Origin: a virus
Length of the DNA: 43,260 bases
Strand: one strand, 5' to 3'
Virus record (IMG/VR): IMGVR_UViG_3300045988_009985
In this document: positions 1 through 43,260 of the stretch, piece by piece
How the letters are laid out: the number at the start of each line of letters is the position of its first letter
How positions within the stretch are numbered: the first letter of the stretch is position 1
Notes under the pieces: model-generated
Databases searched by the model: none
Seen by the model: the letters and a program-made list of their open reading frames with translations, nothing else
What the model was told of the DNA's origin: nothing
Translations under genes and position numbers: made by a program

Positions 1-99
1 CAACGCGCCGCGTCAACCGTTATCTGCCGCATGGTTGTTCTCCGCTCTCATGCAGCCCCAGCAGAGCCGCTTGCCGTACTTCTTTACCGCGTTCTCTAC
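1..99. repeat. Terminal direct repeat, identical to 43162-43260. Most likely the assembly overlap of a circular 43,161-bp molecule.
   Basis: Both ends read caacgcgccgcgtcaaccgttatctgccgcatggttgttctccgc... The ERF and NinB-like ORFs continue seamlessly across the junction. Confidence 0.9.
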
Positions 100-636
100 A
101 ATCTCGTTGGTTGGATACACACGATCCCCACACTTTACCGGTTTGATGGGCAGTCCGCAGCACTCACACAGCACTGGGGTCTCTGCCTTGTTCTCCTGTT
201 TCTTTTCGCGCTTATTCGTCGCGTCCTCCTGTCGCTTGGCTTCGTCCGTGTCTGCGTCCTTGGTGTCGTCGATGCAGAACAGCCCATTCAATGCGTACTT
301 TCTGGCGTAGCTGGATGCCATGCCGGTGATCTGGCTGTCATCCATGCCCTTCTTGTCCTGCGGCTCTCGGGCGTAGGCGTCCACCTCAACAAAACTGTCG
401 CTCTCCTGATCGGCAAGCGTGGCTGTGGCGATAACGTAAAATCGCCCGGCAATTTCGCGCACCGCGTCGTTCAGTAAAAGTGTAGCTTTGTTCTTAACGC
501 ACAGGGGTTTTACCGCCTCAAGAATGTCCTCACAGCTCCGGTAGTTGTACTTGGCGAAGCTGTTGTACTGGCTCTTTGGCGCTTTGAGTTCCTGCTGGAT
601 CGCCGCCAGTTTCCCATAAATATTCAGCCCCATCAC
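13..636 (-). CDS. erf: ERF-family single-strand annealing protein with a C-terminal zinc ribbon
   Basis: ERF-like motifs are present (KYNYRSCEDILEAVKP, GMASSYARKYALNGLF). The C-terminus carries CECCG...CWGC. It sits between Gp157-like and NinB-like genes. Confidence 0.8.
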   Translation of the reverse strand: MMGLNIYGKLAAIQQELKAPKSQYNSFAKYNYRSCEDILEAVKPLCVKNKATLLLNDAVREIAGRFYVIATATLADQESDSFVEVDAYAREPQDKKGMDDSQITGMASSYARKYALNGLFCIDDTKDADTDEAKRQEDATNKREKKQENKAETPVLCECCGLPIKPVKCGDRVYPTNEIVENAVKKYGKRLCWGCMRAENNHAADNG

Positions 637-1124
637 TTCACCCCCATGTTCATCCGCTCACACAGCTCCGCGCCGGTCACGGCCATGCCGGACTTCAGAA
701 GCGGCGCAATGTCCGTCTTGCTCACCGTCGGCTGGGCATAGGTGATCTTGCCGTCGTACCCGTTGTCCATGCACCACTGCACCACCGCGTCCATGTCGGT
801 GATCTCCACCGCCGTGCTCTTGCGGTATGTCACGGCGCATTTGGCCGTCTGGAATGCCGCGCCGCCCAGCGCCTTCTCTGCGTAGTCCAGCAGCTTCTCC
901 CTCTTGCGCTCCAGCTCCTTTCGCCGCTCGGCAAGCTCCTTCTCCTCCTCGCGGATGGCCTTTGCCTCCGCCGCCAGATTCTTTGTCCAGCAGAGTACGC
1001 CCTCGATCTTGTCGTCCCGCGCCATTTGCAGTGCCTCGAACGCATCAAAATCCAGCACCTCGCCGGTTTCCTGGTCGATCAGGCTCTCCAGCTCTCGGTC
1101 GATGTGATACAAACTCATACTCAT
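633..1124 (-). CDS. Siphovirus Gp157-like protein
   Basis: The N-terminus reads MSMSLYHIDRELESLIDQETGEV, followed by a coiled coil, as is typical of the Gp157 family. GGGAGG lies 7 nt upstream of the ATG at 1124, which forms an ATGA overlap with the upstream stop. Confidence 0.7.
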   Translation of the reverse strand: MSMSLYHIDRELESLIDQETGEVLDFDAFEALQMARDDKIEGVLCWTKNLAAEAKAIREEEKELAERRKELERKREKLLDYAEKALGGAAFQTAKCAVTYRKSTAVEITDMDAVVQWCMDNGYDGKITYAQPTVSKTDIAPLLKSGMAVTGAELCERMNMGVK

Positions 1125-1300
1125 TTCTGTTCCTCCCATGCGTCCTTCGCTTCAATGCAGCAATCGCACCCCACGATGACGCCGTCCTTGTTCTTGTAGT
1201 AGGTGTCCGTCTCCTCCCCGCACACGGGGCAGACGGGCAGATCGTAGTCCTTCGGCTCTAAGGGCCGCTCCGGCTCCCAATACTGCATCACGCTTCTCAT
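1121..1300 (-). CDS. Small zinc-ribbon protein (59 aa)
   Basis: It carries CPVCG...CDCC. An ATGA overlap links it to the upstream gene at 1297-1300. Confidence 0.6.
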   Translation of the reverse strand: MRSVMQYWEPERPLEPKDYDLPVCPVCGEETDTYYKNKDGVIVGCDCCIEAKDAWEEQK

Positions 1301-1815
1301 ACCGGTCGACCCGCCGCTTTCAGCACGTCCCGCATCGGCTTTCTGGCCTTGAGGATGGACATGGCTCGCGCCGTGTCCCGCCTGTATTGCCGCCACAGGT
1401 CGCTCAGCTCGTCGCTCTGGTAATATCCGTCACCGTCGTTGCAGATCATCAAACCCTGCTTCTTTGCCTCGGCCACCGCCTTTCGCATCTTCCGGTCGGT
1501 GGTGTGCAGCGCCGCCGCCAGATCCTCACGGCTGATGGCGTTCCTGCGCCCCTTTGGGATCAGACCGGCGATCCGCTCCGTATCCGCCGTCCGCGGGGGA
1601 ATGTCGGCTTTCTCGTCATCGCCGAACAGGTACGCCCTGCTTGTCCGCAGCGCCGCCTCCAGCGCTGTCATGACCTCCTCTGTGGGCAGGCACGCGCCGT
1701 TTTCAAACCGGCTCACCATGCTCACGTCCATCCGTGGGTCTGTCAGCTTCAGAATGCCGCTGACATCCTCCTGCGTCAGCCCCAGCTCCAGCCGCCTTTC
1801 TTTCAGTCGGTTCAT
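1297..1815 (-). CDS. XRE-type HTH protein with a C-terminal winged-helix-like domain
   Basis: MNRLKERRLELGLTQEDVS... is a Cro/C1-type HTH. The start forms an ATGA overlap at 1812-1815. Confidence 0.7.
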   Translation of the reverse strand: MNRLKERRLELGLTQEDVSGILKLTDPRMDVSMVSRFENGACLPTEEVMTALEAALRTSRAYLFGDDEKADIPPRTADTERIAGLIPKGRRNAISREDLAAALHTTDRKMRKAVAEAKKQGLMICNDGDGYYQSDELSDLWRQYRRDTARAMSILKARKPMRDVLKAAGRPV

Positions 1816-2702
1816 TTCTGCACCTCCATCCACCGGCCGTTCTTAACGGTGTACCACACGCCTGGTTTCAGCGTTTTACCATCAACGATGCCAGCAAGGA
1901 TGGCGGCGACCTCTCCATTATCCCTACGCTCTACGCAGACAATAGCGTTGCCGATATCGCCCATAACGTGACCAAAAAAGCCGGTTGTCATAGCCACACA
2001 GTATTTGCCGGTGGCGGATGCTGCGCCCCTCCAGCCGGTGGCGGATGCTGCGCCACTCCAGCCGGTGGCAGATGCTGCGCCCCTCTCGCCGGTGGCAGAT
2101 GCTGCGCCACTCTCGCCGGTGGCAGATGCTGCGCCACTATCGCCGGTGGCAGATGCTGCGCCACTATCGCCGGTGGCGGATGCTGCGCCCCTCCGGCCGG
2201 TGGCGGATGCTGCGCCACTCCAGCCGGTGGCAGATGCTGCGCCCCTCTCGCCGGTGGCAGATGCTGCGCCACTCTCGCCGGTGGCGGATGCTGCGCCACT
2301 CTCGCCGGTGGCAGATGCTGCGCCCCTCTCGCCGGTGGCGTGGTTTTTCTTTTCAGCGTCTGCCTTTTTGATGGCGTTGTCAAAGTCGCACTGCGCCTTG
2401 ACGTACTCCACCTGGGCCTTGACCAGCCCCGGAATGCCGATCTCCGCGCTTAATGTCAGTTTCTTGCCGACGCGCTTCGTGTCATCGCTGCGCTTCGCGT
2501 CGCTGACATCCTCCAACTCCGCCTCAAAGTACCGAGAACCGTCACCGGGCGCGTAGTAGCCCAGCACATCCAGCGGCATCTCACAGGCGTGTAGGCCGTT
2601 CTTGCACAGCTCAATATCACCATCGACCTCCGCCGTTTTCCCCAGCTCATACTGGAAGTCACGGCACTTCATATCCTTATCCGTAGCCTTGTAAACCTTC
2701 AT
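1812..2702 (-). CDS. Repeat protein with a DUF7666-like N-terminal domain plus 12 nonapeptide ATGxxGAAS repeats
   Basis: The N-terminus reads KATDKDMKCRDFQYELGK...LCKNGLHACEMPLDVLGYY. The central part is 12 x (A-T-G-x-x-G-A-A-S). The C-terminus reads GKTLKPGVWYTVKNGRWMEV. Confidence 0.75.
   Translation of the reverse strand: MKVYKATDKDMKCRDFQYELGKTAEVDGDIELCKNGLHACEMPLDVLGYYAPGDGSRYFEAELEDVSDAKRSDDTKRVGKKLTLSAEIGIPGLVKAQVEYVKAQCDFDNAIKKADAEKKNHATGERGAASATGESGAASATGESGAASATGERGAASATGWSGAASATGRRGAASATGDSGAASATGDSGAASATGESGAASATGERGAASATGWSGAASATGWRGAASATGKYCVAMTTGFFGHVMGDIGNAIVCVERRDNGEVAAILAGIVDGKTLKPGVWYTVKNGRWMEVQK
2007..2339. repeat. 27-bp tandem repeat of 12 full units plus a 9-bp partial unit, lying inside CDS 1812..2702
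   Basis: The unit is gccggtggc[a/g]gatgctgcgcc[cc/ac]t[c/a][t/c][c/a/g]. It is open in several frames, which produces many shadow ORFs. Confidence 0.95.
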
Positions 2703-2926
2703 CTTCCATCCCTCTTTCTTATCACCATTTTGGCCCTCTCGCGCCTTGCGTTGTTCATGCTGTAAAAGTCGATCTCGCTGTACGCCGCGTAGCGCTTGGC
2801 CTTGTCAGCCTTGATGTCCTCCAGATACGCCGCGTACTCCTCGCACTGTCCGTGGCACTTTGGGTGCCTGCTCCGGCAGTCCTTGCAGGGCGTGCCCACT
2901 CTGTTCGTCAGACCTACCATTCCCAC
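2699..2926 (-). CDS. Small Cys/His-rich protein
   Basis: It contains CKDCRSRHPKCHGQC. It overlaps both neighbours, which suggests translational coupling. Confidence 0.55.
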   Translation of the reverse strand: MGMVGLTNRVGTPCKDCRSRHPKCHGQCEEYAAYLEDIKADKAKRYAAYSEIDFYSMNNARRERAKMVIRKRDGR

Positions 2927-3429
2927 TGCACCATTGCTTTCACCACACCAGCCTGCGCCGCCTCCTCGTGGGTCATCAGCACGTCCACCGTGTAGCCGTA
3001 CACTCCGGTGTCGGCTGCTATGTACTCCTTGCCTCCGATAGTCACGGTGCTGCCCAGCGGGATAATGTCCGGGTCAACCGCCACCGCCTCGCCGATGCAG
3101 ACCCACCGTCCGGAGGCCGTCAGCACCTGCCCTGCCTCGTTGCGGTTGATGTCCGCATAGGGCGTGCAGCAGGCGCAATATCCGGTGATGTCGCATACCA
3201 GCAGATTCTCCGGCGGCTTCGCGGCGGACAGCACCGCCGCCTGCACCGCAGCGGGCAGGGGAGGGGGGACGTCCTCCGGCTCCTGTGCCTCCGGCAGCGT
3301 CAGCGCCCAGAGGAGGATGCCGATGATCAGCAGGATCATCAAAGCGTTGAGGATCCAGAGCCGCCTGTTCCACCGCCGCTCCCAGCAGCGCTGGGAATAC
3401 TCCCGCGCCCGCCTGTTCCGCTCTCTCAT
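2914..3429 (-). CDS. Membrane-anchored 3D-domain (RlpA-like double-psi beta-barrel) protein
   Basis: Starting at MRERNRR (ATG 3429), there is a TM helix (LWILNALMILLIIGILLWAL) and then GYCACC...VAVDPDIIPLGSTV...ADTG, typical of 3D domains. Confidence 0.65.
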   Translation of the reverse strand: MRERNRRAREYSQRCWERRWNRRLWILNALMILLIIGILLWALTLPEAQEPEDVPPPLPAAVQAAVLSAAKPPENLLVCDITGYCACCTPYADINRNEAGQVLTASGRWVCIGEAVAVDPDIIPLGSTVTIGGKEYIAADTGVYGYTVDVLMTHEEAAQAGVVKAMVQWEW

Positions 3430-3511
3430 CGTCCCAGCGCCTCCACGCCCTTGACGATGGCCCAGCTCAGCCACGCCGCGCCGATAAACGCCAGCGCCCA
3501 TGCAAACGCGC

Positions 3512-3721
3512 TCATTCCTCCACCGTCCTTTCCGCGATCCATGCGTCCAGCTGCTTCTTGAAGATCTGGAACACAGGGCTTCGCTCCATCTCGATCACGA
3601 TCCCGAAGGGATACACCCCCTGCTTGATGCCCTGCCGCAGCGTATCCGGCGATATGCTCAACCCGCGATCCCGCAGGTACTGTGCTGCGTCCTGCGGCGT
3701 CAGCGTTGCGATCCTGCTCAT
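3512..3721 (-). CDS. Small HTH DNA-binding protein (excisionase/MerR-like)
   Basis: It reads MSRIATLTPQDAAQYLRDRGLSISPDTLRQ. An ATGA-type overlap links it to the upstream gene. Confidence 0.6.
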   Translation of the reverse strand: MSRIATLTPQDAAQYLRDRGLSISPDTLRQGIKQGVYPFGIVIEMERSPVFQIFKKQLDAWIAERTVEE

Positions 3722-3879
3722 TTCAGCGCACCTCCGTCCACCGCCGCGCACAGCGTGTCGCACAGATTCTTGCAGGGGCAGGAGGGGCAATCGCACTCCA
3801 GCGGGCTTTTGTTCTCGCACAGCGCGTCCGTCCGTGCCAGGAAAACGCTTTCCAGCGCCCTGTACTCGTCTCTGCTCAT
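3718..3879 (-). CDS. Small Cys-rich protein (53 aa)
   Basis: It contains CENKSPLECDCPSCPCKNLCDTLC. The start overlaps the upstream stop. Confidence 0.5.
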   Translation of the reverse strand: MSRDEYRALESVFLARTDALCENKSPLECDCPSCPCKNLCDTLCAAVDGGALK

Positions 3880-4070
3880 TTCTTTCTCCTCTCGATGATG
3901 GCATCCAGCGCATTTTCCATGCGCTTCTGGATGTCCTTCGGCTTCTTCACGCCGTTCAGAATCTGGCACACATACGCCTTTCCGATCCCCAGCTCCGCGC
4001 CCAGCTCGGCGTAGGTAATGCGGTTGTTGTGCATCCTCCCGATCAGGCGTCCCGTCCATGCTTCCGGCAT
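3876..4070 (-). CDS. Cro-like HTH protein; first gene of the minus-strand early operon
   Basis: RITYAELGAELGIGKAYVCQILNG is an HTH. The gene is divergent from the plus-strand lysogeny genes, and GAAAGGAG precedes the ATG. Confidence 0.65.
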   Translation of the reverse strand: MPEAWTGRLIGRMHNNRITYAELGAELGIGKAYVCQILNGVKKPKDIQKRMENALDAIIERRKK

Positions 4071-4158
4071 TTCTTATCTCCTTTCAAATTTATAGTTGCA
4101 AAAGTTTACTTTCCGTGATACCATAAAGTTGCCACACATCATGCATCACGAGGTGCTT
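4071..4158. promoter_or_regulatory. Divergent early/lysogeny control region (putative genetic switch)
   Basis: An 88-bp AT-rich gap separates the divergent genes. A possible plus-strand promoter is TTGCAA-17 nt-TACCAT. AGTTGC is repeated at about 4104 and 4128. Confidence 0.35.
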
Positions 4159-4512
4159 ATGACCAGATACGATCTGCTTTCCGTCCTTCTGGACAACGGC
4201 GGCGAAATGGAACAGTCCCAGCTGTTGAACAAATTCCCGGACGCCCAAGTTACCGCCGAGGGCTTTTTCCAAATGCTTCTGGATGACCGCTGCATCAAAT
4301 GCGGCAAAGAACCGCGGTCAACTGTCTCCATCACATTCAAAGGCAAAGCCCTTTACTCACAGCTTGATCAGGAAAAGAAAGACCACGACGAGGAACGCGC
4401 CTACATTCGAGCCGTAAATCATAGCTCTCGCAATATCGCAATAATAGCCGCGTGCGCTGGTGTGATCGCCGCAGTCTTGTCCTTTATCCAAATTCTTCTG
4501 CTTCTCCTGTGA
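4159..4512 (+). CDS. Hypothetical protein with a C-terminal TM anchor (alternative start at 4141)
   Basis: MTRYDLLSVLLDNGGEMEQSQLL is wHTH-like. The C-terminus IAIIAACAGVIAAVLSFIQILLLLL is hydrophobic. Confidence 0.5.
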   Translation: MTRYDLLSVLLDNGGEMEQSQLLNKFPDAQVTAEGFFQMLLDDRCIKCGKEPRSTVSITFKGKALYSQLDQEKKDHDEERAYIRAVNHSSRNIAIIAACAGVIAAVLSFIQILLLLL

Positions 4513-4622
4513 TAACCGCCGTAAATGGCTCACCAGCACCCAAATGTTCCCGATCAATACAGCGGTGCAGTACTGAAAGGCCAATACTGCTCCTGCGCCC
4601 ATTCTCTCACCCCCTCTCTCTT

Positions 4623-4699
4623 TGTTGCGTTTGTTACCTAACACGATGCCATTATATAGCTAACATTCGCAACAGTCAACACGAAATGTTGCGTTTGTT
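4623..4699. promoter_or_regulatory. Candidate operator repeats upstream of the XRE repressor gene
   Basis: TGTTGCGTTTGTT occurs twice, at 4623-4635 and 4687-4699. An inverted half-site CGCAACA lies at 4668-4674. Confidence 0.4.
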
Positions 4700-4736
4700 C
4701 ACTTTTGTATCCTTGCACAACAAGGAGGTATAAATT

Positions 4737-5054
4737 TTGTTTTATTTGACGTTTATTGAGCTATGCTCAAAAATAAAAAAGTCCCCATCCGCAGTCGCAG
4801 AGGAGATGGGATTCAAAAGATCAGTTGTCACGCGCTGGCGGAACGGGACAGTCCCCCGCGATGCCAACTTGCAGCGCATAGCTGACTATTTTGGTGTTCC
4901 GGTCGAAACCCTGACCGCAGGGCAAAAAGAAACCGCGCCCACCGTTACCGATGAGCGCGATCTTGAAATGCTGTCTCTGCTGTCCCGCCTTACGCCGGAG
5001 CAGAAGGAGATGCTTCTTCTCCAGATAAAAGGGCTTTTGCCGCCGCAAGAATAA
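4737..5054 (+). CDS. XRE/CI-type HTH repressor (TTG start)
   Basis: AAGGAGG lies 8 nt upstream of the TTG. KSPSAVAEEMGFKRSVVTRWRNGTVPRDANLQRIADYFGV is a Cro/C1 HTH. Confidence 0.75.
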   Translation: MFYLTFIELCSKIKKSPSAVAEEMGFKRSVVTRWRNGTVPRDANLQRIADYFGVPVETLTAGQKETAPTVTDERDLEMLSLLSRLTPEQKEMLLLQIKGLLPPQE

Positions 5055-5186
5055 TGTCCTTCTCCGTTTCTCCAAGCTGTACAAACAGCTCCATTAGTTT
5101 TTTGTCCATTTTTCCCCTCTCTTTCGTCAAATCACACAGTTTTTTTGCTCCGTGTTTGGCTATATATCCAAATTTATTTTCTTAAC

Positions 5187-5215
5187 TTGTTTACATTCCG
5201 TGCAGTTTGTATAAT
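5187..5215 (+). promoter_or_regulatory. Sigma-70-type promoter for gene 5239..5757
   Basis: TTGTTT-17 nt-TATAAT. The perfect -10 box lies 24 nt upstream of the ATG. Confidence 0.55.
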
Positions 5216-5238
5216 ATTGTCCGGAAGGGGGTGAACAA

Positions 5239-5757
5239 ATGGATTCTCAGGATAACGTAAGATTCCAATTAAAGGGTATGCCAACGTCCCCGCTTGTTGA
5301 AAACCGCGCGACCAGTCCGCCCCCAGTTACACCAAAAAAGAAAAAATCGCATTGGCAAGCTGTCTTGTGTGCATTGATAATCCTTGCCGCCTATATGTGC
5401 GGAGACTACTTCGGGCATGATCGGGGGTATACCCAAGGAAAAACAGATACGTATGACACTGCATACGCCAAAGGGAAAGATGCCGGATATACTACAGGTT
5501 ATGACGACGGCTACGACAACGGGTATTCAGACGGGGAAAAATACGGTCGCGCAGCCGAAATTTCGAAGAACTTAAGGAACAGAATTAAAACGAACAGTTC
5601 TCCGCAAGTTACATATGACTACACGGTTTATATTACTGCCACCGGGTCGAAATACCACAGGTGGGGGTGCCAATACTTAAAAGAGAGCTGTTACTACCTG
5701 TTGCGTTCAGACGCAATCTCCAGAGGCTATACGCCCTGCTCTGTATGTAACCCATAA
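5239..5757 (+). CDS. Membrane-anchored protein with a GY-rich linker and a C-terminal Zn-ribbon (Ada-like) module
   Basis: The TM helix is WQAVLCALIILAAYMCG, followed by GYTQG/GYTTGYDDGYDNGYSDG repeats. The C-terminus reads YITATGSKYHRWGCQYL...GYTPCSVCNP. Confidence 0.6.
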   Translation: MDSQDNVRFQLKGMPTSPLVENRATSPPPVTPKKKKSHWQAVLCALIILAAYMCGDYFGHDRGYTQGKTDTYDTAYAKGKDAGYTTGYDDGYDNGYSDGEKYGRAAEISKNLRNRIKTNSSPQVTYDYTVYITATGSKYHRWGCQYLKESCYYLLRSDAISRGYTPCSVCNP

Positions 5758-5764
5758 ACAATGC

Positions 5765-5796
5765 GCCCCCGCCGCCTCCGCAACGGCGGCGGGGGC
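5765..5796 (+). terminator. GC-rich hairpin downstream of 5239..5757, with no clear U-tract
   Basis: gcccccgccgcc and ggcggcgggggc form a 12-bp stem with an 8-nt loop. Confidence 0.4.
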
Positions 5797-5951
5797 TTAC
5801 AGCAGACACACCAACCATCACGCGCACCTGCTGCGGCTTCACCGTAACAAAACCGCATTAGGCAGGTCAACGCCAAAACGTGGCAGACCGCCCCGCCGCA
5901 CCAAACCGAAACAGGGCAGGTCTCGCCCAGTTGAGGGAGGAACGAATAATC

Positions 5952-6341
5952 ATGGAACAATCTTTACAGGAGCTTTGCAGAGAAGCAAAATACCGAGAAA
6001 AGATGACGGCGCAGGACATATCCGACTATTCCGACGTTCCGCTGTCCAGCGTCAACAATTTTTTTGCAGCCTCTTCCAAAATGCCGTCTATCTACACCGC
6101 TGGCCCCATCTGCCGCGTCCTCGGTGTGTCGATAGACGCTTTTTTTCATATTCGGCCATCGCCCGATCCGTCCATAGAAGCGCAGCTTGCCCACGAACAG
6201 GAGATGAACCAGCTCCGCGTCAGAGCCATACGCCACAAGAATTATCTGATCCTCGGCCTGATGATCCTGCTTGCCATCACCCTGGCATACGGCATTACCA
6301 TTGATATGCTGGACCCCAACATGGGGCTGTTTCGGGAATAA
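5952..6341 (+). CDS. XRE-type HTH protein with a C-terminal TM anchor
   Basis: GAGGGAGG precedes the ATG at 5952. MTAQDISDYSDVPLSSVNNFF is an HTH. The TM helix is NYLILGLMILLAITLAYGITI. Confidence 0.6.
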   Translation: MEQSLQELCREAKYREKMTAQDISDYSDVPLSSVNNFFAASSKMPSIYTAGPICRVLGVSIDAFFHIRPSPDPSIEAQLAHEQEMNQLRVRAIRHKNYLILGLMILLAITLAYGITIDMLDPNMGLFRE

Positions 6342-6443
6342 AACATTTGTTCTGTTTGTTTGCTGCCATTGTACATGACAAGCCTCTTGTTTTCAATCGG
6401 CAAGATTTACAAGATTCTTGTTTCTTCTTTGTGAGGTGTCCCT

Positions 6444-7529
6444 ATGTCTACTTGTATTAAATGCGGCGTCACCCTGGTACCGGATGCCGTTTATTGCCAT
6501 ATCTGCGGGAAAAAGCAGGTCACGGCCTCCCGCAAGGCGCTGAAACGCCCCAACGGGTCCGGCACGGTGTATAAGCTGGGTGGGCGGCGGTCGCGCCCTT
6601 GGGTCGCCGCAAAAGACGGCGTGTATATCGGGTACTACGAGCGGAAAACGGACGCGCTGGCCGCGCTGGATCGGCTGGCAGGCCGTCCGCTGGAAGAAAA
6701 GTTCAATATGACCTTTTCCGAAGTGTTTACAGAATGGAAAGCCGAACACTATCGGGAGATAGGGGAGAAGGGCGTGGAATCCTATGACAGAGCCTACGCC
6801 GTATGTGCGCCGCTGCACAATAAGAAATTCCGTGACCTGCGCACAAAGGACTTTCAAGCCATCATCGACAGCAACATGGCAAAGTCCAACTCCACGCTGT
6901 CCAAATACAAGCAGCTCATGACTCAGATGGCCCGCTGGGCCGTCCGTGAGGAGATCGCCACCACCGACTTTGCCAAATATGTCAAGCTGCCCCAGCAGGT
7001 AAAAAAAGAAAAAGCCATCTTTACAGATGACGAAATCGCGCTATTGGAAAAAGACGGCTCAGATGCCGCCAAGATCGCCCTTATGATGATTTACACCGGT
7101 ATGCGCATCGGTGAATTGTTCTCCTTGCCGCTGAAAGACTACCATGAATCGTATGTGATCGGCGGCGAAAAGACAAAGGCCGGTAGAGACCGCGTCATTC
7201 CCATCCGCCCGGAGGGCAGGAAGTATTTTGCATATTTCGCCTCCCGCGCCACCGGCGACCTGCTCATTTCCGGCTACGATGGGCAGCGCATCCCCGCCAA
7301 TTACCGCAAACGTGATTTCTATCCGTTGCTGGAAAAGCTCGGCATTCCAAAGCACACGCCCCACGCCACGCGCCACACTTACGCAACATGGGCAAGAAAT
7401 GCAGGCATCCAGCCGGAGATTTTGCAGAAGATCATCGGTCACGCAAACTTCTCCACCACGGCGGACATTTACATCCATGCAGACGCGGAAAAGCTCATCT
7501 CCGCCGTTGAATCTGCAAGTAATTTGTAA
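6444..7529 (+). CDS. int: Tyrosine integrase with an N-terminal zinc ribbon and an AP2-like DNA-binding domain
   Basis: The zinc ribbon is CIKCG...CHICG. The catalytic signature is present: TGMRIGEL (Arg), HATRHTYAT (HxxR) and IIGHANFSTTADIYIH (His, Tyr). Confidence 0.9.
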   Translation: MSTCIKCGVTLVPDAVYCHICGKKQVTASRKALKRPNGSGTVYKLGGRRSRPWVAAKDGVYIGYYERKTDALAALDRLAGRPLEEKFNMTFSEVFTEWKAEHYREIGEKGVESYDRAYAVCAPLHNKKFRDLRTKDFQAIIDSNMAKSNSTLSKYKQLMTQMARWAVREEIATTDFAKYVKLPQQVKKEKAIFTDDEIALLEKDGSDAAKIALMMIYTGMRIGELFSLPLKDYHESYVIGGEKTKAGRDRVIPIRPEGRKYFAYFASRATGDLLISGYDGQRIPANYRKRDFYPLLEKLGIPKHTPHATRHTYATWARNAGIQPEILQKIIGHANFSTTADIYIHADAEKLISAVESASNL

Positions 7530-7663
7530 GTAACCGAAAAAAAACTAAAACCGCTTAAAACGGGTTCTTGTTATTGCTTTCCTGGAAACATTATCAAAAC
7601 ACAGCGAAAACCACGCAAAAACGTTGCGAAATTATATTGTCCATATTTGACGTGCATGGGGTC

Positions 7664-7691
7664 ACAGGTTCGAGTCCTGTACCGCGCACCA
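7664..7691 (+). other. 3' fragment of a tRNA gene (T-arm, acceptor 3' strand, CCA); putative attP core
   Basis: The sequence acagg-ttcgagt-cctgt-accgcgc-a-cca matches that structure. The matching 5' acceptor gcgcggt is absent upstream, so this is not a complete tRNA. It lies 135 nt downstream of int. Confidence 0.7.
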
Positions 7692-7696
7692 AAAAA

Positions 7697-7731
7697 ATCC
7701 CTGTAACCGCAACGGTTACAGGGATTTTCTT
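7697..7731. terminator. Rho-independent, bidirectional-type terminator
   Basis: atccctgtaacc and ggttacagggat form a 12-bp stem with a 5-nt loop. The hairpin is flanked by A7 upstream and TTTTCTTATTT downstream. Confidence 0.7.
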
Positions 7732-7772
7732 ATTTCCTCCAAAACACGTTTGTAAGTAACGTGTAAGCAACG

Positions 7773-8168
7773 TTACCCGTTCTCGACAACGTGCATTGCC
7801 TGCCGCAGCGCTTCCTTTACGTTGGGATCGTCGGTGTCCTGCATCATGCGCTCGATCAGATCCTTTGCCTTGCCCTCATCACGGCTGTACCGGCCCATAG
7901 AATCCCTCTTGCGCCGATACGAGCTGCCTCTGTTGTAGGCGGTGCGCCCGGAAGACCAGTCGCGGGAATAGCCGTCATCGCGGGAATACCCATCGTCGCG
8001 GCTGTAGTCGCCGCTTTCAAACATGGCGATTTTGTCAATGTTCTTGATGGACGATGCCAGCTTGTGGATGGCGTCCAGGTCAGCAGCGCTCAGCTCCCGC
8101 TGGCCGGAAAACTCAGACAGCTCTTCACATAGCATCTCTCGGATACCGAAAAGCTCCTTCATGTTCAT
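7773..8168 (-). CDS. Hypothetical protein with YSRD repeats
   Basis: The centre reads DYSRDDGYSRDDGYSRDWSSGR...RDSMGRYSRDEG, with helical N- and C-termini. This is the last gene before attP. Confidence 0.55.
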   Translation of the reverse strand: MNMKELFGIREMLCEELSEFSGQRELSAADLDAIHKLASSIKNIDKIAMFESGDYSRDDGYSRDDGYSRDWSSGRTAYNRGSSYRRKRDSMGRYSRDEGKAKDLIERMMQDTDDPNVKEALRQAMHVVENG

Positions 8169-8181
8169 GTTGCCCCTCCTT

Positions 8182-8622
8182 TCAGCAGACGCGCTCCACG
8201 ATCATGTTGCTATTGGCAAAGCTGATCGCCTGAGCGCTGGTGTTCTCCATCGCCACCGTTACGTAGCAGCCCTTCGGCACGTCCACGTTGGCAGCGACAT
8301 AGATGTTGAAATAGTTCTCCACGGCGGCGGGCGTTACTGTCGCCACGGCGCTGGTCAGCGGCTCACCGTTAATAGCCAGCGCGGCGGAGATCGCGCCCAC
8401 CGTGCCGCCGGTGGGGATGGCAATGTTTCCGCCGAAGGACACGCGAAACCGTGCCTTACACTGGTTTGTCAGGCCGCGCAGGAACACCTGCCCGCTGCCC
8501 TCGCGGTGTACGATGCAGGACTTGCCCGCAACGGCAGTTTCCGTCAGAGGCACATTCTGTCCGGCAGGTACGGTAACAATGTTGGTATTTACGTATTCAG
8601 CCAAAATACTCACTCCTTTCAA
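8182..8622 (-). CDS. BclA C-terminal-domain-like (C1q/TNF-like jelly-roll) protein. The start is uncertain: TTG at 8622 or TTG at 8604.
   Basis: It has a beta-rich pattern (FRVSFGGNIAIPTGGTVGAISAALAINGEPL...) and ends SNMIVERVC, like BclA-CTD terminal strands. AAAGGAG at 8613-8619 favours the 8604 start. Confidence 0.45.
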   Translation of the reverse strand: MKGVSILAEYVNTNIVTVPAGQNVPLTETAVAGKSCIVHREGSGQVFLRGLTNQCKARFRVSFGGNIAIPTGGTVGAISAALAINGEPLTSAVATVTPAAVENYFNIYVAANVDVPKGCYVTVAMENTSAQAISFANSNMIVERVC

Positions 8623-8714
8623 AATGCAGACGGCGGAGCTATTGCCCCGCCGCCTTTCAATATCAGCCCGGAGCTGAACAATTTCCGTTTTGGAAATAGA
8701 TTCCTATGCAGTTG

Positions 8715-9419
8715 TCAGCAGCCGGAGCAGCCGGAGCAGCCGGTGTAGCTGCCAGCCCACGGGTTGCAGGATGCATACGCCGGGATGGGCGTCGGCCGCA
8801 GCTGGGAGATCAGGTAGTTGTTCTGCGCAGCCTGAGACGCGGCCAGACGCAGCTCCTGATTTGCGCTCTCCAGATCGCGCATCTTGGAGTTGGTCAGGAA
8901 GTCCAGGATGGCGCGGCTGTTGGCGTTCTGGTTCTCCACGATGTCGCGGGTGGCGTTCTGCACGGTGTTCCGCGTGTCACACGCCTGCGTAGCCATGTCA
9001 TATCGCACCTGCGCAACAGCGGCTCTGTTCTCGCAGCAGCAGTTTGCCGCCTGCATCTGCATAGCGCTGAGCTGCTGCATCAGTGCGGCCTGCTGGTTGG
9101 CGCGGGACAGCTCGGCATTGCCGAAGCCGGTCAACAGCGTGTTGTTCACGGCATAGAAGCCGTCGCACAACCCGTTATTGATGATATCCATCTTGCGCTC
9201 GATGTTGGAGAAGTCGGAGGCCAGCACATAGCCGTCCACCACGCCGCCGGAATTGCCAGCGTTGTTGCCCCAGCCGTTGCCGCCCCAGCCGCAGAACGCG
9301 AACAGGAACAGGATGATGAGGAACCACGCGCCGTCACCGCCAAAACCAAAGCCGTTACCGTTGCCATTGGCAGGGGCCACAGGCATGGTCATGGTGGGCA
9401 TACCCTCGGAAATAGACAT
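8715..9419 (-). CDS. Membrane protein with a Gly-rich N-terminus, an N/Q-rich coiled coil and Cys clusters
   Basis: The N-terminus reads GNGNGFGFGGDGAWFLIILFLFAFCGWGGNGWG. There is an internal CCCENR and a C-terminal GCSGCSGC. Confidence 0.6.
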   Translation of the reverse strand: MSISEGMPTMTMPVAPANGNGNGFGFGGDGAWFLIILFLFAFCGWGGNGWGNNAGNSGGVVDGYVLASDFSNIERKMDIINNGLCDGFYAVNNTLLTGFGNAELSRANQQAALMQQLSAMQMQAANCCCENRAAVAQVRYDMATQACDTRNTVQNATRDIVENQNANSRAILDFLTNSKMRDLESANQELRLAASQAAQNNYLISQLRPTPIPAYASCNPWAGSYTGCSGCSGC

Positions 9420-9480
9420 AGTATCACTCCTTTTTATTGATGTAATTTATCTGAATCGCGGCCACGATCAAGAAACAAGT

Positions 9481-9516
9481 TACGTTTTGTCTTACGTTTC
9501 GTCTTATGTTTTGCTT
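9481..9516. repeat. Three tandem 12-mers in the 9420-9514 intergenic region
   Basis: The units are tacgttttgtct, tacgtttcgtct and tatgttttgctt, immediately upstream (minus sense) of CDS 8715..9419. Confidence 0.8.
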
Positions 9517-9715
9517 ATTCCATAAGACTTTGAAATTGTTTCGCCATCTGCTGGAGCTGGTTCAACTGCTGCTGCGTAAGCTTGCCGCTCTGCAAAAGCT
9601 TTTCGACCTCCGCTTTAGGGTCTCCCTGGAAATTTGCCTTGAACTGCTTGAACTGCTGCACCATCTGCATAAAGCCGTTGTTGCCGCCCATTGCACCGAA
9701 AAACGGATTATTCAT
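9515..9715 (-). CDS. Small Q-rich hypothetical protein (66 aa)
   Basis: The ORF overlaps the upstream stop. Its composition is Q/K/F-rich and helical. Confidence 0.5.
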   Translation of the reverse strand: MNNPFFGAMGGNNGFMQMVQQFKQFKANFQGDPKAEVEKLLQSGKLTQQQLNQLQQMAKQFQSLME

Positions 9716-10133
9716 CGCTCTTTTCCTCCTTGCGCTTCTTGCCCTTCATTTCGCTCACAAGCGCCGCCAGCGCGTCAAACTCCTTACGGGTGACAAACTT
9801 ATCATCCATTTTTTTAGTATCATGAGGTTTGTTTTCAGCTTCTTCCGTGTAATTAAACGTCCTCATTGGAATAGGCGTACCGCTTGCGTCTCGCTCCTTG
9901 ATGTAAAAAACCGTCGAGTTTGTTTCGAAGATAATTACTCGAGAATTTGGGGCGACCATAAACCCGTTTGCCTCTTCTTTGCCCCCGCTAATCCACACAA
10001 CGCTTGTCTGCATTTGTTGCGGTTGAGCCGTTTGCACAGGCATTTGTGGCTGCATCATTTGCTGCTGCCTCAGCTGGGCGAGGTTGTCCTGCATCGGCGA
10101 CATATAGGGGTTTCCGTAGTATGGATAGTTCAT
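9708..10133 (-). CDS. Hypothetical protein with a Q/M/P-rich N-terminus and a small beta domain
   Basis: It begins MNYPYYGNPYMSPMQ...QPQMPVQTAQPQQMQ and continues VVWISGGKEEANGFMVAPNSRVIIFETNSTVFYIKERDASG. Confidence 0.55.
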   Translation of the reverse strand: MNYPYYGNPYMSPMQDNLAQLRQQQMMQPQMPVQTAQPQQMQTSVVWISGGKEEANGFMVAPNSRVIIFETNSTVFYIKERDASGTPIPMRTFNYTEEAENKPHDTKKMDDKFVTRKEFDALAALVSEMKGKKRKEEKSDE

Positions 10134-10513
10134 GCTTCATCCGTCCTTTCCCAGTAATACAAGGGTGTTTCGGCTCCGGAATCCCATGTGTCGTGCCAGT
10201 CTCCGTCTATCACGCACACCACATGGGACACCAGCGCCAGCAGATATGTACCACGCGGGTGATCCATTGCAAAATCACTCACGGAATAGCTGTCCGAACA
10301 GTCATCCGGGATAATATGCCGTGTAAAGCCCAGCTTCTTGAGATACGCGCCCCACACGGTGTTGGCGCTGGGCATATCCGCAAGTGCCAGGCCCTGCATA
10401 CAAAGCTGCACATACGTCTCATGCCAGCCCTGCCCCGTGGCGCGGCAGATCGCGCGAACAGGACAGTCTCCCACGTTCTTGCCGGAGGGATTCGGGTTAT
10501 ACCATACGAACAT
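10130..10513 (-). CDS. Hypothetical protein, possibly a papain-fold Cys-His-Asp enzyme
   Basis: GAGGTGG lies 5 nt before the ATG at 10513. Motifs GDCPVRAI ... SHVVCVIDGDWHDTWD suggest a Cys/His/Asp triad, but this is unverified. Confidence 0.45.
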   Translation of the reverse strand: MFVWYNPNPSGKNVGDCPVRAICRATGQGWHETYVQLCMQGLALADMPSANTVWGAYLKKLGFTRHIIPDDCSDSYSVSDFAMDHPRGTYLLALVSHVVCVIDGDWHDTWDSGAETPLYYWERTDEA

Positions 10514-10690
10514 CACGACCACCTCTCTTTACCGCCAGCATACGGCAGATATCTCCGGAGAAAGCGTCAAGAAAAGGGCGAAAAAGTGCGTGTCGTTTTT
10601 TGTCGAACAATTTTTCTTGCGTTTCCCACTTGTGCGCATTACAATAAAAATACCCTGATTCCTTTCCTGCGTTCCATGTGCAGCAGGGAA

Positions 10691-10726
10691 GAAAAAAAGA
10701 CACACCTACACGGTGTGTCTTTTTTC
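10691..10726. terminator. Rho-independent bidirectional terminator ending the late operon
   Basis: agacacacc-tacac-ggtgtgtct is flanked by A7 and T6. It overlaps the last codons of CDS 10706..10960. Confidence 0.7.
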
Positions 10727-10960
10727 TGCTCTCAGGCCGTCGGCCATTTTTTTGTATGCGGTACGGCGGCGGCGCTTTACGCCGTCAACCGATACGTTCA
10801 TACGGAACGCCTGCTCCACGCAGCTTCGTCCCCGCACGTCGCATTCCGCGATACACTGTGCCTCCTCCTGCGGCAAGTCAAAAGATTGGATCCACGCGAT
10901 AGCTCTCTTGGGTGCCATGCTATGCAGCATAGCCCGTATTTCACGGTGCTCCTGGTTCAT
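10706..10960 (-). CDS. Small sigma-70 region-4-like HTH regulator
   Basis: LPQEEAQCIAECDVRGRSCVEQAFRMNVSVDGVKRRRRTAYKKM resembles the region-4 HTH of phage ArpU/RinA-type or ECF-like regulators. Confidence 0.5.
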   Translation of the reverse strand: MNQEHREIRAMLHSMAPKRAIAWIQSFDLPQEEAQCIAECDVRGRSCVEQAFRMNVSVDGVKRRRRTAYKKMADGLRAEKRHTV

Positions 10961-11047
10961 CCTGCTTTACGCAGGCTTGCGGATCGCCTTGCGGCGGGAT
11001 GGTGCCATAGGATGGTTGCCCTATCGCCCGTTGCTCCTTTCCTTGAT

Positions 11048-14000
11048 TTACGGTGCTCGCCACCGGTTTTTCAATTCCTTCACGGACTCAACGCCCTGCT
11101 CATTTTTCATGATGCCCTCCACGCCCTGTCGCACGTCTGACGCCTCATAGCCGTGCTCCAGCATCTCTTTATAGATCAGCCGCGCCGTCTCGGTGTCTTT
11201 GTCCTTCTGCGCCCGGTACAGCAGCTCGCACCACCGTTTTCGGTTTCCGGCGCTCCTGTCCATGCGATAGATCGCTTTTTCCATCTCAAACATTACCCGC
11301 ACATTCCCTGTGTCGTTTGCGATGCTGCGAGCAATAGACCACATGTCGCGCCCCATGTTCCCAACGCTGATTCCAAAAACCTTGCTGCACATGAGCATGA
11401 CCTGTTTCAGGTTGTAGGCCGTGGTGGTTTTTGAATCCCCGCCCAAGCCCTTGATAAAGGTTTTGGACGTTCTGATAATATCGTCTGCCGCCGCTGCATC
11501 CATACGGTCAACGGTGTAGCCCTGCAAGATAGACAAAATATCCTTCAGGTACGGAATACGGCCTACCGGATTTATGTTGCTGATAAGGTTTCCCCCCAGC
11601 ACAACATTTTTCACGGCTTCGCCCGCATTTTTTTCATCACCGGAATAGCCGGTAAATGCTTCCAGAATACGTTCCGCCCAGTTCTTATCCTTGTCATCGT
11701 CCCGCAGACCGTCCACAATGGACTGCGCCAGTGCGTTCACCACGTCCGTCACCAGCAATGCGCCTACAGACCGCTTCAGCTGCTTCAGCGCCTTGCTGCG
11801 CTTATGCGGATTCGTTTCATACACCCATGCGTCGTAGGCCCGCATCAGGACGTTCAGGCTTTTCAGCGGCTCACCCATGAAAGACGTGGCCTGCCGCGTC
11901 AATGCGTCGCTGTCCCGCATGATCTGCGTGCGCTGCATAACGCCGTCCACCACCTGCGTCTGGTCGATCACATCCGTGAACAGCTCCGCCACCTGCCGGT
12001 AATACGCATCGCTGCCTACTTCCGTGTTTGTGTTTGCTGCCACCTGCCATTCGCAGGCGTTCCAGATTTTGCCCCACGTCACCGCGTCGGCCTTTCCGGC
12101 CAGTGCCATGCTCTTGTCGTTCAGCCATTCCCGCACGTTCCCGTCTGAACCGTATACCTCACGCGAAATGGTGTACCGGCTGCCCTGGTCAAAGCCGGAC
12201 GTATCCTTGATCCCCGCAATAGCCGCCCACTTTCTGGCCTTGTCCCATCCGTTCCCAGCCGTCGCGCCTTTCGTAAGGCCCTTTGTCATGTTCTCCGGCT
12301 CCAGCACCACAGCCGCACGACAGTATGCCGTAGGCTGCTGGATGATCACACGCAGGTTCGCGCCAACCGCTGCGCCTTTCGTATTGCCCACGATGCGTTC
12401 CACGGTCCTTGTGGTAGAGCTGGCGCTTTTTACCATGCCGTTCTGCACATCCCGCATCAGGTTCCGCCAATAGCTCTGGGCCGCGTCGCCGTACACGCCG
12501 GACAGGACCTGCCGCACATTCTTCCCGGTCAGGTTGCCCATGCTGTCCCTGTACCGGTAGTTGTACAGACGGTTGATGTCCTCCATTGGAGCCAACAGTG
12601 TGGCATACTTGATCATATCGCTGGCGTTCTGCGCAAACACGTCATACGCGCCGCCGATGTCCAGCGCATTGCTGGCGTTGGGGGTCAGCGCCTTTGCACT
12701 GCCCATATTCTTGATCGACCGTGCGTTGTCCGCGTCCTTCTCCACGCTGGAGGCCACCGCATCCTTTGCAGCCTTGATGGGCCAGTAATTCTCCTCCTTG
12801 AACTTACGGTAGCCGTAGACCTGCATACTGGCCTCGTTGCCCCACTCCGCCAGTTTTGTGCTTGCCAGCTTTTGCAGACCGTTTGCCACTTTGATCTGCT
12901 CAGGCGTCAGCACGGAGGTGATGGCCTTGATGTCCTCCTCCGTCAGCAGAATGTTGTCGTTCCCGCGCGGGATCGCCTTCAACTTACCGTTCCGCTGGAT
13001 CTCCGGCTGCACAATGCCGCCCACCGTCAGATGGTGCATAGCCTGTTCCCCGCGCCGCGCCAGATTGTACAGGTTCATGATCTGGTCGGTGGTCAGCGTC
13101 AGCTCCACACCACGGCTGGTGGTGAAGGTGTGCCGTTCACCCCGGTTTTTATACACGTCCGCATCCAGAAACTTTTTCGCCGCGTTCCGCAACTCCATCA
13201 GCATCACGTGCTCTCGGTCCTGCGCGTTCCGCAGCGTTCGGTATACCTGCATGCCGCCGTCGCCGTAGGCAGAGAAGAACGTATACGGATCTGCCATGTC
13301 CAGCGAAATTTTCCGGTTTCGCCGCTTCCGGCTCATGCTGCCCATCATAAGGCTTTCCGCCCACTCGCTGGTCCGTGCGTACTTCTGATTGGCAAGCGTC
13401 CGGTCGTAGCTGGTCAGCGTGGTCTCGATAGCACGCACCGTGTTCCACACGGTCTCCAGCTCCGTCACATTCATGTCAGCAATGCGCTTGCCGCCCAGCG
13501 CGGACAGAGAATCCAGCAGACCGCCGCTTTCCGTCAGCGCCGGGTCTACCACCATATTCCCCTCGTTGTCCAGAATATCATCATAGATCTGCTTGAGCCG
13601 GTCTGCCTCCAGCGTCCTTCTGGTGGGGTCGCCGTCCGCGTTTTTCCGCAGCCGCCCATTTTCGTCGTAGCTGTTCGCGCTCTCCAGGTTGATATTCCGC
13701 AGCAGGGCCGCCACCACTACGCGCAGCTCCTCCGGAATGTGCTGCTTGTCCGTGGGATTCACCAGTTTGCGGGAGATTGCGCCGGTGTGCCGTGCGATCC
13801 GCGCCCGCATCGCCGTTGCTTTTCGTCTTTCGCTGCCCTTCTTAGTCTTCTCGTTGTACTTTTTCCGCAGCGCGTTTACGTCGTCCCGGCGCTTCTGCCG
13901 CTCGCGGGACAGCATCTCACGCACACGACCGACGGCCTCCTGCTTCTCCAGCGCACGCCTGTCTGCATACGTTTTCTTCTGCCGCACCTGATCGGAAATC

Positions 14001-17000
14001 ATGCCGTCGATCAGCTGATTGGCGATCTCCTGCACCGCCGCATCCCTGTATCCCTCAAAGGGATTGTGGTAAACGCTGTCAAGGCCATCCAGCACATCCC
14101 CGATTTGCAGCAGTTTGTCCGCCTCCGTATACACGTCGCTGGGGAAATAGCCCTCGCCGAACATCTCCGTCAGCTCGCCATACACGGTATCCACAGACGT
14201 GCCATTGGACTTGTTCAGTTTCAGCGTTCCCATGTGGCTCTTTCGAAAATCGCCGTAGTTTGCCATGTCCCCGCCGAACTGGATGGTCTGCCGCTTCAAA
14301 TAGTCCCGAATTTCCAGCAGCTCCGCGCCGTACTCCGTCAGCTCAGAGGTGTTGTCCACAATGGCCTCCGCCACGGCCTTGGCGTGTGGCATCAAATCCT
14401 CCATCGTCACGTCCCGCTTCATCACAGCCTTGGCAAGCGCGTCCATCTCGCTCTGCACGTCCGCGTATTTCACATCGCTGCCGTACTCGCGGATGAGATT
14501 CTGCCCCAGCTTTTTCACGTCCCGCAGCACCACGGACGGTTCCTTGCTGATGCGCATTTCGCCTTTCAGCTCTTGTACCCGCTGCTTCAGCGCCTCGTTC
14601 TGCTTGGCCAGCGCGTTTCGCTCCTTTTTGAGTTCCCGCGCCTCGCGCTCCACCTCCGCCGCGCTTCGCAGCTGATAGCGGATATTGTTACTTTCTTTAA
14701 ACCTCTTGACTTCTTTCTGAAACTGTGCTAAATTTTCCTTGAGGGATGCATCTGTTATGTCCCCCAGCCCTGCTGGCTGGGCTACCTCTGACAGGTTGCC
14801 TCTCTCTTTTTTGTTGTAATCAAGCACGCGTCCATCTTTAATGGCATTACGAATTAGTTTATCCCATCCAACACGCCCACCATTTTCAAAGAAATTACGT
14901 TCCGCAATAGTCAGGACAACGTGTGGTCGCATTTCTCTGTTTTCTGGAGAGATTGCTTTCCGCGAATAAAAACTTAGAACAGCGTACAGCGGCGCATCGT
15001 TGTTTCCATATTCCGGTAGCATCATAATAACCGCCGGGTTTCCATCCTTTGTTTTGGTAGATATAGTCATGATCGGCTCGTTGATGCTCATAATGGCTCG
15101 CGTCATTTTCTCCACACCCAGATCGTGGAAATGAACTTCCGCCCCTTTGTGCTGCGTTGGGCGTCCGTCCTGAATAGCTTGCGCCTTGCTGACCATGTTT
15201 TCGTAAGCATGGTCACGCTGAATGTAAATGTCTCCGTTGATCCCCAGCTTTTCACTGATATATCGGGGCATAATGCTGACAGGAATCAGCTGATTCTGCC
15301 GGGTAGCTTTTTCGTTTAACGCATCATACAGCGCTGTAGAAACCGCCTGTTCGCTGAAACTTTTCAAAGAAAACCGTTTATCGCCGTCGCCCTCACCGGC
15401 GGCGGTTTTTGCTTTCTCCGCCTGCCGCTCCGCCGCGTCAAAGGCCGCCTGCCACTGCTTTGCAATGTTTTCCAGCTCGACAAAGTCCTTGCCGTATGCC
15501 TCCTGCGCCGCCATGTCGCGGTATTTGCCGGTGAACGCGGTTTTGACCTTGGCAAGAAATTCTTTTAAGCTGTCCAGCAGTTTCTGTGCCGCCGTCCGGT
15601 TTTCCTTTGAGAACTTGGCAAACAGGGCTGCGTCGTCCAGCATATCACCGGCGAAGTCCGCCGCAAGTTCGTCCATCACATCGTCCCGCGTCAGCGTCAC
15701 GCCCTCCTGCTCCGCCGTCTCCATGTACCGCTCCACGATCTCCGCCTCTGTGTCCGCGCCGTTTTCGCGCATCTTGTACTCCACCGCAGCCTGCCGGAAC
15801 TTCCGGTATTCAGAGGGGGACAAGTCCTGCATTCGGTGGGTGATCTCATGTGCGGTCACGTTCAAAAGAGGCTTGCCGCTGTCAGCGGCGATTTGGATGA
15901 GATTCTGCTCTTTGATGTACTGGCCGTTGGCTCTGCCGCCCAGCACCTGATCCACGATCTTGATCCGGACGCCCAGCTTCTTGCCCCATGTGTTCAGCGT
16001 GGCGGCGGTGTCCTTCTTTGCTGCGATCAGATACCGACTGTACTCGTTGTCCGCCAGACCGGCACCCGCCGTGGTTGTCACAGATGCCACCTCCGCGTTC
16101 TCCCGTGCCACTTGCGCCCGTGCGTCCTCCAGCCCAGCATTGTACGCCGCGTACCGCTGCTCCGGCGTCAGCATCGCCGCGTACTTGCCCTTGGCCTTGT
16201 CCGCTTCGATGCCGTTCAGTCCCGCGTTGTACACGCTGGAAAATCCTGCATACAGGGAAGGTGCGTCCTCTGCCGTCCGGCTCATTTCCTGATACGCCTT
16301 TTGCCCGTTTTCCAAAAAGCCGCCTACGCGCTTCTCTGCGCGTTTCTGCACAGCAGGGGAGGGAGGTGTAGCCCTCTGCGTTTCCTGCGTCACCTCGCGG
16401 CTTGCAAGCCCCGCAATGTCACGTTTTACCTGACTGATCGGCTTGTCCGTGTCCAGCTTCACGCCGGTGCGCTGCTCCAGCACCTCCACCGCCACCGGGT
16501 CACGGGCGATAGCCGCCGCCTGATTGCCGGTGATGGTCTCGCCCCGCGTCACAGCCTCCACCGCCTCCGCAGACTTTGCGTTCATCTCCGGCGCGGTGTT
16601 CTGCTGCACATCTCGGTTGTACTGCGCTTTTGCTGCGCCATACGCGACACGGTTGGCAAGGGCATTCACGCCCATTGTGCCGCCGGACAGCAATCCGCCG
16701 ACGATAGCGCCTCCAGCAAACTCTTCGGCAGCGGTGCCTGGATCAAAAATCGCGTTTTCGTTTACGCCAAAATACGGATTATCGGCATCATATACCGCAT
16801 TTTGCAGTGTTCGGTCGATGATGCCCTGCAGAACCTCCTCCTTGCCCTCGTCAAGCATGGTGTTCACCAGCGTCCGCCACGCCGCCTGGTTCGCCACCTT
16901 TCCGGGCAGGTTTTGGATACCGCCGCTGATCTCGATCTCCGACCCCAGAAGCGCGTTCCCGATGGCGTACAGCGCGGCCCGCTTGTCATCCACGCCCTCC

Positions 17001-17773
17001 TCCTTTGCGTCGTTGTAGCTGTGGGAGAAGATCTGCGCCGCGCTGGAGAGATAGTTGGGGTCCTTGGCCCGTGCCGCCGCCACATTCTTCAGCGTCTGCA
17101 CCAGCGCGGGGGAACTCTTGGCCGCCGTCTGCGCTGCCAAGGTGCCCGCCTTTGCCGCCGCGCTGGTGCCGCCGGAGGCGAAGGCGATGGCCAGCGAGGG
17201 CAGCGCCTCCACCGCAGACGCCAACAGATTCTCCCCCTTCTCCGCATACTGGCCACCCTTGGCGGTGTTTTCCGCGTACTTCTGCTGCAGCCCCTCCTGT
17301 TCGAGGGCAATATTTTCGTCCCATGCGTTGAAAAAACCGCGCTCGTTCATCGGTGCGATATTTCCAAACAGCGCGTTCCAGCCCTTGGCCACCGTGCGCT
17401 CTCCAAAGGCCAGCGGCGTGGTCACATCTCGTGCGATAGCCGAAAGACCCATGCCTCCCGCTTTCAGCAGGCCCTTTCCATAGTTGTACCCCTTGTTGGC
17501 CTGCTTGTCCGCACCATAATTCCCCGCGCCAAGGGCGGAAATATTGTAGTCGTTTTGCTTTTTGGAGCTGAAATATTCCTTGTTTGCCTGCATTGCAGCC
17601 TTGTCCGTATGCCATGCAACGCCGTCAGAGGAGCCTTTGCTCGTATCAACACCGACATATGTGGCCTTTGGGCCGCGCTTTTCCTGCGCTGCAGAGGGGC
17701 CAAGCGTTCCGGTATATGTTACTTTTCGCTTTTTCCCGTTTCGTTCGGTATTCCCAACGTAAGTTACCTTCAT
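11048..17773 (-). CDS. Giant multidomain virion-type protein (2241 aa) with one HExxH zincin motif
   Basis: It is a single uninterrupted ORF. The N-terminal approx 380 aa contain Gly/Ala-rich hydrophobic segments. AHEITH lies at 15836-15850. There is a low-GC domain at aa 800-1010, a coiled coil at aa 1030-1080 and a long C-terminal globular region. The gene sits in the late operon. Confidence 0.85.
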   Translation of the reverse strand: MKVTYVGNTERNGKKRKVTYTGTLGPSAAQEKRGPKATYVGVDTSKGSSDGVAWHTDKAAMQANKEYFSSKKQNDYNISALGAGNYGADKQANKGYNYGKGLLKAGGMGLSAIARDVTTPLAFGERTVAKGWNALFGNIAPMNERGFFNAWDENIALEQEGLQQKYAENTAKGGQYAEKGENLLASAVEALPSLAIAFASGGTSAAAKAGTLAAQTAAKSSPALVQTLKNVAAARAKDPNYLSSAAQIFSHSYNDAKEEGVDDKRAALYAIGNALLGSEIEISGGIQNLPGKVANQAAWRTLVNTMLDEGKEEVLQGIIDRTLQNAVYDADNPYFGVNENAIFDPGTAAEEFAGGAIVGGLLSGGTMGVNALANRVAYGAAKAQYNRDVQQNTAPEMNAKSAEAVEAVTRGETITGNQAAAIARDPVAVEVLEQRTGVKLDTDKPISQVKRDIAGLASREVTQETQRATPPSPAVQKRAEKRVGGFLENGQKAYQEMSRTAEDAPSLYAGFSSVYNAGLNGIEADKAKGKYAAMLTPEQRYAAYNAGLEDARAQVARENAEVASVTTTAGAGLADNEYSRYLIAAKKDTAATLNTWGKKLGVRIKIVDQVLGGRANGQYIKEQNLIQIAADSGKPLLNVTAHEITHRMQDLSPSEYRKFRQAAVEYKMRENGADTEAEIVERYMETAEQEGVTLTRDDVMDELAADFAGDMLDDAALFAKFSKENRTAAQKLLDSLKEFLAKVKTAFTGKYRDMAAQEAYGKDFVELENIAKQWQAAFDAAERQAEKAKTAAGEGDGDKRFSLKSFSEQAVSTALYDALNEKATRQNQLIPVSIMPRYISEKLGINGDIYIQRDHAYENMVSKAQAIQDGRPTQHKGAEVHFHDLGVEKMTRAIMSINEPIMTISTKTKDGNPAVIMMLPEYGNNDAPLYAVLSFYSRKAISPENREMRPHVVLTIAERNFFENGGRVGWDKLIRNAIKDGRVLDYNKKERGNLSEVAQPAGLGDITDASLKENLAQFQKEVKRFKESNNIRYQLRSAAEVEREARELKKERNALAKQNEALKQRVQELKGEMRISKEPSVVLRDVKKLGQNLIREYGSDVKYADVQSEMDALAKAVMKRDVTMEDLMPHAKAVAEAIVDNTSELTEYGAELLEIRDYLKRQTIQFGGDMANYGDFRKSHMGTLKLNKSNGTSVDTVYGELTEMFGEGYFPSDVYTEADKLLQIGDVLDGLDSVYHNPFEGYRDAAVQEIANQLIDGMISDQVRQKKTYADRRALEKQEAVGRVREMLSRERQKRRDDVNALRKKYNEKTKKGSERRKATAMRARIARHTGAISRKLVNPTDKQHIPEELRVVVAALLRNINLESANSYDENGRLRKNADGDPTRRTLEADRLKQIYDDILDNEGNMVVDPALTESGGLLDSLSALGGKRIADMNVTELETVWNTVRAIETTLTSYDRTLANQKYARTSEWAESLMMGSMSRKRRNRKISLDMADPYTFFSAYGDGGMQVYRTLRNAQDREHVMLMELRNAAKKFLDADVYKNRGERHTFTTSRGVELTLTTDQIMNLYNLARRGEQAMHHLTVGGIVQPEIQRNGKLKAIPRGNDNILLTEEDIKAITSVLTPEQIKVANGLQKLASTKLAEWGNEASMQVYGYRKFKEENYWPIKAAKDAVASSVEKDADNARSIKNMGSAKALTPNASNALDIGGAYDVFAQNASDMIKYATLLAPMEDINRLYNYRYRDSMGNLTGKNVRQVLSGVYGDAAQSYWRNLMRDVQNGMVKSASSTTRTVERIVGNTKGAAVGANLRVIIQQPTAYCRAAVVLEPENMTKGLTKGATAGNGWDKARKWAAIAGIKDTSGFDQGSRYTISREVYGSDGNVREWLNDKSMALAGKADAVTWGKIWNACEWQVAANTNTEVGSDAYYRQVAELFTDVIDQTQVVDGVMQRTQIMRDSDALTRQATSFMGEPLKSLNVLMRAYDAWVYETNPHKRSKALKQLKRSVGALLVTDVVNALAQSIVDGLRDDDKDKNWAERILEAFTGYSGDEKNAGEAVKNVVLGGNLISNINPVGRIPYLKDILSILQGYTVDRMDAAAADDIIRTSKTFIKGLGGDSKTTTAYNLKQVMLMCSKVFGISVGNMGRDMWSIARSIANDTGNVRVMFEMEKAIYRMDRSAGNRKRWCELLYRAQKDKDTETARLIYKEMLEHGYEASDVRQGVEGIMKNEQGVESVKELKNRWRAP

Positions 17774-17781
17774 ACGGCCTC

Positions 17782-18855
17782 CTAATCAGAAACGTTAAAG
17801 CCCATTTTCTTAATATCCTGTTTTTGTTTCGGGCTAAGATCATCCCACACAGATTCTACCAACTGCGCCGCTCCCTCGGCATCCCCGGCATACAGCCGCC
17901 CACTTATTGTTCTCTGTATGTCGCTGAAAGAAGCAACGCCGCTGCCTGTCGCCTTTACCTTGTTGCCGGAATTTTCGATGCGCGGCCCGGTCCCTGCGGT
18001 AAAATCAAATTGATAATCCGCAGAATTGTTCTTCGTCTGCGCTGACGACCTTGCCGCTGCCTGCGCTGCTGCCTTCTGCGCGTTATAATCAGCCAAGCTG
18101 TCCCTGTACCGGTCATATTCGTCGTTGGCCAGATTGCGGTACAGGTTGGCGTTGTCCAGCAAATCGCTTCGATCCTGCGAGTACATCTGCCGTGCTACCT
18201 CCTCCAGCTGTGCCATGTACTGGTTGTACTGCTGCTGCGCCGCCGTGGTGGCATAGCTGGATGCAAGGCCGCCGGTGCGGCTGGCCACCTGACCAAGAAC
18301 GTCCTGCATGCTCATCCGCCCGTTATTTCCGTACCGGTCAGCCAATGCCTGATACTGACTTCCCTTTGTCCAGTCATCATAGTTCATGCTGATCAGCTGT
18401 TTGGCCAACTCATTCAGCGTGTCCATGTACTCGCTGTTGTAGGTGGGCAGCTCGTCAATGCTGGCGGGGAGGGTTACCTGCTGATTCGATCCGTAAGATC
18501 CGCCGCTGGATGCCCCGCCTCTGCCGGTATCCGTCGGCAAGAAGGAAATGCCTGCGCCGCCACGGATCGCCCCGGCAAGAACAGCATCCGGGGAAAGTCC
18601 GCTCGGTGTTCGCGGAATAGCGCCGGTAATCGCCCCAGTTACCGCTGCGGTCGGTCCCGTGGTTGAATAGTTCCGAGGTGCCGCACCGGAAACGGCCCCT
18701 GCAATGCTTGGCGTGGGCGTTATGGTGCTCCGGGAGCCGTTGATGTTGCCAATGTTGTAGGGGCCGACCCCCCAAGATTTTTCAATGGCATTTGCCAAAG
18801 ACGGCAGTGTGGTCTTTTTCTTCCCAATATCGTCGTATTTTTTTCTGATATCCAT
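17782..18855 (-). CDS. Hypothetical virion protein (357 aa)
   Basis: It lies in the late operon. The N-terminal half is Gly/Ser/Thr-rich and the C-terminal half is helical and Q/Y-rich. Confidence 0.6.
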   Translation of the reverse strand: MDIRKKYDDIGKKKTTLPSLANAIEKSWGVGPYNIGNINGSRSTITPTPSIAGAVSGAAPRNYSTTGPTAAVTGAITGAIPRTPSGLSPDAVLAGAIRGGAGISFLPTDTGRGGASSGGSYGSNQQVTLPASIDELPTYNSEYMDTLNELAKQLISMNYDDWTKGSQYQALADRYGNNGRMSMQDVLGQVASRTGGLASSYATTAAQQQYNQYMAQLEEVARQMYSQDRSDLLDNANLYRNLANDEYDRYRDSLADYNAQKAAAQAAARSSAQTKNNSADYQFDFTAGTGPRIENSGNKVKATGSGVASFSDIQRTISGRLYAGDAEGAAQLVESVWDDLSPKQKQDIKKMGFNVSD

Positions 18856-19214
18856 TATGTGCCCTCCGTGTTGTTGTTTTCCAGTGCCGTCACGCGCTGT
18901 TCCAGTGCCGTCACGCGGCCAGCCAGCGCAGTTTGGTCATTGCTCAGTGTCGTAACGCTTTGCAGCAGTGCAGATATGCTGGCACTGTGGCTGTTCACTG
19001 TGCTCTGCAATGCGGACACTGTGTTTTGAAGCGCAGTCAGCAAAATGTAAATCTCGGCACTGGAAACGCCTGCCGCACTGACTGTTTTGCCAACATTACT
19101 GATGGCCCAATCTGTCCGCTGACACATATACCTGATATAATCCTCGATGATTTGGAACGCAGTCTCAGGGTCTGATTTTGGTATAGCGTTTAGGCTCTCC
19201 GGAAATACGATCAC
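18855..19214 (-). CDS. Coiled-coil protein (fibre/needle-like)
   Basis: It shows a heptad-like pattern: LQNTVSALQSTVNSHSASISALLQSVTTLSNDQTALAGRVTALEQRVTALE. Confidence 0.55.
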   Translation of the reverse strand: MIVFPESLNAIPKSDPETAFQIIEDYIRYMCQRTDWAISNVGKTVSAAGVSSAEIYILLTALQNTVSALQSTVNSHSASISALLQSVTTLSNDQTALAGRVTALEQRVTALENNNTEGT

Positions 19215-20749
19215 GTCACATCACTCCCCAAAATAAATTCTCTGGATATACCGAGAACCGCGCACGGGCCTTTTCCCTCCAACCGAAGCTCAAATTTATC
19301 GCAACGGTTTGCAGCAAACCGCATCCGCGTCACATTGACCTCGCGTCCGATCAGTCTTCCGCACTCCTTCCACGGCTTTCCATCGCAGCGCATTTTGACG
19401 ATCACATAGCTTCCCACCGGCAATTCCACCCGCATCAGCATCCGTGAATACGCTTTTTTCCCGTTCAGCGTTTCATACATCGGCGCAAATTGCACCATCC
19501 ACATCTGCGTCTGCGGCGTTTCCTCTCCATCCAGCAGATAAATGTTTCCGCTGCCGTCCAGCATATAAAGCTGCCGACCCAGCCGCGCAAAATCTACCGC
19601 CTTTGTCTCATCCTCCAGCACCCAAATGCCTGTTTTGGTCTCGTACACCATCAGGCGGCTTGTGTCACCGTCTTTTACGCTCAGGTAATATCTGTCTCCG
19701 TCGTTTCCTGCCACCGCGTCCGAAAAAACTTTTTCGCCGAAATTCTCACTGATCAGCGTAGGCGTACCGCCGGAATAGGCGTACACCCCGTGAGGCCCTT
19801 TGTAAAACAGCGTGTCGTTAATGACCTGCTGGCTCTTGTGACACCCATCTTGCAGACCTTCCAGCTCGTAAGTGTACATGGAATATTCTGCCGGATAGCC
19901 GCCCAGCATTTTGTGCAGTTTTGTTTCCTTCCAAAACAACACGGAAGAGCTGAGCTTGCAGCATCCTGTAAATTTTCCATCCGTGCCGACCGCCAGCGTA
20001 TAGGAATCCGTTGAAAGTCCTTCGTACACATAAAAGTTGGTGGGGTCTCCCAGCGCACTGGCGTACAGTGTCTGTGTTGTACTGTTGCACCCCCATAACC
20101 GGTTTTCGCTTTCGCAGATAAAATCAAGATCCGGAATTTTTCGCTCTATCTTGATGCTTGTGCTGGTTTCCGTCGCCTCTGTAAAGGTATTGTCCGCCAC
20201 GGTGATTTCCTTGGCAGTGACGGCTTTGATCACAAAATCCTTATTGTTCGCGCTCTGCGTCACACAACCGGATAGCGTAACTCCGTCGCCCGCCTTGAAA
20301 AGCGTTGTCAGGTCCGTCCACCCGCTTACCGTCATTTTATTCTTCGTAAACTTGGCTTTGCTTCCCGTCACCGTCGCCGCCAGCGGCTTTATTTTTTTGG
20401 AGTTAATATCCAGATACACCTTGTCCGGCCATATCACCATCTTCGTGTTGATCACGGCGAACTGCTTTTGCCCTGCTGTCACTGTCCCGATCTTTTTCCC
20501 ATCATACAGCAGAGATGTCCCCTGTACCACGACCAGCTTTCCCCATGCCGTCATTGCCGTGGCGTTCTTATAGGGGTCTTTTTTCACGCGGCCTTTTCTC
20601 GTGGTAATATAGGGCCACCGTCTGGCAGACACATTCAGGCTATCCCGTAAATCGCCGTCTTTCAGCGCATCCGACCAGTTGATGCCGCGCATCTGTACAA
20701 TATCCACTTTGTTTGGCCGCAAATCATACGGCAATTCCGGCATTCGCAT
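19211..20749 (-). CDS. Large beta-rich virion/tail protein (512 aa)
   Basis: It starts MRMPELPYD, overlapping the upstream stop by 1 nt. Repeated beta-strand-rich segments are consistent with a propeller or tail-hub-like protein. No named motif was recognised. Confidence 0.6.
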   Translation of the reverse strand: MRMPELPYDLRPNKVDIVQMRGINWSDALKDGDLRDSLNVSARRWPYITTRKGRVKKDPYKNATAMTAWGKLVVVQGTSLLYDGKKIGTVTAGQKQFAVINTKMVIWPDKVYLDINSKKIKPLAATVTGSKAKFTKNKMTVSGWTDLTTLFKAGDGVTLSGCVTQSANNKDFVIKAVTAKEITVADNTFTEATETSTSIKIERKIPDLDFICESENRLWGCNSTTQTLYASALGDPTNFYVYEGLSTDSYTLAVGTDGKFTGCCKLSSSVLFWKETKLHKMLGGYPAEYSMYTYELEGLQDGCHKSQQVINDTLFYKGPHGVYAYSGGTPTLISENFGEKVFSDAVAGNDGDRYYLSVKDGDTSRLMVYETKTGIWVLEDETKAVDFARLGRQLYMLDGSGNIYLLDGEETPQTQMWMVQFAPMYETLNGKKAYSRMLMRVELPVGSYVIVKMRCDGKPWKECGRLIGREVNVTRMRFAANRCDKFELRLEGKGPCAVLGISREFILGSDVT

Positions 20750-21096
20750 CACATCACCTGCACACTTCCGCCATACGCAGGGCAGTTGTTCCGCCGCCAC
20801 CACGCCAGCGCCTCACCCAGCGCCTCGTCATACACGGCTTTGTCGTTGCCGTACAGCGCTGTTTCGTTGTTGTAGTAGTCAATTTGGCTGCACAGATACA
20901 GCACATATACCCGGTCATAGGGGGAAGGGAGCAGCAGCTCCCCGTCCCCCGTGGGCCAGTCGTGTACGCGAGATTCTGTGCATATCCGTTCTGCGATCTC
21001 CTTATCCAGTCCCATCACCCACGCCGCCTTTTGCTCGTCGCTGATGGTATTCATCCGCAGCTCATCCGCCTTGGAGATCGTTCCCGTTACTGTCAT
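20749..21096 (-). CDS. Hypothetical protein, possibly a head-tail adaptor
   Basis: YLCSQIDYYNNETALYGNDKAVYDEALGEALAWWRR resembles connector/adaptor-type proteins, but the resemblance is weak. Confidence 0.45.
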   Translation of the reverse strand: MTVTGTISKADELRMNTISDEQKAAWVMGLDKEIAERICTESRVHDWPTGDGELLLPSPYDRVYVLYLCSQIDYYNNETALYGNDKAVYDEALGEALAWWRRNNCPAYGGSVQVM

Positions 21097-21107
21097 GCCG
21101 CACCTCC

Positions 21108-21908
21108 TTACTCCCCCAGCAGCTTGCCCCAGGTGCCTTTACCGGCGATACCGTCCGCACCAAGCTTGTACTTGGTCTGGAACTTCTTCAGCGCCGCCTC
21201 GGTGCCGCCGCCGAAGTCTCCGTCCGCACCGGCAGAGCCGCAGGAGAACCCGTAGGCGATCAGCGCCGCCTGCAGCGTCTTCACGTCCGCGCCCTTCATG
21301 CCGCGCCTGAGCATCCGTACCTGCATGGGCAGCGTCGCGTCCTTCTCCGCAGGCACCGGCACCGGCGCGTTGGCGCTCTCCACGAAGGGTACGCTCAGCG
21401 CCGCGCACAGCCCCTTGGCGATGGTCTCGCCGATCAGGGTGGTGTTGTCGATGATCCACTGCGCGATGCGGGGGACATCGTGGAAGTCCGTCTCGATGTA
21501 CACCGTCGTGGCGGCAGGATGCTTCACCTCGTACAGTGCGGGGTATGCCCGGATAACATCCGGTGCACCCGGCGTCACAGGCCCCAGCACATCCAGCACC
21601 GCCTGACACGCCTTGTACCCGGCGCTGTTCCGGTCGCCGCTGTAACAGAACAGATGCGTACCGCTGGCCTTGCCGTTGCAGGCGTTGGAGTGGATGGGCA
21701 CATGCAGGTCAGCCTTGAAGCGGTTGGACGCCGCCACACGGTTTGCCATAGTGTCGTACTGCCCCAGCATCACTTCCACACCGGAGCGCTCCAGCGCGGC
21801 CTTGCAAGCCTCTGCGATGCGCCCGCACTGGATGGCCTCGGTAGTGCCGCCCACCGCATAGCTGTTGCTTCGCTGGTTGCTGGGGGACAGAAACACCCTC
21901 TTAGCCAT
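21108..21908 (-). CDS. Endolysin: N-acetylmuramoyl-L-alanine amidase (Amidase_3-like) plus a PG_binding_1 domain
   Basis: The N-terminal part reads FLSPSNQ...ADLHVPIHSNA...TDFHD. The C-terminal part reads GADVKTLQAALIAYGFSCGSAGADGDFGGGTEAALKKFQ. The holin gene is adjacent. Confidence 0.85.
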   Translation of the reverse strand: MAKRVFLSPSNQRSNSYAVGGTTEAIQCGRIAEACKAALERSGVEVMLGQYDTMANRVAASNRFKADLHVPIHSNACNGKASGTHLFCYSGDRNSAGYKACQAVLDVLGPVTPGAPDVIRAYPALYEVKHPAATTVYIETDFHDVPRIAQWIIDNTTLIGETIAKGLCAALSVPFVESANAPVPVPAEKDATLPMQVRMLRRGMKGADVKTLQAALIAYGFSCGSAGADGDFGGGTEAALKKFQTKYKLGADGIAGKGTWGKLLGE

Positions 21909-22116
21909 TGTTGCCAGCCTCCTTGTGGTACTGCGCCGTGCTGATGCACAGCACCGCGCCGAGGAACGTGTCCACGGCGGTGATGGTGGTCACCACCTCG
22001 TCAGCGTAGGGCCACGCCCATACCGCCGCCAGCGCCGCGTACAGCGTGGCCACGGCGGGCATAACGATGATGACCAGCCATTTCAGGATGTCGTATACCT
22101 TGTTGTTCAGTTTCAT
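21901..22116 (-). CDS. Holin (Dp-1-like family)
   Basis: KVYDILKWLVIIVMPAVATLYAALAAVWAWPYADEVVTTITAVDTFLGAVL provides two hydrophobic helices. The gene overlaps the endolysin start. Confidence 0.75.
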   Translation of the reverse strand: MKLNNKVYDILKWLVIIVMPAVATLYAALAAVWAWPYADEVVTTITAVDTFLGAVLCISTAQYHKEAGNNG

Positions 22117-22158
22117 AACAAATTCCTTTCCGGCCTGTCGGCCTGTTCAATTTTTGTC

Positions 22159-22488
22159 TCACCGTATGGGCAGCTTCCGCACTTCCTCCATGACGCGCCG
22201 TGCGCTGCCGTTGCCGCCCATCTCCTCATACGGCTCGTAGAGGTACACCTGCAAGTTCTCATACTCGTCCTGTGTGACGTAGCCCCGCTCGATGTACACC
22301 ATGCCGAGGTGGATAATGCGGTCGTGGGCCAGCCCCACCAGCATCTTCCGCTCCGCATCGTCTGCCTTGCTGCGCTTGGCCGTCAGCTCCATCCGCTTGA
22401 GGATCACCTTGCTCACCACGCCCCACAGGGCGGTGGAGGTCAACAGTGCCACAAGAAGCGGCACGCCGACATTTGTCCACACTTCCAT
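22159..22488 (-). CDS. Single-pass membrane protein, possibly a second holin or lysis regulator
   Basis: AGGAGGTG precedes the ATG at 22488. The N-terminal TM helix is WTNVGVPLLVALLTSTALWGVV. The longer track ORF extending to 22899 is a shadow over the fibre gene. Confidence 0.6.
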   Translation of the reverse strand: MEVWTNVGVPLLVALLTSTALWGVVSKVILKRMELTAKRSKADDAERKMLVGLAHDRIIHLGMVYIERGYVTQDEYENLQVYLYEPYEEMGGNGSARRVMEEVRKLPIR

Positions 22489-22499
22489 CCGGTCACCTC

Positions 22500-23633
22500 C
22501 TACAACTCGGCGCTGAGCACGATCTGTGCCCCTTGCCGCATGAACAGGGCGTAGGTCTCGCCCGCCGTCAGGCCGCTGGACGTAAAGATCAGACTTCGCA
22601 TGCTGCAAGCCCCGCCGGTCTGCATTGCCCAGCCGCCCGTGACCCTGGTGACGTCCTTCAAGGCGCTGGACGTTTTGCCCGCCTTGAAACGCGATACGCC
22701 GCCGGTTGGGATGGTGGGTGTAGGCGATATGCGCATGGGAACAGCCAGTGGGATGGGTACCCACAGGTCGACGGTGTTGTTGGCGTACCCGATGGCCACG
22801 CCGTTGCCGCTTGTGTCGTAGGGCGTGGCGATGACTTGCAGATAGCGCATACACTTGGTCAACTCCTCGCCGTAGTCGGGCATCTCGTTCAACACCCACG
22901 CGCCGCTGCTGTTCTGATGGGCCAGCGTCTGCTCCGTCCCCACCTCCAGTTTGACGGCCACGAGTTTTTTCCCCGCCGCCGTGACTGTGACCGTCTTGGT
23001 TGCGCTGTCGTAGGTCGGCACCACATCGCCCACTCCGGCCTGCGTCAGGGCAGATGCCGTCACAGTGCCGACCGGCGCAGTCTCCAACACCTGCTGCATG
23101 GTTCCGTTCAGCGTGATGCCGTCCGTGTTGATCGTCACGCTGCCGCTCACCAGCTTCCAGCGGTCCAGAAAATACCCTGCGCTGCTGATGGTGCCGCTGA
23201 CGTCCCGCTGGTTCACCGGATCGCCGAAATACCAGTTGTCCAGCAGGTTCCTGTTGCAGGGCTGCACTTTGGCAGCGATGACGCTTCCGCTGATGGCGAT
23301 ACCATCGCCCGCCGTATACGGTGCAGGTGCGCCGATGTTTGACCGAGCCTGCGCCTTCTGGGCGTCGGTCAGAGTTTGCGGGGCATTGTACTTGACGGCG
23401 TTTTGTACGTCTGCAAGATCACGCCCAAATTGCGCCTCAGAGCCGACATAGCCACTGGCAGATGCCGTTTCGTATGCGCTTTTCCCGTCAGCCCCAGGGT
23501 CGCCCTGCGCACCGGGCGCACCGTCCTTGCCGGGAAGCCCTCGTTCGCCTTGTTTTCCTTCTGCACCGGCTGGGCCTGTCGCGCCCTGCGCGCCAGCTGG
23601 GCCGACCACCAGTCCCAAATCAATTTCAGGCAT
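22500..23633 (-). CDS. Collagen-like tail fibre / receptor-binding protein
   Basis: The N-terminus has G-X-Y repeats (GPAGAQGATGPAGAEGKQGERGLPGKDGAPGAQGDPGADGK). The C-terminal domain is beta-rich. Confidence 0.75.
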   Translation of the reverse strand: MPEIDLGLVVGPAGAQGATGPAGAEGKQGERGLPGKDGAPGAQGDPGADGKSAYETASASGYVGSEAQFGRDLADVQNAVKYNAPQTLTDAQKAQARSNIGAPAPYTAGDGIAISGSVIAAKVQPCNRNLLDNWYFGDPVNQRDVSGTISSAGYFLDRWKLVSGSVTINTDGITLNGTMQQVLETAPVGTVTASALTQAGVGDVVPTYDSATKTVTVTAAGKKLVAVKLEVGTEQTLAHQNSSGAWVLNEMPDYGEELTKCMRYLQVIATPYDTSGNGVAIGYANNTVDLWVPIPLAVPMRISPTPTIPTGGVSRFKAGKTSSALKDVTRVTGGWAMQTGGACSMRSLIFTSSGLTAGETYALFMRQGAQIVLSAEL

Positions 23634-23646
23634 TTCCTGTTCCTCC

Positions 23647-24660
23647 TTACACTGTCAGTATTAAATGACCGGCGCTGTTAATGGAGAGATTCGGCGGTAC
23701 GTTCCCCGTATAAGACAGGATCAGATGTCCGGTCTCATCGATCCGAAAACCATACATACCATCCGCCTCTACCACTGCGCCAGCTGGGCCGGTATCGCCC
23801 TTTTCGCCGGGCGCACCGTCCTTGCCGGGCGCACCGTCCTTGCCGGGCGCACCGTCCTTGCCGGGGATGCCCTGTTGTCCGGTGGCTCCTGTCGGGCCGG
23901 TTTTTCCTTTTCCGCTGATGCTGCTTTTGTAAAAGCTGCCGCTTTCCGAATCCCATAGCATCCAGTATCCGTCCCCGCCTAAATATGGGTATTTCCCAAC
24001 GGCGCTTTCCGCCTTTGCTGCGGACTGTCCGGCTGAAACGGCGTCACTTTTTGCTGAAACGGCATCTTGTTTGGCGCTTTTCGCGCTTGCCGCCGCTTTC
24101 GTTTCGCTTTCTCTTGCGGCATTGGCGTTATATGCCGCGCTGATTTCACTTTGTTTAGCGGCATTTTTGCTTTTCTCGGCATCTTCGGCGGCGGATCGTG
24201 CATCCGCTATCGTTCCGATGATCGCTTCGATCTGTGTCTGCATCTGCGCTGCCTGTGTAGGCGGCACATCCTGTTCCGTTTCTGCGCTGCCGCTCCACTT
24301 GCTTTCGCCCACCGTAAAGGTGCCATATACCGCCGTAGTCGCCCTCGCCTCTTTGCCGCCGGAAGCCTCTGCCCCCTTGATGGCAAGTGCCATATCTCCC
24401 GCGTACTTTTTTGCCCCGTTCGGCACCGGCACAAGGTAGACGTTGGTGGTGCCGCTCTCCAACATTTGTGCAGCCAGCAGCACCTCCACGGTGTTCTCGC
24501 CCAGCGCGTCGCAGAACTGTACCGTTTTTGCCAGCCCATCCCACATAGGCGAGAACTCCATCCGAAGCACCACATCGTTGTGGCTTCCCGCCGCGCCGAT
24601 CAGCACCTTGTCACCGGCGATGTATTCATTCTGTATTTTCAGCGGGATTGTTCTTGTCAT
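23647..24660 (-). CDS. Fibre/baseplate-type protein: BppU-like N-terminus, Ala/Ser-rich coil, collagen-like repeat
   Basis: The N-terminus reads IPLKIQNEYIAGDKVLIGAAGSHNDVVLRMEF, followed by an AAxSAxxA coil and then GKTGPTGATGQQGIPGKDGAPGKDGAPGKDGAPGEKGDTGPAG. Confidence 0.7.
   Translation of the reverse strand: MTRTIPLKIQNEYIAGDKVLIGAAGSHNDVVLRMEFSPMWDGLAKTVQFCDALGENTVEVLLAAQMLESGTTNVYLVPVPNGAKKYAGDMALAIKGAEASGGKEARATTAVYGTFTVGESKWSGSAETEQDVPPTQAAQMQTQIEAIIGTIADARSAAEDAEKSKNAAKQSEISAAYNANAARESETKAAASAKSAKQDAVSAKSDAVSAGQSAAKAESAVGKYPYLGGDGYWMLWDSESGSFYKSSISGKGKTGPTGATGQQGIPGKDGAPGKDGAPGKDGAPGEKGDTGPAGAVVEADGMYGFRIDETGHLILSYTGNVPPNLSINSAGHLILTV
23809..23862. repeat. 18-bp x 3 perfect tandem repeat encoding (GKDGAP)3
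   Basis: gggcgcaccgtccttgcc occurs three times. A near copy, ggcgcaccgtccttgccggg, also occurs in the neighbouring fibre gene at about 23517. Confidence 0.9.
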
Positions 24661-24676
24661 GTTTCACGTCCTTTCT

Positions 24677-24742
24677 GCTGTGACACGGCGCAGCAAGTCA
24701 AAAGGGAAACGCCCCTCTTGCCTTGCTGCGCCGTGTCACAGC
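24677..24742. promoter_or_regulatory. Perfect 21-bp inverted repeat with a 24-nt spacer, between the capsid-module gene and the fibre gene
   Basis: The arms are gctgtgacacggcgcagcaag (24677-24697) and cttgctgcgccgtgtcacagc (24722-24742). Confidence 0.8.
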
Positions 24743-24773
24743 CATCTTTGTGTCTCGCGGTAGTATGCAGTTG

Positions 24774-25166
24774 TCAGTTCAGCTGCGCCTTGACCGCCTC
24801 ATATTCCCGGCTCTTCTGCTCCAGCATCTCCGCCGTCGCCGCGTCCTGTGCCATAGAGCGGCGGATGATGTTGTACACCTCGCGGGGAATGCGGACGTGC
24901 TTGCCGCGCTGGATGCGGTACACCTTGCCGTTCCAGCCCACCACAATGTCGTCCTTGTACCGATCATCATCCTTGAACGCCCAGAACGGCACCATGCCGT
25001 CGTCGGAGGCTTCACCTGCCGCCATGCCGCGCATAACGGCCTCTGCTGCTTTCGCGGCCTCCTTGGCATCCTCAGCCTCCTTCTTGGCCTGAGCCAGCGC
25101 CTCATTGGCTGCTGCCAGCGCCTTTTCCATCTCCTCCGGAGTTCTCTGCTTCTTGTTGTCAGCCAT
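24774..25166 (-). CDS. Hypothetical head-associated protein (130 aa)
   Basis: AAGGAGG lies 7 nt upstream of the ATG at 25166. It has an Ala/Glu/Lys coiled N-terminus and a small C-terminal domain, and sits directly after the capsid gene. Confidence 0.55.
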   Translation of the reverse strand: MADNKKQRTPEEMEKALAAANEALAQAKKEAEDAKEAAKAAEAVMRGMAAGEASDDGMVPFWAFKDDDRYKDDIVVGWNGKVYRIQRGKHVRIPREVYNIIRRSMAQDAATAEMLEQKSREYEAVKAQLN

Positions 25167-25193
25167 GCTCATTCCTCCTTGCATTTTTGGTAT

Positions 25194-25217
25194 GCGGAGG
25201 GGGATGACCCCCTCCGC
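25194..25217. terminator. Strong hairpin just downstream of the capsid gene, with no U-tract. It may be an mRNA stabiliser or a partial terminator.
   Basis: gcggaggggg-atga-ccccctccgc forms a 10-bp perfect stem. Confidence 0.45.
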
Positions 25218-25224
25218 GTTACCG

Positions 25225-26508
25225 TCAGTTCATCGCGCCGCTCTCAAAGGTAGAGGCGGATTCGATGCGCACCATGTACTGCTCCACCAGACGCTCCGCC
25301 ACCTTGGTCAGCTTCCAGCCTGCGGTGGCACGCTGATTCAGCGGGTCAGCCGTACCGGAGGAACCCAGCTGCTTGACGATGTGCTGCAGGCCGCCGCCCT
25401 CCAGCTCCGTCACGCCGTAGGCGTCTGCGCCGAGGATCAGGGTAGAGTACACATCGCGGCCATTTGCGCCGCCCTCGCCGGGATAGATCACGGTGCTGGC
25501 GGCAGGCGTAGTGGCAGGCGCGGTCTTCACGGTGATGGTGGCAGCACCGGCAGCACCGGCAGCAGCGGACGCCACCTCCAGCAGCTCTCCGCCCACCAGA
25601 ATGTCTCTGCCGGTCAGCGCCTTGGCCTGATTGGCGGAGAGCTTTTCGGTGATGGTAATGACCTTGCTGGCCGCGCTCTTCACTGTCAGGTTGCGGGCGC
25701 TTGCCTCGTCGCCGTCCTCGATCTTCAGGGGGGCGGCGTGGAAGATCTTGGCCTCGGTGGTCTCCACAAAGCGCACACCCTCGATCTTGCCGATCTCGCC
25801 CTCATAGATGCCATCGGGGTCGGAGTAGGTCTTCACATCCACCCACTTCTTGTCGTTCATCAGGTCGTAGGCGGTGTCGGGATGGATGATACCGGCAAAG
25901 TAGCCGTTGATCTTCTGTGCGTTCATGACCTTCAGGGCGCGTACAGCCTTGCGGATGTCGTCCACCGTCAGGTACTTGTTGTTCTCGGCGGTGCTGTCGC
26001 CGCCCACCAGCTCAGAGCGATCCTTCGCCCCACCGGCGTACACCACATTGGTGCCGCCAGCCAGCACCTCTCGGGTGATGGTGTCGGCGGTACGGCCTGC
26101 CTGAGATGCCAGCAGGCGGGTGGCCTGTACCAGGTTGTTGTCGATAGCCGTCAGCTCCAGAATGTCGGACAGTTCGATGTAACCGCCGTACTGCTTGATG
26201 GTGGCGCGGATCACGCCCATGCTCATCTTCTGCCCGGCGGGGGTCACACCTTCGGTCAGAGGCACCAGAGCCTTGGGCAGACTGTCGTACTTCCGGAACT
26301 CGATGGTTTTACCGCTGTTCTTGGGGATGGGGTGCTTCTGGCCAAACTGGTCATGGATCAGCTCCGGCTCGGCGAGGTTGATGAGGCGCATAGAGTAATA
26401 CACCTTCATCTCATCGCTGAGACCGGGATCCAGCGTGGTATTGGTGTATGCGTCAAACAGGTTCAGCACCACCGGCATCAGGTACAGGTCGTTGTAAATT
26501 TTGTTCAT
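25225..26508 (-). CDS. Major capsid protein (HK97 fold, N4-gp56-like family)
   Basis: Diagnostic segments are KNSGKTIEFRKYDSLP...LTEGVTPAG...IKQYGGYIELSD...IIHPDTAYDL...GVRFVETTEA...DPLNQRATAGWK. The gene follows the scaffold gene. Confidence 0.8.
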   Translation of the reverse strand: MNKIYNDLYLMPVVLNLFDAYTNTTLDPGLSDEMKVYYSMRLINLAEPELIHDQFGQKHPIPKNSGKTIEFRKYDSLPKALVPLTEGVTPAGQKMSMGVIRATIKQYGGYIELSDILELTAIDNNLVQATRLLASQAGRTADTITREVLAGGTNVVYAGGAKDRSELVGGDSTAENNKYLTVDDIRKAVRALKVMNAQKINGYFAGIIHPDTAYDLMNDKKWVDVKTYSDPDGIYEGEIGKIEGVRFVETTEAKIFHAAPLKIEDGDEASARNLTVKSAASKVITITEKLSANQAKALTGRDILVGGELLEVASAAAGAAGAATITVKTAPATTPAASTVIYPGEGGANGRDVYSTLILGADAYGVTELEGGGLQHIVKQLGSSGTADPLNQRATAGWKLTKVAERLVEQYMVRIESASTFESGAMN

Positions 26509-26547
26509 GAAATAGCTCCTTTCCGCAAATCGCAGCGGAGCCGTAGG

Positions 26548-27501
26548 TCAAAAGGAAATGCGCTCCCCTCTTGCTACTCTCCGCTCGATCTCCTCAAAGT
26601 CCGCTCTCGTCAGCTTTGAGGGATCCGTTTTTGTAACAAACGCGCTGTTGGAGCTGGTGCCGTTCTCACTGGGACGATTTCCCTTGGCCCGAACGTTATC
26701 GGCCACCTTCTTCTCCGTGCTGGCGGCAGCGGCCTGTACCGCGTTGCCCATCAGCTCGTCAAAGTGCAGCACCTTGTAGGCGTGCTCCATCGGTGTACCG
26801 GCTTTCAGCAGGTTCACAAACTCGTCGTTTTGCAGCTCCTGCACAAGGTCAAAGTTCTGGTACATGGGATTGCCCCTCATGGCCTCCGCCTCCATGTACC
26901 ACTTCTCGCTCTGCGCCCGGATCTGCGCCTCCTGCTGATGCATCTGCTGGCCGCGAAGCAGCTCGGCGTTCTCCCGCCGCAGACGGCGGAACTCCTTGTA
27001 CTGCTCCTCGCTCATGCCCGCCTCCTCGGCGGCTTCACTCCAGTAGGCGTGGTCGTTGTCCACGGCCTCCAGCAGACGCTTTGCGTCCCCGTCCGCGATG
27101 CCGTAACGCTCCATCAGCGTATCCAGCACCGGCTGGTAAGACTGCATCCGCTTCTCCGTCTCCCGCGCCTCCTTGAAGCGCCGGTCGATCATCCGCTGTG
27201 TCTCTTGGGTGTACAGATCCTTGTACTCCCCATTGATCAGCTCCCGGAAAGCCTTTTTCTTGGCCTCCTGCGCGTCGGACGTGGTCTCCACGTCCTTCAC
27301 CTTATCATCAGTCCCGGCGTCGGACTGTACTTCCGTCTGGCTCTCCGACTGTTTGCCGTACTTGACGTTGGCCAGTGCGCCCGATTTGCTCTGGCGGGTG
27401 GTACCGGAGCTTGCCTGTGTCTCGCCCTGTGCGGTGGCAGCTGTCGCCCCATCGCCGCCCTCGCCGTCAAAGAGGCAGAGGGAAATTCTGTAAAGGTACA
27501 T
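26548..27501 (-). CDS. Scaffolding protein with an N-terminal Prp-type leader
   Basis: GAAGGAGG precedes the ATG at 27501. The protein is acidic and helical. The N-terminus is MYLYRISLCLFDGEGG. It lies between the Prp protease and the capsid gene. Confidence 0.65.
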   Translation of the reverse strand: MYLYRISLCLFDGEGGDGATAATAQGETQASSGTTRQSKSGALANVKYGKQSESQTEVQSDAGTDDKVKDVETTSDAQEAKKKAFRELINGEYKDLYTQETQRMIDRRFKEARETEKRMQSYQPVLDTLMERYGIADGDAKRLLEAVDNDHAYWSEAAEEAGMSEEQYKEFRRLRRENAELLRGQQMHQQEAQIRAQSEKWYMEAEAMRGNPMYQNFDLVQELQNDEFVNLLKAGTPMEHAYKVLHFDELMGNAVQAAAASTEKKVADNVRAKGNRPSENGTSSNSAFVTKTDPSKLTRADFEEIERRVARGERISF

Positions 27502-27641
27502 ATCTGTTCCTCCTTCAATTCGCGGGCATATCGCTCCCGTGCAGCGCTCCCCATCCACCCTTGCGGCGTGCGGCGGCTCGTTGCCGCCGTCACACCGCGC
27601 AGGTAGGGAGGAAGTATCTATATCATAGAAAGGGGGCGCGG

Positions 27642-27682
27642 TCTCCCGCACCCCTAAAACAAAAAATATTTTTATTTTTTTT
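27642..27682. promoter_or_regulatory. Conserved approx 41-bp element, copy 1 (copy 2 at 31957-31998)
   Basis: tctcccgcacccctaaaacaaaaaatatttttatttttttt compares with tctcccgcgcacccctcaaacgaaaaatttttttattttttt. Both copies lie upstream (minus sense) of late-gene blocks. Confidence 0.6.
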
Positions 27683-27959
27683 CGATTTTTACGGAAATCG
27701 CCTCCGGCTTTGCCATTTCCAGCTGCAAAAAGCCGATTTTCAGCAGATCGTACAGCCACCTACCGCCGCGCCAGCGCAGGTACGCATCCCCGCTGTCCAG
27801 CCGTTCCAGCACCAGCTCCGCCTCCTGCGTATTGTGCAGCCATCCCGCAGCCGCGTACAAAAGACAGCTTACCGCCGCACACACGTCAGGGTATCCCGTG
27901 GCGTGTCCCTTGCACCTCACGGAGCAGCTGTCCCCGTGATGCAGTGTTACCTCCGTCAT
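27672..27959 (-). CDS. prp: Prp-family cysteine protease (ribosomal-processing protease-like)
   Basis: KGHATGYPDVCAAVSCLL matches the GHA...D(I/V)VCAAVS His/Cys dyad signature. An ATGA overlap links it to the portal stop. Confidence 0.75.
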   Translation of the reverse strand: MTEVTLHHGDSCSVRCKGHATGYPDVCAAVSCLLYAAAGWLHNTQEAELVLERLDSGDAYLRWRGGRWLYDLLKIGFLQLEMAKPEAISVKIEKK

Positions 27960-29887
27960 AGGCTGGGCGTGCTCCGCTTTGCCAATGCCTGCCCGTAGCC
28001 GGTCATAGGCGTCTGCGCCTCCATGATGCCGCTTGCAAGCTGGCTGGTGGCCTCCGCAGGTGCGCCGCCGCCAGTCTGCGCCGGTGCATCGCCCGCGCCC
28101 TCCTGCGGCAGGATAGCGCCCGTCAGCATGGCGATCTGCGACTGCATCTGCATCAGCATATTCAGCAGGGTCTGCCCCTGCATCACCTTTTCCCGCACGG
28201 TCTGGATACCCTCGAAGTCCATCATCTCCAGCGCCGTCAGACTGGCCTGCGCGTTATCCGGATTAAAGAATCCCATGGAGTACAACTCCTTGGCCCGCTC
28301 GTTCTGTTCCATGCGGGAGAAAGGATTCTTTTTCTGCGCCTTGATTTTGAGGTCAAACACCGGCTTGCGGTACATTTCGTTGCCCATCGTATCCAGCCCG
28401 GTCACCTGATCCTGCAAGCCCGCGTTGTCGAAATCTACGAACTGATACTCGTTGCCCTCGCCGGTAATGCGGAAGCTGCGGCTCACATCGTAAAACTGCC
28501 TTATCAGTTCCACGCACAGCGTGTTAATCTGGGTGTAGGCACGGTAGCTGGCGGAGATCATATCCCGGCTTGCCTTGTTTCCGGCCTCCTGCAAGGCGGC
28601 AATCGCCGCTGCCGCCGTCACGTTGGAGGTGCCGCCGGAGTTCACGTCGCGGTTTGCCGCCGTGTCCTTCATTTCCTCGATCTTCATCTGCGCCACCGTG
28701 ACGTAGATATCACTGAGCGGCTGGGTGACGATCTCCTTGATCCTCTGGTCGCCGATCTCGCCGTTGACGTGTACCAGAGGGCGGTTCCAGTCGATAAATT
28801 CCTGCTCGTTGATGGCCGTACTCTCCGACACGAAGAAGCGCTTTTTGGTCGCCATCATCGCGTTTTCCAGAATGTTGGCGCTGAGCTTGTCAATGTATAG
28901 CTGGGGGTCTTTGCAGATCGCCACATAGCCAAAGCCGATAGGCGTACCCTTTTCCGGGTACATCACGTCCAGCACAACAGGGTACATCCCGTGGTCGTAA
29001 AAGCCCCGCTCCCGGTATTCCGGATCGTTCTCACTGGCATACAGCAGGGTAGACCCCACAAACTTGATGTAGTGCAGCGCCGTCCTGCCGCTGGGCGTCT
29101 TGACCTTGTAATACCAGTCCACCACCACGCTCTTTTCGCTGGTGTCCACGGTGTCATCGTAGATGTACTCCTTCACGTCCACGACCTTGCCCTTCTGCTT
29201 GCCCTTGAGCTGGGGGTACTCGCTGTCCAGCAGGTCGTTGTCCACCAGATCCACGATAAACAGGTTGCGGCTTTTTTGGATGTCCGTGATGCCCGGCTCC
29301 CAGAACAGGTTCAGCAAGTCGATGTTCCGGATCTCGATGTCGCCCAGCCCATTGTCCTTCCGGCTGTCCCAAAACACGCCGTATACCGCCGTTCCGTGCT
29401 TCAGCTTCTCCCACCAGTTGTCCGAGTACACCTGCTCAAAATGGTTGTATTCCTGCACCACCGGCAGGATCTGGCTCAACGTCTTGGCGCTCTGCTCGTC
29501 GCTGCGCTCACGGGGCAGCACCACCGGCTCCGGGTAGTTGTCCATCGCGTCCGCGTGCTTGTTTTGGATGGTGTTAAACAGCCACGCCGACGTAGGCTTT
29601 GGCTGGGGAGGGGAGGAGAGGACTTCCTTGCCGCTCTTATCCACCAGCTTGGCTTTACTCTGACCGATGCCCTCCCAGTGCCGCAGCTCCCACCACAACT
29701 CGTCGTTGACCACACGGCTCTCCAAATTGCCCTTGCCGTTTTTGTACCGCGTCAGCAGGTCGATACCGCGCTCCACGTCCTTTTCCGTAATGGTAGGCGT
29801 GTCGTCCGTCCGCTCCAGCAGCATCGCCGCCATCTCCGGCGGCATACCGTCCTCCGGCACAATGCCGGGGATGCCGTATCTCTCCAT
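27956..29887 (-). CDS. Portal protein
   Basis: It is 643 aa and lies immediately downstream of TerL. The N-terminus LLTRYKNGKGNLESRVVNDELWWELRHW is portal-like. Confidence 0.8.
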   Translation of the reverse strand: MERYGIPGIVPEDGMPPEMAAMLLERTDDTPTITEKDVERGIDLLTRYKNGKGNLESRVVNDELWWELRHWEGIGQSKAKLVDKSGKEVLSSPPQPKPTSAWLFNTIQNKHADAMDNYPEPVVLPRERSDEQSAKTLSQILPVVQEYNHFEQVYSDNWWEKLKHGTAVYGVFWDSRKDNGLGDIEIRNIDLLNLFWEPGITDIQKSRNLFIVDLVDNDLLDSEYPQLKGKQKGKVVDVKEYIYDDTVDTSEKSVVVDWYYKVKTPSGRTALHYIKFVGSTLLYASENDPEYRERGFYDHGMYPVVLDVMYPEKGTPIGFGYVAICKDPQLYIDKLSANILENAMMATKKRFFVSESTAINEQEFIDWNRPLVHVNGEIGDQRIKEIVTQPLSDIYVTVAQMKIEEMKDTAANRDVNSGGTSNVTAAAAIAALQEAGNKASRDMISASYRAYTQINTLCVELIRQFYDVSRSFRITGEGNEYQFVDFDNAGLQDQVTGLDTMGNEMYRKPVFDLKIKAQKKNPFSRMEQNERAKELYSMGFFNPDNAQASLTALEMMDFEGIQTVREKVMQGQTLLNMLMQMQSQIAMLTGAILPQEGAGDAPAQTGGGAPAEATSQLASGIMEAQTPMTGYGQALAKRSTPSL

Positions 29888-29900
29888 ATCCTTTTCCCCC

Positions 29901-31343
29901 TTAATAGGTCTGATAAAATGCGTACCGGCTGGGCCTGTACTCGTCCTCCGTGTCCAGCGGCGAATAGGGCCGCTCCACGATGTGCCCCATATCTCTTGGC
30001 CCGATAGGGTTTTTCATGCACACATACCGCAGCTGGTCGTAGATATGATCCTCGCCGTCCGTGTCGATGTCCTCTACGTCCGTCTGGTCATAGACCAGGT
30101 TCGGCACCGTCCGGATAAAGTTTTTGCAGGTGGAGAACACATACAGCATCGGTACGCCGTCTGCGTCAAACGCCAGCCGGTGGTGGATCTGCATCTTGCC
30201 GTTGATCCGTGCATGGTCGCCCTTTTCAAAATAGACACGCTCCCGTTCCATCAGCGCTCCCACGCTTTCCGTGCCGTCGCTTTGCCAGATCGCCGGGTCG
30301 CCCACGCGGTGTATGTCCCGTCCCCGCAGGTTGGGGTCGTCCGCCTCGATGCGCCGTATCTCCTGCGCCACCTTGGTCGGCTCCCACATCACGCCGCGGT
30401 TGGGGGTCCCGTTGCAGCCGTAAAACTCCCGGATATGGTACATCCGCCGGTTTCTGTCCACCGCGTACCACCCCACGGAAAACGGACGGGAATAGCCCCA
30501 GTCCAGCCCGCACCAGATCACCCAGTCCTCCGGTATGCGGAACGGCTCGATGACGTGGGTGTTCTTCCTGTCCAGATAGTGTTCCCGGTCGTTTTTCCAC
30601 TCCGTGAACACCTGCCCCTCGAAGCTGTCCCAGTTGCCGTACAGCAGGGCATTCCGCTCCGCCTCCGGCATACTGGCCAGCCGCTGCACATACAGCGGGT
30701 CATTTTCCATCAGGATCTTGTTGTCAAACACGGAGGACGGCACAAATATCCGCTGCTGCTGCCCCGTGTGCTTTTTCCCGTCCGGCGTATACCACATCGC
30801 CTCCTCTGTGATGGGCTGCATCGGCGGTGCCGCCGTGATAAACCGCTCCTTGACCCAGCCATGCCCGATGTTGCCGGGGTTGGCGGTGGAGCGCATATAG
30901 ACCCGTGTTCCCGCCCCGTTGGGACGATTACGGGATTTCAAATAGTCGTATTCCTCCTGCGTAAAGTGCGTCAGCTCGTCAAACGCGATAAAGTCATACG
31001 CCTGCCCCTGATACTGTATCTTGTCCTGCGGTCGGTTCATGCTGCCAAACACGATTTGCGCACCGGACGGAAACCGCCATGTGTGGTTACTGCCGTTGTA
31101 CCGTGCCTTGGGATACGCACGGGGGTAGTAGTTCAGCGTCTTGTCGATCAGCTCCCGCAGCTGGGGAAACGTCTTGCGCAGGATCAGCGCCTTGTACCAC
31201 GGAATATGCACCTGCCGCAGCGCCTCGATGACCAGCGCATCGCTCTTGCCGCCGCCCGCCGCCCCGCCATACAGGGCTTCATATTCCGGCCTTGCCATAA
31301 ATACGGCCTGCCGCTCCTGCGGCTTCCACACGATCTCAGGCAT
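29901..31343 (-). CDS. terL: Terminase large subunit
   Basis: The Walker A motif is YGGAAGGGKS. The gene overlaps the TerS stop, and the C-terminal region is nuclease-like (DWGYSRPFSV...). Confidence 0.9.
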   Translation of the reverse strand: MPEIVWKPQERQAVFMARPEYEALYGGAAGGGKSDALVIEALRQVHIPWYKALILRKTFPQLRELIDKTLNYYPRAYPKARYNGSNHTWRFPSGAQIVFGSMNRPQDKIQYQGQAYDFIAFDELTHFTQEEYDYLKSRNRPNGAGTRVYMRSTANPGNIGHGWVKERFITAAPPMQPITEEAMWYTPDGKKHTGQQQRIFVPSSVFDNKILMENDPLYVQRLASMPEAERNALLYGNWDSFEGQVFTEWKNDREHYLDRKNTHVIEPFRIPEDWVIWCGLDWGYSRPFSVGWYAVDRNRRMYHIREFYGCNGTPNRGVMWEPTKVAQEIRRIEADDPNLRGRDIHRVGDPAIWQSDGTESVGALMERERVYFEKGDHARINGKMQIHHRLAFDADGVPMLYVFSTCKNFIRTVPNLVYDQTDVEDIDTDGEDHIYDQLRYVCMKNPIGPRDMGHIVERPYSPLDTEDEYRPSRYAFYQTY

Positions 31344-31737
31344 CCGTTTTTACCTCCGGCATCAGCACCACGCCGCCACCGCCATTATCCACAGCAGATC
31401 CCATTGTCGTCCACTTATCTATCAGTGTCCCGATCGCCGTCGTGATCTGGCTGGGCGTTGCTTCCGCCAGCTTCTCCGGGTCGTTCAGCGCCGCCAGCCC
31501 CTTGCCGATGATCTGGCACACCGTCTCCCGCTGGGCATCCATATATGCCAGCACGTCCACCGTGTTCTCTTCCTTTTTTTGTTCGCACTTTTCCACAATG
31601 TCTGCATTCGCCCGCACAAGGTTTTTCACCGTCGTCGCGGACACGCCGTTGATCTTCGCGGTGGCGCAGTAGTTGTTGGTCTGCACATAGTCCGCCAGTA
31701 TTTTCTTTTTCTGTCGGTCTGTCAGCCGCGCAGCCAT
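31336..31737 (-). CDS. terS: Terminase small subunit
   Basis: AAGGAG precedes the ATG at 31737. MAARLTDRQKKKILADYVQTNNYCATAKINGVSATTVKNLV is an HTH. The gene overlaps the TerL start. Confidence 0.75.
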   Translation of the reverse strand: MAARLTDRQKKKILADYVQTNNYCATAKINGVSATTVKNLVRANADIVEKCEQKKEENTVDVLAYMDAQRETVCQIIGKGLAALNDPEKLAEATPSQITTAIGTLIDKWTTMGSAVDNGGGGVVLMPEVKTDA

Positions 31738-31956
31738 TGTCACCACTCCTTCGTTCCTGACGCACCGACCCCCCACCACTGGCCTTTGTCATTGGCACGT
31801 CTGTCCCAGGCTTCCGCCACACCCTAATGCTAATTTTTGTGCGTTTGCCCCGTCAGGGCGGAGCCGAAGCCCCGCCCCACAGGGTAGAAAAGAGGGGAAA
31901 AAAATGAATCGGCACGGGCAGGTTGCCCCTGCATATCCAGCATACCTATATGTATA

Positions 31957-31998
31957 TCTCCCGCGCACCCCTCAAACGAAAAATTTTTTTATTTTTTT
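31957..31998. promoter_or_regulatory. Conserved approx 41-bp element, copy 2, upstream of terS
   Basis: See copy 1 at 27642. A UUCG-loop hairpin (minus sense) follows at 31856-31877. Confidence 0.6.
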
Positions 31999-32009
31999 AC
32001 TTTTCCCTC

Positions 32010-32038
32010 TTGACATACCACGCAATGCGTGGTAGTAT
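32010..32038 (+). promoter_or_regulatory. Strong sigma-70-type promoter with a perfect palindromic operator in the spacer
   Basis: TTGACA lies at 32010-32015 and TAGTAT at 32033-32038, 17 nt apart. The palindrome TACCACGCA-a-TGCGTGGTA spans 32016-32034. Confidence 0.7.
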
Positions 32039-32093
32039 ATAGACAGTTCAAGAAACAGTGCAGCCGCACAGCGGCAGAAAGAGGAGGAACATC

Positions 32094-32327
32094 ATGAAGA
32101 AGCTTATCGACACTGCCACCAACACCACGATCTGCGAGATCGTATCCAACCACAGCATGACGCTGGACGAGGCCATCGAGTGCGCAGGAGGCGAGATCAT
32201 CAACGATGCCAACGACGAGCGTTGGTCCCCGGAGGAAAATGTCATTATCGATGGCGCGTACTATTGCTACGACGATCTGGATTTTGTCTACATTCCCGAC
32301 GAGATCTCCCCCGTCGCCCACCGCTGA
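32094..32327 (+). CDS. Small, strongly acidic protein (77 aa)
   Basis: GAGGAGG lies 6 nt before the ATG. There are 17 Asp/Glu against 4 Lys/Arg. This is the first gene after the operator-bearing promoter. Confidence 0.65.
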   Translation: MKKLIDTATNTTICEIVSNHSMTLDEAIECAGGEIINDANDERWSPEENVIIDGAYYCYDDLDFVYIPDEISPVAHR

Positions 32328-32336
32328 CCACCCGCC

Positions 32337-32933
32337 ATGCGAACGAAAAAATGCATCACCTGCGGCAAGGTGTTCTCCACAGACCGCGCCGAGCAGGCGA
32401 AGTGTGATGAATGCCTTGCCGCCACCAGATCCACCACCCTGCGCACCCGAACCTGCCACACCTGCGGGGCTGCCTTCACCGGCGGCCCCCGCGCCCGCTA
32501 CTGTCCCACATGCCGGGCCGAGCGGCAGAAAGCCCGGGAGCGAAAGTACCAGGCCTCCGGTTACTCCCGGCACCTGGGAGACATCGATAACTGCGTGATC
32601 TGCGGCGGCGAGTATGTCATCCGATCCGGCCTGCAGAAGTATTGCCCCAAATGCGCACCGGATGCCGTCCGCGAAATCGACCGTGCGCAGGCCAACCGCT
32701 GGAACGCCGAACACGATTACCGCGCCAAGCGCCGTGAAACACCCCGCCGGGGCGTCAAGGTCTGTGTTGTCTGTAGCCGGGAGATCGTCCCCGGCACCCC
32801 CACCGTCACCTGCTCTCCGGAGTGCGCCGCCGCCCACCGGAAAGAGGCCCAGCTTCGCGCGGACGCCAAGCGCCGTGGCCAGAACAGGAAGAAATCGACG
32901 CCAACCGAAGCCAAAAAGGAGAAATTGCCATGA
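32337..32933 (+). CDS. Protein with four tandem zinc-ribbon modules, each followed by a basic helix
   Basis: The modules are CITCG..CDEC; CHTCG..CPTC; CVICG..CPKC; CVVCS..CSPEC. Confidence 0.65.
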   Translation: MRTKKCITCGKVFSTDRAEQAKCDECLAATRSTTLRTRTCHTCGAAFTGGPRARYCPTCRAERQKARERKYQASGYSRHLGDIDNCVICGGEYVIRSGLQKYCPKCAPDAVREIDRAQANRWNAEHDYRAKRRETPRRGVKVCVVCSREIVPGTPTVTCSPECAAAHRKEAQLRADAKRRGQNRKKSTPTEAKKEKLP

Positions 32934-33271
32934 TGACCGACAAACTGTTCTACACCATATTCGGCGACGCCATCGCTTCGCCCGACCGAGACACCTTTGT
33001 CTCCGACTGGTCGCTGTCCTCCGCTTGGGGCGATGCGCCGGACGCGGCCATCCCCGCAGACCGCATCGACCTGCTGGCGCGTCTCTGGGACGCCGCCCAC
33101 CTGACGATCCGCGACATCCGTCAGCACACCGGCCTGTCCCAGGCGGCCTTTGCCACCCGGTACTGTATCCCCACCCGCACACTGGAGGACTGGGAGCGCG
33201 GCGTGAGGAGCTGCCCGGACTACCTGCGGCTCCTGCTGGCGCAGGCATCCGGCCTTTACACAAGACCATGA
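32930..33271 (+). CDS. HTH regulator (XRE/MqsA-like C-terminal HTH)
   Basis: IRDIRQHTGLSQAAFATRYCIPTRTLEDWERGVRSCPDYLRLLL is the HTH. The start forms an ATGA overlap with the upstream gene. Confidence 0.7.
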   Translation: MMTDKLFYTIFGDAIASPDRDTFVSDWSLSSAWGDAPDAAIPADRIDLLARLWDAAHLTIRDIRQHTGLSQAAFATRYCIPTRTLEDWERGVRSCPDYLRLLLAQASGLYTRP

Positions 33272-33276
33272 CGTTG

Positions 33277-33310
33277 AAAAGAGGACACCTACATGGTGTC
33301 CTCTTTTTTA
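33277..33310. terminator. Bidirectional rho-independent terminator between convergent units
   Basis: aaaagaggacacc-tacat-ggtgtcctcttttttat forms the hairpin. Confidence 0.75.
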
Positions 33311-33499
33311 TGTTTCCACGTCCTCCGGGAAAAATGTTTCACGGACGCCCTTGCACTCCGCCACGATGTATCGCCCCTTTGGATGCACATACACCACCGT
33401 TGCCTTGCGCACGGGGTACTGTTTTTCCGCCTTTCCGGAGCCGGGGAACGGGTCCGGCATCGTCAGAAAGCGGGCGCGAATCACATCACCCTTCTGCAT
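33308..33499 (-). CDS. Small hypothetical protein (63 aa); last gene of the early/middle operon
   Basis: The ORF overlaps the upstream gene and is followed by the terminator. Confidence 0.5.
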   Translation of the reverse strand: MQKGDVIRARFLTMPDPFPGSGKAEKQYPVRKATVVYVHPKGRYIVAECKGVRETFFPEDVET

Positions 33500-33833
33500 T
33501 GTCCCTCCACGGCGTATCTACGCACTCCGGTTTTTTGCACCGCATTTCGATCGCCCACAAAATGTTCCACGCCGCCGCCAGCAGGTGATCTTCATCCTCC
33601 TGTCCGTCCAGATACTTCGCAGCGTGCCGCATAGCGCTGTCCATCAGACTGCTGGTGGGGATCCCTTTATCGACATTATGCACCCCGTACTTGATCGCCC
33701 CAGCCTCGCAGTGCTTGCTTACCTCGATGATCGCCGCCCAGGGAAGAAGATCCATGCGGCCTTTCCCGCTGTGCATGTCCCGCTGCGCCCCGGTGCTGAA
33801 GGTGGTACGCTCCCCGCTGTCCCTAATGTTCAT
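33486..33833 (-). CDS. Protein with a dATP/dGTP pyrophosphohydrolase-like N-terminal domain
   Basis: GKGRMDLLPWAAIIEVSKHCEAGAIKYG...AMRHAAKYLDG...DEDHLLAAAWNILWAI matches that phage domain. Confidence 0.6.
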   Translation of the reverse strand: MNIRDSGERTTFSTGAQRDMHSGKGRMDLLPWAAIIEVSKHCEAGAIKYGVHNVDKGIPTSSLMDSAMRHAAKYLDGQEDEDHLLAAAWNILWAIEMRCKKPECVDTPWRDNAEG

Positions 33834-34092
33834 GCTTGTCGTCCTTTCTCTCTCCGTAGGAGCAATAACGCATATCCCCGTTGCTGTTGATGTAAGAGAA
33901 GTGGTTGACTTCGCACATAAACCTCTTCCCGCCCTCAAATTCGTCTGCGATCAGGTAGTGCTTGCAGTCCTTACAACGTACCACCGGGGCAACATCAGCG
34001 GCGGGGATCTCGTCTAAGAGTTGTTCTGCGGCGTAGGCGTATTCGATATGCAACAGCCTCTTCGCCTTTTCCCTGTTAATGTATTCAGCCAT
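33823..34092 (-). CDS. Hypothetical protein (89 aa)
   Basis: It starts at MAEYINRE. IPAADVAPVVRCKDCKH is a motif common in Firmicutes phage early genes. Confidence 0.5.
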   Translation of the reverse strand: MAEYINREKAKRLLHIEYAYAAEQLLDEIPAADVAPVVRCKDCKHYLIADEFEGGKRFMCEVNHFSYINSNGDMRYCSYGERKDDKHEH

Positions 34093-34384
34093 TGTCAAAA
34101 ATCCCATCCCACACTTCTTCATAGCCAGTCTTTTCGTAATCGATTTTCAGACGCTTTTCGCGGATCATGGCGTTCAGCGACCTGACACACGGGCGTCCAT
34201 ACGAATTATCCTCACAATAGTCACACATACTGCCGAATCCACAGCACCCAAAAGAGCTACCACCATCTGCACTGTGCCGGTCGCTCCATCTCTGGAAACC
34301 ATTTTCCCACTTCCGTTTAGCTTTACCTGTGTTGTTACTTGATTGTTTCTCCGATGTGTCATATAACTGCATTTGGTCAGCCAT
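34085..34384 (-). CDS. Hypothetical Cys-rich protein (99 aa)
   Basis: GGAGGAGG precedes the ATG at 34384. It contains FGCCGFGSMCDYC. Confidence 0.5.
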   Translation of the reverse strand: MADQMQLYDTSEKQSSNNTGKAKRKWENGFQRWSDRHSADGGSSFGCCGFGSMCDYCEDNSYGRPCVRSLNAMIREKRLKIDYEKTGYEEVWDGIFDNG

Positions 34385-34386
34385 TG

Positions 34387-34947
34387 TCAGTCCTCCTCCA
34401 CATAGCACCAGCTCTGGGGCGGGCGCTTGAGGCGCAGGCTCTCGTTGCCGCAGGCGCTGTTATTCTCCCGGTGCATAGCGCAGCTTTCGCAGTAAAGGTC
34501 GTTGGGGCATACGCGCCGGAACTCGATCAGTTCCTTCGGCGTGTCGTAGATTTTCAGGTCGGAGATATGCAGGCCGTAGCCGGACTTCGACTTCAAATAG
34601 GCGTGCATATCGCCGAGGCTAAGGCACGACTGCCGCGCCACATCGTTTGTTGTCGGCTGACCCTCGCCTTTGACATAGTAGCTGCCGCCGGGTGAGCGCG
34701 TTTCCAGCTCATAGATGCGGTCGCAGGTAAACTCGCCAACGACTTTGCCACCGCCATAAAACTGCGGCTTCGGATAATCCGTTGCAATAAAGTCCTCGTG
34801 CGGGTACTTCGGCATCGTGCAGTAGATGTAGCACTTAAACGGCGTTTTCATCTTTAGGCGGGTCTTTCGCACCTCAATGGTCTTTTCGCCGTTGACGATC
34901 TTCTCGCACCACTTTGGGCGGATGCTTATCATTACAGATTTGCTCAT
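34387..34947 (-). CDS. ASCH (PUA-like) domain protein with a C-terminal Cys cluster
   Basis: MISIRPKWCEKIVNGEKTIEVRK is a typical ASCH N-terminus. The C-terminus reads CPNDLYCESC...C. Confidence 0.7.
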   Translation of the reverse strand: MSKSVMISIRPKWCEKIVNGEKTIEVRKTRLKMKTPFKCYIYCTMPKYPHEDFIATDYPKPQFYGGGKVVGEFTCDRIYELETRSPGGSYYVKGEGQPTTNDVARQSCLSLGDMHAYLKSKSGYGLHISDLKIYDTPKELIEFRRVCPNDLYCESCAMHRENNSACGNESLRLKRPPQSWCYVEED

Positions 34948-34960
34948 TCTTTGCCCTCCA

Positions 34961-35119
34961 TCAGCTCATATTTCGCACTGTCAGCGCAGTATACAGGATA
35001 CACGCGCCCAGCCATTGCAAACTGGTAGCCCAGTCCCCCTTGCTGGCGATATTTACCACCAAACTGCCCAGCGCACCGGCTACCATCAGCAGCGGGAAAA
35101 CAATTTTCAAAATTCCCAT
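34961..35119 (-). CDS. Small two-helix membrane protein (52 aa)
   Basis: It reads MGILKIVFPLLMVAGALGSLVV...LQWLGACILYTALTV. Confidence 0.45.
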   Translation of the reverse strand: MGILKIVFPLLMVAGALGSLVVNIASKGDWATSLQWLGACILYTALTVRNMS

Positions 35120-35430
35120 CACTCCACCTCCTGCATCCAGAACTCGCGGCGGCAGTCGGAACACATCTTTGTACAATTCGCGTATCTGCTCCGAAAATCA
35201 ACGGAAATGCGCCTTGGGCATAGCATCAAGTCCCCACGTTCGTCAATTTCCGCCTCCGGGTACTGCTCCAGAAACACGCTCTGCCGAGTTTTGCGCGGGT
35301 GCAGCGCAGACCACGCTTCGACTTCTGCGACGACATCTTCTGCTTTCGTGTTATAATCGTTAATGCCTTTCTTGATACATCCAAGTGTATACATTCTTCT
35401 GCGCTCCTCGACAAACTTCACAGCGTCCAT
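35119..35430 (-). CDS. Hypothetical protein (103 aa)
   Basis: The ORF lies within the operon. The C-terminus contains CTKMCSDC. Confidence 0.5.
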   Translation of the reverse strand: MDAVKFVEERRRMYTLGCIKKGINDYNTKAEDVVAEVEAWSALHPRKTRQSVFLEQYPEAEIDERGDLMLCPRRISVDFRSRYANCTKMCSDCRREFWMQEVE

Positions 35431-35703
35431 TTACTTTTCCTCCTTCTCCGCCACGGCCTTGGCAAACTGCGCCAGTCCATCACTCATGTCCGCGATCTGC
35501 GCATCCCGCCGCAGTACAGTGTCCCGCAGTCCGGCGTTTGCTTTCATCAGTGTCTCGATGTGCCGCTGCTGGTTCTCGATCAAATCAGCGGCGGCATCCA
35601 ACACTCGTTCTTGGCAATGCTGCTTATCATTGTGGATTGTGCAGCCACGACACTCTCCCTCGGCACAGCACCGCAGCCCGGTCACGATCTCATCTCTGGT
35701 CAT
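35431..35703 (-). CDS. Hypothetical protein with a Cys cluster plus a coiled coil (90 aa)
   Basis: It contains LRCCAEGECRGCTIHNDKQHC, followed by a helical region. Confidence 0.5.
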   Translation of the reverse strand: MTRDEIVTGLRCCAEGECRGCTIHNDKQHCQERVLDAAADLIENQQRHIETLMKANAGLRDTVLRRDAQIADMSDGLAQFAKAVAEKEEK

Positions 35704-35704
35704 G

Positions 35705-37741
35705 TCATTCCTCCTCCGGAAAATGTTCCTTTGTCACGGCGATGGGAAACGGCTCGATCTCGCTTGCCCACCGCGCCGTACCTTTCCCGTGTATGCGCTC
35801 CCAGATCAGCGGAAAGCCCGCGATGCCATCAAATAAGCTTCCCAGCGTCGCGTCCTCCGGCAGATACCGCGCCATGCGCCGCAGCATCCAGTCCCAGAAG
35901 GGCAGGGCGATGGAGTTGCCCAGCGCCTTGTACTTCGGGCTGTCCGCGTCCTTGTGTTTCTTTCCCTTCTCATCCGTCCAGTCGCCAATGTCCACCCATC
36001 CGTCCGGGTATCCCTGCAAGCGTGTACATTCCAACGGCGTCAATCGGCGCACCACCATGTTCTGCACCGGGTATGTCTCCGCGTCCTCCCGGTACGCGCA
36101 GTTCGCCTTTTCCCGTATCGTGTGGCTCACGTCCGCACAGACGACTGCGTGGCTCACTTTGCTTTCTCCTGCTCGTAATGCGTTCTTCGTTTCGCTTTCT
36201 GCCCAGTTTTCTTCCATCGCGCTTTTGGGCTGGTATAAAACCGCCCGCGCCGCGTCCGGGGTTACGCCGCACACAAGGTCTGTGCTGTCCTTAAAGTCAC
36301 GTTGCTTGCAACTGCTTGCAACCTCGGCGGCGCGGTAATCTCCAAACCCGTTCATCTGGTATGTAAGCGGCACTTGGTTTCCGCCCGTGCCCATCCTCGC
36401 CTGCAACGCCGGGACCTGCTCCCCGCACTCGCGGATGACGTCACAGGCGTGTGTCATGTCCAGCGCCACCACCGCGGGCTTATTCCCGCCGCACTCGGCG
36501 TTCAGTGTAGGAGACAGTTCCTCTTGATAGCCGATGCTCCGCGCCTGTTCACTATTGCCCAGCTTAAAACCGGCACACAATACACTGTCCCGCGCCATGC
36601 CGCCGTTTTCGTTGGCATTCAAGCTGTGCCATGCGCCATCCTGATCGTACACCCTTGCGCTCTGTGCGTCCCAAGGATTCAAACACGCAACCTCCGCGCA
36701 CACCGCAGGGCGGTCTATTGTGTTCAGGGTGTAGCTCTCGTCCGTTTTCCAGCCTTTCCCGTTGCATCCGGCGGTATCGGCGAGGTCAATGCCGTTTCCT
36801 TGCAGACAGAAAATCGTCTGATCGTTTCCTCCGCCATCGTGGTTATGGCTCTCTCCGCCGCCCTGCCATCTGGTGGCTTTTCCGTTGATGGGGATAGCCG
36901 TTGCAAATACGCCATGCGAATGTGCAGCAGAAATGGTGTTCGCCGGGTCGCCCGGTTCTCCTACGCCAAATCCTGTTCCGCGCCCTAACGCTTTGCAGCG
37001 CGTAGCCACCATCAGGTTAATAGGCGTGGGCGTAAAAATCGTCTGGTCATTGCCCGTACCAAGCGTTCCGCTTTTCTCCGTCTGCACTAAAGCGCCTTTT
37101 CCTCCTCCGTCACAGCCCCCCCTGATGCGGACTGCATAAGAAGCACCTCTTTCAGCCGCTCCGGCAGGTCCTTCCCCCGCCGCTCCGCTCTCCGCAGGAT
37201 GCCCAGACACGCTTTCGCGGTCAAATTGTATTTGGGCAGCGGATTCACCTCCAAAATCTGCGACAACCGAGATTCTTCGGCGACGCTGTGGGGTCCCCAG
37301 ACGGATAACATTTCCTGTACGGCTGTCTCGGATGGTTTTTCCCCAGTCCTTAGCGTCGTGAGTTCGCCAAGCGATAGACCACCCATCACCGTCAATGGCT
37401 CCTGCTTTTGTCCATTTCTGCTTGTCCGGCAGTCCAGATAGAGAAAATCCTGGTTCTGCGATACGCGCAATTTCTTCCAGCACGGCTGCGAAGTCTTTTC
37501 CTCTGTTGCTGCTGAATGCTCCGACAACGTTCTCCCAAACGAGAAACCGAGGTCGGACCATGTCACCTGTCCGTCCATTCCGTTTGTCCTCCGCTCTCAT
37601 TTCTTTTACGATGCGCACCTGCTCCATAAACAAGCCGCTTCGCGCTCCCGCCAGTCCGGCGCGTTTTCCGGCGATGGATAAATCCTGTCTAACAAGGTGA
37701 ACCACCTGTAATACACCAAATGGGTTCAATCTCTGCCCCAT
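35705..37741 (-). CDS. DNA (cytosine-5) methyltransferase homologue with permuted motif order and no in-frame catalytic Cys. It may be a pseudogene or a recoded gene.
   Basis: In order, the ORF carries QDLSIAGKRAGLAGARSGLF (second half of motif IV), ENV, PQRRRR, a long variable region (FCLQGNGIDLADTAGCNGKGW), RRLTPLECTRLQGYPDGW, GNS, and then, at the C-terminus, LGSLFDGIAGF...WASEIEPFPI (motifs I-II). Confidence 0.8.
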   Translation of the reverse strand: MGQRLNPFGVLQVVHLVRQDLSIAGKRAGLAGARSGLFMEQVRIVKEMRAEDKRNGRTGDMVRPRFLVWENVVGAFSSNRGKDFAAVLEEIARIAEPGFSLSGLPDKQKWTKAGAIDGDGWSIAWRTHDAKDWGKTIRDSRTGNVIRLGTPQRRRRISVVADFGGESAAQIQFDRESVSGHPAESGAAGEGPAGAAERGASYAVRIRGGCDGGGKGALVQTEKSGTLGTGNDQTIFTPTPINLMVATRCKALGRGTGFGVGEPGDPANTISAAHSHGVFATAIPINGKATRWQGGGESHNHDGGGNDQTIFCLQGNGIDLADTAGCNGKGWKTDESYTLNTIDRPAVCAEVACLNPWDAQSARVYDQDGAWHSLNANENGGMARDSVLCAGFKLGNSEQARSIGYQEELSPTLNAECGGNKPAVVALDMTHACDVIRECGEQVPALQARMGTGGNQVPLTYQMNGFGDYRAAEVASSCKQRDFKDSTDLVCGVTPDAARAVLYQPKSAMEENWAESETKNALRAGESKVSHAVVCADVSHTIREKANCAYREDAETYPVQNMVVRRLTPLECTRLQGYPDGWVDIGDWTDEKGKKHKDADSPKYKALGNSIALPFWDWMLRRMARYLPEDATLGSLFDGIAGFPLIWERIHGKGTARWASEIEPFPIAVTKEHFPEEE
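37087..37578 (-). CDS. Embedded alternative-frame ORF (163 aa) inside the MTase gene
   Basis: GGAGG lies 9 nt upstream of the ATG. The C-terminal part reads LSQILEVNPLPKYNLTAKACLGILRRAERRGKDLP. GC3 is higher than in the MTase frame over the overlap. The ORF ends at a G7 tract. Confidence 0.4.
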   Translation of the reverse strand: MDGQVTWSDLGFSFGRTLSEHSAATEEKTSQPCWKKLRVSQNQDFLYLDCRTSRNGQKQEPLTVMGGLSLGELTTLRTGEKPSETAVQEMLSVWGPHSVAEESRLSQILEVNPLPKYNLTAKACLGILRRAERRGKDLPERLKEVLLMQSASGGAVTEEEKAL

Positions 37742-37772
37742 TTATTTTCGTAATATCGCCTAAATGTTTCAC
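37689..37772 (-). CDS. 27-codon ORF encoding the missing MTase segment up to the catalytic Pro-Cys
   Basis: AGGAGGTG precedes the GTG at 37772. The ORF reads VKHLGDITKINGAEIEPIWCITGGSPC and then TAG. The downstream ORF frame resumes 4 nt later with QDLS. Confidence 0.6.
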   Translation of the reverse strand: MKHLGDITKINGAEIEPIWCITGGSPC

Positions 37773-37784
37773 CTAAATCACCTC

Positions 37785-38060
37785 CTAATCTCCAAACACA
37801 ACGCCGCACTCGTCCTTCAGCACGTCCTTGATGTGCTTCCGCTTGATGCGGCCTTCGTTTATCTCCTCCGCCAGTTTCTCCAGGCACTCGTACAGATACG
37901 CGATGCTCTGCGTGTCCCGGCTGTCCGCTGTCTCCTCCTGGACGTGCCAGCCGCACTTGTCGATAAGTGCCATCGCCACCATGTCCATGCACTCCTGCGT
38001 GCCTCTGCGCTTGCCGTCCATAAAAATCCGGTCGTCCCGGCTCAAATGCTGCTTGCCCAT
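37785..38060 (-). CDS. Hypothetical protein (91 aa)
   Basis: The ORF lies between the PAPS-reductase-like gene and the MTase. No motif was recognised. Confidence 0.5.
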   Translation of the reverse strand: MGKQHLSRDDRIFMDGKRRGTQECMDMVAMALIDKCGWHVQEETADSRDTQSIAYLYECLEKLAEEINEGRIKRKHIKDVLKDECGVVFGD

Positions 38061-38061
38061 G

Positions 38062-39138
38062 TCAATACCTCACTCCGATGTAGTCCAGCACCCGCGCATA
38101 GCCGAGGCCGTCCTTCGTGGGCTTCCACAGCCCGTCCGTGTCAAATGCGCCGCCGCCGATGCAGATCGCATAGTGCGTCGGGTGCGTCAGTTTCATGCGC
38201 TGAAATCGGTTGATGCCTTTTTCAAGATGCGCCCCGAAACCGCAGAACATACAGCCCGTCCTCTGGCAACCCGTGCAGTGCAACTTGCAGTCGATCAGCG
38301 TAGCGCCGTAGTCGTTCTCGCCGTCGCTGGCCACGATGTCACCGTACACGCTGGCGTAGGGCAGTTGGTGGTCTACTATAAACCGCAGCACATCCTGTTC
38401 CGTCCAAAAGCTCATGGGCTTGCCCATCGGTCGCTTGCCCTCGAAGGCGTTGCACCCAGTATTCAGCCAATACGTCATGCGAAGTCTGCTTTCCTCCGCC
38501 ATCGTCGCTGTTGTAGCCTGCTGCCCGGTTTTGTGTGCGTAGGTTTTTAGCGGTGACTTTTTCATAATGGCGCAGCACGTCGAGGAGATTACAAACGGTG
38601 CGTACAACAGATATTCCCATTTCTCGCAGTTGTAGACAGACGGCTGACCGTCTTTTCGCACGGCTTCCCCTCGCAGCCGCTTCATTCTCAAGCCGTTTGG
38701 GTTCCTGCGGGCTTCGCTGACATATCCCGCAACCTCTTTGCTCACAATGCTGTACCCGTACTTCGTCACAACCTGCCGGATGTTCATCTTCGGACGCAGA
38801 CGGTGAAGATTTACGGTCACGCGGGGAAATTCCCTCCGCAGCCAGTCGGCGTACTCATTCACGAACTTCTGAATTTCAGGGTATTCCAGCCCTGTGTTCA
38901 CGAACACCAGATTCAGCTCCCAGGGCGGTGTCCTGAAGCTCGACAGGTACCGCGCCGCCAGATACGCCAGTACCGTGCTGTCCTTGCCGCCGGAGAAACT
39001 GACATAGCACTGTCCGCCCCATGCGGTGTACCACTCGTCCAGCTTTTCGTAGGTGGTCAGTTCCTTTGCCGTCAAATCCAGCGCCATCAGTTTCCTTGCC
39101 GCCTCTTTTGTCAGCGGCGTATTTGTCGGCATTATCAC
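38062..39138 (-). CDS. PAPS-reductase/DndC-like PP-loop ATPase with a C-terminal Cys cluster
   Basis: SFSGGKDS is the PP-loop. The C-terminus carries CTGCQRTGCMFCGFG. Confidence 0.8.
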   Translation of the reverse strand: MIMPTNTPLTKEAARKLMALDLTAKELTTYEKLDEWYTAWGGQCYVSFSGGKDSTVLAYLAARYLSSFRTPPWELNLVFVNTGLEYPEIQKFVNEYADWLRREFPRVTVNLHRLRPKMNIRQVVTKYGYSIVSKEVAGYVSEARRNPNGLRMKRLRGEAVRKDGQPSVYNCEKWEYLLYAPFVISSTCCAIMKKSPLKTYAHKTGQQATTATMAEESRLRMTYWLNTGCNAFEGKRPMGKPMSFWTEQDVLRFIVDHQLPYASVYGDIVASDGENDYGATLIDCKLHCTGCQRTGCMFCGFGAHLEKGINRFQRMKLTHPTHYAICIGGGAFDTDGLWKPTKDGLGYARVLDYIGVRY

Positions 39139-39323
39139 TCGCCCTCCCCCAGACGCACCACCTCGTAGCAGCCGTAGCTGCCACCGTGCCGAAACGCCTT
39201 ACAAATCGCCGCACGGACATTCTGATATTTCCGCCCGGACAGACGCGCCAGCTCCGCCGTGGTCGTACCCCACCAGCGGGGCAGGCGGTACTTATCACGG
39301 GTAACGATCATGTATACTGTCAT
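39135..39323 (-). CDS. Small hypothetical protein (62 aa)
   Basis: The ORF MTVYMIVTRDKYRLPRWWG... overlaps the downstream start. Confidence 0.45.
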   Translation of the reverse strand: MTVYMIVTRDKYRLPRWWGTTTAELARLSGRKYQNVRAAICKAFRHGGSYGCYEVVRLGEGE

Positions 39324-39325
39324 GC

Positions 39326-39751
39326 TCACACCTCCCGGATGGCGAATCCGTACCGATTGCGGAACAGCTTTGCTTTCACGGCATACTCCCGCGTCCGCAT
39401 CCCCTTCACGTCCTCCACCACCGGCAGCCAATCCCGCTGGCCGTAGCTGTCAGGAGCCGTCCGGCGCTCGTACACGAAGTCCGCAACGTAGTCGATACTT
39501 TTCACGCGGTCGCCCTCAAACGTCGTGTACGCCTCTTGCAAGCAGTACCGCACCTGCAATTTCAGCCCGCGTATCTCCCCGGCCTTTTGCAGCATCATCA
39601 GCGCATCGTAGCGCTCCGCCTCCTTCTTGCTGTCAAAGGTCAGCTTGCCGCGCCGCGTCTTCTGCGCCTTGTACTTGCTTGTCTTGCGCATCTTATCCAT
39701 GACCTGCTTCTGTGCCGCAGGCCCCAGCCGCATCAGATCTTCACTGTTCAT
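39326..39751 (-). CDS. DUF1064-type protein (endonuclease-fold, putative Holliday-junction resolvase)
   Basis: FDSKKEAERYDALMMLQKAGEIRGL...DYVADFVYE...VEDVKGMRTREYAVKAKL matches the DUF1064 pattern. Confidence 0.7.
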   Translation of the reverse strand: MNSEDLMRLGPAAQKQVMDKMRKTSKYKAQKTRRGKLTFDSKKEAERYDALMMLQKAGEIRGLKLQVRYCLQEAYTTFEGDRVKSIDYVADFVYERRTAPDSYGQRDWLPVVEDVKGMRTREYAVKAKLFRNRYGFAIREV

Positions 39752-39953
39752 CCAACAACCCTCTTTTCTCCAGTCCGCGCTTGCTCATGGTGTAGCGCTT
39801 GATCGTCGTCATTTTCTGCTCTTTCCCGCAGCGCTGGCACACACCCTGCGCCCATTCGCGGAACGCTGGCTCGATGATGTATTCCGCCGCCATCTCCTGC
39901 AAACAGGCCACGCACAGCCGCGCTCTGGCCACGCGCCAGATGCCTTTATCCAT
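39741..39953 (-). CDS. Small zinc-binding protein (70 aa)
   Basis: It contains CVAC...CQRCG. Confidence 0.45.
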   Translation of the reverse strand: MDKGIWRVARARLCVACLQEMAAEYIIEPAFREWAQGVCQRCGKEQKMTTIKRYTMSKRGLEKRGLLDEQ

Positions 39954-40344
39954 CCAGCGCCTCCTTGGCCTCCTGCCACGTCATCCCGTGTTCCCGTGCA
40001 TAGCGGGAGATACGGCCCAGCTTGCGCTCCTTGTGGACGTAATCCCGCATCCATGCGGTCTTTTTGTCACACACCTGCTGCACAGCGCCGAGGAGCGCCG
40101 CCGTGCGGCTTGCAAGCTCCGCCACGCGCTGTTTTATCTGCCCGACAACAGGTGGGAACCCTTTGCTGTCAGACGCGATAAACGCCCTCACAGCCGCAGC
40201 AACGGTGTTGTAACTGTCCTCGGCGAATATATCCGCCCACAGCGCCACCACGCCCTCCGCGTCCTGCCGCGTCATACCTCGGTAAAAGTTCGGGTATGCA
40301 GCCTGCAAAACGGCCATGATCTTCAACGTCTCGCCCTGTGTCAT
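39946..40344 (-). CDS. G39P-like helicase loader/inhibitor
   Basis: LKIMAVLQAAYPNFYRGMT...VVALWADIFAEDSYNTVAAAVRAFIASDSKGFPPVVGQI matches the G39P-like pattern. Confidence 0.6.
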   Translation of the reverse strand: MTQGETLKIMAVLQAAYPNFYRGMTRQDAEGVVALWADIFAEDSYNTVAAAVRAFIASDSKGFPPVVGQIKQRVAELASRTAALLGAVQQVCDKKTAWMRDYVHKERKLGRISRYAREHGMTWQEAKEALDG

Positions 40345-40976
40345 TGCCTCTCCTCCAGCATCTCCAGAAACACGTTGCCGCTTGCCTTGCTCACTGCGCC
40401 GTGGTCATTCTTCCAGCGCGTTTCCCAGTTCCGCACGGCGGCTTTCCAGTCCTTCATGCGGTTTTTGCCGACCATCCAGCCCTTCTGCTGGTAGAACGAC
40501 ACAAAGCGCTCTGCATTGACGTGATAGCCTTTCTCGCTGACATACGCTGCCACGTCGTCATCGGTCGGCGGTGTGAAGCGCGCCGCGCGTGTATCTCTCT
40601 TGCCATCGTCAGATGGCAGAGTATCGGTATCGGTTTCGGTATTGGTTTCGGTATTGCCATTTTTGCCATTGGCAGGAATGGCTGTGCTATCTTTGCCATT
40701 AGCAAAAATGCATTTGCCATTTTGCCATCTTGCAGCAGCACCGGCTTTACCCGCTTCGCTTCTCGCCGTGGATACATCCTCGTAGCTTGCCTTGAACCGA
40801 TCTTCCTGCGCCATCACTCGCTTGGCATAAAATCTCTCATTGCCACAGAGCGCTATCTTCTCTCCCGTCATGCTGTATGCCAGCAATGCCCGCGTTAGAC
40901 GACCGAACTCTGCATCGTTGAGCGCTTCCATCTCCTCTAAATAATCATAGGGGAGGGCAGCATAGTTTCTTGCCAT
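40341..40976 (-). CDS. Phage replisome organiser / DnaD-like replication protein
   Basis: It starts MARNYAALPYDYLEEMEALNDAEFGRLTRALLAYS. The C-terminus reads AAYVSEKGYHVNAERFVSFYQQKGWMVGKNRMKDWKAAVRNW. Confidence 0.65.
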   Translation of the reverse strand: MARNYAALPYDYLEEMEALNDAEFGRLTRALLAYSMTGEKIALCGNERFYAKRVMAQEDRFKASYEDVSTARSEAGKAGAAARWQNGKCIFANGKDSTAIPANGKNGNTETNTETDTDTLPSDDGKRDTRAARFTPPTDDDVAAYVSEKGYHVNAERFVSFYQQKGWMVGKNRMKDWKAAVRNWETRWKNDHGAVSKASGNVFLEMLEERQ

Positions 40977-40987
40977 TGCGCCACCCC

Positions 40988-41317
40988 TTAGTCCATAAGG
41001 GGGGGATCCTTCTTCATCGCCCCGATGACGTACACGCCGCGCTCCTTGTCCAGCGCCACCTGCACGGTGTAGTCCGTCAGCGCCTGTGTCACCAGCTCCG
41101 CAGGGATCTCCAGATGGTAGCCCCACAGTGTGTCGCAGTCCTCACGCTTCTCGCCGAACTGTACGGCACAGGCGGCGTAGTGCGCATCCATGCCGCGCCT
41201 GAACGCCTCGTTCACGCTCTCCGCGTCCTCGATGTGCTGCCTCTGGCGCTGTACGATGTTTTCCAGGTGCCGATTCTGCCGCCGCAGACCCTTGATCTCA
41301 TCCTGCATCGTTCCCAT
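40988..41317 (-). CDS. Coiled-coil hypothetical protein
   Basis: It is an ORF within the operon with no named motif. Confidence 0.45.
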   Translation of the reverse strand: MGTMQDEIKGLRRQNRHLENIVQRQRQHIEDAESVNEAFRRGMDAHYAACAVQFGEKREDCDTLWGYHLEIPAELVTQALTDYTVQVALDKERGVYVIGAMKKDPPLMD

Positions 41318-41522
41318 TCTTTTCTTCCTTTCTCTCGTACTCGTCCGTCAGATGCCGTGCGATGGTGCAATGCTCCCACGCACCGGCACAGAATTGATTC
41401 ATGAAGCGGGATGCCGCACCGCCCGTCTCGAAGCTGACGCGGCTTCCGCCCTCGCAGCAGACCCGCCGTTTCTCGCTGCTGGTGAAGTAGGGGCAGGTGT
41501 ACCGCTTGTGCCAGTAATCCAT
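41298..41522 (-). CDS. Small Cys-rich hypothetical protein
   Basis: It reads MDYWHKRYTCPYF...CCEGG...C...C. Confidence 0.45.
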   Translation of the reverse strand: MDYWHKRYTCPYFTSSEKRRVCCEGGSRVSFETGGAASRFMNQFCAGAWEHCTIARHLTDEYERKEEKNGNDAG

Positions 41523-41539
41523 GCCGCTTACCCCTCCCA

Positions 41540-41932
41540 TCAGAACGGCAGGTCGCCGTCGTCCTCGATCTCGGTAAAGCCGGTGGGTCGCGCCGCGCCG
41601 CTGTCCGCGTCCCGTTTGGCGTCGCCAAAGTAGATGTTGTCCGCCAGCACCTCGGCGTTTCGGCGCTTGTTGCCGTCCTTGTCCGTCCAGTCCCGCAACT
41701 GCAAGCGCCCCTCCACCACGGCCATACGGCCCTTAGAGAAATACTTGGAGACAAACTCGGCGGTGTTGCGCCACGCCACCACGTCAATAAAATCCGTGTC
41801 CTTGGTGCCGTCCGCGTTCTTAAAGTCCCGGTCTACCGCCAGCGTGAAACTGGTGACGGCGGTGCCGTTCTGCGTCCTGCGCAGTTCCGGATCGCGGGTC
41901 AGGCGTCCCATAATGAAAATCTTGTTCAGCAT
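41540..41932 (-). CDS. ssb: Single-stranded DNA-binding protein
   Basis: MLNKIFIMGRLTRDPELRRTQNGTAVTSFTLAV forms an OB fold. The acidic tail ends DDGDLPF. Confidence 0.9.
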   Translation of the reverse strand: MLNKIFIMGRLTRDPELRRTQNGTAVTSFTLAVDRDFKNADGTKDTDFIDVVAWRNTAEFVSKYFSKGRMAVVEGRLQLRDWTDKDGNKRRNAEVLADNIYFGDAKRDADSGAARPTGFTEIEDDGDLPF

Positions 41933-41933
41933 T

Positions 41934-42359
41934 TCAAATCTCCTTATCCAATTCTTTTTGTTCCGCAAACTTGTACATCATATGTGCTGCATACGAAATG
42001 GCCTGCATTAGATCCAGTTCCCGTGTGCCTTTCACCTTGGAATAAGCCTTGCATATCTCCGTCCCCTGGAAATACATATGCAATACAACTTTTTCTGGAG
42101 AAAAATCCAACCCCAGCGTATACAGCCCAGCCTGACTGTTGGCTTTTGTAGGTTGAACGTCTTCCTTTTTCTGAAACGCGCCATTCTCCACTCCAAGCTC
42201 TCGCACTAACAGGTCGTATGTGTAGTCAGCCATATCGCCTGTGCAAGAGCACAGAAAGTTTGAGTTGCGACCGATGCGCCTACACACATCAGATTGCGTC
42301 ATACCGTGCTCCCGAATATGCTTTTTTATAGCCGGGATATCAACCTTGATTCGTTTCAT
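41934..42359 (-). CDS. Hypothetical protein, markedly lower GC than its neighbours
   Basis: The N-terminus IKKHIREHGMTQSDVCRRIG is HTH-like. The stretch is AT-richer than the flanking genes. Confidence 0.5.
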   Translation of the reverse strand: MKRIKVDIPAIKKHIREHGMTQSDVCRRIGRNSNFLCSCTGDMADYTYDLLVRELGVENGAFQKKEDVQPTKANSQAGLYTLGLDFSPEKVVLHMYFQGTEICKAYSKVKGTRELDLMQAISYAAHMMYKFAEQKELDKEI

Positions 42360-42378
42360 TTCTTTTCACCCATTCCTC

Positions 42379-42657
42379 TCATAAATAACTTTTTCCGAAC
42401 TCGCGGCGGAAGTCCTCCTCCGTCCAGCCCTGCTCCTCCATTGCCTTGAGCTGCCCGTACCGCCTCAGACGCCGCATCTGGTCGCCGTTCTTATGTACCG
42501 CGCTGCGCCCGTTCCGGTGGCAGCGATTGCCGCACAGGTACACCACAAGACCGTACTTCTCGCTCTTCTTCCGATTCGCGCCGCCGAGAATGTGGTGGCG
42601 CTCCAGCGGGTCACTTGGGTCGTTCCGCCCGCACAAAAAGCATCGCTTGTCGTTCAT
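42379..42657 (-). CDS. Small HNH/zinc-finger-like protein
   Basis: It contains CFLCG...LERHHILGGANRK...LCGNRCH. The start forms an ATGA overlap with the upstream gene. Confidence 0.5.
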   Translation of the reverse strand: MNDKRCFLCGRNDPSDPLERHHILGGANRKKSEKYGLVVYLCGNRCHRNGRSAVHKNGDQMRRLRRYGQLKAMEEQGWTEEDFRREFGKSYL

Positions 42658-43193
42658 ACGCTCACTTCTCCCCACCGGCTCACAAGGGCATCCAGCTCTC
42701 GCGGCGTCATGGTCTCGATGCCGACATCCCGGCAGTCCTGCACGATGGCATCTATCAGCCGCGCCATCTGCTCCGTGTCGTATACGGAGCTGCCGTACCA
42801 AACGGTCACGTTCAGGCAGCCCTTGATTTTGCTGGGGCCGGTATCGGTCATCCATCCGATACCGTTCCGCTCCCAGCTCCGGCAGAACGCCTCCGCTGCC
42901 TTTTCCCGCAGGCACAGCACCTCGCTCACGCCGCCGATGCTCTGTATCTCCTGCCGGTATACCCTCTCTCTCGCAACGCCGTAGTGCGCCGCCAACTTGT
43001 CCAGCAGCACCCACGCATACCCGTTGGCATCCAGGCTCCGTCCCTTGCCCTTGAGGGTGGCGGTGTACTCCTTGCCCGGCTTCAGCGCATCACAGACCTC
43101 CATCGCCGCCTCCGGCGACTTCACCCGCAGGCAGAGCCACGCACCCTCGCTGTCCTGCGACCAACGCGCCGCGTCAACCGTTATCTGCCGCAT
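42654..43193 (-). CDS. NinB/Orf-like recombination mediator (tentative). Its 5' end lies in the terminal repeat.
   Basis: GRSLDANGYAWVLLDKLAAHYG resembles the NinB RSxxQNxxxW segment. On the circle the gene is adjacent to ERF. Confidence 0.45.
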   Translation of the reverse strand: MRQITVDAARWSQDSEGAWLCLRVKSPEAAMEVCDALKPGKEYTATLKGKGRSLDANGYAWVLLDKLAAHYGVARERVYRQEIQSIGGVSEVLCLREKAAEAFCRSWERNGIGWMTDTGPSKIKGCLNVTVWYGSSVYDTEQMARLIDAIVQDCRDVGIETMTPRELDALVSRWGEVSV

Positions 43194-43260
43194 GGTTGTT
43201 CTCCGCTCTCATGCAGCCCCAGCAGAGCCGCTTGCCGTACTTCTTTACCGCGTTCTCTAC
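43162..43260. repeat. Second copy of the 99-bp terminal repeat
   Basis: It is identical to bases 1-99. Confidence 0.9.

What the first reader, a model, noticed from the sequence alone, without database searches (positions are those of the whole stretch)
7773..10522. Separately terminated six-gene cassette next to attP, with spore-surface-like and Cys-rich proteins
The late operon ends at a clean terminator (10691-10726). A further six minus-strand genes follow and run up to the attP terminator. That is the classic position for lysogenic-conversion cargo.
The products are: a 127-aa protein with a possible Cys-His-Asp triad (GDCPVRAI...HVVCVIDGDWHD); a Q/M/P-rich 141-aa protein; a Q-rich 66-aa protein; a 234-aa membrane protein with a Gly-rich YjcZ-like N-terminus, an internal CCCENR and a C-terminal GCSGCSGC; a 146-aa beta-rich protein ending SNMIVERVC, which reads like a BclA C-terminal (C1q/TNF-like) domain; and a 131-aa protein with YSRD repeats.
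A triple 12-mer repeat (9481-9516) lies inside the cassette.
I recognise none of these as a standard virion component. The mix of low-complexity, Cys-rich, disulfide-prone and TNF-like proteins is reminiscent of spore coat or exosporium layers or other cell-surface assemblies. Alternatively, they are unrecognised tail-tip proteins.
Basis: inference. Interest (0 to 1): 0.65.

Follow-up and report, generated by a model that had tools for sequence, protein, structure and literature searches.

The report
Conserved orphan six-gene gut-phage module
The six small genes at the end of this gut-bacterium prophage are a real, very widespread phage module built around a cysteine-rich membrane protein and a BclA/ExsFA-like (TNF-fold) protein; its job is unknown, but it more likely serves phage growth than acts as cargo for the host.

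Summary
Six minus-strand genes (A-F, 10513->7773) lie between two strong terminators, next to a verified attP (tRNA-Val 3' fragment).

All six match only unannotated phage families; Pfam, NCBIfam, PADLOC and PDB sequence searches found nothing.

The same A-B-C-D-E-F order recurs in 29 of 41 related genome loci. It also occurs in a cultured lysogen (Vescimonas fastidiosa MM35) and in the virulent Butyrivibrio phage Ceridwen, on unrelated phage backbones.

- **E:** its AlphaFold model is a TNF/C1q jelly roll.
- **A:** a papain-like fold with invariant Cys17, His97 and Asp108.
- **D:** a Gly-rich hydrophobic anchor, an invariant CCC and a Cys/Gly tail. Homologues exist in Clostridium perfringens phages and crAss-like phages.

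The lysogenic-conversion reading is weakened. The full module is kept by a virulent phage, no promoter is evident, and a terminator usually precedes A.

My best reading (about 0.35) is a productive-cycle, membrane-anchored D-E assembly with low-complexity partners. The function is unproven.

The parts
10691..10726 (-). Intrinsic terminator ending the late operon. It overlaps the stop codon of the 84-aa sigma-region-4-like ORF.
   Evidence: Hairpin GACACACC/GGTGTGTC followed by U7; -26.5 kcal/mol, z = -4.3. A terminator-like hairpin lies within 330 nt upstream of gene A in about 20 of 29 related loci.
10130..10513 (-). Gene A: a 127-aa papain-like cysteine-hydrolase fold, with putative triad Cys17/His97/Asp108.
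   Evidence: phrog_3754, E = 7e-29. Invariant residues in A3 and A6. AF2 pLDDT 94.5, with Cys17 at a helix N-terminus and His and Asp on following strands. BFVD hits are uncharacterised phage proteins, with Josephin, C39 and NlpC/P60 lower down. The best PDB match is only Josephin-2, E = 0.11.
9708..10133 (-). Gene B: 141 aa, with a Q/M/P-rich N-terminus, a small conserved beta domain (IWVxGE...YLKxADxSGxP) and a charged helical tail. It overlaps A by 4 nt.
   Evidence: phrog_21718, E = 1e-24. Alignment A8. A homologue exists in C. perfringens phages, HMM E = 2.5e-9. No Pfam or PDB hit.
9515..9715 (-). Gene C: 66 aa, Gln-rich (21%) and helical. It overlaps B by 8 nt.
   Evidence: phrog_22984, E = 7.5e-23. 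Conserved position in 29 loci.
9480..9517 (.). Tandem 12-mer, 3.2 copies, in the C-D intergenic gap.
   Evidence: TRF score 55. Found only in near-identical phage copies L045-L048. The C-D gap is an insertion hotspot in relatives.
8715..9419 (-). Gene D: a 234-aa protein with one hydrophobic segment. It has an uncharged/acidic N-tail, a Gly/Trp-flanked hydrophobic segment (AWFLIILFLFAFCGW), a long helical Q/N-rich region with an invariant CCC, a PxPxPAY motif and a Cys/Gly tail.
   Evidence: phrog_16490, E = 3e-43. Alignment A5: invariant C127-C129, P220, C228. The only hydrophobic segment in the cassette. Homologues: C. perfringens phage PMQ04 (hhalign 99.8%) and crAss-like cr53_1 gp66 (HMM E = 1.8e-45).
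8182..8604 (-). Gene E: a 140-aa standalone TNF/C1q-type jelly roll (BclA-CTD/ExsFA-like). It is the most conserved gene of the module.
   Evidence: phrog_20016, E = 4e-59. AF2 pLDDT 88.3. Foldseek PDB matches: 9h38, 9h3d, 7r1m, 8d02, 1wck, 1rj7. The family has 549 clusters at 50% identity, nearly all about 140 aa. Mean pairwise identity 0.65.
7773..8168 (-). Gene F: 131 aa, with a helical N-domain, a Tyr/Ser/Arg/Asp-rich repeat core (YSRD) and a helical C-domain.
   Evidence: phrog_28802, E = 1e-5. Alignment A9. Always follows E, with an HNH insertion between them in Ceridwen.
7694..7728 (.). Bidirectional terminator closing the cassette. In the integrated state it lies just downstream of the rebuilt tRNA-Val.
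   Evidence: 16-bp stem; -28.4 kcal/mol, z = -7.0.
7647..7690 (+). attP core: the 3' part of a tRNA-Val gene.
   Evidence: Homology to prophage copies ends at 7647. ARAGORN finds tRNA-Val(GAC) at the junction in L045. Integrase lies at 6444-7529.
10706..10960 (-). Neighbour, not shown to belong: an 84-aa sigma-70 region-4-like protein just upstream of the terminator.
   Evidence: Weak Sigma70_r4 hit (E = 0.0015) and phrog_3512 sigma factor (E = 7e-5). Homologues lie upstream of A in L004, L010, L019 and L041.

Best explanation
The six genes are one conserved, horizontally mobile phage module, not a set of virion genes and probably not host-serving cargo.

**Shown**
- The gene order is fixed across unrelated phage backbones.
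- A-B-C are translationally coupled. D and E-F follow after short gaps.
- D is the only protein with a hydrophobic segment. It carries an invariant CCC and a Cys/Gly tail.
- E is a standalone TNF/C1q jelly roll closest to ExsFA/BxpB and the BclA C-terminal domain.
- A has a papain-like Cys-His-Asp layout.
- B, C and F are low-complexity proteins: Q/M/P-rich, Q-rich and Y/S/R/D-rich.

**Inferred mechanism**
1. The module is transcribed in the productive cycle. This would be by read-through or anti-termination from the late or lysis genes, or by a phage factor.
2. D inserts into the cytoplasmic membrane by its Gly-zipper-like segment and presents a helical stalk.
3. An E trimer docks on D's Pro-rich, Cys-rich C-terminal end. 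This would parallel the way ExsFA binds the Pro-rich leader of BclA or F-Anchor.
4. B, C and F associate as matrix or adaptor proteins.
5. A trims or cross-links one of them.
6. The assembly acts at the envelope around the time of lysis or virion release.

The biochemical output is unknown.
For: **Synteny**
- ABCDEF is in the same order in 29 of 41 GTDB loci. Most other loci lie near a contig end or on short contigs; a few (L003, L006, L007, L025, L039) genuinely lack A-C or F. D always precedes E.
- The module also occurs in Dulem virus 33, Ceridwen and V. fastidiosa MM35.
- The window's other markers are absent from those loci, so the backbones differ.

**Use in the productive cycle**
- The complete module is present in Ceridwen, which has no integrase, has all genes on one strand, and has only been seen lytic.
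- D, with B and a C-like gene, is in C. perfringens phages. D is also in crAss-like cr53_1 next to holin and a LysB-like gene, and carries a recoded in-frame TAG. A preprint abstract links such recoding to late and lytic genes.
- The commonest annotated families among the nearest upstream genes are endolysins and holins.
- The module is co-oriented with the late genes. A terminator is usually upstream, and no conserved sigma-A promoter was found.

**D-E pairing**
- The two genes are always adjacent.
- A recombination patch (8124-9018) swaps the C-terminal half of D, E and the 5' end of F as one block.
- E's pairwise identities track D's best, r = 0.72-0.73.
- E's fold matches ExsFA at TM 0.76. 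ExsF binds Pro-rich peptides in its trimer clefts (PMC12357932).
- D carries a conserved RPxPxPAY motif.
Against: - There is no expression, localisation or interaction data.
- D's topology and any D-E contact are inferred.
- E, A, B, C and F lack signal peptides, so an extracellular role needs lysis or holin release.
- Genomic context is not uniform. D lies among recombination genes in Bacteroides phage C3_41T2LP and about 4 kb past the holin in C. perfringens phages.
- In temperate phages the position between lysis genes and attP is the classic moron site.
- Ceridwen could be a recent virulent derivative that merely retains the genes.
- A-like proteins occur in many phages without the rest of the module. 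A may therefore be functionally independent.
Confidence: 0.35

Rival explanations
1. Prophage-expressed cargo. The cassette would be a moron-type unit expressed in lysogens that changes the cell envelope or surface. Examples are superinfection exclusion, an adhesive or protective layer, or spore-surface remodelling in spore-forming hosts.
For: - It sits at the very end of the prophage next to attR and host DNA.
- It is bracketed by terminators.
- In temperate relatives it lies between holin/endolysin and integrase/repressor.
- It has exosporium-like ingredients: an ExsFA-like fold, Cys-rich proteins and Q-rich or Y-rich proteins.
Against: - No sigma-A-like promoter is present; the best match is 7 of 12 in the window, and none is conserved.
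- The full module is in the integrase-less Ceridwen, and D is in crAss-like phages.
- There are no signal peptides or lipoboxes.
- There is no PADLOC hit.
- To my knowledge (not checked with the tools), Butyrivibrio and Vescimonas do not form spores.
Confidence: 0.22
2. Unrecognised virion accessory. D would form a helical, trimeric fibre or spike and E would be its TNF-fold head, in effect a two-polypeptide version of a fibre with a knob. A would be a virion-associated hydrolase.
For: - E also matches phage receptor-binding or knob domains: the phi812 central spike knob and the cyanophage A-1(L) short tail fibre.
- D homologues are annotated 'spike protein/glycoprotein' or 'viral fiber' in crAss-like and Bacteroides phages.
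- B shows a faint tail-fibre PHROG hit, E = 0.009-0.4.
Against: - The module lies outside the structural block and behind a terminator.
- It moves between podo-like and sipho-like backbones that have their own fibres.
- E is the most conserved gene across phages of different hosts, which is unlike receptor binders.
- D has a membrane-type hydrophobic segment.
- The annotations are depositors' labels, not experiments.
Confidence: 0.15
3. A spanin-like or fusion-type lysis accessory. D alone would be the effector. It would be a membrane-anchored coiled coil with a Gly-rich fusion-peptide-like segment that disrupts or fuses membranes at the last step of lysis. A would activate it by cleavage and the other proteins would regulate it.
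For: - D's architecture is an N-terminal anchor plus a helical region plus conserved Cys, like i-spanins.
- It lies beside holin and a LysB/FtsL-like gene in cr53_1.
- Its profile gives sub-significant hits to the influenza HA2 fusion-peptide and helix region, E = 0.06-0.4.
- Lysis genes lie upstream in most loci.
Against: - The hosts here belong to Clostridia, which to my knowledge are monoderm and have no outer membrane to breach.
- There is no o-spanin-like lipoprotein ORF.
- The HA2 hits are not significant and are compositionally biased.
- The window already has a canonical Dp-1 holin and an endolysin 11 kb away.
Confidence: 0.1
4. There is no system. The six are unrelated small accessory genes that stay together only through linkage.
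For: - A-like proteins occur alone in Bacillus Tsamsa-like phages, Lak phages and many others.
- D occurs without E in other lineages.
- Homing endonucleases insert between the genes.
Against: - Order and orientation are kept at 30-65% protein identity across different backbones and host families.
- Start and stop codons overlap for A/B and B/C.
Confidence: 0.06

Closest known systems
ExsFA/BxpB, with its BclA or F-Anchor partner: the Bacillus cereus-group exosporium anchoring complex
   Same: - E is a standalone jelly roll of about 140 aa in the TNF/C1q class. Its highest TM-scores are to ExsFA/BxpB, 0.73-0.76.
- It is encoded next to an elongated, Cys-containing partner (D) with a Pro-rich peptide motif.
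- No signal peptides are present, as for proteins assembled in the mother-cell cytoplasm.
   Different: - There is no sequence similarity (8-13% identity) and no Pfam or NCBIfam hit.
- The partner is an alpha-helical membrane protein, not a collagen-like glycoprotein.
- No TIGR03720 exosporium leader was detected in D.
- It is encoded by phages. To my knowledge some of the hosts do not sporulate.
BclA C-terminal domain (PF18573) and phage fibre knobs of the TNF/C1q fold
   Same: Same fold; the top Foldseek hits are 9h38, 1wck and 3tyj, and phi812 and A-1(L) fibre domains also match.
   Different: - E is never fused to a collagen or fibre shaft in 549 family clusters.
- It is highly conserved rather than hypervariable.
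- Trimerisation was not tested.
Papain-like cysteine hydrolases: peptidase C39, Josephin deubiquitinases, NlpC/P60 and transglutaminase-like enzymes
   Same: A has Cys at the N-terminus of a helix, followed by a beta-sheet carrying invariant His and Asp. Josephin and C39 appear among its structural neighbours.
   Different: - No profile hit to any curated family.
- The best solved-structure match is weak, E = 0.11 and TM 0.49.
- Its nearest relatives are uncharacterised phage proteins.
- Substrate and chemistry (protease, deubiquitinase or transglutaminase) are unknown.
Two-component spanins (lambda Rz/Rz1)
   Same: D has an N-terminal membrane segment, a long helical region and conserved cysteines. 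Homologues lie next to lysis genes.
   Different: - The hosts are Clostridia, which to my knowledge are monoderm.
- There is no outer-membrane lipoprotein partner.
- There is no sequence relation to spanins.
- D is longer and ends in a Cys/Gly tail.
Lysogenic-conversion morons at the lysis-attP junction of phages of Gram-positive hosts (for example the sak/scn/chp and toxin genes of staphylococcal and streptococcal phages; from general knowledge)
   Same: Same map position, with flanking terminators.
   Different: - It has six co-conserved genes instead of single cargo genes.
- No own promoter was found.
- It is present in a virulent phage and in crAss-like phages.

Membership tests
BclA_C / TNF-C1q superfamily (E) | Ten-strand jelly-roll beta sandwich of the TNF/C1q type | tested here: met
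   AF2 pLDDT 88.3. Foldseek probability 1.0, E = 2e-6 to 4e-4, TM 0.63-0.76 to BclA, F-BclA, ExsFA and EDA.
BclA_C / TNF-C1q superfamily (E) | Sequence match to the curated family model (PF18573) | tested here: not met
   No Pfam hit at E <= 1. No PDB sequence or profile hit.
BclA_C / TNF-C1q superfamily (E) | N-terminal collagen-like stalk fused to the domain (BclA architecture) | tested here: not met
   E is 140 aa, and nearly all members of its 549 clusters are about 140 aa with no extension.
BclA_C / TNF-C1q superfamily (E) | Homotrimer | not testable with these tools
   No multimer prediction was available.
ExsFA/BxpB-type anchor (E with D) | Binds a Pro-rich exosporium leader (TIGR03720) of a partner in the trimer clefts | tested here: inconclusive
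   No NCBIfam hit in D. D has a conserved RPxPxPAY motif. The binding mode is known only from ExsF/F-Anchor. No complex prediction was possible.
ExsFA/BxpB-type anchor (E with D) | Part of a spore exosporium in a sporulating host | tested here: not met
   The module is encoded by phages and prophages, including Butyrivibrio phage Ceridwen and crAss-like relatives of D. The hosts' sporulation status was not checked with the tools.
Papain-like cysteine peptidase (A) | Cys at a helix N-terminus, with His and Asp/Asn on following strands, all conserved | tested here: met
   C17, H97 and D108 are invariant in 118 sequences. Helix 17-26 and strands 98-102 and 105-108.
Papain-like cysteine peptidase (A) | Significant similarity to a characterised member | tested here: inconclusive
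   PDB best is Josephin-2, E = 0.11. In BFVD, Josephin gives E = 5.5e-3 and C39 gives E = 8e-3, both below many uncharacterised hits. No Pfam hit.
Papain-like cysteine peptidase (A) | Catalytic activity | not testable with these tools
   Needs an enzyme assay.
Lysogenic-conversion moron | Located at a prophage end next to att | tested here: met
   The prophage junction and tRNA-Val lie directly after F.
Lysogenic-conversion moron | Own promoter plus terminator | tested here: inconclusive
   Terminators are present. No sigma-70-type promoter lies on the coding strand in 10514-10705. No conserved motif was found. Other promoter types are not covered.
Lysogenic-conversion moron | Restricted to temperate phages and expressed in lysogens | tested here: not met
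   The full module is in the integrase-less Ceridwen. Expression itself is not testable here.
Spanin (D) | i-spanin architecture plus an adjacent or embedded o-spanin lipoprotein gene, in a diderm host | tested here: not met
   A hydrophobic N-terminal segment and a helical region are present. There is no lipobox ORF on the coding strand. The host is Oscillospiraceae, which to my knowledge is monoderm.
Holin (D) | Small membrane protein paired with the endolysin | tested here: not met
   The window has a Phage_holin_Dp1 gene (21901-22116, E = 1e-28) abutting the endolysin. D is 234 aa and lies 11 kb away.
YjcZ family (D N-terminus) | Match to the YjcZ model | tested here: not met
   No Pfam or NCBIfam hit at E <= 1. 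The resemblance is compositional.
Anti-phage defence system | Match to PADLOC models | tested here: not met
   No meaningful hit.

The most novel reading that the evidence does not exclude
The module could build an exosporium-like, covalently cross-linked protein layer or matrix inside infected gut anaerobes, which to my knowledge are mostly non-sporulating. Its components would be:
- an ExsFA-like adaptor (E);
- a Cys-rich membrane anchor (D);
- Gln/Lys-rich proteins (B, C) and a Tyr/Arg-rich protein (F) as matrix;
- a papain-fold enzyme (A) acting as a transglutaminase or maturation protease.

Such a layer might coat or aggregate progeny or cell remnants so that they survive oxygen exposure and transit. 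The ancient core (D) would be shared with crAss-like phages.
Probability: 0.07. Interest if true: 0.9.

Novelty: new variant of a known kind. Interest (0 to 1): 0.55.

Why it matters
**Prevalence.** This is one of the commonest accessory modules in phages of gut Clostridia.
- In each of the three searches (A, D, E), about 7,900-8,000 of the 8,000 candidate 90%-identity clusters that were scored matched.
- E alone has 549 clusters at 50% identity.

**Reach.** The core protein D extends to C. perfringens phages and crAss-like phages of Bacteroidota.

**Knowledge gap.** Every curated library calls all six proteins unknown.

**New structural leads.** The module now has a fold assignment for E (ExsFA/BclA-like) and a papain-like catalytic layout for A. 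It also has a defined conserved architecture for D.

**Experimental handles.** Two cultured systems carry it:
- the virulent phage Ceridwen on Butyrivibrio fibrisolvens DSM 3071;
- the lysogen Vescimonas fastidiosa MM35.

With these, a long-ignored block of gut-phage dark matter becomes directly testable.

Tried and rejected
- **Diversity-generating hypermutation of E.** E differs by 3 aa while every other protein compared is identical in near-clonal copies. I rejected this idea because the 23 clustered SNPs span the 5' end of F, E and the 3' half of D, are mostly synonymous and are not A-biased. This is a recombination patch.
- **D as the holin.** Rejected; a Dp-1 holin sits next to the endolysin.
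- **An o-spanin partner.** No lipobox ORF was found.
- **A riboswitch or leader upstream of A.** Rfam gave only sub-threshold chance hits.
- **A shared promoter motif.** None was found, either upstream of A across 26 loci or among the window's own intergenic gaps.
- **Defence system.** PADLOC was negative.
- **PDB sequence and profile searches.** Searches for A, B, D, E and F gave nothing significant.
- **Small beta-rich proteins after D in other phages.** I compared those of C. perfringens and crAss phages with E, and a C. perfringens protein with F. hhalign was negative.
- **F versus DUF7841.** The DUF7841 protein upstream of the crAss D homologue is unrelated to F.
- **Literature.** Searches on ExsFA/BxpB with prophage, on exosporium/BclA/TNF-like with Oscillospiraceae, on the crAss lysis cassette and on DUF7841 found no description of this module.

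Full report
**What the window is.** It is a roughly 43-kb temperate phage of an Oscillospiraceae host.
- On the minus strand lie the large terminase, portal, major head protein, collagen-like tail fibres, a Dp-1-type holin (21901-22116), an endolysin (21108-21908) and an internal virion protein.
- These are followed by a 2241-aa giant protein and an 84-aa sigma-region-4-like protein.
- A tyrosine integrase lies on the plus strand at 6444-7529.
- Near-identical copies exist as a 43-kb circular-type contig and as prophages inside 70-110-kb contigs.

**Checking the observation.** All six ORFs are present as described.
- Two details need correcting. A starts at the ATG (127 aa). E starts at a TTG behind a GGAG site (140 aa, MAEY...), as in homologues and in gene calls of identical contigs.
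- A/B and B/C overlap by 4 and 8 nt. D, E and F follow after gaps of 95, 110 and 13 nt.
- The hairpin at 10691-10726 and the one at 7694-7728 are strong terminators (-26.5 and -28.4 kcal/mol, z = -4.3 and -7.0).
- Homology to integrated copies stops at window 7647. In L045 a complete tRNA-Val(GAC) sits exactly there, right after F. So 7647-7690 is the attP core, and the cassette is the last block of the prophage.
- The 12-mer repeat is real but confined to near-identical copies.

**Are the proteins known?** No.
- Each matches a PHROG of unknown function: A E = 7e-29, B 1e-24, C 7.5e-23, D 3e-43, E 4e-59, F 1e-5.
- Pfam, NCBIfam and PADLOC gave nothing.
- PDB sequence and profile searches gave nothing significant.
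- 'YjcZ-like' is therefore only a compositional resemblance.

**Is it a unit?** Yes.
- A scan of one genome per GTDB species with E patterns returned 41 loci. Family HMMs find A-B-C-D-E-F in the same order and orientation in 29 of them.
- Most other loci lie near a contig end or on short contigs. A few (L003, L006, L007, L025, L039) genuinely lack A-C or F. D always precedes E.
- The order is also kept in Dulem virus 33 and in a prophage of the cultured Vescimonas fastidiosa MM35.
- It is kept too in the cultured Butyrivibrio phage Ceridwen, where an HNH endonuclease is inserted between E and F.
- None of the window's structural markers accompany the module in those loci. It therefore moves between backbones.
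- Mean pairwise identities are E 0.65, A 0.57, F 0.53, D about 0.5, C 0.49 and B 0.44.
- In the searches for E, D and A, about 7,900-8,000 of the 8,000 candidate 90%-identity clusters that were scored matched. E has 549 clusters at 50% identity, nearly all about 140 aa.

**Structures.**
- E (pLDDT 88.3) is a TNF/C1q jelly roll. Its top solved-structure neighbours are the F-BclA C-terminal domain (9h38, E = 2e-6), ExsF/ExsFA/BxpB (9h3d, 7r1m, 8d02; TM 0.73-0.76), BclA (1wck and others), EDA-A1, 4-1BBL and two phage fibre or spike knobs.
- A (pLDDT 94.5) has Cys17 at the start of a helix, and His97 and Asp108 on the following strands. All three are invariant in 118 sequences.
- A's solved-structure neighbours are weak: Josephin-2, E = 0.11. 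In BFVD it matches many uncharacterised phage proteins from diverse hosts, then Josephin, C39 and NlpC/P60 proteins. tblastn finds A-like genes alone in Tsamsa-like Bacillus phages, Lak phages and GBK2.

**Protein D.**
- The family alignment shows an uncharged or acidic N-tail (often ...TMPVAPA... or ...LSDIAAVT...). It then shows Gly-rich flanks around the only hydrophobic segment in the cassette, and a long Q/N-rich region.
- It also shows an invariant CCC, a conserved ...TRDIIDNQNANSRAILD... block, an ...LAASQAAQN...LRPxPxPAY...NP(W/Y) motif and a Cys/Gly tail.
- Full-length homologues exist in C. perfringens phages (hhalign 99.8%), where B and a C-like gene precede it.
- A homologue also exists in crAss-like phage cr53_1 (gp66, HMM E = 1.8e-45). 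There it is annotated 'spike protein/glycoprotein' and sits after holin, a LysB/FtsL-like gene and a DUF7841 protein.
- Another homologue lies among recombination genes in Bacteroides phage C3_41T2LP.
- The D profile gives only sub-significant hits to the influenza HA2 fusion-peptide and helix region.

**Lysogenic cargo or productive-cycle function?**
- For cargo: the map position. Endolysin and holin families dominate the annotated hits among the three nearest upstream ORFs, and integrases or repressors dominate downstream. Terminators flank the cassette.
- Against cargo: Ceridwen has no integrase, has all genes on one strand, and has only been seen lytic, yet it keeps all six genes.
- Against cargo: D occurs in crAss-like phages.
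- Against cargo: no sigma-70-type promoter lies on the coding strand upstream of A, and no motif is conserved.
- Against cargo: a terminator-like hairpin precedes A in about 20 of 29 loci. This points to controlled read-through or a phage factor.
- Against cargo: no protein has a signal peptide or lipobox.
- I therefore favour a productive-cycle role. This is inference.

**Mechanistic proposal (inferred).**
- D anchors in the membrane and presents a helical stalk. An E trimer docks on D's Pro-rich and Cys-rich C-terminal end. This would be analogous to ExsF binding the Pro-rich leader of BclA or F-Anchor in its trimer clefts (PMC12357932).
- Three observations support D-E pairing. The genes are always adjacent. 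A recombination patch (8124-9018) exchanges the C-terminal half of D, E and the 5' end of F as one block between otherwise identical phages. E's divergence tracks D's best (r about 0.72).
- B, C and F would be low-complexity partners. A would be a maturation or cross-linking enzyme.
- Rivals are a prophage-expressed surface module, a two-piece virion fibre, a spanin-like or fusion-like lysis effector, and mere linkage. None is excluded.

**Novelty and verdict.**
- The gene families are catalogued but uncharacterised. I found no description of the module in the searched literature.
- It is best seen as a new, phage-borne variant of 'TNF-fold cap plus elongated anchor' assemblies, with unknown output.
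- Interest is moderate to high because of its prevalence and testability, not because a mechanism is established.

Noticed in passing
window 8124-9018: 23 of 26 nucleotide differences between the window and otherwise identical prophage copies (11.8 kb aligned) cluster here, across the 5' end of F, E and the 3' half of D. Most are synonymous; E has 3 aa changes. This looks like a homologous-recombination patch, not hypermutation.
   Followed up: yes
window 7647-7728; L045 11729-11804: The attP core is the 3' part of tRNA-Val(GAC). The bidirectional terminator after F lies immediately downstream of the rebuilt tRNA in the integrated state and may also terminate it.
   Followed up: yes
window 2007-2339 (ORF 1812-2702, minus strand): A 27-bp tandem repeat of 12.3 copies encodes collagen-like repeats in a DUF7666 protein of the early region. 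The homologous gene is shorter (233 aa) in a near-identical phage, so copy number varies.
   Followed up: partly
window 11048-17773 (minus strand): A giant 2241-aa ORF directly upstream matches only phrog_22978 (unknown) and no Pfam family. It contains an HEITH (HExxH-type) motif. It is probably an ejected or internal virion protein, since it follows an internal-virion-protein gene.
   Followed up: partly
window 10706-10960 (minus strand): An 84-aa sigma-70 region-4-like protein has its stop codon inside the terminator hairpin. Homologues lie upstream of gene A in L004, L010, L019 and L041, so it may regulate the module.
   Followed up: partly
L002 9521-10315; L001 9614-10165; L011 and L019 C-D gaps: Homing-type endonucleases, or 0.7-1 kb inserts, occupy intergenic gaps of the module. 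In Ceridwen an HNH sits between E and F. In Dulem virus 33 an endonuclease sits between C and D.
   Followed up: partly
L031, L035, L036, L041: the 120 nt upstream of gene A: Some relatives carry a small Cys-rich ORF (...CPCGRETCCPDCGLCE...) immediately before A. It is absent from the window.
   Followed up: no
L051 (crAss-like cr53_1) 2709-6509: The D homologue gp66 and its neighbours (holin, LysB-like, gp65, gp64) contain in-frame TAG codons, meaning recoded stops. gp67 is a DUF7841 protein with an Arg/Gly/Tyr-rich tail.
   Followed up: partly
L014, L018, L019, L023, L038 (GTDB MAG contigs): Contigs carrying the module are binned in MAGs labelled Bacteroides, Collinsella, Prevotella, Alloprevotella and Akkermansia. 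These 3-47-kb contigs are probably mis-binned Clostridia-phage contigs.
   Followed up: no
window 21901-22116 and 21108-21908 (minus strand): A canonical Phage_holin_Dp1 holin (E = 1e-28) overlaps the start of the amidase endolysin in the middle of the late region. Virion genes continue downstream of the lysis pair.
   Followed up: yes
window 10590-10625 and 8660-8690 (minus strand): A short shared element (GAAAWTTGTTC) occurs in the gap upstream of A and in the D-E gap. A GC-rich hairpin lies in the D-E gap. Their significance is unknown.
   Followed up: no

Follow-up and report, generated by a model that had tools for sequence, protein, structure and literature searches.

A giant late protein of a temperate short-tailed phage, probably polyvalent, with an exchangeable central cassette

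The late operon in IMG/VR virus record IMGVR_UViG_3300045988_009985, of which the whole 43,260 nt stretch was analyzed (the window), ends in a single giant open reading frame, and the question it raises is what a phage would do with a protein of 2241 amino acids. The initial annotation considered it to take the place of tail genes and likened it to injected 'polyvalent' or internal virion proteins. The reading frame covers 6726 of the 43260 bases (15.5%). That it is one real gene is upheld by more than 1000 homologues found through homology searching, by a GC3 of 75–80% across most of its length, and by a Shine-Dalgarno sequence (AGGAGG) 6 nt upstream of the ATG. Its distal position in the operon was also essentially correct, as only an 84-aa ORF comes after it, before a strong intrinsic terminator at about 10693-10725. 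The giant is likely a phage polyvalent protein that is made late, and it would be loaded into the capsid and enter the host cell together with the expelled DNA. As such it belongs to a class that is already known (PMC5512222).

The phage is a temperate prophage of the short-tailed type from gut Oscillospiraceae-like Clostridia, and the genes of its late module are listed in Table 1. The capsid protein had been called N4-gp56-like, which agrees with a Pfam Phage_capsid_3 match and a BLASTP match to N4 gp56 (E 2e-7). No late ORF matched a tape-measure, tube, sheath or baseplate family in searches that included PHROG and Pfam, so this part of the statement that no tail genes are recognizable can be retained. 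The statement was nevertheless too strong, since two collagen-like tail-fibre genes and an 'internal virion protein' of the PHROG collection are recognizable. The latter is one of four partner genes directly upstream of the giant, and the order 115/530/119/357/giant (sizes in aa) is retained beside giants that are just 36–39% identical. L091 has counterparts of two of them: a 600-aa protein matched by the 530-aa one at E 2e-47, and a 420-aa protein matched by the 357-aa one at E 7e-16. The slot held by the giant is where podoviruses keep their ejection proteins.

Table 1. Late-operon genes and parts of the giant protein, with positions in the window (scans, PHROG/Pfam scans; calls, gene calls on near-identical contigs).
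Feature	Position (nt)	Strand	Evidence or remark
TerL	29901-31343	(-)	Scans, calls; late module 21108-31343
P22-type portal	27956-29887	(-)	Scans, calls
Prp protease	27672-27959	(-)	Scans, calls
Scaffold	about 26548-27501	(-)	Scans, calls
Capsid protein, N4-gp56-like	25225-26508	(-)	Pfam Phage_capsid_3; scans
Collagen-like fibres, two genes	23647-24660, 22500-23633	(-)	Scans
Endolysin	21108-21908	(-)	Scans, calls
115-aa gene	20749-21096	(-)	Conserved partner set upstream of giant
530-aa gene	19211-20803	(-)	phrog_511 'internal virion protein'; partner set
119-aa gene	18855-19214	(-)	Partner set
357-aa gene	17782-18855	(-)	Partner set; block spans 17782-21096
Giant ORF, 2241 aa	11048-17773	(-)	ATG start; ORF listing and translation; assigned to polyvalent proteins
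aa 1-160, poorly conserved N-terminus, predicted disordered	17294-17773	(-)	pLDDT <50
aa 161-480, Gly/Ala-rich helical region	16334-17293	(-)	Hydropathy scan; helical in AF2 model
aa 481-796, conserved zincin-like metallopeptidase region (putative)	15386-16333	(-)	In 77/149 representatives
HEITH, aa 642-646	15836-15850	(-)	In zincin-like region
D-E pair, aa 701-702	15668-15673	(-)	Downstream of HEITH
Junction motif 1, R-F-S-L-K, aa 800-804	15362-15376	(-)	Motif scan; in linker with pLDDT <50
aa 805-1031, swappable low-GC cassette	14681-15361	(-)	Confident alpha/beta domain; GC 46%; sub-threshold MuF_C
Junction motif 2, R-Y-Q-L-R, aa 1032-1036	14666-14680	(-)	Motif scan
aa 1037-2241, conserved all-alpha C-terminal module	11051-14665	(-)	phrog_22978 E = 0; AF2 pLDDT 78.6
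R-D-D-D, nearly invariant, aa 2024-2027	11693-11704	(-)	Within C-terminal module
84-aa ORF	10706-10960		After giant in late operon
Intrinsic terminator closing late operon	10686-10725	(-)	Hairpin dG -22.6 kcal/mol, z -4.5, then U-run

The N-terminal 160 aa of the giant contain three K(V/A)TY(V/T)G repeats, have a GC3 of 0.60 and are retained by no more than 9 of the 149 representatives. Both Gly/Ala-rich stretches quoted in the initial annotation are present; the hydropathy scan places hydrophobic segments at aa 181-202 and aa 355-373 of the second region, whose conservation increases from about 16 to 53 of 149 representatives toward its C-terminal end. The zincin-like region carries the one HExxH of the protein, which had been noticed from the letters, and the residues H, E, T, H, Y, D and E of this region are invariant among 23 sequences. 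Searches of Pfam and the PDB with aa 481-796 returned no match. The AF2 model of the N-terminal part is weak overall (pTM 0.38), and in it a three-stranded sheet (aa 603-629) precedes the HExxH helix (aa 636-651). This order fits the zincin core as described in PMC5512222 and counts for a peptidase domain. Because neither of the two AF2 models has a significant fold match in the PDB, the zincin fold of this region and the BECR fold of the cassette are only putative, and we infer that aa 481-796 form a zincin-like domain that may act as a peptidase.

The segment of foreign composition that had been proposed at about aa 800-1010 has sharp edges, with a GC of 46% and a GC3 of 48% in aa 805-1030 versus 58–66% and 75–80% elsewhere in the giant. 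This segment is swapped between phages. Close relatives are 84–99% identical in the N flank and 89–99% in the C flank, and in them other modules replace aa 805-1030, namely PBECR5 (193 bits), ART-PolyVal (85 bits), LPD3 and MuF_C (47.8 bits). At least 10 cassette types, ranging from 175 to 766 aa, occur in the 119 closest relatives, and nine of these take the place of the one seen here. In DNA alignments with relatives that carry another cassette, homology stops at window position 15384 and resumes at 14661 or 14682; the flanks around these breakpoints show identities of 98.5% (N side) and 94–98.5% (C side). Among 16 distant relatives, ART-PolyVal occurs in 6, MuF_C in 3 and PBECR5 in 2, and single members have LPD23, GNAT or methyltransferase domains. 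The giant itself holds no Pfam polyvalent domain at the curated threshold. Its cassette has a MuF_C (PBECR RNase-like) match of E 8e-4 that scores 19.9 bits where the cutoff is 27.6, and the same weak match was obtained independently in three of its homologues of 222-291 aa, which are apparently stand-alone genes of bacterial chromosomes adjoining small ORFs. These matches suggest that the cassette is a divergent MuF_C/PBECR-like domain and a putative RNase.

A short junction motif, (R/K/Q)-(F/Y)-(S/Q)-L-(K/R), matches the giant exactly twice, once at each cassette boundary. Across 144 representatives it was found 307 times versus 119 expected from shuffling, with 69 copies situated no more than 20 aa from the start of the C-terminal module. 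It likewise flanks two modules, LPD3 and PBECR3, in an unrelated polyvalent fragment. The link between motif copy number and presence of the peptidase domain is not significant (p = 0.08), so cutting by the peptidase at the motif is as yet without support, and any cleavage there is conjectural. According to a term search, the main text of PMC5512222 apparently describes neither the junction motif nor cassette swapping at the strain level.

The C-terminal module opens with a long helix. A coiled coil had been predicted near aa 1030-1080, and the model helix at aa 1043-1072 and weak coiled-coil-type Pfam matches at aa 1031-1077 bear this out. The roughly 1200 residues of the module, annotated beforehand as being of unknown fold, have no match in Pfam and none in the PDB by sequence or fold. 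Fold matches in BFVD reach 1e-76, and all are to giant proteins of phages with polyvalent, ART or MuF_C annotations. The module is spread over 4261 clusters at 50% identity (E<=1e-3), and one homologue terminates with a cell-wall hydrolase domain (Peptidase_M23). Together, the fold matches to polyvalent giants, the signature Pfam domains in relatives and the conserved virion-gene block favor the polyvalent or internal virion protein reading first put forward from sequence.

An unlikely alternative is that the giant is a structural ejection (ejectosome) protein only, a counterpart of T7 gp15/gp16 or P22 gp7/gp20/gp16 that builds a channel through wall and membrane, the cassette being either a spacer that is tolerated or an accessory for binding or cutting the wall, and not an intracellular effector. 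The giant does resemble the podovirus ejection proteins (T7 gp14/15/16, P22 gp7/20/16) in lying behind the capsid and tail genes and in being helical and partly hydrophobic, and the all-alpha C-terminal module and hydrophobic segments would fit a membrane-active protein. T7 gp16 has a transglycosylase domain, to which the Peptidase_M23 fusion of one relative is comparable. A conduit role was also proposed for gp47 by the authors of the phi24B study (bioRxiv 10.64898/2026.04.10.717836). However, the giant is a single polypeptide where those are three, and it carries enzyme cassettes, which in close relatives are of intracellular types (BECR nucleases, ADP-ribosyltransferases). Their fast turnover on a frame that is 95–99% identical is the pattern of conflict effectors and not of structural proteins. 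No solved ejection protein in the PDB, T7 gp15/gp16 included, was found to be similar in sequence or fold.

Less probable again is a phage-borne polymorphic toxin of the MuF type, with which particles from lysogens would inhibit non-lysogenic competitors while an immunity protein protects the lysogens. MuF toxins (Jamet et al. 2017, PMC5576092) set the precedent, as packaging-module proteins of temperate phages with exchangeable nuclease or ADP-ribosyltransferase toxin domains; our temperate phage likewise pairs a conserved delivery frame with a variable cassette of toxin type, and the cassette homologues that are apparently stand-alone chromosomal genes beside small ORFs would suit this reading. 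The giant nonetheless departs from these toxins in that no N-terminal MuF domain (PF04233) was found with Pfam and that its variable part is internal rather than C-terminal. Genes 3' of the giant are 95–99% identical in phages with our cassette, with PBECR5 and with ART; among those compared, none varies with the cassette as a matching immunity gene would.

It is very improbable that the giant substitutes for a tail or acts as a tape-measure-like protein that determines or forms one. It is long and helical with hydrophobic stretches, and none of the four tail families searched for was detected in the window, yet the P22-type portal and N4-like capsid point to a short-tailed particle, and in a layout of such a portal with fibres and a partner set, genes for tape measure, tube and sheath are not expected. 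The original claim that the giant stands in place of tail genes is not sustained with these genes present. The giant has no tape-measure match in Pfam or PHROGs, and an internal enzyme cassette so variable in length is unfit for a ruler. A virion RNA polymerase such as N4 gp50 or the crAss-like phage giants is scarcely credible: the position relative to an N4-like capsid gene, the comparable size and the nearly invariant R-D-D-D would accommodate one, but there is no RNA polymerase match in Pfam, PHROGs or the PDB, hhalign against N4 gp50 is not significant, and the R-D-D-D region is all-alpha with no double-psi beta-barrel, T7-like polymerase fold or PDB fold match.

Among the closest known systems are the polyvalent proteins that Iyer, Burroughs, Anand, de Souza and Aravind (2017, PMC5512222) described from phages and conjugative elements. 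Shared with them are the giant single polypeptide, the late virion-gene context and a zincin-type HExxH domain as a fixed element, and relatives of our giant carry PBECR5, ART-PolyVal, LPD3, LPD23 and MuF_C. Our giant differs in lacking any above-threshold Pfam domain, and its peptidase region and C-terminal module lie outside all Pfam models. The founding example, the N4 virion RNA polymerase gp50, is a giant that is encapsidated and injected. It includes a zincin peptidase domain, and its encapsidation requires a C-terminal region (PMC5512222). Its gene comes after three virion genes (gp53-gp52-gp51), and the capsid gene upstream is related to ours; our giant lacks the polymerase module and has no detectable similarity to N4 gp50 or gp53. 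Phi24B gp47 (vb_24B_48) is a polyvalent protein of 2811 aa from a temperate Stx podovirus. Proteomics detected it at high abundance in the virions, the cryo-EM density does not show it, and the authors proposed an ejection-protein role (bioRxiv 10.64898/2026.04.10.717836). As with our giant, its gene closes the late region of a short-tailed temperate phage, and the two resemble each other in a HExxH...P-x-E-Y peptidase signature (hhalign E 0.0033). In contrast, its domain set is LPD5, LPD1 and LPD38 and its host is Gram-negative; no significant homology to phi24B was found for our C-terminal module or partner genes, and hhalign of the two giants was not significant. With gp47 already found in virions and N4 as founding example, the notability first ascribed to a giant injected effector in a temperate phage was overstated.

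If the giant is indeed a polyvalent protein, it would combine a fixed delivery frame with an exchangeable payload. The frame would comprise the Gly/Ala-rich helical region, the zincin-like HExxH domain and the C-terminal module, and with the 530-, 119- and 357-aa partner proteins cooperating it may serve in encapsidation and in crossing the wall and membrane of a Clostridia host of the Gram-positive type. The payload would be the cassette; during the first minutes of infection it would target nucleic acids or defences of the host, although a toxic RNase with no matching immunity gene is an awkward fit to a temperate phage. Bounded by two motif copies in flexible linkers, the cassette is replaced motif to motif within the phage population by the PBECR5 nuclease, the ART-PolyVal ADP-ribosyltransferase, LPD3 and other modules.

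The giant gene is a single open reading frame (ORF) of 2241 codons that starts with ATG immediately downstream of an AGGAGG ribosome-binding site and takes up 15.5% of the 43,260-base window, exactly at the position given in the initial annotation. The features that had been read from the sequence by eye were recovered. These are two Gly/Ala-rich hydrophobic stretches (hydrophobic windows at aa 181–202 and 355–373), a single HExxH motif (HEITH, aa 642–646), a compositionally foreign block with sharp edges at aa 805–1030, and a coiled coil at about aa 1030–1080, where a long helix begins the C-terminal part. The foreign block, referred to here as the cassette, has a GC content of 46% and a GC3 of 48%, against 58–66% and 75–80% in the remainder of the gene. 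The C-terminal part had been described as of unknown fold, and for its ~1200 aa no match was obtained in Pfam or among PDB sequences. The architecture is modular: one 2241-aa ORF combines a region with a zincin-like HExxH motif, an alpha/beta cassette distinct from it, and an alpha module of 1200 aa (aa 1037–2241, the C module). At the extreme N-terminus (aa 1–47) there are three K-(V/A)-T-Y-(V/T)-G repeats, kept in close relatives only, two of which form a low-confidence beta-hairpin in the model; these repeats could be a capsid-targeting or portal-binding signal.

Coordinates of the features described, in the window unless a relative's contig is named
Feature	Sequence	Coordinates	Strand	Remark
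Tandem array	window	2007-2339		inside ORF 1812-2702 (-)
Tyrosine integrase	window	6444-7529
attP	window	~7530-7772		homology end of integrated vs free form
Replaced segment in 141-aa gene	window	9796-10055
Unaligned segment	window	10593-10688		just past late terminator
84-aa ORF	window	10706-10960	-	between giant and terminator
Giant gene	window	11048-17773	-
Cassette breakpoint, C-module side	window	14661 or 14682		DNA alignment resumes
Cassette breakpoint, N-terminal side	window	15384		DNA alignment ends
HEITH motif	window	15836-15850	-
N-terminal repeats of giant	window	17632-17773	-
Amidase_3 + PG_binding_1 endolysin	window	21108-21908	-
Capsid protein	window	25225-26508	-
Scaffold protein	window	26548-27501	-
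Prp-family cysteine protease	window	27672-27959	-
DNA methyltransferase fusion (678 aa)	window	35705-37741	-
Phosphoadenosine-phosphosulfate reductase-like protein	window	38062-39138	-
groES/groEL beside prophage	L004	14461-16504
Cassette-domain homologue	L087	6506-7174
Cassette-domain homologue	L089	1455-2330
CHAP + PG_binding_1 endolysin	L094	396-1208

The closest class to the giant is that of the polyvalent proteins (Iyer et al. 2017, PMC5512222), and the initial reading of it as a polyvalent or injected protein is supported through homology and genomic context. More than 1000 homologues were found, the closest of which are of two kinds. The first kind is collinear with the giant over its full length, while the second matches it at aa 1 to ~805 (84–99% identity) and at ~1030–2241 (89–99% identity) and has a different, longer middle. 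In relatives with flanks of 84–99% identity the middles carry signature domains of the polyvalent class, namely PBECR5 nuclease (193 bits), ART-PolyVal (85 bits), MuF_C (47.8 bits) and LPD3 (28.9 bits), all of which exceed their cutoffs. Among 16 distant relatives, six have ART-PolyVal, three MuF_C and two PBECR5, with LPD23, GNAT and methyltransferase domains in single members. In the giant itself the only match to a signature domain is to MuF_C (PF18819), a sub-threshold match of the cassette (E 8e-4, 19.9 bits against a curated cutoff of 27.6); Pfam scans of the giant, whole and in pieces, gave nothing else but coiled-coil noise. As is characteristic of the class, one very large polypeptide unites domains of unlike biochemistry, to which relatives on the same frame add nuclease or ADP-ribosyltransferase domains, and the gene is encoded among late and virion genes, in conserved synteny. 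Across 149 representatives, the HExxH region (aa ~480–800) is present in 77, the Gly/Ala-rich region in about one-fifth to one-third and the cassette in three to five.

Ten cassette types, ranging from 175 to 766 aa, were distinguished among the 119 closest relatives. The commonest is PBECR5 (74 clusters), and the giant's own type is second with 26 members, the giant included. Phages with PBECR5 or ART cassettes align to the window at the DNA level up to one breakpoint and again from the other, their flanks being 94–98.5% identical. The six genes downstream of the giant are 95–99% identical across three cassette types, and no immunity gene co-varying with the cassette was present among the downstream genes so compared. 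Three cassette homologues (222–291 aa) gave the same sub-threshold match to MuF_C, at profile positions 5/6–100; MuF_C is a BECR-fold RNase in the classification of Iyer et al. (PMC5512222). Two of these homologues, P0276 and P0277, are located among ordinary bacterial genes, beside small ORFs, and because of these neighbours they appear to be stand-alone genes. At loci L087 and L089, homologues of the cassette domain (222 and 291 aa, 50–56% identity) are found near ribosomal protein genes and a rubredoxin/flavoprotein gene. Each adjoins a small unannotated ORF, with which it could form a toxin-antitoxin-like pair.

Searched alone, the C module matched 4261 clusters (50% identity), of which 2885 had E<=1e-30; nearly all are in proteins of 2000–4300 aa. 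Its AlphaFold2 model, built from 35 sequences, is all-alpha (pLDDT 78.6, pTM 0.61). Against BFVD this model matched chunks of giant metagenomic phage proteins with E from 1e-76 to ~1e-8 among the matches listed, under the names Nuclease, MuF C-terminal domain-containing, PolyVal ADP-ribosyltransferase and LPD-containing. In the N-terminal model (pLDDT 68.9, pTM 0.38) aa 1–160 are disordered and the cassette is a confident alpha/beta domain. A fold comparison had been proposed domain by domain; it was run on the two models instead, and with Foldseek neither gave a PDB match with E<=0.001, query-normalised TM-scores being at most 0.10. The N-terminal model is a poor Foldseek query, being multi-domain with its first 160 residues disordered. 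PDB sequence searches, whether with the single sequence, the profile built from 35 sequences or a focused peptidase profile built from 23, returned no real match, those to huntingtin and apolipoprotein E being low-complexity only.

In an alignment of the peptidase region (23 sequences, 29–51% identity) the motif's H, E, T and H are invariant, as are a Tyr ten residues after it and a D-E pair a further 55 residues along. The AlphaFold2 model places HEITH within helix 636–651 and D701-E702 within helix 696–713, with a predicted three-stranded sheet (aa 603–629) ahead of the HExxH helix in a zincin-like layout. Judged by residue conservation, the invariant H/E/H and D-E are the pattern of a retained metal-binding active site, and the region is a putative peptidase. 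It had no match to known zincins in Pfam, the PDB profile search or Foldseek.

The window is a temperate phage encoding a tyrosine integrase, and lysogeny is seen in a metagenomic contig, where a near-identical prophage copy adjoins groES/groEL. Homology between the integrated copy and the window stops at ~7660, which lies between the gene for the integrase and one of 131 aa. The GroEL beside the prophage shares 96% identity with its counterpart in an uncultured Clostridiales genome and 86% with Oscillospiraceae/Oscillibacter, and the host therefore belongs to the Gram-positive-type gut Clostridia. Elsewhere in the genome, a 27-bp unit is repeated in tandem 12.3 times (92% matches) and encodes a repeated 9-residue peptide; alignments of near-identical contigs to this array fall in several registers. 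Two candidates for DNA-modification or anti-restriction functions are encoded in the early region, a methyltransferase fusion and a phosphoadenosine-phosphosulfate reductase-like protein.

The late operon, on the minus strand, runs from the large terminase through a P22-type portal, a Prp-family cysteine protease, the scaffold and the capsid to two collagen-like tail-fibre genes, a holin and an Amidase_3 endolysin. It ends with genes of 115 aa, 530 aa (phrog_511, ‘internal virion protein’), 119 aa and 357 aa, followed by the giant. The capsid protein belongs to Pfam Phage_capsid_3 and is N4-gp56-like (BLASTP E 2e-7 to gp56). The giant is the last large gene of the operon, with only an 84-aa ORF between it and a strong intrinsic terminator, which was located by reading and folding the sequence after a simple terminator scan had missed it. 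The 84-aa ORF has a basic C-terminus and is conserved in relatives, yet it has no gene call on their contigs. Just past the terminator ~96 bp do not align to 95–99% identical relatives, which have 5 bp there, and within a 141-aa gene ~260 bp are replaced with respect to relatives otherwise 95–99% identical. At locus L094 the Amidase_3 + PG_binding_1 endolysin is exchanged for a CHAP + PG_binding_1 enzyme between flanks of 98% identity; module swapping in the phage population therefore reaches beyond the giant gene.

The giant occupies the slot where podoviruses place ejection proteins. The initial annotation had it take the place of tail genes, which is wrong, as it has conserved partner genes in a short-tailed layout with fibre genes present. 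The block of 115-, 530-, 119- and 357-aa genes and giant was found again beside giants of only 36–39% identity, so the giant has virion partners and is no tail stand-in. Pfam and PHROG scans matched no late ORF to tape-measure, tube, sheath, baseplate or chaperone families, an absence expected for a short-tailed layout. The tail-tube and sheath genes that would have spoken against the initial reading are thus among those missing, as is a tape-measure match. The tape-measure reading is rejected, with no such family on the giant in Pfam or PHROGs and no tube or chaperone genes. For genome annotation, this shows that one giant ORF without the long-tail gene set typifies this podovirus-like group and is no anomaly. 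A virion RNA polymerase of the N4-like or crAss-like kind is likewise rejected, there being no family or PDB match to a T7-like or double-psi beta-barrel module, no significant hhalign result against N4 gp50, and an all-alpha C module.

Among experimentally studied proteins, the nearest analogue is phi24B gp47 (bioRxiv 10.64898/2026.04.10.717836). This polyvalent protein of 2811 aa comes last in the late region of a temperate podovirus; proteomics finds it abundant in virions, yet it is invisible in the cryo-EM map. By analogy with it, the giant would be packed in the virion and delivered with the DNA. The two proteins share a weak resemblance at the peptidase motif (hhalign E 0.0033, probability 9.7%); an hhalign comparison of the C-module profile with the phi24B giant was not significant, and the partner genes gave no BLASTP match to the neighbouring genes in phi24B and N4. 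With respect to its capsid gene, a related one, N4 gp50 is placed as the giant is, but hhalign with the C-module profile detected no shared sequence. Three hallmarks of the MuF polymorphic toxins (Jamet et al. 2017), namely a MuF domain at the N-terminus, a toxin at the C-terminus and an immunity gene linked to it, were not found here. No Phage_Mu_F (PF04233) match was obtained in the giant, whole or in pieces, at E<=1, and its variable part is internal, in contrast to the C-terminal toxin of that group.

Swapping of the cassette is bounded by a short sequence motif, as both DNA breakpoints coincide with the giant's only two copies, R-F-S-L-K (aa 800–804) and R-Y-Q-L-R (aa 1032–1036), which are in low-confidence linkers of the AlphaFold2 model. 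In relatives the motif is typically D-I-R-F/Y-S-L-K and occurs in two to five copies at module boundaries. In 144 representatives 307 copies were observed against 119 expected from shuffling; 69 of the 307 lie within 20 residues of the C-module start and most others in the variable region upstream. The motif also borders two modules, LPD3 and PBECR3, in a polyvalent fragment that is unrelated. The main text of PMC5512222 contains neither ‘linker’ nor ‘processing site’, and has ‘cleavage site’ in a reference title alone; a literature search with the motif string found nothing relevant, the matches being dominated by ‘IRFs’ papers.

We consider it possible, though rather unlikely, that the conserved frame around the cassette (zincin plus all-alpha module) is a dedicated and widespread loader/injector of interchangeable enzymes in gut-Firmicutes phages, with (D)-I-R-(F/Y)-S-L-K as a proteolytic site that frees the cassettes. 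Were the motif processed, the cutter would be the giant's own HExxH peptidase or another virion protease, and each cassette would become a free effector, either within the capsid or within the host. The number of motif copies was not significantly linked to whether the zincin domain is present (p = 0.08). The phage's own Prp-family protease (Pfam 27.7 bits, cutoff 27) was considered as the cutter. Among the late proteins scanned, hydrophobic-x-hydrophobic-F-D sequences, which resemble the Prp cleavage motif of ribosomal protein L27, occur only near the N-termini of the capsid (aa 15–19) and scaffold (aa 8–12) proteins, as VLNLFD and SLCLFD. This suggests Prp-type N-terminal trimming of these two proteins, and the protease seems aimed at L-x-L-F-D sites rather than the junction motif. 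The giant has no Prp-type site, and a role for Prp at the junctions is therefore unsupported. If processing did occur, the gene would be a virion-delivered polyprotein with plug-in payloads, and no immunity gene would be needed because the precursor would be inactive until cut.

In the mechanism that we propose, a fixed delivery frame would carry an exchangeable payload. From its family and analogues, the giant would be packed in the capsid and exit with the DNA, its hydrophobic and helical parts may assist in crossing the wall and membrane, and the cassette would then act inside the cell. One homologue has a C-terminal M23 wall hydrolase.

The giant belongs to a known class, and what is noteworthy is the widespread uncharacterised C module, the junction motif and strain-level payload turnover without an immunity partner. 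The commonest variant of this phage occurs in over 100 metagenome-index blocks, and the frame is very common, its C module defining over 4000 clusters of proteins at 50% identity. The sharp motif-to-motif boundaries offer a design rule for excising natural payloads or building particles to deliver a protein of choice. Should these proteins be injected, they would represent a large reservoir of unexplored nucleases and ADP-ribosyltransferases, and a major route for temperate phages of uncultured gut Clostridia to manipulate their hosts at entry.

Follow-up and report, generated by a model that had tools for sequence, protein, structure and literature searches.

A self-contained three-gene unit of probable anti-defence type in a temperate phage of the human gut

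We have analysed by computation a unit of three genes carried by a phage from the human gut, within a stretch of DNA of 43,260 nt (hereafter the window); the phage is temperate, with an integrase gene at 6444-7529. The three genes, called here g1, g2 and g3, lie on the plus strand, and all the genes that flank them lie on the minus strand, namely terS (31336-31779) and terL (29901-31343) before the unit and, after it, those from position 33308 onward. An intrinsic, bidirectional terminator (33276-33312, both strands), made of a 14-bp stem and a 5-nt loop (33276-33308) with an A-run before and a T-run after, closes the g1-g3 unit and also ends the minus-strand operon that converges on it. It was at this terminator that the only two matches of an Rfam scan of the island fell, both of them sub-threshold. 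Gene coordinates and strands, together with the stem and its two runs, bear out the preliminary description of this region as a plus-strand island of three genes, set amid genes of the opposite strand and provided with its own bidirectional terminator.

Upstream of g1, a consensus scan located a sigma-70-type promoter on the plus strand (32010-32038; 10 of 12 matches plus a TG), with the -35 hexamer TTGACA at 32010-32015, a spacer of 17 nt, a TG extension at 32030-31 and the -10 hexamer TAGTAT at 32033-38. Read directly from the sequence, a perfect 19-bp palindrome, TACCACGCA-a-TGCGTGGTA (32016-32034), whose core is CACG-N5-CGTG, occupies the whole spacer, just as had been proposed for this promoter, together with the first two bases of the -10 hexamer, and we regard it as the putative operator. 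The palindrome has one exact copy in the window; a second, similar site at 28508-28526, with two mismatches and within a coding region, is treated as a chance occurrence. The window contains six promoter-like sites that match at 10 or more of 12 positions (2.6 expected) and six perfect inverted repeats whose arms span 9 bp or more (about one expected), so that chance statistics alone are not decisive, and we take the feature to be real because it is conserved across dozens of loci. A full-text literature search did not find the 15-base core of the palindrome in any paper. The 5' UTR (32045-32093, plus strand, its start placed about 7 nt after the -10 hexamer) can form a hairpin, GCCGC-ACA-GCGGC (32063-32075), 5 nt ahead of the Shine-Dalgarno sequence GAGGAGG (32081-32087). 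When 53 distinct UTRs were folded, hairpins with different stem sequences were seen at the same place in other UTR classes.

The first gene, g1 (32094-32327, plus strand), codes for a protein of 77 aa and pI 4.05. Its composition, 17 acidic (D+E) against 4 basic (K+R) residues, is the one counted in the preliminary description, which had called the protein DNA-mimic-like; the acidic charge stands, and it is the sole basis of the mimic label. The protein has no match in Pfam, PHROGs, PADLOC or NCBIfam, and none of its 35 relatives is annotated. Fold searches of g1 and g2 had been suggested at the outset: the model of g1 is confident (pLDDT 85.5) and its search against PDB and BFVD gave nothing below E 0.1, and neither did that of the g2 model (pLDDT 82.7) against PDB. 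We consider g1 a candidate inhibitor, since its position matches that of the AcrIC5-like genes of sister cassettes described below.

The product of g2 (32337-32933, plus strand) is a basic protein of 198 aa and pI 9.75, whose 16 cysteines form the four zinc-ribbon modules noticed previously, each of them CxxC...CxxC (CxxxC in the last) and followed by a helix. It has no match above threshold in Pfam, PHROGs, PADLOC or NCBIfam. The precomputed matches of its relatives to DZR_2 (PF18912) are weak or faint, and g2 of the window gave only sub-threshold zinc-ribbon matches. An alignment of 38 relatives shows that the cysteines are invariant in the family and that many relatives carry a C-terminal AP2 domain; g2 of the window stops where that domain starts, and it has no AP2 match in the Pfam scan. 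Since the gene is broken in a near-identical phage, g2 is non-essential. Genes of the g2 family directly follow AcrIC5-like genes in 17 of 54 loci. We correct the initial view of g2 as anonymous cargo, since it belongs to a recurrent zinc-ribbon family that trails AcrIC5-like genes. Most likely g2 binds nucleic acid; it would then be either a further regulator or, like the CasPR proteins, an effector that binds DNA.

The ATG of g3 (32930-33271, plus strand) overlaps the stop codon of g2 (ATGA). The encoded protein, of 113 aa, has a conserved domain of about 55 aa at its N-terminus and a Pfam HTH_3 domain towards its C-terminus (residues 60-101, E 3e-6, above the curated cut-off), in agreement with the C-terminal XRE/MqsA-like HTH of the preliminary description. 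It is assigned to PHROG 25567 and belongs to a clade with the motif IPxRT[LIV]EDWExGxRxP, in which R83, E86, D87, W88 and R93 are invariant and which often bears the conserved N-terminal domain of about 55 aa. Its Pfam matches are all generic (HTH_3, HTH_31 and HTH_24), with no match to DUF1870; among solved structures its HTH is closest to HigA-2 and MqsA-type antitoxins and to an uncharacterised protein, Atu1735 also ranks with the best solved or curated relatives, and C proteins came up with weak matches in a PDB profile search (E 0.008-0.17). From these features we infer that g3 may be an Aca-like autorepressor, translationally coupled to g2.

The association between this regulator and the palindrome extends well beyond the window. 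The pattern TACCACGC-N3-GCGTGGTA is present in 85 IMG/VR stretches, and in 86 places, a count that takes in the window and two GenBank records, the palindrome lies between -35-like and -10-like hexamers. Of the 81 places with enough sequence, 78 are followed on the same strand, at a distance of 358-1436 nt, by a gene of the HTH clade; no such gene follows any of the four palindrome copies that lie outside a promoter. In a reverse search, which used a 4-sequence HTH alignment as query and allowed up to 3 mismatches in the palindrome, the latter was present within 3 kb upstream in 33 of 80 Clostridia genome loci found via the g3 protein, with a single match elsewhere in those 80 loci. Short relatives that consist of the HTH only have the palindrome 47-100 nt upstream of their own start.

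Between the conserved promoter/UTR and the conserved HTH (85-90% identical) the genes are exchanged: we count no fewer than 23 gene arrangements, with some 25 cargo families that have no annotation, and 25 different upstream contexts precede the unit. MT835717 retains the HTH and a promoter/UTR identical at 101 of 117 nt, with three other genes between them; here and in MT835558 the cassette follows the endolysin gene near the prophage end, and at two chromosomal sites it adjoins an IS30-like integrase. The search for guilt by association through the HTH gene, advised in the preliminary description, thus yielded the same HTH clade and operator with many cargo genes. Different terminal regulators go with different palindromes at the same promoter position, namely CCGCAAGCTTGCGG in the viral locus L175, TACCACC-N4-GGTGGTA in L178, TACGCcaatattaGCGTA in the cultured Flavonifractor phage Cormatin and TATACAGC-N4-GCTGTATA in L195. 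In L175-L178, as in the window, the island diverges from terS.

A link to a known anti-CRISPR family is provided by these sister cassettes. In L175, whose terL is 62% identical to that of the window and whose synteny is the same, the cassette sits in the same slot; its first gene matches Pfam AcrIC5 (E 8.5e-20; 71 bits, the cut-off being 27), and the island ends with a g2 homologue and then an HTH gene. In L176 another gene takes the place of this AcrIC5-like gene. In L232 (E 4e-18) and L225 an AcrIC5-domain gene precedes an HTH gene of the g3 clade, and the spacer of the promoter contains CACG-N5-CGTG. AcrIC5 is a validated inhibitor of type I-C systems with orthologues in Firmicutes (PMC7913775). 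The link passes through homologues and sister cassettes and not through the window's own genes: neither sequence nor fold comparisons (Pfam, PHROGs, PADLOC, NCBIfam, PDB and BFVD) match any protein of the window to a validated anti-defence family. Among about 46 cargo representatives of the palindrome-bearing cassettes, none matches a known Acr or anti-restriction Pfam family, and an AcrIC5-like query against all the palindrome-bearing loci gave no match. When g1, g2 and 20-46 representatives of the cargo were scanned for known families (Pfam, PHROGs, PADLOC and NCBIfam), nothing informative was returned, and the flanking genes gave in the same scans just generic HTH, AP2, KilA-N and Bro-N matches.

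What is the role of the unit? It is known that strong acr promoters are repressed by Aca proteins via inverted repeats (PMC6765145, PMC9410906), and that AP2 and zinc DNA-binding proteins are common in the acr loci of Bacillota phages (10.1101/2023.05.22.541795; 10.64898/2026.02.23.707548). The explanation that we favour, and hold to be reasonably likely, is that the island is a self-contained, mobile and autoregulated accessory operon of the acr-aca (anti-defence) type, as first suggested from its organisation. This reading is supported because sister cassettes carry AcrIC5, because the g2 family follows AcrIC5-like genes, and because the operator and the HTH recur, other regulators being paired with other palindromes. 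Since the cassette family carries a known anti-CRISPR gene in related phages, the unit probably helps the phage to evade bacterial immunity.

We propose that the sigma-A RNA polymerase of the host would fire the near-consensus, extended -10 promoter once the DNA is available, and that a single mRNA would yield g1, g2 and g3, with translational coupling of g2 and g3. The g3 protein would form a dimer by way of its HTH and settle on the 19-bp palindrome. Since this palindrome fills the spacer between the -35 and -10 hexamers, the bound dimer would shut out the polymerase; expression would accordingly begin with a brief burst and then stay low and steady, in the way known for Aca proteins. The unit would be insulated by its terminator from the converging early operon, g1 would act as an inhibitor of a host defence, and g2 as a nucleic-acid-binding accessory protein. 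More speculatively, the g2 family, whether or not its members carry AP2, could form a novel class of DNA-binding proteins in anti-defence operons, either a zinc-based Aca or a CasPR-like silencer of defence genes, and g3 could exert a two-level control of the kind reported for Aca2 and Aca1, through the DNA operator and the GC hairpin by the Shine-Dalgarno sequence; we rate this combined proposal as rather doubtful.

The unit could also be an autoregulated moron, expressed from the prophage and serving a role other than counter-defence (phage exclusion, host manipulation or competition with other mobile elements, for example), in which g3 would be a mere dose limiter. The integrase gene, the position of the MT835558 and MT835717 cassettes, which is the classical one for morons, the unit's own promoter and terminator and the wholly unannotated cargo all fit this possibility. 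We nevertheless think it improbable, given that AcrIC5-family genes are present in sister cassettes of the same design and gene families, and that g1-g3 bear no membrane, toxin or defence-system signature.

A developmental regulatory module, with g2 and g3 as transcription factors for genes of the phage itself, for instance the adjacent late operon that begins with terS, appears more unlikely still. Both proteins resemble nucleic-acid binders, zinc-finger activators of late genes are known in P2-like phages, and the divergence from terS would suit such a role, but there is just one good copy of the g3 operator in the 43-kb genome, in other elements the cassette lies elsewhere (after the lysin gene or by the IS30-like integrase), and the near-identical phage has a broken g2.

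We give very little credence to a toxin-antitoxin or abortive-infection module, where g3 would be a HigA-2/MqsA-like antitoxin that neutralises an upstream toxin with its N-terminal domain and autoregulates through its HTH. The best solved or curated relatives of this HTH (Atu1735, HigA-2 and the MqsA family) and the gene order, which is that of higBA2 and mqsRA with the partner first, the HTH gene last and the operator in the promoter, speak for it. We have rejected it on the grounds that unrelated upstream genes swap in while the g3 N-terminal domain stays constant; in addition, the acidic g1, with no fold match, and the zinc-ribbon g2 are unlike the RelE/ParE or MqsR toxins, and HTH-only relatives that lack the N-terminal domain share the same operator. 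An immunity region was rejected as well, the integrase being 25 kb away and the good operator copy single.

In phages that infect gut Clostridia (Oscillospiraceae and Lachnospiraceae), the known anti-defence genes are few. The 19-bp operator and its HTH clade provide an anchor by which some 25 cargo families without annotation can be picked out, in many bacterial genomes and at least 78 viral contigs, and these families are candidates in the search for new inhibitors of bacterial immunity. A zinc-ribbon family, some of whose members have AP2, is also tied to operons of the AcrIC5 type, and a 2026 paper asks whether zinc-finger DNA-binding proteins act in the regulation of acr operons (PMC13551039). 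Since a sister cassette is carried by the cultured phage Cormatin, whose host is F. plautii, the predictions made here can be tested by experiment.

Several known systems share part of this design. The controller (C) proteins of restriction-modification systems are likewise small HTH autoregulators with a palindromic operator in their own promoter, but our unit has no restriction or methylase genes and the matches of g3 to them are weak. The HigA-2 and MqsA type II antitoxins resemble g3 in having an N-terminal extension and a C-terminal HTH_3, in being encoded by the last gene and in the palindrome in the promoter; here, in contrast, the partner genes vary and are not toxin-like, and the N-terminal domain does not co-vary with them. 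No toxin family is matched by g1 or g2, and by fold they are not related to the RelE/ParE or MqsR toxins.

As to g2, the CasPR proteins (CapR plus AP2 DNA-binding anti-CRISPRs of Bacillota prophages; 10.64898/2026.02.23.707548) share with its family the Cys4 zinc modules joined by helices, the C-terminal AP2 of many relatives and the location in acr-type operons of Bacillota phages. We have rejected its membership of CasPR, because its ribbons are CxxC...CxxC and those of CapR CxCxC...CxC, because g2 of the window has no AP2, and because a tblastn search of a phage collection with g2 and an AP2-bearing relative gave no protein of a Listeria or Clostridioides phage. A CasPR-like protein (CxCxC...CxC plus AP2) is found in L188 after an AcrIC5-like gene, in the slot held elsewhere by g2 homologues. 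The AP2 genes associated with AcrIC5 in Cryptobacterium and Clostridioides phages (10.1101/2023.05.22.541795) are alike in adjacency to the g2 family and its 17 of 54 loci, and a DNA-binding gene directly after an AcrIC5 homologue is a usable bait for new Acr genes.

Aca1 and Aca2 are the paradigms of the acr-aca operons, and families Aca1-14 have been described. Our unit differs from these systems in its single operator, placed exactly within the 17-nt spacer where they have two inverted repeats, in a regulator clade whose match in Pfam is to the generic HTH_3 alone, and in the window having no validated Acr, or homologue of one, upstream of g3. It is like them in its strong promoter with an inverted-repeat operator, in the small variable genes that come first and the gene of the putative HTH autorepressor that comes last, in a single regulator that is joined now to one set of upstream genes and now to another, in its occurrence in phages, prophages and other mobile elements, and in the AcrIC5-family genes of the sister cassettes L175, L232 and L225.

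In this work we have analysed a three-gene island on the plus strand of the genome of a temperate human-gut phage (~58% G+C; integrase at 6444-7529), whose genes lie nearly all on the minus strand. The island is flanked by terS (31336-31779, minus) and by the last gene of a converging operon (33308-33499, minus). Its plus-strand promoter consists of TTGACA (32010-15), a 17-nt spacer and TAGTAT (32033-38), with a TG at 32030-31, and the whole spacer is occupied by the operator, the perfect palindrome TACCACGCA-a-TGCGTGGTA (32016-34). A 5΄ UTR of ~50 nt, bearing a GC hairpin (32063-75) directly ahead of the Shine-Dalgarno sequence, leads to g1 (32094-32327, plus; 77 aa, 17 acidic and 4 basic residues, pI 4.05), followed by g2 (32337-32933, plus; 198 aa, 16 cysteines making up four ribbon modules, pI 9.75) and g3 (32930-33271, plus; 113 aa, HTH_3 at residues 60-101), whose start codon overlaps the g2 stop codon; a bidirectional terminator (33276-33308) closes the unit. 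The preliminary description had reported this promoter, palindrome, gene trio, terminator and strand, and all of it proved correct on re-reading. Six sites in the window resemble promoters at 10 or more of 12 positions, where 2.6 are expected, and six inverted repeats are perfect over arms of 9 bp or longer, where ~1 is expected. By themselves promoter and palindrome are only moderately unlikely, and the case therefore rests on conservation.

Two other features of the genome were recorded. Three further perfect inverted repeats (7700-7722, 10698-10720 and 25195-25216; arms of 9-10 bp, loops of 3-5 nt) are probably terminators. The early operon adjoining the island encodes a protein matching the dATP/dGTP diphosphohydrolase N-terminal domain (33486-33938, minus), a 678-aa C5 cytosine methylase (35705-37741, minus) and a PAPS-reductase-domain protein (38062-39138, minus), which suggests that this phage modifies DNA or manipulates the nucleotide pool.

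Our results show that the operator travels with relatives of g3, here called the HTH clade. The pattern TACCACGC-N3-GCGTGGTA is present in 85 IMG/VR stretches; together with those of the window and of two GenBank records, 86 copies are directly preceded by a -35-like hexamer and followed by a -10-like one. An HTH-clade gene lies 358-1436 nt downstream, on the same strand, of 78 of the 81 copies whose downstream sequence is long enough, and of none of the four palindrome copies outside a promoter. In the reverse, protein-first search, which gave 80 loci from Oscillospiraceae, Lachnospiraceae, Butyricicoccus, Dysosmobacter, Dorea and other genomes, the palindrome (at most 3 mismatches) occurred within 3 kb upstream in 33 loci, with one match only elsewhere in the 80. 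Short HTH-only relatives carry it 47-100 nt ahead of their own start codon. The window holds one exact operator copy; a site at 28508-28526 (TTCCACGCACAGCGTGTTA, 2 mismatches to the pattern), within a 643-aa minus-strand ORF, is probably due to chance, as 2% of shuffles give at least two sites. Among the loci L024, L031, L225, L232; L027, L084, some possess a pair of operator-bearing promoters separated by a few hundred bases, an arrangement suggesting that a single HTH protein controls two operons, and others bear an additional operator immediately ahead of the -35.

The closest solved or curated relatives of g3, an HTH_3 protein, are Atu1735, HigA-2 and the MqsA family. The motif IPxRT[LIV]EDWxxGxRxP is almost invariant over the HTH clade; an N-terminal domain of ~55 aa (FVSDWSLSSxWGDxPD...) is conserved in many members, g3 included, and other members are 62-65-aa HTH-only proteins or bear C-terminal extensions. 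Other islands pair other regulators with other palindromes: L175 and L176 have TTGACT-[..CCGCAAGCTTGCGG]-TATAAT (spacer bracketed, here and below) and a 63-aa HTH, L178 has TTGACT-[TTACCACCCACCGGTGG]-TATACT and an 88-aa HTH, the cultured Flavonifractor phage Cormatin has TTGACA-[ATACGCCAATATTAGCG]-TATAAT and a 164-aa HTH, and the spacer of L195 holds TATACAGC-N4-GCTGTATA. Distinct regulators paired with distinct palindromes at the same promoter position are what cis-autoregulation would predict. The Cormatin cassette (L180; ON453905, 24084-25384), on the strand opposite to its neighbours, combines its consensus promoter and own spacer palindrome with a 115-aa gene, the 164-aa HTH gene ('transcriptional regulator') and the gene of a g2-like protein of 136 aa with two ribbons; it offers a possible experimental model. 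A conserved ~140-aa family (MKKxIxGxxYDTxTA...) with a ribbon-helix-helix-like C-terminus was also seen (L177, 3571-3990; L224, 4799-5236; L234, 5325-5753). In some islands lacking an HTH (L177 and L224) it follows g2 homologues, in L177 it also precedes one, and it may act as the regulator instead, like the RHH protein Aca14.

The segment bounded by the conserved promoter/UTR and HTH gene occurs in at least 23 gene arrangements and holds, in all, ~25 cargo families, many small and acidic and none with annotation. MT835717 retains the promoter/UTR (101 of 117 nt identical) and, at ~90% nucleotide identity, the HTH gene, yet its cargo is three other genes. The promoter occurs in 25 unrelated upstream contexts. 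The g1-g2-g3 trio itself follows an endolysin gene near a prophage end in MT835558, and in bacterial contigs (L088-L091, 143-330 kb) it occupies one edge of an element that also carries an IS30-like integrase (HTH_38 + rve) and a NikA-like gene, inserted at two chromosomal sites, beside RNase J/rpoB and beside a beta-eliminating lyase gene. These comparisons point to a modular, mobile cassette. Most UTR classes (window 32063-32087; L003-L087, L180 and L232) have a short GC-rich hairpin 3-5 nt ahead of the Shine-Dalgarno sequence. The stem varies by class (GCCGC-ACA-GCGGC, GGGC-AACA-GCCC, GCGGCC-ACC-GGCCGC, GGCC-GAA-GGCC; GGGG-ACAA-CCC in Cormatin), folding z-scores are ~-1 to -4.5, and the hairpin might exert control at the RNA level or stabilise the mRNA.

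Neither g1 nor g2 had been recognisable from sequence, and structure prediction left this unchanged. The g1 model (pLDDT 85.5; beta strands and one helix) had no significant match in PDB (best E 3.3) or BFVD (best E 0.22), and its 35 close relatives all lack annotation. The g2 model (pLDDT 82.7, pTM 0.37), with four ribbon hairpins each followed by a 9-27-residue helix, had no significant match in PDB. Among 69 g2 relatives 20 alignment columns are invariant, 15 of them cysteines, and many relatives are extended by a C-terminal AP2 DNA-binding domain that g2 of the window lacks. The central ribbon pair recurs in phage proteins that bear HNH endonuclease or site-specific recombinase annotations, which fits a nucleic-acid-binding module. 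A near-identical phage (L023, IMGVR_UViG_3300045988_002093; 3 mismatches in 1087 nt) has a broken g2: an internal deletion of 224 nt, equivalent to window ~32566-32789, fuses residues 1-78 to the g3 reading frame via an out-of-frame stretch. Thus g2 appears to be dispensable, in that lineage or assembly at any rate, unless the deletion is an assembly artefact.

Validated inhibitors gave no match to proteins of the window. In L175, whose terL is 62% identical to that of the window and whose layout is the same (portal, terL and terS minus, plus-strand island, minus-strand SSB and RecT genes), the first island gene encodes a 62-aa protein with a full-length Pfam AcrIC5 match (E 8.5e-20, 71 bits against a cut-off of 27), and the island ends with an AP2-bearing g2 homologue and an HTH; L176 has an unrelated acidic protein in place of the AcrIC5-like one. 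With the latter as query, 54 IMG/VR loci were recovered, and in 17 a g2-family gene directly follows the AcrIC5-like gene (E 1e-30 to 1e-56), that of L224 being a 208-aa four-ribbon form without AP2, like g2. In L232 and L225 the AcrIC5-like gene (in L232 a 171-aa protein with a C-terminal AcrIC5 domain, E 4e-18) directly precedes a g3-clade HTH (profile E ~1e-16 in both; 38% identity between the L232 and g3 HTHs). Their promoter, TTGACA-[ACACGAAATCCGTGTAG]-TATATT, has a CACG-N5-CGTG core spaced as in the window's TAC-CACG-CAATG-CGTG-GTA. In L178 the early operon adjoining a g2-containing island encodes a 305-aa protein (7453-8370, minus) with a Tad2-like (anti-Thoeris family) Pfam match.

We propose that g1, g2 and g3 would be made in a burst from the promoter, and that a g3 dimer would then sit on the spacer operator and shut the promoter off, as Aca proteins do. 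In this scheme g1, occupying the Acr slot, is the candidate inhibitor, and g2 would be a DNA-binding accessory, either co-regulator or CasPR-type effector. Autorepression by g3 through the operator is very probable. The acr-aca-type interpretation, advanced from sequence alone, is supported by the operator-HTH pairing, the cargo swapping and the presence of AcrIC5-family genes in sister cassettes, and Aca-like regulation together with a counter-defence role is, as a whole statement, the reading we somewhat favour. That the island is a moron with a role other than counter-defence seems unlikely to us, and that it is a developmental regulator module of the phage quite improbable; a toxin-antitoxin-like module is very improbable.

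Strong acr promoters are repressed by Aca proteins through inverted repeats, and some of these proteins also recognise RNA motifs within the 5΄ UTR (PMC6765145, PMC9410906, PMC13551039). For AcrIC5, inhibition of type I-C systems has been validated and orthologues occur in Firmicutes (PMC7913775), and the discovery of AcrIB2 started from an AcrIC5 homologue adjoining an AP2-domain gene (10.1101/2023.05.22.541795). CasPR proteins (CapR+AP2), encoded by Bacillota prophages at acr loci, bind the coding regions of cas genes and so silence them (10.64898/2026.02.23.707548), and in L188 a CasPR-like protein (CxCxC...CxC + AP2) holds the post-AcrIC5 position that belongs to the g2 family elsewhere. 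The value of the island lies in its use as an anchor for finding anti-defence genes in phages of gut Clostridia. Comparative genomics supports its placement among the Aca-regulated anti-defence operons, a known class, to which it would add an HTH clade and operator for which we found no description in the literature searched, an unannotated candidate inhibitor, g1, and a zinc-ribbon family tied here to AcrIC5 operons.

Follow-up and report, generated by a model that had tools for sequence, protein, structure and literature searches.

A naturally permuted phage cytosine-5 methyltransferase whose catalytic motif may depend on recoding at a conserved UAG

We analysed the minus-strand locus at 35705-37772 of the virus contig IMGVR_UViG_3300045988_009985, which at its full length of 43,260 nt is referred to here as the window, and consider that it probably encodes a functional phage cytosine-5 methyltransferase (C5-MTase) of a naturally permuted family, in an allele whose full-length product would be made only by a net +1 shift at UGU-UAG-A. 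A wider proposal is held more tentatively, at somewhat less than even confidence: that a natural Type B permutation is combined with an obligatory, UAG-specific net +1 or four-base recoding within PCQ, which would proceed without tRNA re-pairing and act as an expression throttle, and with a second, +1-frame protein beside a variable poly-G tract. All of these would be unreported, and a literature search found nothing on this permutation or this frameshift in methyltransferases.

Circular permutation of the methyltransferase

The features of the locus are collected in Table 1. A previous sequence-only reading had placed the motifs on the minus strand, and all of its placements and coordinates were verified, as was its observation that the Pro-Cys of PCQ lies in another frame than QDLS (GGSPC in frame 0, QDLS in frame +1, with TAG-A between them). 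The catalytic Pro-Cys and the rest of the enzyme, which do not share one frame in the window, do so in the intact homologues P0003, P0006 and P0008. The locus is also mosaic, as that reading had claimed, the 5' piece being a compositionally distinct cassette with a leader GC of 0.39 versus 0.55-0.68 elsewhere in the gene (leader GC3, 7/27).

Table 1. Features of the methyltransferase locus, in window coordinates
Feature	Position	Strand	Remarks
Shine-Dalgarno sequence (SD), extended and strong, AGGAGGTGAT	37777..37786	-	4 nt upstream of the GTG start
GTG start codon of leader	37772-37770	-	
Leader, 27 codons, VKHLGDITKINGAEIEPIWCITGGSPC, ending GGSPC	37692..37772	-	frame 0; motif III (GDI) and first half of motif IV
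SD-like element, AGGTGGTTCACCT	37695..37707	-	just 5' of the shift site; alternative 4-5 bp hairpin GGUG-GUU-CACC
Catalytic Cys codon TGT	37694-37692	-	last codon of leader
Proposed recoding site UGU-UAG-A	TAG 37691-37689; extra A 37688	-	
QDLS (CAG GAT TTA TCC)	starts 37687	-	frame of the 678-aa ORF (35705..37741)
Main coding part, about 660 codons from CAG	35708..37687	-	frame +1; TGA stop 35707-35705
Nested ORF, 163 aa	37087..37578	-	frame +2 relative to leader, +1 relative to MTase frame
Motif VI (ENV)	37526..37534	-	
Motif VIII (PQRRRR)	37274..37291	-	
Poly-G tract, G7	37116..37122	-	in frame in the window
Motif IX region, RRLTPLECTRLQGYPDGW	35996..36049	-	PF00145 269-315; aligns with motif IX of M.HaeIII and M.HhaI
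Motif X (GNS)	35912..35920	-	
X-to-I linker RMARYLPEDAT, ~10 residues	35846..35875	-	includes GGAGG 35858-35854
AdoMet-binding motifs I-II, LGSLFDGIAGF...WASEIEPFPIAVTKEHFPEEE, ending HFPEEE	35708..35845	-	C-terminal; PF00145 4-41; TGA next

The hallmarks of C5-MTases are present, namely motifs VI (ENV), VIII (QxRxR), IX and X (GNS), and motif I (FxGxG) with motif II was found at the C-terminus (LFDGIAGF...WASEIE), the F, G and G being invariant in 104 diverse family members. The main coding part carries, in this order, QDLS (completing motif IV), VI, VIII, ~400 aa of variable sequence with several TRD-like modules, IX, X, the linker and I-II, and with the leader the order becomes III-IV-VI-VIII-TRD-IX-X-I-II instead of the canonical I to X. 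In some homologues, an intein lies directly after ENV.

Profile alignment with PF00145 supports the proposal of the sequence-only reading that the gene was cut between motifs II and III, with I-II moved to the C-terminus. The 678-aa ORF scored 65.6 bits (cut-off 22), and the segments matched the profile in the order 46-131 (leader plus QDLS), 269-315 (C-terminal 131 aa) and 4-41 (last 81 aa). When the pieces were concatenated in de-permuted order, one contiguous match (5-131) was obtained with 84.6 bits, compared to 64.6 bits without the I-II piece. The N-terminus aligns to residue 59 of M.HhaI and residue 48 of M.HaeIII (profile position 46), which is upstream of motif IV and rules out a Type H permutation, where the new N-terminus lies in the variable region after VIII. 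A match of TIGR00675 to P0006 fell below the cut-off. The AF2 model of one family member (P0216), built on a diverse alignment of 104 sequences, reached a pLDDT of 83 and a pTM of 0.78 (a shallow alignment of 53 close homologues gave a pLDDT of 32), and its C-terminal I-II segment was modelled as beta-alpha-beta-alpha with a pLDDT of 95-98. Its best PDB matches in Foldseek were M.HhaI, M.HaeIII, M.MpeI and DNMT3A, in a comparison that is sequence-order dependent and silent on I-II packing. Judged by its sequence, the gene is a Type B permutant, in which the protein begins between motifs II and III and motif X runs on into motif I, and it may plausibly have arisen by tandem duplication.

The permuted gene is not a local accident. 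The I-II piece is C-terminal in 119 and N-terminal in none of the 120 closest homologues, 82 of which have an intact GGSPCQDLS, and 108 of the top 150 representatives (50% clustering) are intact permuted proteins, giving a family of at least 108 clusters at 50% identity. These proteins point to a large conserved family in phages and prophages of gut Oscillospiraceae, with an intact PCQ in many members. The window enzyme is predicted to be probably multispecific, given its repeated TRD-like modules and the gain and loss of modules among homologues.

The X-to-I linker had been read as holding a fossil ribosome-binding site and start codon (GGAGG and ACG), and this did not extend to the family: GGAGG occurs in 59/143 unique linkers, all of the YLPE[GD]AT type, and other lineages have linkers such as YERDAT-M and similar. 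No conserved SD was found before the putative fossil start codon across the 143 unique sequences. The likely family-wide fossil start is the codon after the linker, the first of I-II, which is ATG in 45 of the 143 and CTG (35845-35843) in the window.

Conservation of the TAG-N interruption

At least 177 IMG/VR viral contigs have TAG plus one base (TAG-N) exactly between the Cys codon and the Gln codon (at least 119 with CAG and 58 with CAA), and so do two GenBank virome records, MAGs and the isolate genome Oscillibacter sp. 1-3. This recurrence across many samples, studies and assemblers speaks against an assembly error, which the sequence-only reading had named among the findings that would refute it. 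A CAG after N is not obligatory, given the 58 loci with CAA. The interrupted loci comprise ~28 leader lineages, which differ by 20-50% in nucleotides and all carry motifs III-IV in frame 0. These lineages are not fully independent, and many contigs share one IMG/VR dataset identifier (3300045988). Across 122 CAG-type matches (among them the window, both GenBank loci and contigs outside the list of 80) and 58 CAA-type matches, N was A in 111, C in 63, T in 6 and never G; the base following ordinary TAG stops in the window is G in 6/8. No other 4-nt insert (TAA, TGA or sense codons) was found at this site in IMG/VR MTases, all 18 matches being to unrelated sequences.

The surrounding leader is conserved as a unit. 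Interrupted loci start with GTG in 120/121 cases and have exactly 27 leader codons in 115/121, and nearly all interrupted alleles keep GG(A/G)GGTGAT ahead of the GTG, also when the preceding gene is a different one, whereas intact alleles combine ATG with a weak SD or ATA with a strong one. The strong SD, the GTG, the A/T-rich leader and TAG-N are co-inherited as a cassette whose identity to intact leaders nowhere exceeds 82%. The Cys codon is TGT in 26/28 interrupted versus 9/16 intact lineages, and GGTGGTTCACCTTGT is identical in most lineages though their leaders have diverged. GGTGGT is found in 20/28 interrupted versus 1/16 intact lineages and an SD-like GGUGG/GGAGG element in 25/28 (20 GGTGGT, 2 GGTGGC, 2 GGAGGC, 1 GGAGGT) versus 6/16. 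The five codons before the TAG are rare synonyms in this phage, and they form the SD-like element or a small hairpin. Against recoding, several lineages without the GGTGG element are truncated copies.

The phase of codon periodicity flips exactly at TAG-N, with a variability at the three codon positions of 0.49/0.38/1.18 in frame 0 (leader) and 0.61/0.50/1.22 in frame +1 (main part); the motif VIII region gave 0.30/0.10/0.86 in frame A. Among interrupted alleles, the median dN/dS was 0.22 over the first 100 codons after the shift, with dS up to saturation. These patterns indicate purifying selection that acts on frame 0 up to the site and on frame +1 from there on. In one lineage, stops close the +1 frame to within 14 nt of the TAG, which limits the shift window to 14 nt. 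Of 143 interrupted genes, 66 are otherwise complete, and additional frame breaks are found in 54% of interrupted versus 29% of intact alleles. A pseudogene, with a non-conserved lesion and relaxed constraint, was dismissed because TAG-N is conserved, dN/dS is ~0.2 and the frame periodicity is kept. The sequence-only reading had left three options for the locus: a permuted MTase that needs recoding at TGT-TAG-A, a switchable gene and a freshly inactivated one. The first is favoured here. The last is contradicted by an ancient TAG-N common to ~28 diverged lineages, with purifying selection on both sides, and phase variation at TAGA was rejected since there is no repeat at TGTTAGACAG.

A separate poly-G tract within the gene does vary among relatives, from G5 to G9, and breaks the frame as G5, G8 or G9; the G8 form of the window's gene is P0020, which has 41 member sequences. 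The nested ORF overlapping this tract gave no match to Pfam, PHROG or NCBIfam, is of a type called as 321 small proteins in public data and also occurs in a canonical-order relative. In its stretch SRLSQILEVNPLPKYNLTAKACLGILRRAERRGKDLPERLKE (about 37272-37147), variability peaks at the third codon position of the nested frame, indicating that this stretch is under selection in its own frame.

A candidate recoding mechanism and its alternatives

The anatomy of the locus, the permuted family, the conservation of TAG-N and the selection on either side of it are shown, and programmed net +1 recoding, with its efficiency and its mechanism, is inferred as the best reading of the site. The strong SD would load ribosomes onto the GTG at 37772, and these would then decode a 27-codon leader with many A/U-ending codons that this phage seldom uses. 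At the UAG, which is read only by RF1 and stands here in a weak A/C/U context, tRNA-Cys would be wobble-paired on UGU in the P site, and slow termination would allow a fraction of the ribosomes to resume in the +1 frame, joining GGSPC to QDLS, while the remaining ribosomes would release a cheap peptide of 27 residues. The site would thereby form a built-in throttle on a potentially costly methyltransferase, and such recoding would probably throttle expression. The coexistence of intact and recoded alleles, the weak ATA starts in some intact alleles and the variable poly-G tract suggest a strong selection for a low or conditional MTase level.

Classical prfB-type slippage is inapplicable because tRNA-Cys, with its anticodon GCA, cannot re-pair on GUU after a shift from UGU. 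If the site is recoded, we lean slightly towards a +1 shift with occlusion of the U of UAG, in which AGN would be decoded and Arg or Ser inserted. An extra Arg or Ser between Cys and Gln in PCQ, a highly conserved motif, might not be tolerated, which counts against recoding of this kind. A near-cognate Gln-tRNA that reads UAG and re-pairs on CAR 4 nt downstream, giving an exact PCQ, has a lesser but real chance within recoding, and a host tRNA reading four bases a small one. No conserved 3' stimulatory structure was found: single-sequence folds were inconsistent, and the only consensus pairing in RNAalifold was a 4-bp 5' hairpin, which was not significant (z = -1.4).

As an explanation of the locus in its own right, exact four-base skipping, either by a near-cognate Gln-tRNA that decodes UAG and then re-pairs on CAR or by a host tRNA with an enlarged anticodon loop that reads UAGN, is unlikely. 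The Gln-tRNA route would give an unaltered PCQDLS, and it would fit the use of UAG alone, the sole stop near-cognate to tRNA-Gln, with CAG or CAA always after one free base. The spacing of QDLS is also the same as in intact alleles, and close relatives switch between R and S, a sign that N may not encode a meaningful residue. However, the next frame-0 codon after UAG decoding is an ordinary sense codon, with which a hop would compete poorly, and no tRNA able to read UAG or UAGN was found in the window, which has no tRNA at all, or in 45 related loci, where no tRNA was unusual in this respect. Moreover, natural quadruplet decoding in bacteria is essentially unknown (PMC5009743). A tRNA-Gly(CCC) in one related locus (L052) is odd and has a normal 7-nt anticodon loop.

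It is rather improbable that TAG-N marks a long-lived null allele that persists in the population because losing the enzyme activity can at times pay off, as it might in hosts with methylation-dependent restriction, and that recombination with intact alleles keeps up the coding signal on either side. Such an allele would agree with the co-occurrence of the two allele classes in one phage group, where their downstream DNA is identical, with the more frequent secondary breaks in interrupted alleles and with the copy in Oscillibacter sp. 1-3, which is additionally cut by a mobile element. (An Rfam search of the element inserted in locus L245 gave nothing.) The limited identity of interrupted to intact leaders, however, gives no sign of recent exchange, and the TAG is invariant while the adjoining base, which avoids G, and synonymous sites vary. 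Nothing would oblige a null allele to keep one specific stop codon, the context of that codon or the 27 codons in front of it, and both the co-inheritance of the SD, GTG and rare codons and the low dN/dS at saturated dS within the interrupted class stand against it.

Even less probable is an enzyme in two pieces, in which termination at the TAG would yield a 27-residue peptide ending in the catalytic Cys, and reinitiation at a +1-frame GTG within GGT-GGT, 18 nt before CAG, would yield a large chain that assembles with it non-covalently. The strands of the C5-MTase sheet are ordered 3-2-1-4, and the two strands of such a peptide would not be adjacent in it; the break would furthermore fall within the catalytic loop. 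A GTG in the +1 frame is present at that position in 60/68 unique junctions, but it has no SD, the +1 peptide VVHLV(R/S) is not conserved, and the open +1 window of four lineages lacks any ATG, GTG or TTG, one of these lineages being L315 with its complete gene of 704 aa. Natural split C5-MTases (M.AquI) and complementing fragments are nonetheless on record (PMC5944983).

An assembly artefact or a reassignment of TAG to Gln, for which nothing more than the in-frame TAG speaks, has a negligible probability, as the junction recurs across independent studies and assemblers and in an isolate genome, decoding TAG as an amino acid would leave the frame wrong, and the window is 94% coding under the standard code, with TAG an ordinary stop and no tRNA for the alternative code 15.

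Comparison with known systems

The proposed recoding site resembles that of prfB (RF2) in its conserved in-frame stop, weak next base, G:U-wobble P-site tRNA, upstream SD-like element and competition with termination. In prfB, the site is CUU-UGA-C, tRNA-Leu can re-pair on UUU and the SD is 3 nt upstream, whereas the phage site reads UGU-UAG-(A/C/U), does not allow re-pairing and has its SD-like element 5-7 nt away from the P-site codon, a spacing that counts against recoding; there is also no obvious autoregulatory logic with RF1. A +1 shift without P-site re-pairing, in which the first base of a slow A-site codon is occluded, occurs in antizyme (UCC-UGA-U) and Ty3 (GCG-AGU-U) (PMC5009743), which are eukaryotic and have defined 5' or 3' stimulators (such as polyamines or a pseudoknot); no such structure was found at the site studied here. 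For the recoding field, the at least 177 loci in ~28 lineages offer a defined 19-nt cassette, GGUGGUUCACCUUGU-UAG-N, which cannot use textbook prfB slippage and would therefore give a small new system in which to study +1 shifting or four-base skipping at UAG in bacteria. In current annotation, gene callers place the start of these genes at spurious internal ATGs (MGQRLNPFGV...), and the catalytic cysteine is lost.

As in M.AquI and in phasevarions, MTase expression would depend on more than one reading frame, with a homopolymer (G7) within the ORF. M.AquI is split between VIII and IX into two stable subunits, and phasevarions switch at simple repeats, whereas TAGA is no repeat.

The Type H natural permutants M.BssHII, M.Alw26I, M2.Eco31IC, M.Esp3I and M2.BsaI are cut in the variable region after VIII (PMC5944983). 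These enzymes and the plant DRM2 are, like the window family, C5-MTases with a non-canonical motif order, for which an origin by duplication and then truncation has been proposed, but the window family is cut between II and III, in contrast to Type H and to DRM2, where the motif IV region is near the C-terminus (chain residues 284-353). The Bacillus phages SPR, phi3T, rho11s and H2 encode multispecific orphan C5-MTases that have several consecutive target-recognition modules and are credited with shielding phage DNA from more than one host restriction system; these have the canonical I-X order and no recoding.

[quoted passage not shown] 2018, PMC5944983). Type B was by far the most active of the permutants tested, cp62M.MpeI being comparable to the wild type, and a REBASE survey in 2018 found no natural Type B, for which a possible counter-selection was speculated (PMC5944983). 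The window family shares with these constructs the new N-terminus between II and III and the fusion of the old termini, and differs from them in occurring naturally, in phages, and in its long variable region, which has several TRD-like modules. It is the natural counterpart of the engineered Type B permutants and is abundant in human-gut phages.

Motif order of the methyltransferase and its family

The sequence confirmed the minus-strand layout proposed in the sequence-only reading, in which a GTG start and 27 codons precede TAG plus an extra A, with QDLS following in the +1 frame (table below). The leader, i.e., the 27 codons before TAG, is AT-rich, as had also been claimed (39% GC and GC3 7/27, compared to 55-68% GC in the remainder of the gene). 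The +1 frame is open from QDLS through to its terminal TGA and encodes the body of the C5-methyltransferase (MTase): ENV, PQRRRR, a variable region of ~400 aa, RRLTPLECTRLQGYPDGW, GNS and, at the extreme end, LGSLFDGIAGF...WASEIEPFPIAVTKEHFPEEE. The window is of a siphovirus-like genome type, with portal, terminase and PAPS-reductase genes. Directly upstream of the MTase lie a PAPS-reductase-like gene (PF01507, phrog_424; 38062-39138, minus strand) and a 91-aa ORF (37785-38060, minus strand), the TAG stop of which overlaps the MTase Shine-Dalgarno (SD) sequence.

Features of the MTase locus in the window
Feature	Position	Strand	Basis
Shine-Dalgarno AGGAGGTGAT	37786-37777	minus	
Start codon GTG	37772	minus	
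Leader, 27 codons from GTG, encoding VKHLGDITKINGAEIEPIWCITGGSPC		minus	
Stop TAG	37691-37689	minus	
Single extra A after TAG	37688	minus	
CAG GAT TTA TCC = QDLS, +1 frame, directly after the extra A		minus	
Nested ORF, 163 aa, +1 frame of the MTase catalytic domain	37087-37578, especially 37272-37147	minus	codon-position variability
G7 homopolymer inside the MTase ORF	37116-37122	minus	
Terminal TGA of the +1 frame	35707-35705	minus	

The earlier suggestion that the gene is cut between motifs II and III was borne out by profile alignment, as PF00145 matched three pieces out of order: the leader plus QDLS (profile positions 46-131), the C-terminal 131 aa (269-315) and the last 81 aa (4-41). 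Moving the I-II piece before the leader gave a single contiguous match (positions 5-131) that scored 84.6 bits, up from 64.6. In alignments the N-terminus falls between motifs II and III, at M.HhaI residue 59 and M.HaeIII residue 48. Among the 120 closest database proteins, motifs I-II are at the C-terminal end in 119 and motif I is at the start in none, and 82 have the uninterrupted N-terminus M[VLIK]HLGDI..GGSPCQDLS. An exhaustive HMMER search retrieved 28,858 relatives, and 108 of the best 150 representatives (50% clustering) are both permuted and intact, with lengths of 350-700 aa. An AlphaFold2 model of one homologue, P0216 (356 aa), built from a diverse alignment of 104 sequences with P0216 at its head, reached pLDDT 83 and pTM 0.78, with the C-terminal I-II segment forming a confident beta-alpha-beta-alpha unit (pLDDT 95-98); the closest PDB folds are M.HhaI, M.HaeIII, M.MpeI and DNMT3A. 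Prophage copies place the hosts in the Oscillospiraceae (Oscillibacter sp. 1-3, Dysosmobacter and Clostridia MAGs). In summary, the permutation is a trait of a large, undescribed family, not a local accident. Its topology is exactly that of the Type B permutants engineered by Slaska-Kiss et al. 2018 (PMC5944983), in which the chain starts anew between motifs II and III. These were far more active than the other permutants of that study, with cp62M.MpeI on a par with wild type. Literature searches found no report of this topology after that study.

The GGAGG + ACG of the X-to-I linker, proposed as a fossil RBS, is present in the YLPE[GD]AT sub-lineage and confined to it, so that it does not stand as a family feature; the codon following ACG, which is ATG in 45/143 unique linkers, would be a better candidate for the ancestral start. 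A module boundary, G(T/G)GNDQTIF, occurs twice in the variable region (36810-37060, minus strand), and homologues range from 509 to 678 aa, differing by whole modules, which suggests that target-recognition units are gained and lost modularly.

Conservation of the interruption at the catalytic Cys

The stop and extra base between the Cys and Gln codons of PCQ (TAG-N) were sought in IMG/VR with the degenerate pattern GGN GGN TCN CCN TGY TAG N CAG GAY, which matched at least 119 contigs, and with its CAA version, which matched 58 more. Among the matches listed, all are permuted genes, GTG follows a strong GG(A/G)GGTGAT in 120/121 interrupted loci and the leader is exactly 27 codons in 115/121. 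The same junction type occurs in two GenBank virome relatives, as TAGA in one and as TAGC in the other, whose leaders are 99% identical to that of the window while the remaining gene differs by ~10%. An assembly artefact is excluded by the recurrence of the junction in these viromes and in Oscillibacter sp. 1-3, and a reassignment of TAG by the 94% of the window that is coding under the standard code, with no tRNA gene encoded in it.

Clustering at 85% identity resolved ~28 genuine leader lineages with nucleotide differences of 20-50%, all of which encode V.H.GD[IV].K...G.E..PV....GGSPC. Codon-position variability is 0.49/0.38/1.18 in frame 0 before TAG-N and 0.61/0.50/1.22 in frame +1 after it, and the median dN/dS over the first 100 codons past the shift is 0.22, with dS up to saturation. 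Scans for other four-base inserts at this position (VNNN, TBNN and TAHN) gave 18 matches, none of them methyltransferases, and therefore no stop other than TAG is used there. Counted per lineage, the base after TAG is C (15), A (9) or T (4) and never G, whereas G follows 6/8 of the window's ordinary TAG stops. Cys is encoded by TGT in 26/28 interrupted lineages compared to 9/16 intact alleles, and the last five leader codons, GGT GGT TCA CCT TGT, are rare synonyms in this phage and identical in most lineages. Hence the interruption is conserved and not recent, contrary to the earlier option of a freshly inactivated gene.

Intact alleles, with an uninterrupted GGSPCQDLS, were found at 79 permuted loci; one and the same upstream gene precedes both classes, and the DNA after CAGGAT is identical between them. 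The 5′ cassette of intact alleles differs, having G/C-ending codons (GGC GGC AGC CCG TGC) and one of two start arrangements: ATG behind a weak SD, or ATA in place of the start codon behind a strong one. The ATA (Ile), 6 nt after a strong SD (GGGGGTGA/AGGAGGTGA), occurs at ~2985-2995 of the related locus L171 and in ~25 other intact-class loci, and suggests a very weak non-canonical start, another means of low expression. Since interrupted leaders are never more than 82% identical to intact ones, SD, GTG, A/T-rich leader and TAG-N form an old cassette that is inherited as a unit. Apart from TAG-N, the reading frame runs unbroken to the end of motifs I-II in 66/143 interrupted genes, compared to 54/76 in the intact class. 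A class of null alleles is unlikely, because in such a class the TAG and its context would not be preserved, nor would the codons before it and the SD/GTG cassette.

Poly-G tracts, a nested frame and mobile elements

In both allele classes, further frame breaks are concentrated at poly-G tracts. At the position of the G7 homopolymer, relatives have G5, G8 or G9 and the MTase frame ends at CTG TGA C. The G8/G9 variants break the frame and create AGGGGGGGG-CUG-UGA-C; the G8 form, represented by the homologue P0020 (41 member sequences), resembles the prfB +1 cassette AGGGGG-UAU-CUU-UGA-C. Phase variation, assembly error and a second recoding site are all possible readings of this length difference. 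Relatives such as L063 show the same behaviour at another poly-G (WPTWGG). The phage at L052, whose MTase has a G8 tract, encodes an 82-nt tRNA-Gly(CCC) (2766-2847, minus strand) that has one additional base separating the D and anticodon stems, a long variable loop and a normal 7-nt anticodon loop.

The nested ORF (...SRLSQILEVNPLPKYNLTAKACLGILRRAERRGKDLPERLKEVLLMQSASGG...) may be a true overlapping gene. From motif VIII to the G7 tract, variability among 166 unique relatives peaks at MTase-frame position 1, which is position 3 of the +1 frame encoding SRLSQILEVNPLPKYNLTAKACLGILRRAERRGKDLPERLKE, and VVADFGG/LSQILE is constrained at all three codon positions. Public data hold 321 small called proteins (64-131 aa) of the M[KR]WEDDGAW...LSQILE... 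type, with no match in Pfam, PHROG or NCBIfam. The overlap also exists in a canonical-order relative (L329), and in many relatives the nested ATG lies 8 nt after another poly-G run. At L327 (~3494-3503), TAC is replaced by TAA, which closes the MTase frame 4 nt ahead of this ATG, and gene callers report three ORFs of 123, 77 and 289 aa.

Inteins (PF14528, PF13403, PF14890) lie directly after motif VI (ENV|C...HN|C-GAFSS) in P0029, P0045, P0051, P0075 and other homologues, and therefore the gene is a target of homing elements. In Oscillibacter sp. 1-3 (L245 5246-7959, NZ_KE159710), the prophage MTase, a TAGC copy, is cut after ENV(P), at the intein site, by an element with three consecutive tyrosine-recombinase genes (337, 336 and >209 aa) in a recombinase-in-trio-like arrangement; similar sequence follows ENV at L078, L043 and L091.

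Possible routes across the stop codon

Reinitiation further downstream is excluded, since the catalytic loop, encoded by the 20 codons that follow CAG, shows +1-frame conservation. A +1 GTG inside GGT-GGT would be usable in 60/68 unique junctions; reinitiation there is contradicted by the gene at L315, which is complete (704 aa) without ATG, GTG or TTG in its open +1 window. No phage-encoded suppressor or four-base tRNA was found in the window or in 45 related loci, nor any conserved 3′ structure, the sole consensus pairing being GGUG-GUU-CACC, just 5′ of UGU, which is also SD-like. These results together lead us to favour a programmed net +1 event at UAG, and the permuted enzyme needing recoding, the main proposal of the sequence-only reading, is the best-supported view, describing a large family with TAG-N in ~28 lineages. 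In one lineage, +1-frame stops leave only the 14 nt preceding TAG in which a shift could occur.

In this event, a ribosome with tRNA-Cys wobble-paired in the P site would shift in competition with RF1-mediated termination, the UAG-(A/C/U) context being weak, and the product would be GGSPC-(R/S)-QDLS; a failed event would leave merely a 27-residue peptide. Its role is likely the throttling of expression, intact alleles having weak starts too. Alternatively, a near-cognate Gln-tRNA could decode UAG and re-pair on the CAR codon four bases on, restoring an exact PCQ. A +1 shift predicts the peptide GGSPC-R-QDLS with a new tryptic cut after R, four-base skipping predicts GGSPCQDLSIAGK and termination the 27-mer only. 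If recoding occurs, the trans-frame product should depend on the UAG and on the 5′ element GGTGGTTCACCT (altered form GGCGGCAGCCCG).

Since tRNA-Cys is unable to re-pair on GUU, the favoured +1 event at UGU-UAG would be less like that of prfB and nearer to the antizyme and Ty3 sites, which act by A-site occlusion.

Follow-up and report, generated by a model that had tools for sequence, protein, structure and literature searches.

Evidence for a second, overlapping gene within the C5-methyltransferase genes of bacterial viruses

The closest described case of two polypeptides encoded by the same C5-methyltransferase (C5-MTase) DNA is M.EcoHK31I, where a second ORF lies wholly inside the MTase gene, in another frame, and its product is needed by the enzyme (Lee, Kam & Shaw 1995; PMC2836561). 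The N-terminal part of this beta polypeptide serves association, not catalysis, and beta, unlike the alpha polypeptide, carries motif IX (PMC2836561). Another such locus comprises genes 6 and 7 of mycobacteriophage Corndog: the upstream ORF encodes the N-terminal part of an MTase, and the ORF in the downstream frame has its best ribosome-binding site and start, as well as coding potential, inside it. Cresawn et al. (2015) did not decide between two products, a frameshift, a hop and an intron (PMC4351075). Among circularly permuted C5-MTases, class B is defined by an N-terminus located between motifs II and III, and has been stated not to be found among natural enzymes (PMC5944983).

Here we describe a stretch of viral DNA of 43,260 nt (record IMGVR_UViG_3300045988_009985; hereafter, the window) whose C5-MTase gene, like that of M.EcoHK31I, contains entirely within it an ORF for a second polypeptide in another frame. 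All the features discussed are on the minus strand; the methyltransferase frame is referred to as A, and the embedded ORF, which is +1 relative to A, as B. With a probability of about 0.6, we consider B to be a genuine and ancient second protein-coding gene inside phage C5-MTase genes, with its own Shine-Dalgarno (SD) sequence and ATG, whose product would be a second polypeptide of the enzyme.

The methyltransferase gene and its embedded ORF

The MTase body matched PF00145 (E = 6.9e-18) and PHROG DNA methyltransferase families. The C5-MTase motifs IV (PCQ), VI (ENV), VIII (QxRxR), IX, X and I (FxGxG) were located as GGSPC, VWENVVG, PQRRRR, RRLTPLECTRLQGYP, YKALGNS and LFDGIAGF, motif IV being split as PC/Q by the tetranucleotide TAGA (Table 1). 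They are arranged in the order III-IV-...-X-I-II in one ORF in the window, in the related loci L004 and L010 and in about 85 loci, so that the window's gene is a natural example of the class B permutation reported absent from nature.

Table 1. Coordinates of the features found at the MTase locus of the window.
Feature	Position	Strand	Remarks
MTase body, frame A	35705..37687	-	QDLSIAGKR (after the catalytic Cys), then VI, VIII, TRD, IX, X, I, II and stop
Motif II, WASEIE	35753-35770	-	frame A
Motif I, LFDGIAGF	35813-35836	-	frame A
Motif X	35912-35932	-	frame A
Motif IX	36005-36049	-	frame A
Motif VIII, PQRRRRISVVA	37259-37291	-	frame A
Motif VI, VWENVVG	37520-37540	-	frame A
Embedded ORF B	37087..37578	-	163 aa; ATG start (37578-37576); +1 to frame A
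G7 homopolymer (C7 on the plus strand), frame junction	37116..37122	-	decides the frame that continues into the TRD/IX/X/I/II half
Frame-A reading DFGGESAAQIQFDRESVSGHPAESGAAGEGPAGAAERGASYAV, low-complexity linker	37130..37258	-	open; identity across phyla at the level of a non-coding frame
B residues 105-146, LSQILEVNPLPKYNLTAKACLGILRRAERRGKDLPERLKEVL, conserved helical C-terminal domain	37141..37266	-	strongly selected, from constraint and identity data
Middle of B	37267..37548	-	rides on MTase motifs VI and VIII; stop-free, weakly constrained as protein
B residues 3-10, GQVTWSDL, N-terminal motif (degenerate copy)	37549..37572	-	family G-Q-[VM]-[ST]-[LWI]-F-D-L
GGAGG Shine-Dalgarno	37588..37592	-	9 nt 5' of the B ATG
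TAGA, 4 nt inserted within motif IV (PC/Q), after the Cys codon and before the Gln codon	37688..37691	-	stop plus +1 frame change
Upstream 27-codon ORF VKHLGDITKINGAEIEPIWCITGGSPC, third frame	37689..37772	-	GTG start at 37772; TAG directly after the catalytic Cys codon
AGGAGG	37786-37781	-	ahead of the upstream 27-codon ORF

No uninterrupted ORF runs through the catalytic Cys of the window, where an in-frame TAG is followed by the remainder of the gene in +1; this stop and frameshift make the activity of the window's MTase uncertain. The TAGA site is conserved rather than decayed. Together with an invariant core, GGTGGTTCACCTTGTTAGACAGGA, it was present in about 35 of the 88 loci, distant ones included, and loci without TAGA show synonymous variation at the corresponding position. 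The synonymous and conservative changes seen in the upstream 27-codon ORF across related lineages point to purifying selection. A pseudogene was rejected as the main reading, given that both the 27-codon ORF and the 660-codon body are intact and under purifying selection in TAGA lineages that are 41-50% identical. Reassignment of TAG, or its reading by a phage tRNA, was also discarded, with 0 tRNA genes in the window and a neighbouring gene that likewise ends in TAG. A tyrosine-recombinase element does exist in alleles without TAGA, flanked by CAGGAT; no link of TAGA to a footprint of this element was found. When considered as a prfB-like +1 site, TAGA provides the stop, and a GGUGGU lies 6 nt 5' of the Cys codon, yet no re-pairing of UGU with GUU can occur; the G tract would allow re-pairing, and the A-long state requires no stop or SD context. 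The interrupted loci and the surroundings of the shift sites gave no Rfam match to a group II intron or other RNA, and local RNA folds near the shift sites were no better than those of shuffled sequences.

The 163-aa ORF of the preliminary description was recovered with the translation quoted there, and the GGAGG assigned to it was found exactly 9 nt ahead of its ATG. B has its own translation start signals also among relatives, where an SD-like hexamer tracks whichever ATG is used (GGAGG-N9-ATG or AAGGAG-N8/9-ATG), and an SD-like core precedes the first B-frame ATG in 72 of 93 loci. On contigs near-identical to the window, gene callers pick B over frame A. The hand counts of third-position GC (GC3) were reproduced by recomputation for positions 37201-37320 (27/40 in the embedded frame and 16/39 in the MTase frame) and 37441-37500 (14/20 and 7/19), and the value of about 22/30 given for the MTase frame at 36721-36810 was recalculated as 21/29. 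Over the whole overlap, GC3 of the MTase frame was 0.45, versus 0.69 in the remainder of the gene, and that of the embedded frame was 0.66; GC1/2/3 of the long ORFs in the window was 0.65/0.46/0.66. The atypical Arg codons of motif VIII can be explained by the constraint that the second frame imposes on them.

Conservation and distribution of the second frame

B was stop-free in 86 of 88 related loci, over a span that starts at -50 nt, counted from motif VI, and reaches +385 nt or beyond, and in the same comparison the third frame was open for 13-91 codons only. After synonymous reshuffling of the MTase frame, the +1 frame stayed open in 1.4% of the window's trials, and the share per locus was 0-27% across 69 loci; such frame-A shuffles predicted 1.2-5.8 stops in B (mean 2.7). 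Elsewhere in these MTase genes, the +1 frame contained 1068 stops in 26404 codons. B is thus longer than expected and remains open in divergent homologues.

When MTase loci were aligned, frame-A synonymous variation collapsed over the C-terminal part of B, the excess constraint being strong at B residues ~105-146 and weak in the first two thirds of B. Among 23 non-redundant genes, the fraction of identical codons at identical frame-A residues rose from 0.50-0.60 to 0.87-0.93 over the C-terminal domain of B, where amino acid identity in frame A was 0.54-0.60. Pairwise diversity at A third positions fell there from 0.48 to 0.21, the third position of B became the most variable phase, and GC at A third positions dropped to 0.43, which is the second-position level. 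In P1-like phages, variable sites peaked at the third position of B within this domain (22/15/13) and at the third position of A upstream of it (3/3/12). Indels inside the domain comprised whole codons, and the window differed from P7 in B-synonymous changes such as CAG/CAA, TTG/CTC and GAG/GAA. Across phyla, identity over the same 43 codons of ten phages was 0.60 in B versus 0.32 in A, with 0.32 also in the non-coding frame C, which indicates that the linker reading of frame A is kept open, yet is not the selected frame. The earlier suggestion of a genuine overprinted gene has therefore gained ground on four counts: openness in 86/88 loci, co-varying SD and start, synonymous constraint and cross-phylum conservation.

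The C-terminal domain, roughly 45 residues long, has the consensus LSQILE..KY.L..KAC.GILRRAERRGK.LP..L..VL. In an AlphaFold2 model of the window's B its helices reached a pLDDT of 72-87 and the remainder was low, and a Foldseek search of this model against the PDB gave no match at E<=0.001. The model of a B-fused protein (P0317, 76-row alignment) was unusable (pLDDT 34.6) save for helices at residues 103-150. Two profiles of the domain yielded chance-level matches only among PDB sequences, and scans of B against Pfam, PHROG and NCBIfam returned no family. The middle of B, about 90 residues, is probably disordered, with a pLDDT mostly of ~40-50 (block means 39-54) except in a predicted helix at residues 84-108; the fraction of identical frame-A codons was 0.60-0.70 in this part versus the baseline of 0.50-0.60, and A third-position diversity 0.40 versus about 0.48. 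At the N-terminal motif, the composition over 110 representative clusters was Q in 76%, a hydrophobic residue at position 4 in 87% and F in 50%; B keeps the motif where frame A encodes a variable loop (RTGELV / RTALDV / TPAHLC).

A search with the 163-aa product, for which a lack of homologues had been conceivable, detected 964 homologues and 2131 representative clusters at 50% identity. Matches were found in 119-151 phage records, in C5-MTase genes of P1/P7 and of Vibrio, Pseudomonas, Burkholderia, Caulobacter, Mycobacterium and Streptococcus phages, and the conservation of B extends from gut phages of Firmicutes as far as P1 and the mycobacteriophages. The match was +1 to the annotated MTase CDS in all cases checked (P7, Javan422, CP-T1, Lucky2013, DMCA, Bcep22 and D14E). 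In Dmt, the bifunctional Dam/C5 methyltransferase of P1 and P7, the N-terminal C5-MTase part bears a +1-frame ORF of 163-165 codons that has the same C-terminal domain (..LSQVLEQTSIPQRYFLSSKACAGILRRAEARGRKLP..) and overlies motif VIII in the same register as the window's B. Unlike the window's MTase, P1 Dmt is unpermuted and fused to a Dam domain, and has neither G tract nor TAGA. The embedded ORF was unannotated in the P1 and P7 records examined. B also occurred in 534 plasmids, mostly of Escherichia (449) and Salmonella (38), and the plasmid matches sampled were overlain, like that of P1 dmt, by a gene annotated as a Dam-family MTase. When plasmids were searched for a canonical copy of the domain in frame, the matches listed were mainly MTase genes of the Dam family (dmt-type) from Escherichia and Salmonella plasmids.

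Corndog genes 6/7 and similar mycobacteriophage split methylases, likened to the window through their published description, probably represent the same phenomenon, and the mycobacteriophage Lucky2013 has a B ORF with the same C-terminal domain. The Corndog locus was presented as an oddity in one paragraph, without comparative tests, the C-terminal domain, the N-terminal motif or the cross-phylum spread, and also without mention of a homopolymer switch or of the A-long single-chain architecture in which a small B is free (PMC4351075).

Length of the G tract and the frame joined to the TRD half

The G7 homopolymer reported at the end of the overlap was confirmed, with the B stop 30 nt beyond it, and is the only C run of at least 7 in the window (C7 on the plus strand). 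One additional G had been predicted to continue B into ..SGGGCDGGGKGALVQ and to end the MTase frame as ..IRGGL-stop; precisely this arrangement was seen in three relatives (L032, L044 and L058), and proteins P0140 and P0343 likewise show the fused reading ..SGGGCDGGGKGALVQ. In the window lineage, G7 joins the downstream half to frame A (27 loci), G8 to frame B (the same three relatives and L070) and G6 to the third frame (L003 and L089), while in a sister lineage G6 leads to A, G7 to B and G8 to the third frame. Variants from G5 to G8 occurred within the ORF among close relatives, their flanks being 96-100% identical, and the tract length differs even between near-identical genomes whose flanks match at 98-100%. 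In L033, L036 and L076 the run is broken by a substitution and the gene is still A-fused. The tract is absent from 36 of the 88 relatives, and these retain ORF B, which makes the ORF independent of the tract.

Considering all loci, 64 were A-fused, 10 were B-fused and 6 fused neither frame; tract-bearing loci included 8 B-fused and 3 neither-frame cases. G(n-1) states that fuse neither frame do occur (L003, L089 and L079). In L079 a mobile element was observed inside the MTase gene. Natural fusions of B to TRD-IX-X(-I-II) were carried by 82 (P0361), 17 (P0300) and 6 (P0343) contigs, and both architectures are common in nature. The proposed switch between two architectures stands in part: the comparison of genomes documents, at the DNA level and from one genome to another, that tract length sets the fused frame, with B-fused proteins on many independent contigs, and this is a matter distinct from within-population variation or ribosomal or transcriptional slippage. 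At the level of DNA, changes in tract length are frequent, and as a consequence related phages carry either architecture. The switch may be of adaptive value, and some tract variants could be assembly errors.

Phasevarions rely on simple-sequence repeats in mod/hsd genes, and classical phase variation turns the enzyme ON or OFF. As in the window, a homopolymeric tract in the MTase ORF, differing in length among close relatives, alters the reading frame. Phasevarions belong to restriction-modification systems of bacterial pathogens, whereas the locus described here is of phage or prophage origin. Since the +1 state of the window's tract enters a second maintained ORF, both states encode all the modules, unlike ON/OFF phasevarions. 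A frame swap by a homopolymer is undescribed for M.EcoHK31I. The module content of A-short plus B-long is that of the class B permutant fragments of cp62M.MpeI, [62-279]+[280-61] (PMC5944983). The window's arrangement differs from split or permuted C5-MTases such as M.AquI alpha/beta and cp62M.MpeI in that the second half starts ~100 codons upstream, inside the coding sequence of the first half, in that the B-side half has an extra conserved domain, and in that the genes also exist in a single-chain form, with the small protein free.

Possible role of B and significance

With no Pfam, PHROG, NCBIfam or PDB family for B, we infer its biochemical role solely from its fusions and from analogy. 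B is most likely a second polypeptide of the MTase, like M.EcoHK31I beta. Presumably translated from its own SD and ATG, it would consist of a short N-terminal linear motif, a middle that rides on the MTase frame and a selected helical C-terminal domain, and may supply a conserved element in trans, one situated after motif VIII and before the TRD, that the frame-A polypeptide has lost. The reported resemblance of LSQILE..KY.L..KA to the stretch following motif VIII holds as to position, since hhalign places the match there (E. coli Dcm 307-338), but the match is weak (E 0.053). The M.EcoHK31I parallel does not extend to motif IX. Frame A has its own, B would therefore not be the same kind of beta chain, and the idea of the B domain as a motif IX copy (L[ST]xxxCxx[IL]) was dropped at an hhalign probability of 0.1%. 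With G7, as in the window, frame A is joined to the TRD-IX-X-I-II half and B ends 10 codons later; with one extra G, B is joined to that half and A stops at once (..IRGGL*). Either state would yield the same three modules, the covalently joined pair being what differs.

The beta-sliding-clamp binding motif is QL[S/D]LF or QxxLF, located in a disordered segment at a terminus (PMC12309361). The family consensus of B proteins, GQ[VM]S[LI]FDL, 3-11 residues from the N-terminus, may be a candidate for such a pentapeptide; QVTWS of the window fails at positions 4-5, and this degenerate motif counts against the second-gene reading. A more elaborate proposal, which we regard as speculative and more probably wrong than right, is that of an ancient, cross-phylum dual-coding module in which B would be an adaptor, binding the host beta sliding clamp by its QxSLF-type motif and docking on the MTase by its C-terminal helical domain, thus tethering the enzyme to replication forks as a bacterial-virus counterpart of Dnmt1-PCNA. 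The window lineage would then use three frames, through +1 recoding at the TAGA of the catalytic Cys, through the embedded gene and, by way of a hypermutable G tract, through an exchange of the polypeptide carrying the TRD half.

Other explanations were weighed against a second gene. It is very improbable that B is untranslated and owes its conservation to RNA structure, to a DNA site or to the conservation of the MTase frame. The middle of B is indeed conserved only through frame A and B has no known protein family, but the identity of the C-terminal domain (0.60 in B, 0.32 in A, with B-synonymous changes), variation that peaks at B third positions, avoidance of stops confined to this frame and region, whole-codon indels and the lack of an RNA family or stable fold all argue for a protein. 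Recoding, whether ribosomes shift by +1 or RNA polymerase slips on the G run, would produce A-B or A-B-TRD fusions, with upstream B not made from its own start. It would fit the strong conservation of each frame in one half and mere openness in the other, and in B-fused genotypes a single +1 shift would give a complete single-chain enzyme. Judging from the sequence, tRNA-Gly slipping +1 on the G run re-pairs perfectly, the conserved TAGA site of the same gene seems to need a +1 event, and a frameshift or hop is among the options left open for Corndog 6/7 (PMC4351075). A frameshift, though, needs none of the ~100 stop-free codons that B has 5' of any plausible crossing in 86/88 loci and across phyla, and an SD, an ATG and a conserved post-start motif are maintained in B. 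Moreover, LSQILE overlaps the codons of the motif VIII strand, so a single chain cannot hold both, and in A-long genotypes a shift into B yields a truncated protein. With no conserved slippery sequence near motif VIII, no G run in 36/88 loci and neither an Rfam element nor a significant RNA fold, we find recoding unlikely.

As for the tract, its variation might be mutational or assembly noise, with G7 as the sole functional state, G8 and G6 as decaying knock-outs or homopolymer errors, and no switch. The A-fused majority (64 versus 10) agrees with this, as do the interrupted runs that remain A-fused (L033, L036 and L076) and the G(n-1)/G(n+2) states, in which neither frame is fused (L003, L089 and L079, the last with its mobile element). 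We nevertheless deem it rather doubtful, because B-fused loci exceed neither-frame loci (8 vs 3 with a tract, 10 vs 6 overall), B-fused proteins of identical sequence recur on as many as 82 contigs, whose several sources include NCBI genomes and a contig of 606 kb, and distant B-fused lineages (P0145, P0248 and P0258) do not derive from this tract. A class B permutant split at this position also complements experimentally (PMC5944983).

A second gene within the MTase gene would be a well-supported case of long and ancient dual coding in bacterial viruses, in which the second frame outconserves the annotated one over 45 codons. Even for P1, a model phage, it had escaped annotation, and some 530 plasmids, mostly from Escherichia and Salmonella, carry it. 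Such dual coding would account for the splitting or mis-calling of these MTase genes by gene callers and annotators, and makes the Corndog question, of two products or a frameshift or hop, a testable one. A homopolymer that swaps the frame fused to the recognition half would be a form of phase variation that rearranges an enzyme instead of shutting it off. If B is a required subunit or tether, the orphan phage MTases that guard DNA from restriction would be two-component enzymes, and B would have to be included both when they are expressed heterologously and when methylome data are used.

An open reading frame inside the methyltransferase gene

A listing of the ORFs in the window reproduced the embedded 163-codon ORF of the preliminary description (frame B), which overlaps the C5-methyltransferase frame (A) in its +1 register, so that the second codon position of B is the third of A. 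The GGAGG said to lie 9 nt ahead of the B ATG and the G7 run were located as well, and the hand-made third-position GC counts were matched exactly on recomputation. GC at the third position of A was 0.45 over the whole overlap vs 0.69 elsewhere in the gene, close to the value usual for second positions in this genome (0.46). Besides this G7 tract, the only G/C homopolymer of at least 7 in the window is a plus-strand G7 (40999-41005). The DNA of the window is that of a phage or prophage, and among the genes nearby are a PAPS-reductase-like gene, an IstB-like gene and a ParB-methylase; its nearest matches in GenBank DNA are scaffolds of human-gut viromes, remoter ones are Faecalibacterium and Ruminococcus phages, and genome matches are Clostridia/Oscillospiraceae MAGs.

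Features of the methyltransferase locus in the window
Feature	Position	Strand	Basis or remark
A-frame ORF, 678 codons	35705..37741	-	ORF listing; matches PF00145 (C5 cytosine methylase), E 6.9e-18
B ORF, 163 codons	37087..37578	-	ORF listing
GGAGG ahead of B ATG	37592-37588	-	
G7 tract	37116-37122	-	C7 on the plus strand
B C-terminal segment LSQILEVNPLPKYNLTAKACLGILRRAERRGKDLPERLKEVL	37141-37266	-	B-frame translation
Enzyme start GTG with motif III/IV	37772	-	motif mapping
Motif I LFDGIAGF	35813-35836	-	C-terminal
Motif II WASEIE	35753-35770	-	C-terminal
TAGA, between Cys and Gln codons of motif IV	37688-37691	-	in-frame stop after catalytic Cys, then +1 frame
Upstream 27-codon ORF	37689-37772	-	AGGAGG and GTG start, both kept; purifying selection

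The comparison covered 88 related loci in which motif VI could be recognised, comprising the window, 4 GenBank virome scaffolds, 6 contigs reached via B homologues and 77 of 80 IMG/VR loci. B was free of stops in 86 of the 88, over an interval that begins 50 nt before motif VI and reaches at least 385 nt past it, its open stretch ranging from 137 to 614 codons, whereas the third frame was open for just 13-91 codons. Reshuffling the synonymous codons of A led us to expect 1.2-5.8 stops in B, which stayed open in 0-27% of the trials per locus (1.4% for the window), and the +1 frame elsewhere in the same genes contained 1068 stops in 26404 codons. These figures indicate that the B ORF is maintained and not accidental. 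Selection was then evaluated on a codon alignment of 23 genes, less than 85% identical, in which A carries the downstream half of the enzyme (A-long). The fraction of same-residue pairs sharing the same codon was 0.50-0.60 along the gene, 0.60-0.70 across the first two thirds of B, and 0.87-0.93 at A codons ~140-185, despite an amino acid identity of just 0.54-0.60 in A; synonymous constraint in A is therefore in excess over the overlap and peaks at the last of these values. Within the C-terminal segment of B, nucleotide diversity at the A third position dropped from ~0.48 to 0.21 and the B third position became the most variable phase, amino acid identity was higher in B (0.78) than in A (0.67), and GC at the A third position was down to 0.43. 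In A, the same bases are read as a linker rich in Gly, Ala, Glu and Ser. This pattern argues that B is under purifying selection, strongest at its C-terminus, and the earlier suggestion of a genuine overprinted gene is supported by its openness, own start signals and B-frame conservation. In public contigs (L006-L010 and L005), gene callers call B and a downstream fragment and omit the N-terminal part of the methyltransferase; such calls fit the better coding statistics of B within the overlap, and this preference is one origin of fragmented annotations.

Distribution and parts of the embedded ORF

Homologues of the 163-aa product numbered 964 in a set of 5.8 billion proteins, and an exhaustive phmmer search with its sequence gave 2131 representative clusters, most of which align from their residues 5-20 and so have the start region in common. 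By tblastn against GenBank phages, B was found in 119 records (151 with the P7 copy as query), including phages of Vibrio, Pseudomonas, Burkholderia, Caulobacter, Brevundimonas, Mycobacterium and Streptococcus in addition to Escherichia P1/P7, and its domain was detectable in 534 plasmids, chiefly of Escherichia and Salmonella. In all seven annotated genes checked (P7 dam/dmt, Javan422, CP-T1, Lucky2013, DMCA, Bcep22 and D14E) the match was the +1 frame of a C5-methyltransferase CDS, with an open stretch of 130-221 codons and the same terminal domain (..LSQVLEQTSIPQRYFLSSKACAGILRRAEARGRKLPDILQTSL in P7). Ten phages compared across the same 43 codons had an average identity of 0.60 for B, 0.32 for A and 0.32 for the third frame, with no stops in A and 23 in the third frame. 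After 'VVA' in A, the window and P7 are unrelated (DFGG vs SART), and in B they read QILE vs QVLE with B-synonymous differences; among P1-like phages, variable sites peak at the B third position in the domain and at the A third position upstream. The B ORF is very widespread and old.

The P1-family dmt/dam genes (P7, L099 2483-2977; P1, L111; and L112-L115) contain a +1-frame ORF of 163-172 codons with the same C-terminal domain, and the P1 and P7 records checked carry no annotation of it. Lucky2013 (L102 1065-2265) has a three-piece arrangement, made up of an annotated 'DNA methylase' of 279 aa with motifs I-VIII alone, an embedded B ORF of 157 aa that begins MTFDQLDLF, and a separate 149-aa B-frame ORF with the target-recognition region (TRD), IX and X, the last two being annotated as hypothetical or unannotated. 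On a remoter branch (L010 4290-4400 and L005), an extra segment of 28 codons separates motif VIII from the LSQILE domain, and the preceding B segment LTLTDTPQGTSSLNVSEE resembles the domain start QILEENPDPKYNLTPKAC, which suggests a tandem duplication with one copy for A (DFNGHTAGDILFER) and the other for B.

Among relatives, B starts with GGAGG-N9-ATG, as in the window, or with AAGGAG-N8/9-ATG a few codons upstream, and the Shine-Dalgarno-like core, present in 72 of 93 loci, shifts together with the ATG. In 110 representative clusters a shared motif, G-Q-[VM]-[ST]-[LWI]-F-D-L, lies 3-11 residues past the Met (Q in 76%, a hydrophobic fourth position in 87%, F in 50%, D in 72%). In A these bases encode a loop of variable sequence that lies between motifs IV and V/VI (RTGELV, RTALDV, TPAHLC), and B keeps Q-hydrophobic-S/T-hydrophobic-F. 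The family motif fits the beta-clamp-binding consensus QL[S/D]LF / QxxLF (PMC12309361), the window's own copy, QVTWS, being degenerate; where the start of B has another position relative to A, the ORF begins with MTFDQLDLF (Lucky2013) or MQLTMF (Bcep22). We hypothesise that the N-terminus of B may bind the beta clamp. The middle of B, ~90 residues over motifs VI-VIII, has low AlphaFold confidence save for a helix modelled at residues 84-108, and the C-terminal domain is predicted to be helical (pLDDT 72-87). Searches of Pfam, PHROG, NCBIfam, PDB sequences and Foldseek gave no family or structure match for B. As to the proposed resemblance to the stretch that follows motif VIII, the domain profile did match that segment in E. 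coli Dcm (residues 307-338, 41 residues past motif VIII; hhalign), at an E-value of just 0.053, and this is the sole pointer for the B domain.

Motif order and the interruption of motif IV

The methyltransferase (35705-37772, minus strand) is a natural circular permutant with the order III-IV-VI-VIII-TRD-IX-X-I-II, and this class B motif order is conserved in ~85 related loci. Slaska-Kiss et al. built a class B permutant artificially, saw in it the highest activity, and reported the class to be absent from natural C5-methyltransferases (PMC5944983); judged by its motifs, the window enzyme is a natural case of that topology. At the TAGA, GGSPC is followed by TAG and one base, and QDLS resumes in the +1 frame. 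About 35 of the 88 loci, remote ones included, share this interruption with the window, and its 24-nt core GGTGGTTCACCTTGTTAGACAGGA is invariant even among loci 41-50% identical, while alleles without TAGA vary at synonymous sites at the same place. The TAGA has the look of recoding, or of a two-piece arrangement, that is being kept, and not of decay; it could mean +1 recoding (GGSPC-R-QDLS), translation restarting at the A-frame GTG in GGTGGT, or a catalytically dead protein. A mobile element of ~3.9 kb, with tyrosine recombinases, inverted-repeat ends and flanking CAGGAT direct repeats (L092 5260-9170; also in L093, L095, L096, L097, L068/L091, L079 and L062), is inserted exactly at the CAGGAT within the P-C-Q-D codons of permuted and non-permuted C5-methyltransferase genes; all the alleles in which it was seen lack TAGA.

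Alternative architectures and the G tract

Most relatives, L004 and L010 among them, have the A-long form of the window: A encodes the target-recognition region followed by IX, X, I and II, and B stops ~10-25 codons past its domain (B-short). Ten loci, L001 included, have an A that ends at ~200-230 codons (A-short), and there a B of 483-614 codons (B-long) reads the same downstream half. The change is located at the G homopolymer. In the lineage of the window, G7 places the downstream half in A (27 loci), G8 in B (L032, L044, L058, L070) and G6 in the third frame (L003, L089); L032, L044 and L058 are joined as had been predicted for one added G. In a sister lineage whose spacer is longer by 70 nt, the downstream half falls to A with G6 (6 loci), to B with G7 (L001, L031, L057, L081) and to the third frame with G8 (L079). 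Because the flanks of tract-length variants are 96-100% identical over 0.7-1.2 kb, the tract changes must be recent and recurrent on several backgrounds. Identical B-long proteins recur on as many as 82 contigs of several origins, among them NCBI genomes and a contig of 606 kb (P0361, P0300, P0343), and remoter B-long lineages (P0145, P0248, P0258) do not derive from a window-type tract; B-long proteins are not artefacts. The proposed switch between two architectures is supported in that tract length sets the fused frame across genomes. Since 36 of the 88 loci keep B without a G tract, the embedded gene is what the loci have in general, and the tract is an addition of particular lineages.

A frameshift or slippage between A and B is an unlikely explanation of the locus, for it leaves unexplained the long, stop-free upstream part of B, equipped with a start of its own. 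The comparative data show a second reading frame that is selected, is equipped with start signals and encodes a conserved domain. Since some genomes carry that domain in one covalent chain with the recognition half of the enzyme, we infer that B acts with the methyltransferase. B-short would supply, in trans, an element whose place is past motif VIII and ahead of the recognition domain; the A-long chain would have only a linker reading of it. The likeness to M.EcoHK31I, whose beta chain lies in a different frame inside the alpha gene and is required for activity (PMC2836561), is formal: B too lies in a different frame inside a methyltransferase gene, but here A retains its own motif IX. A-short with B-long amounts to an enzyme divided past motif VIII and before the recognition domain, and at that position reassembly is known for the natural halves of M.AquI and for engineered halves, including those of the class-B permutant cp62M.MpeI (PMC5944983). 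Cresawn et al. met the same puzzle in genes 6/7 of mycobacteriophage Corndog and left it without a solution (PMC4351075), and our literature search found no published analysis of this type of puzzle. The G tract would exchange which polypeptide bears the recognition half, and seems to be such an exchange and not an off-switch of the enzyme. For B itself, the dmt/dam gene of the P1 family offers a tractable model system.
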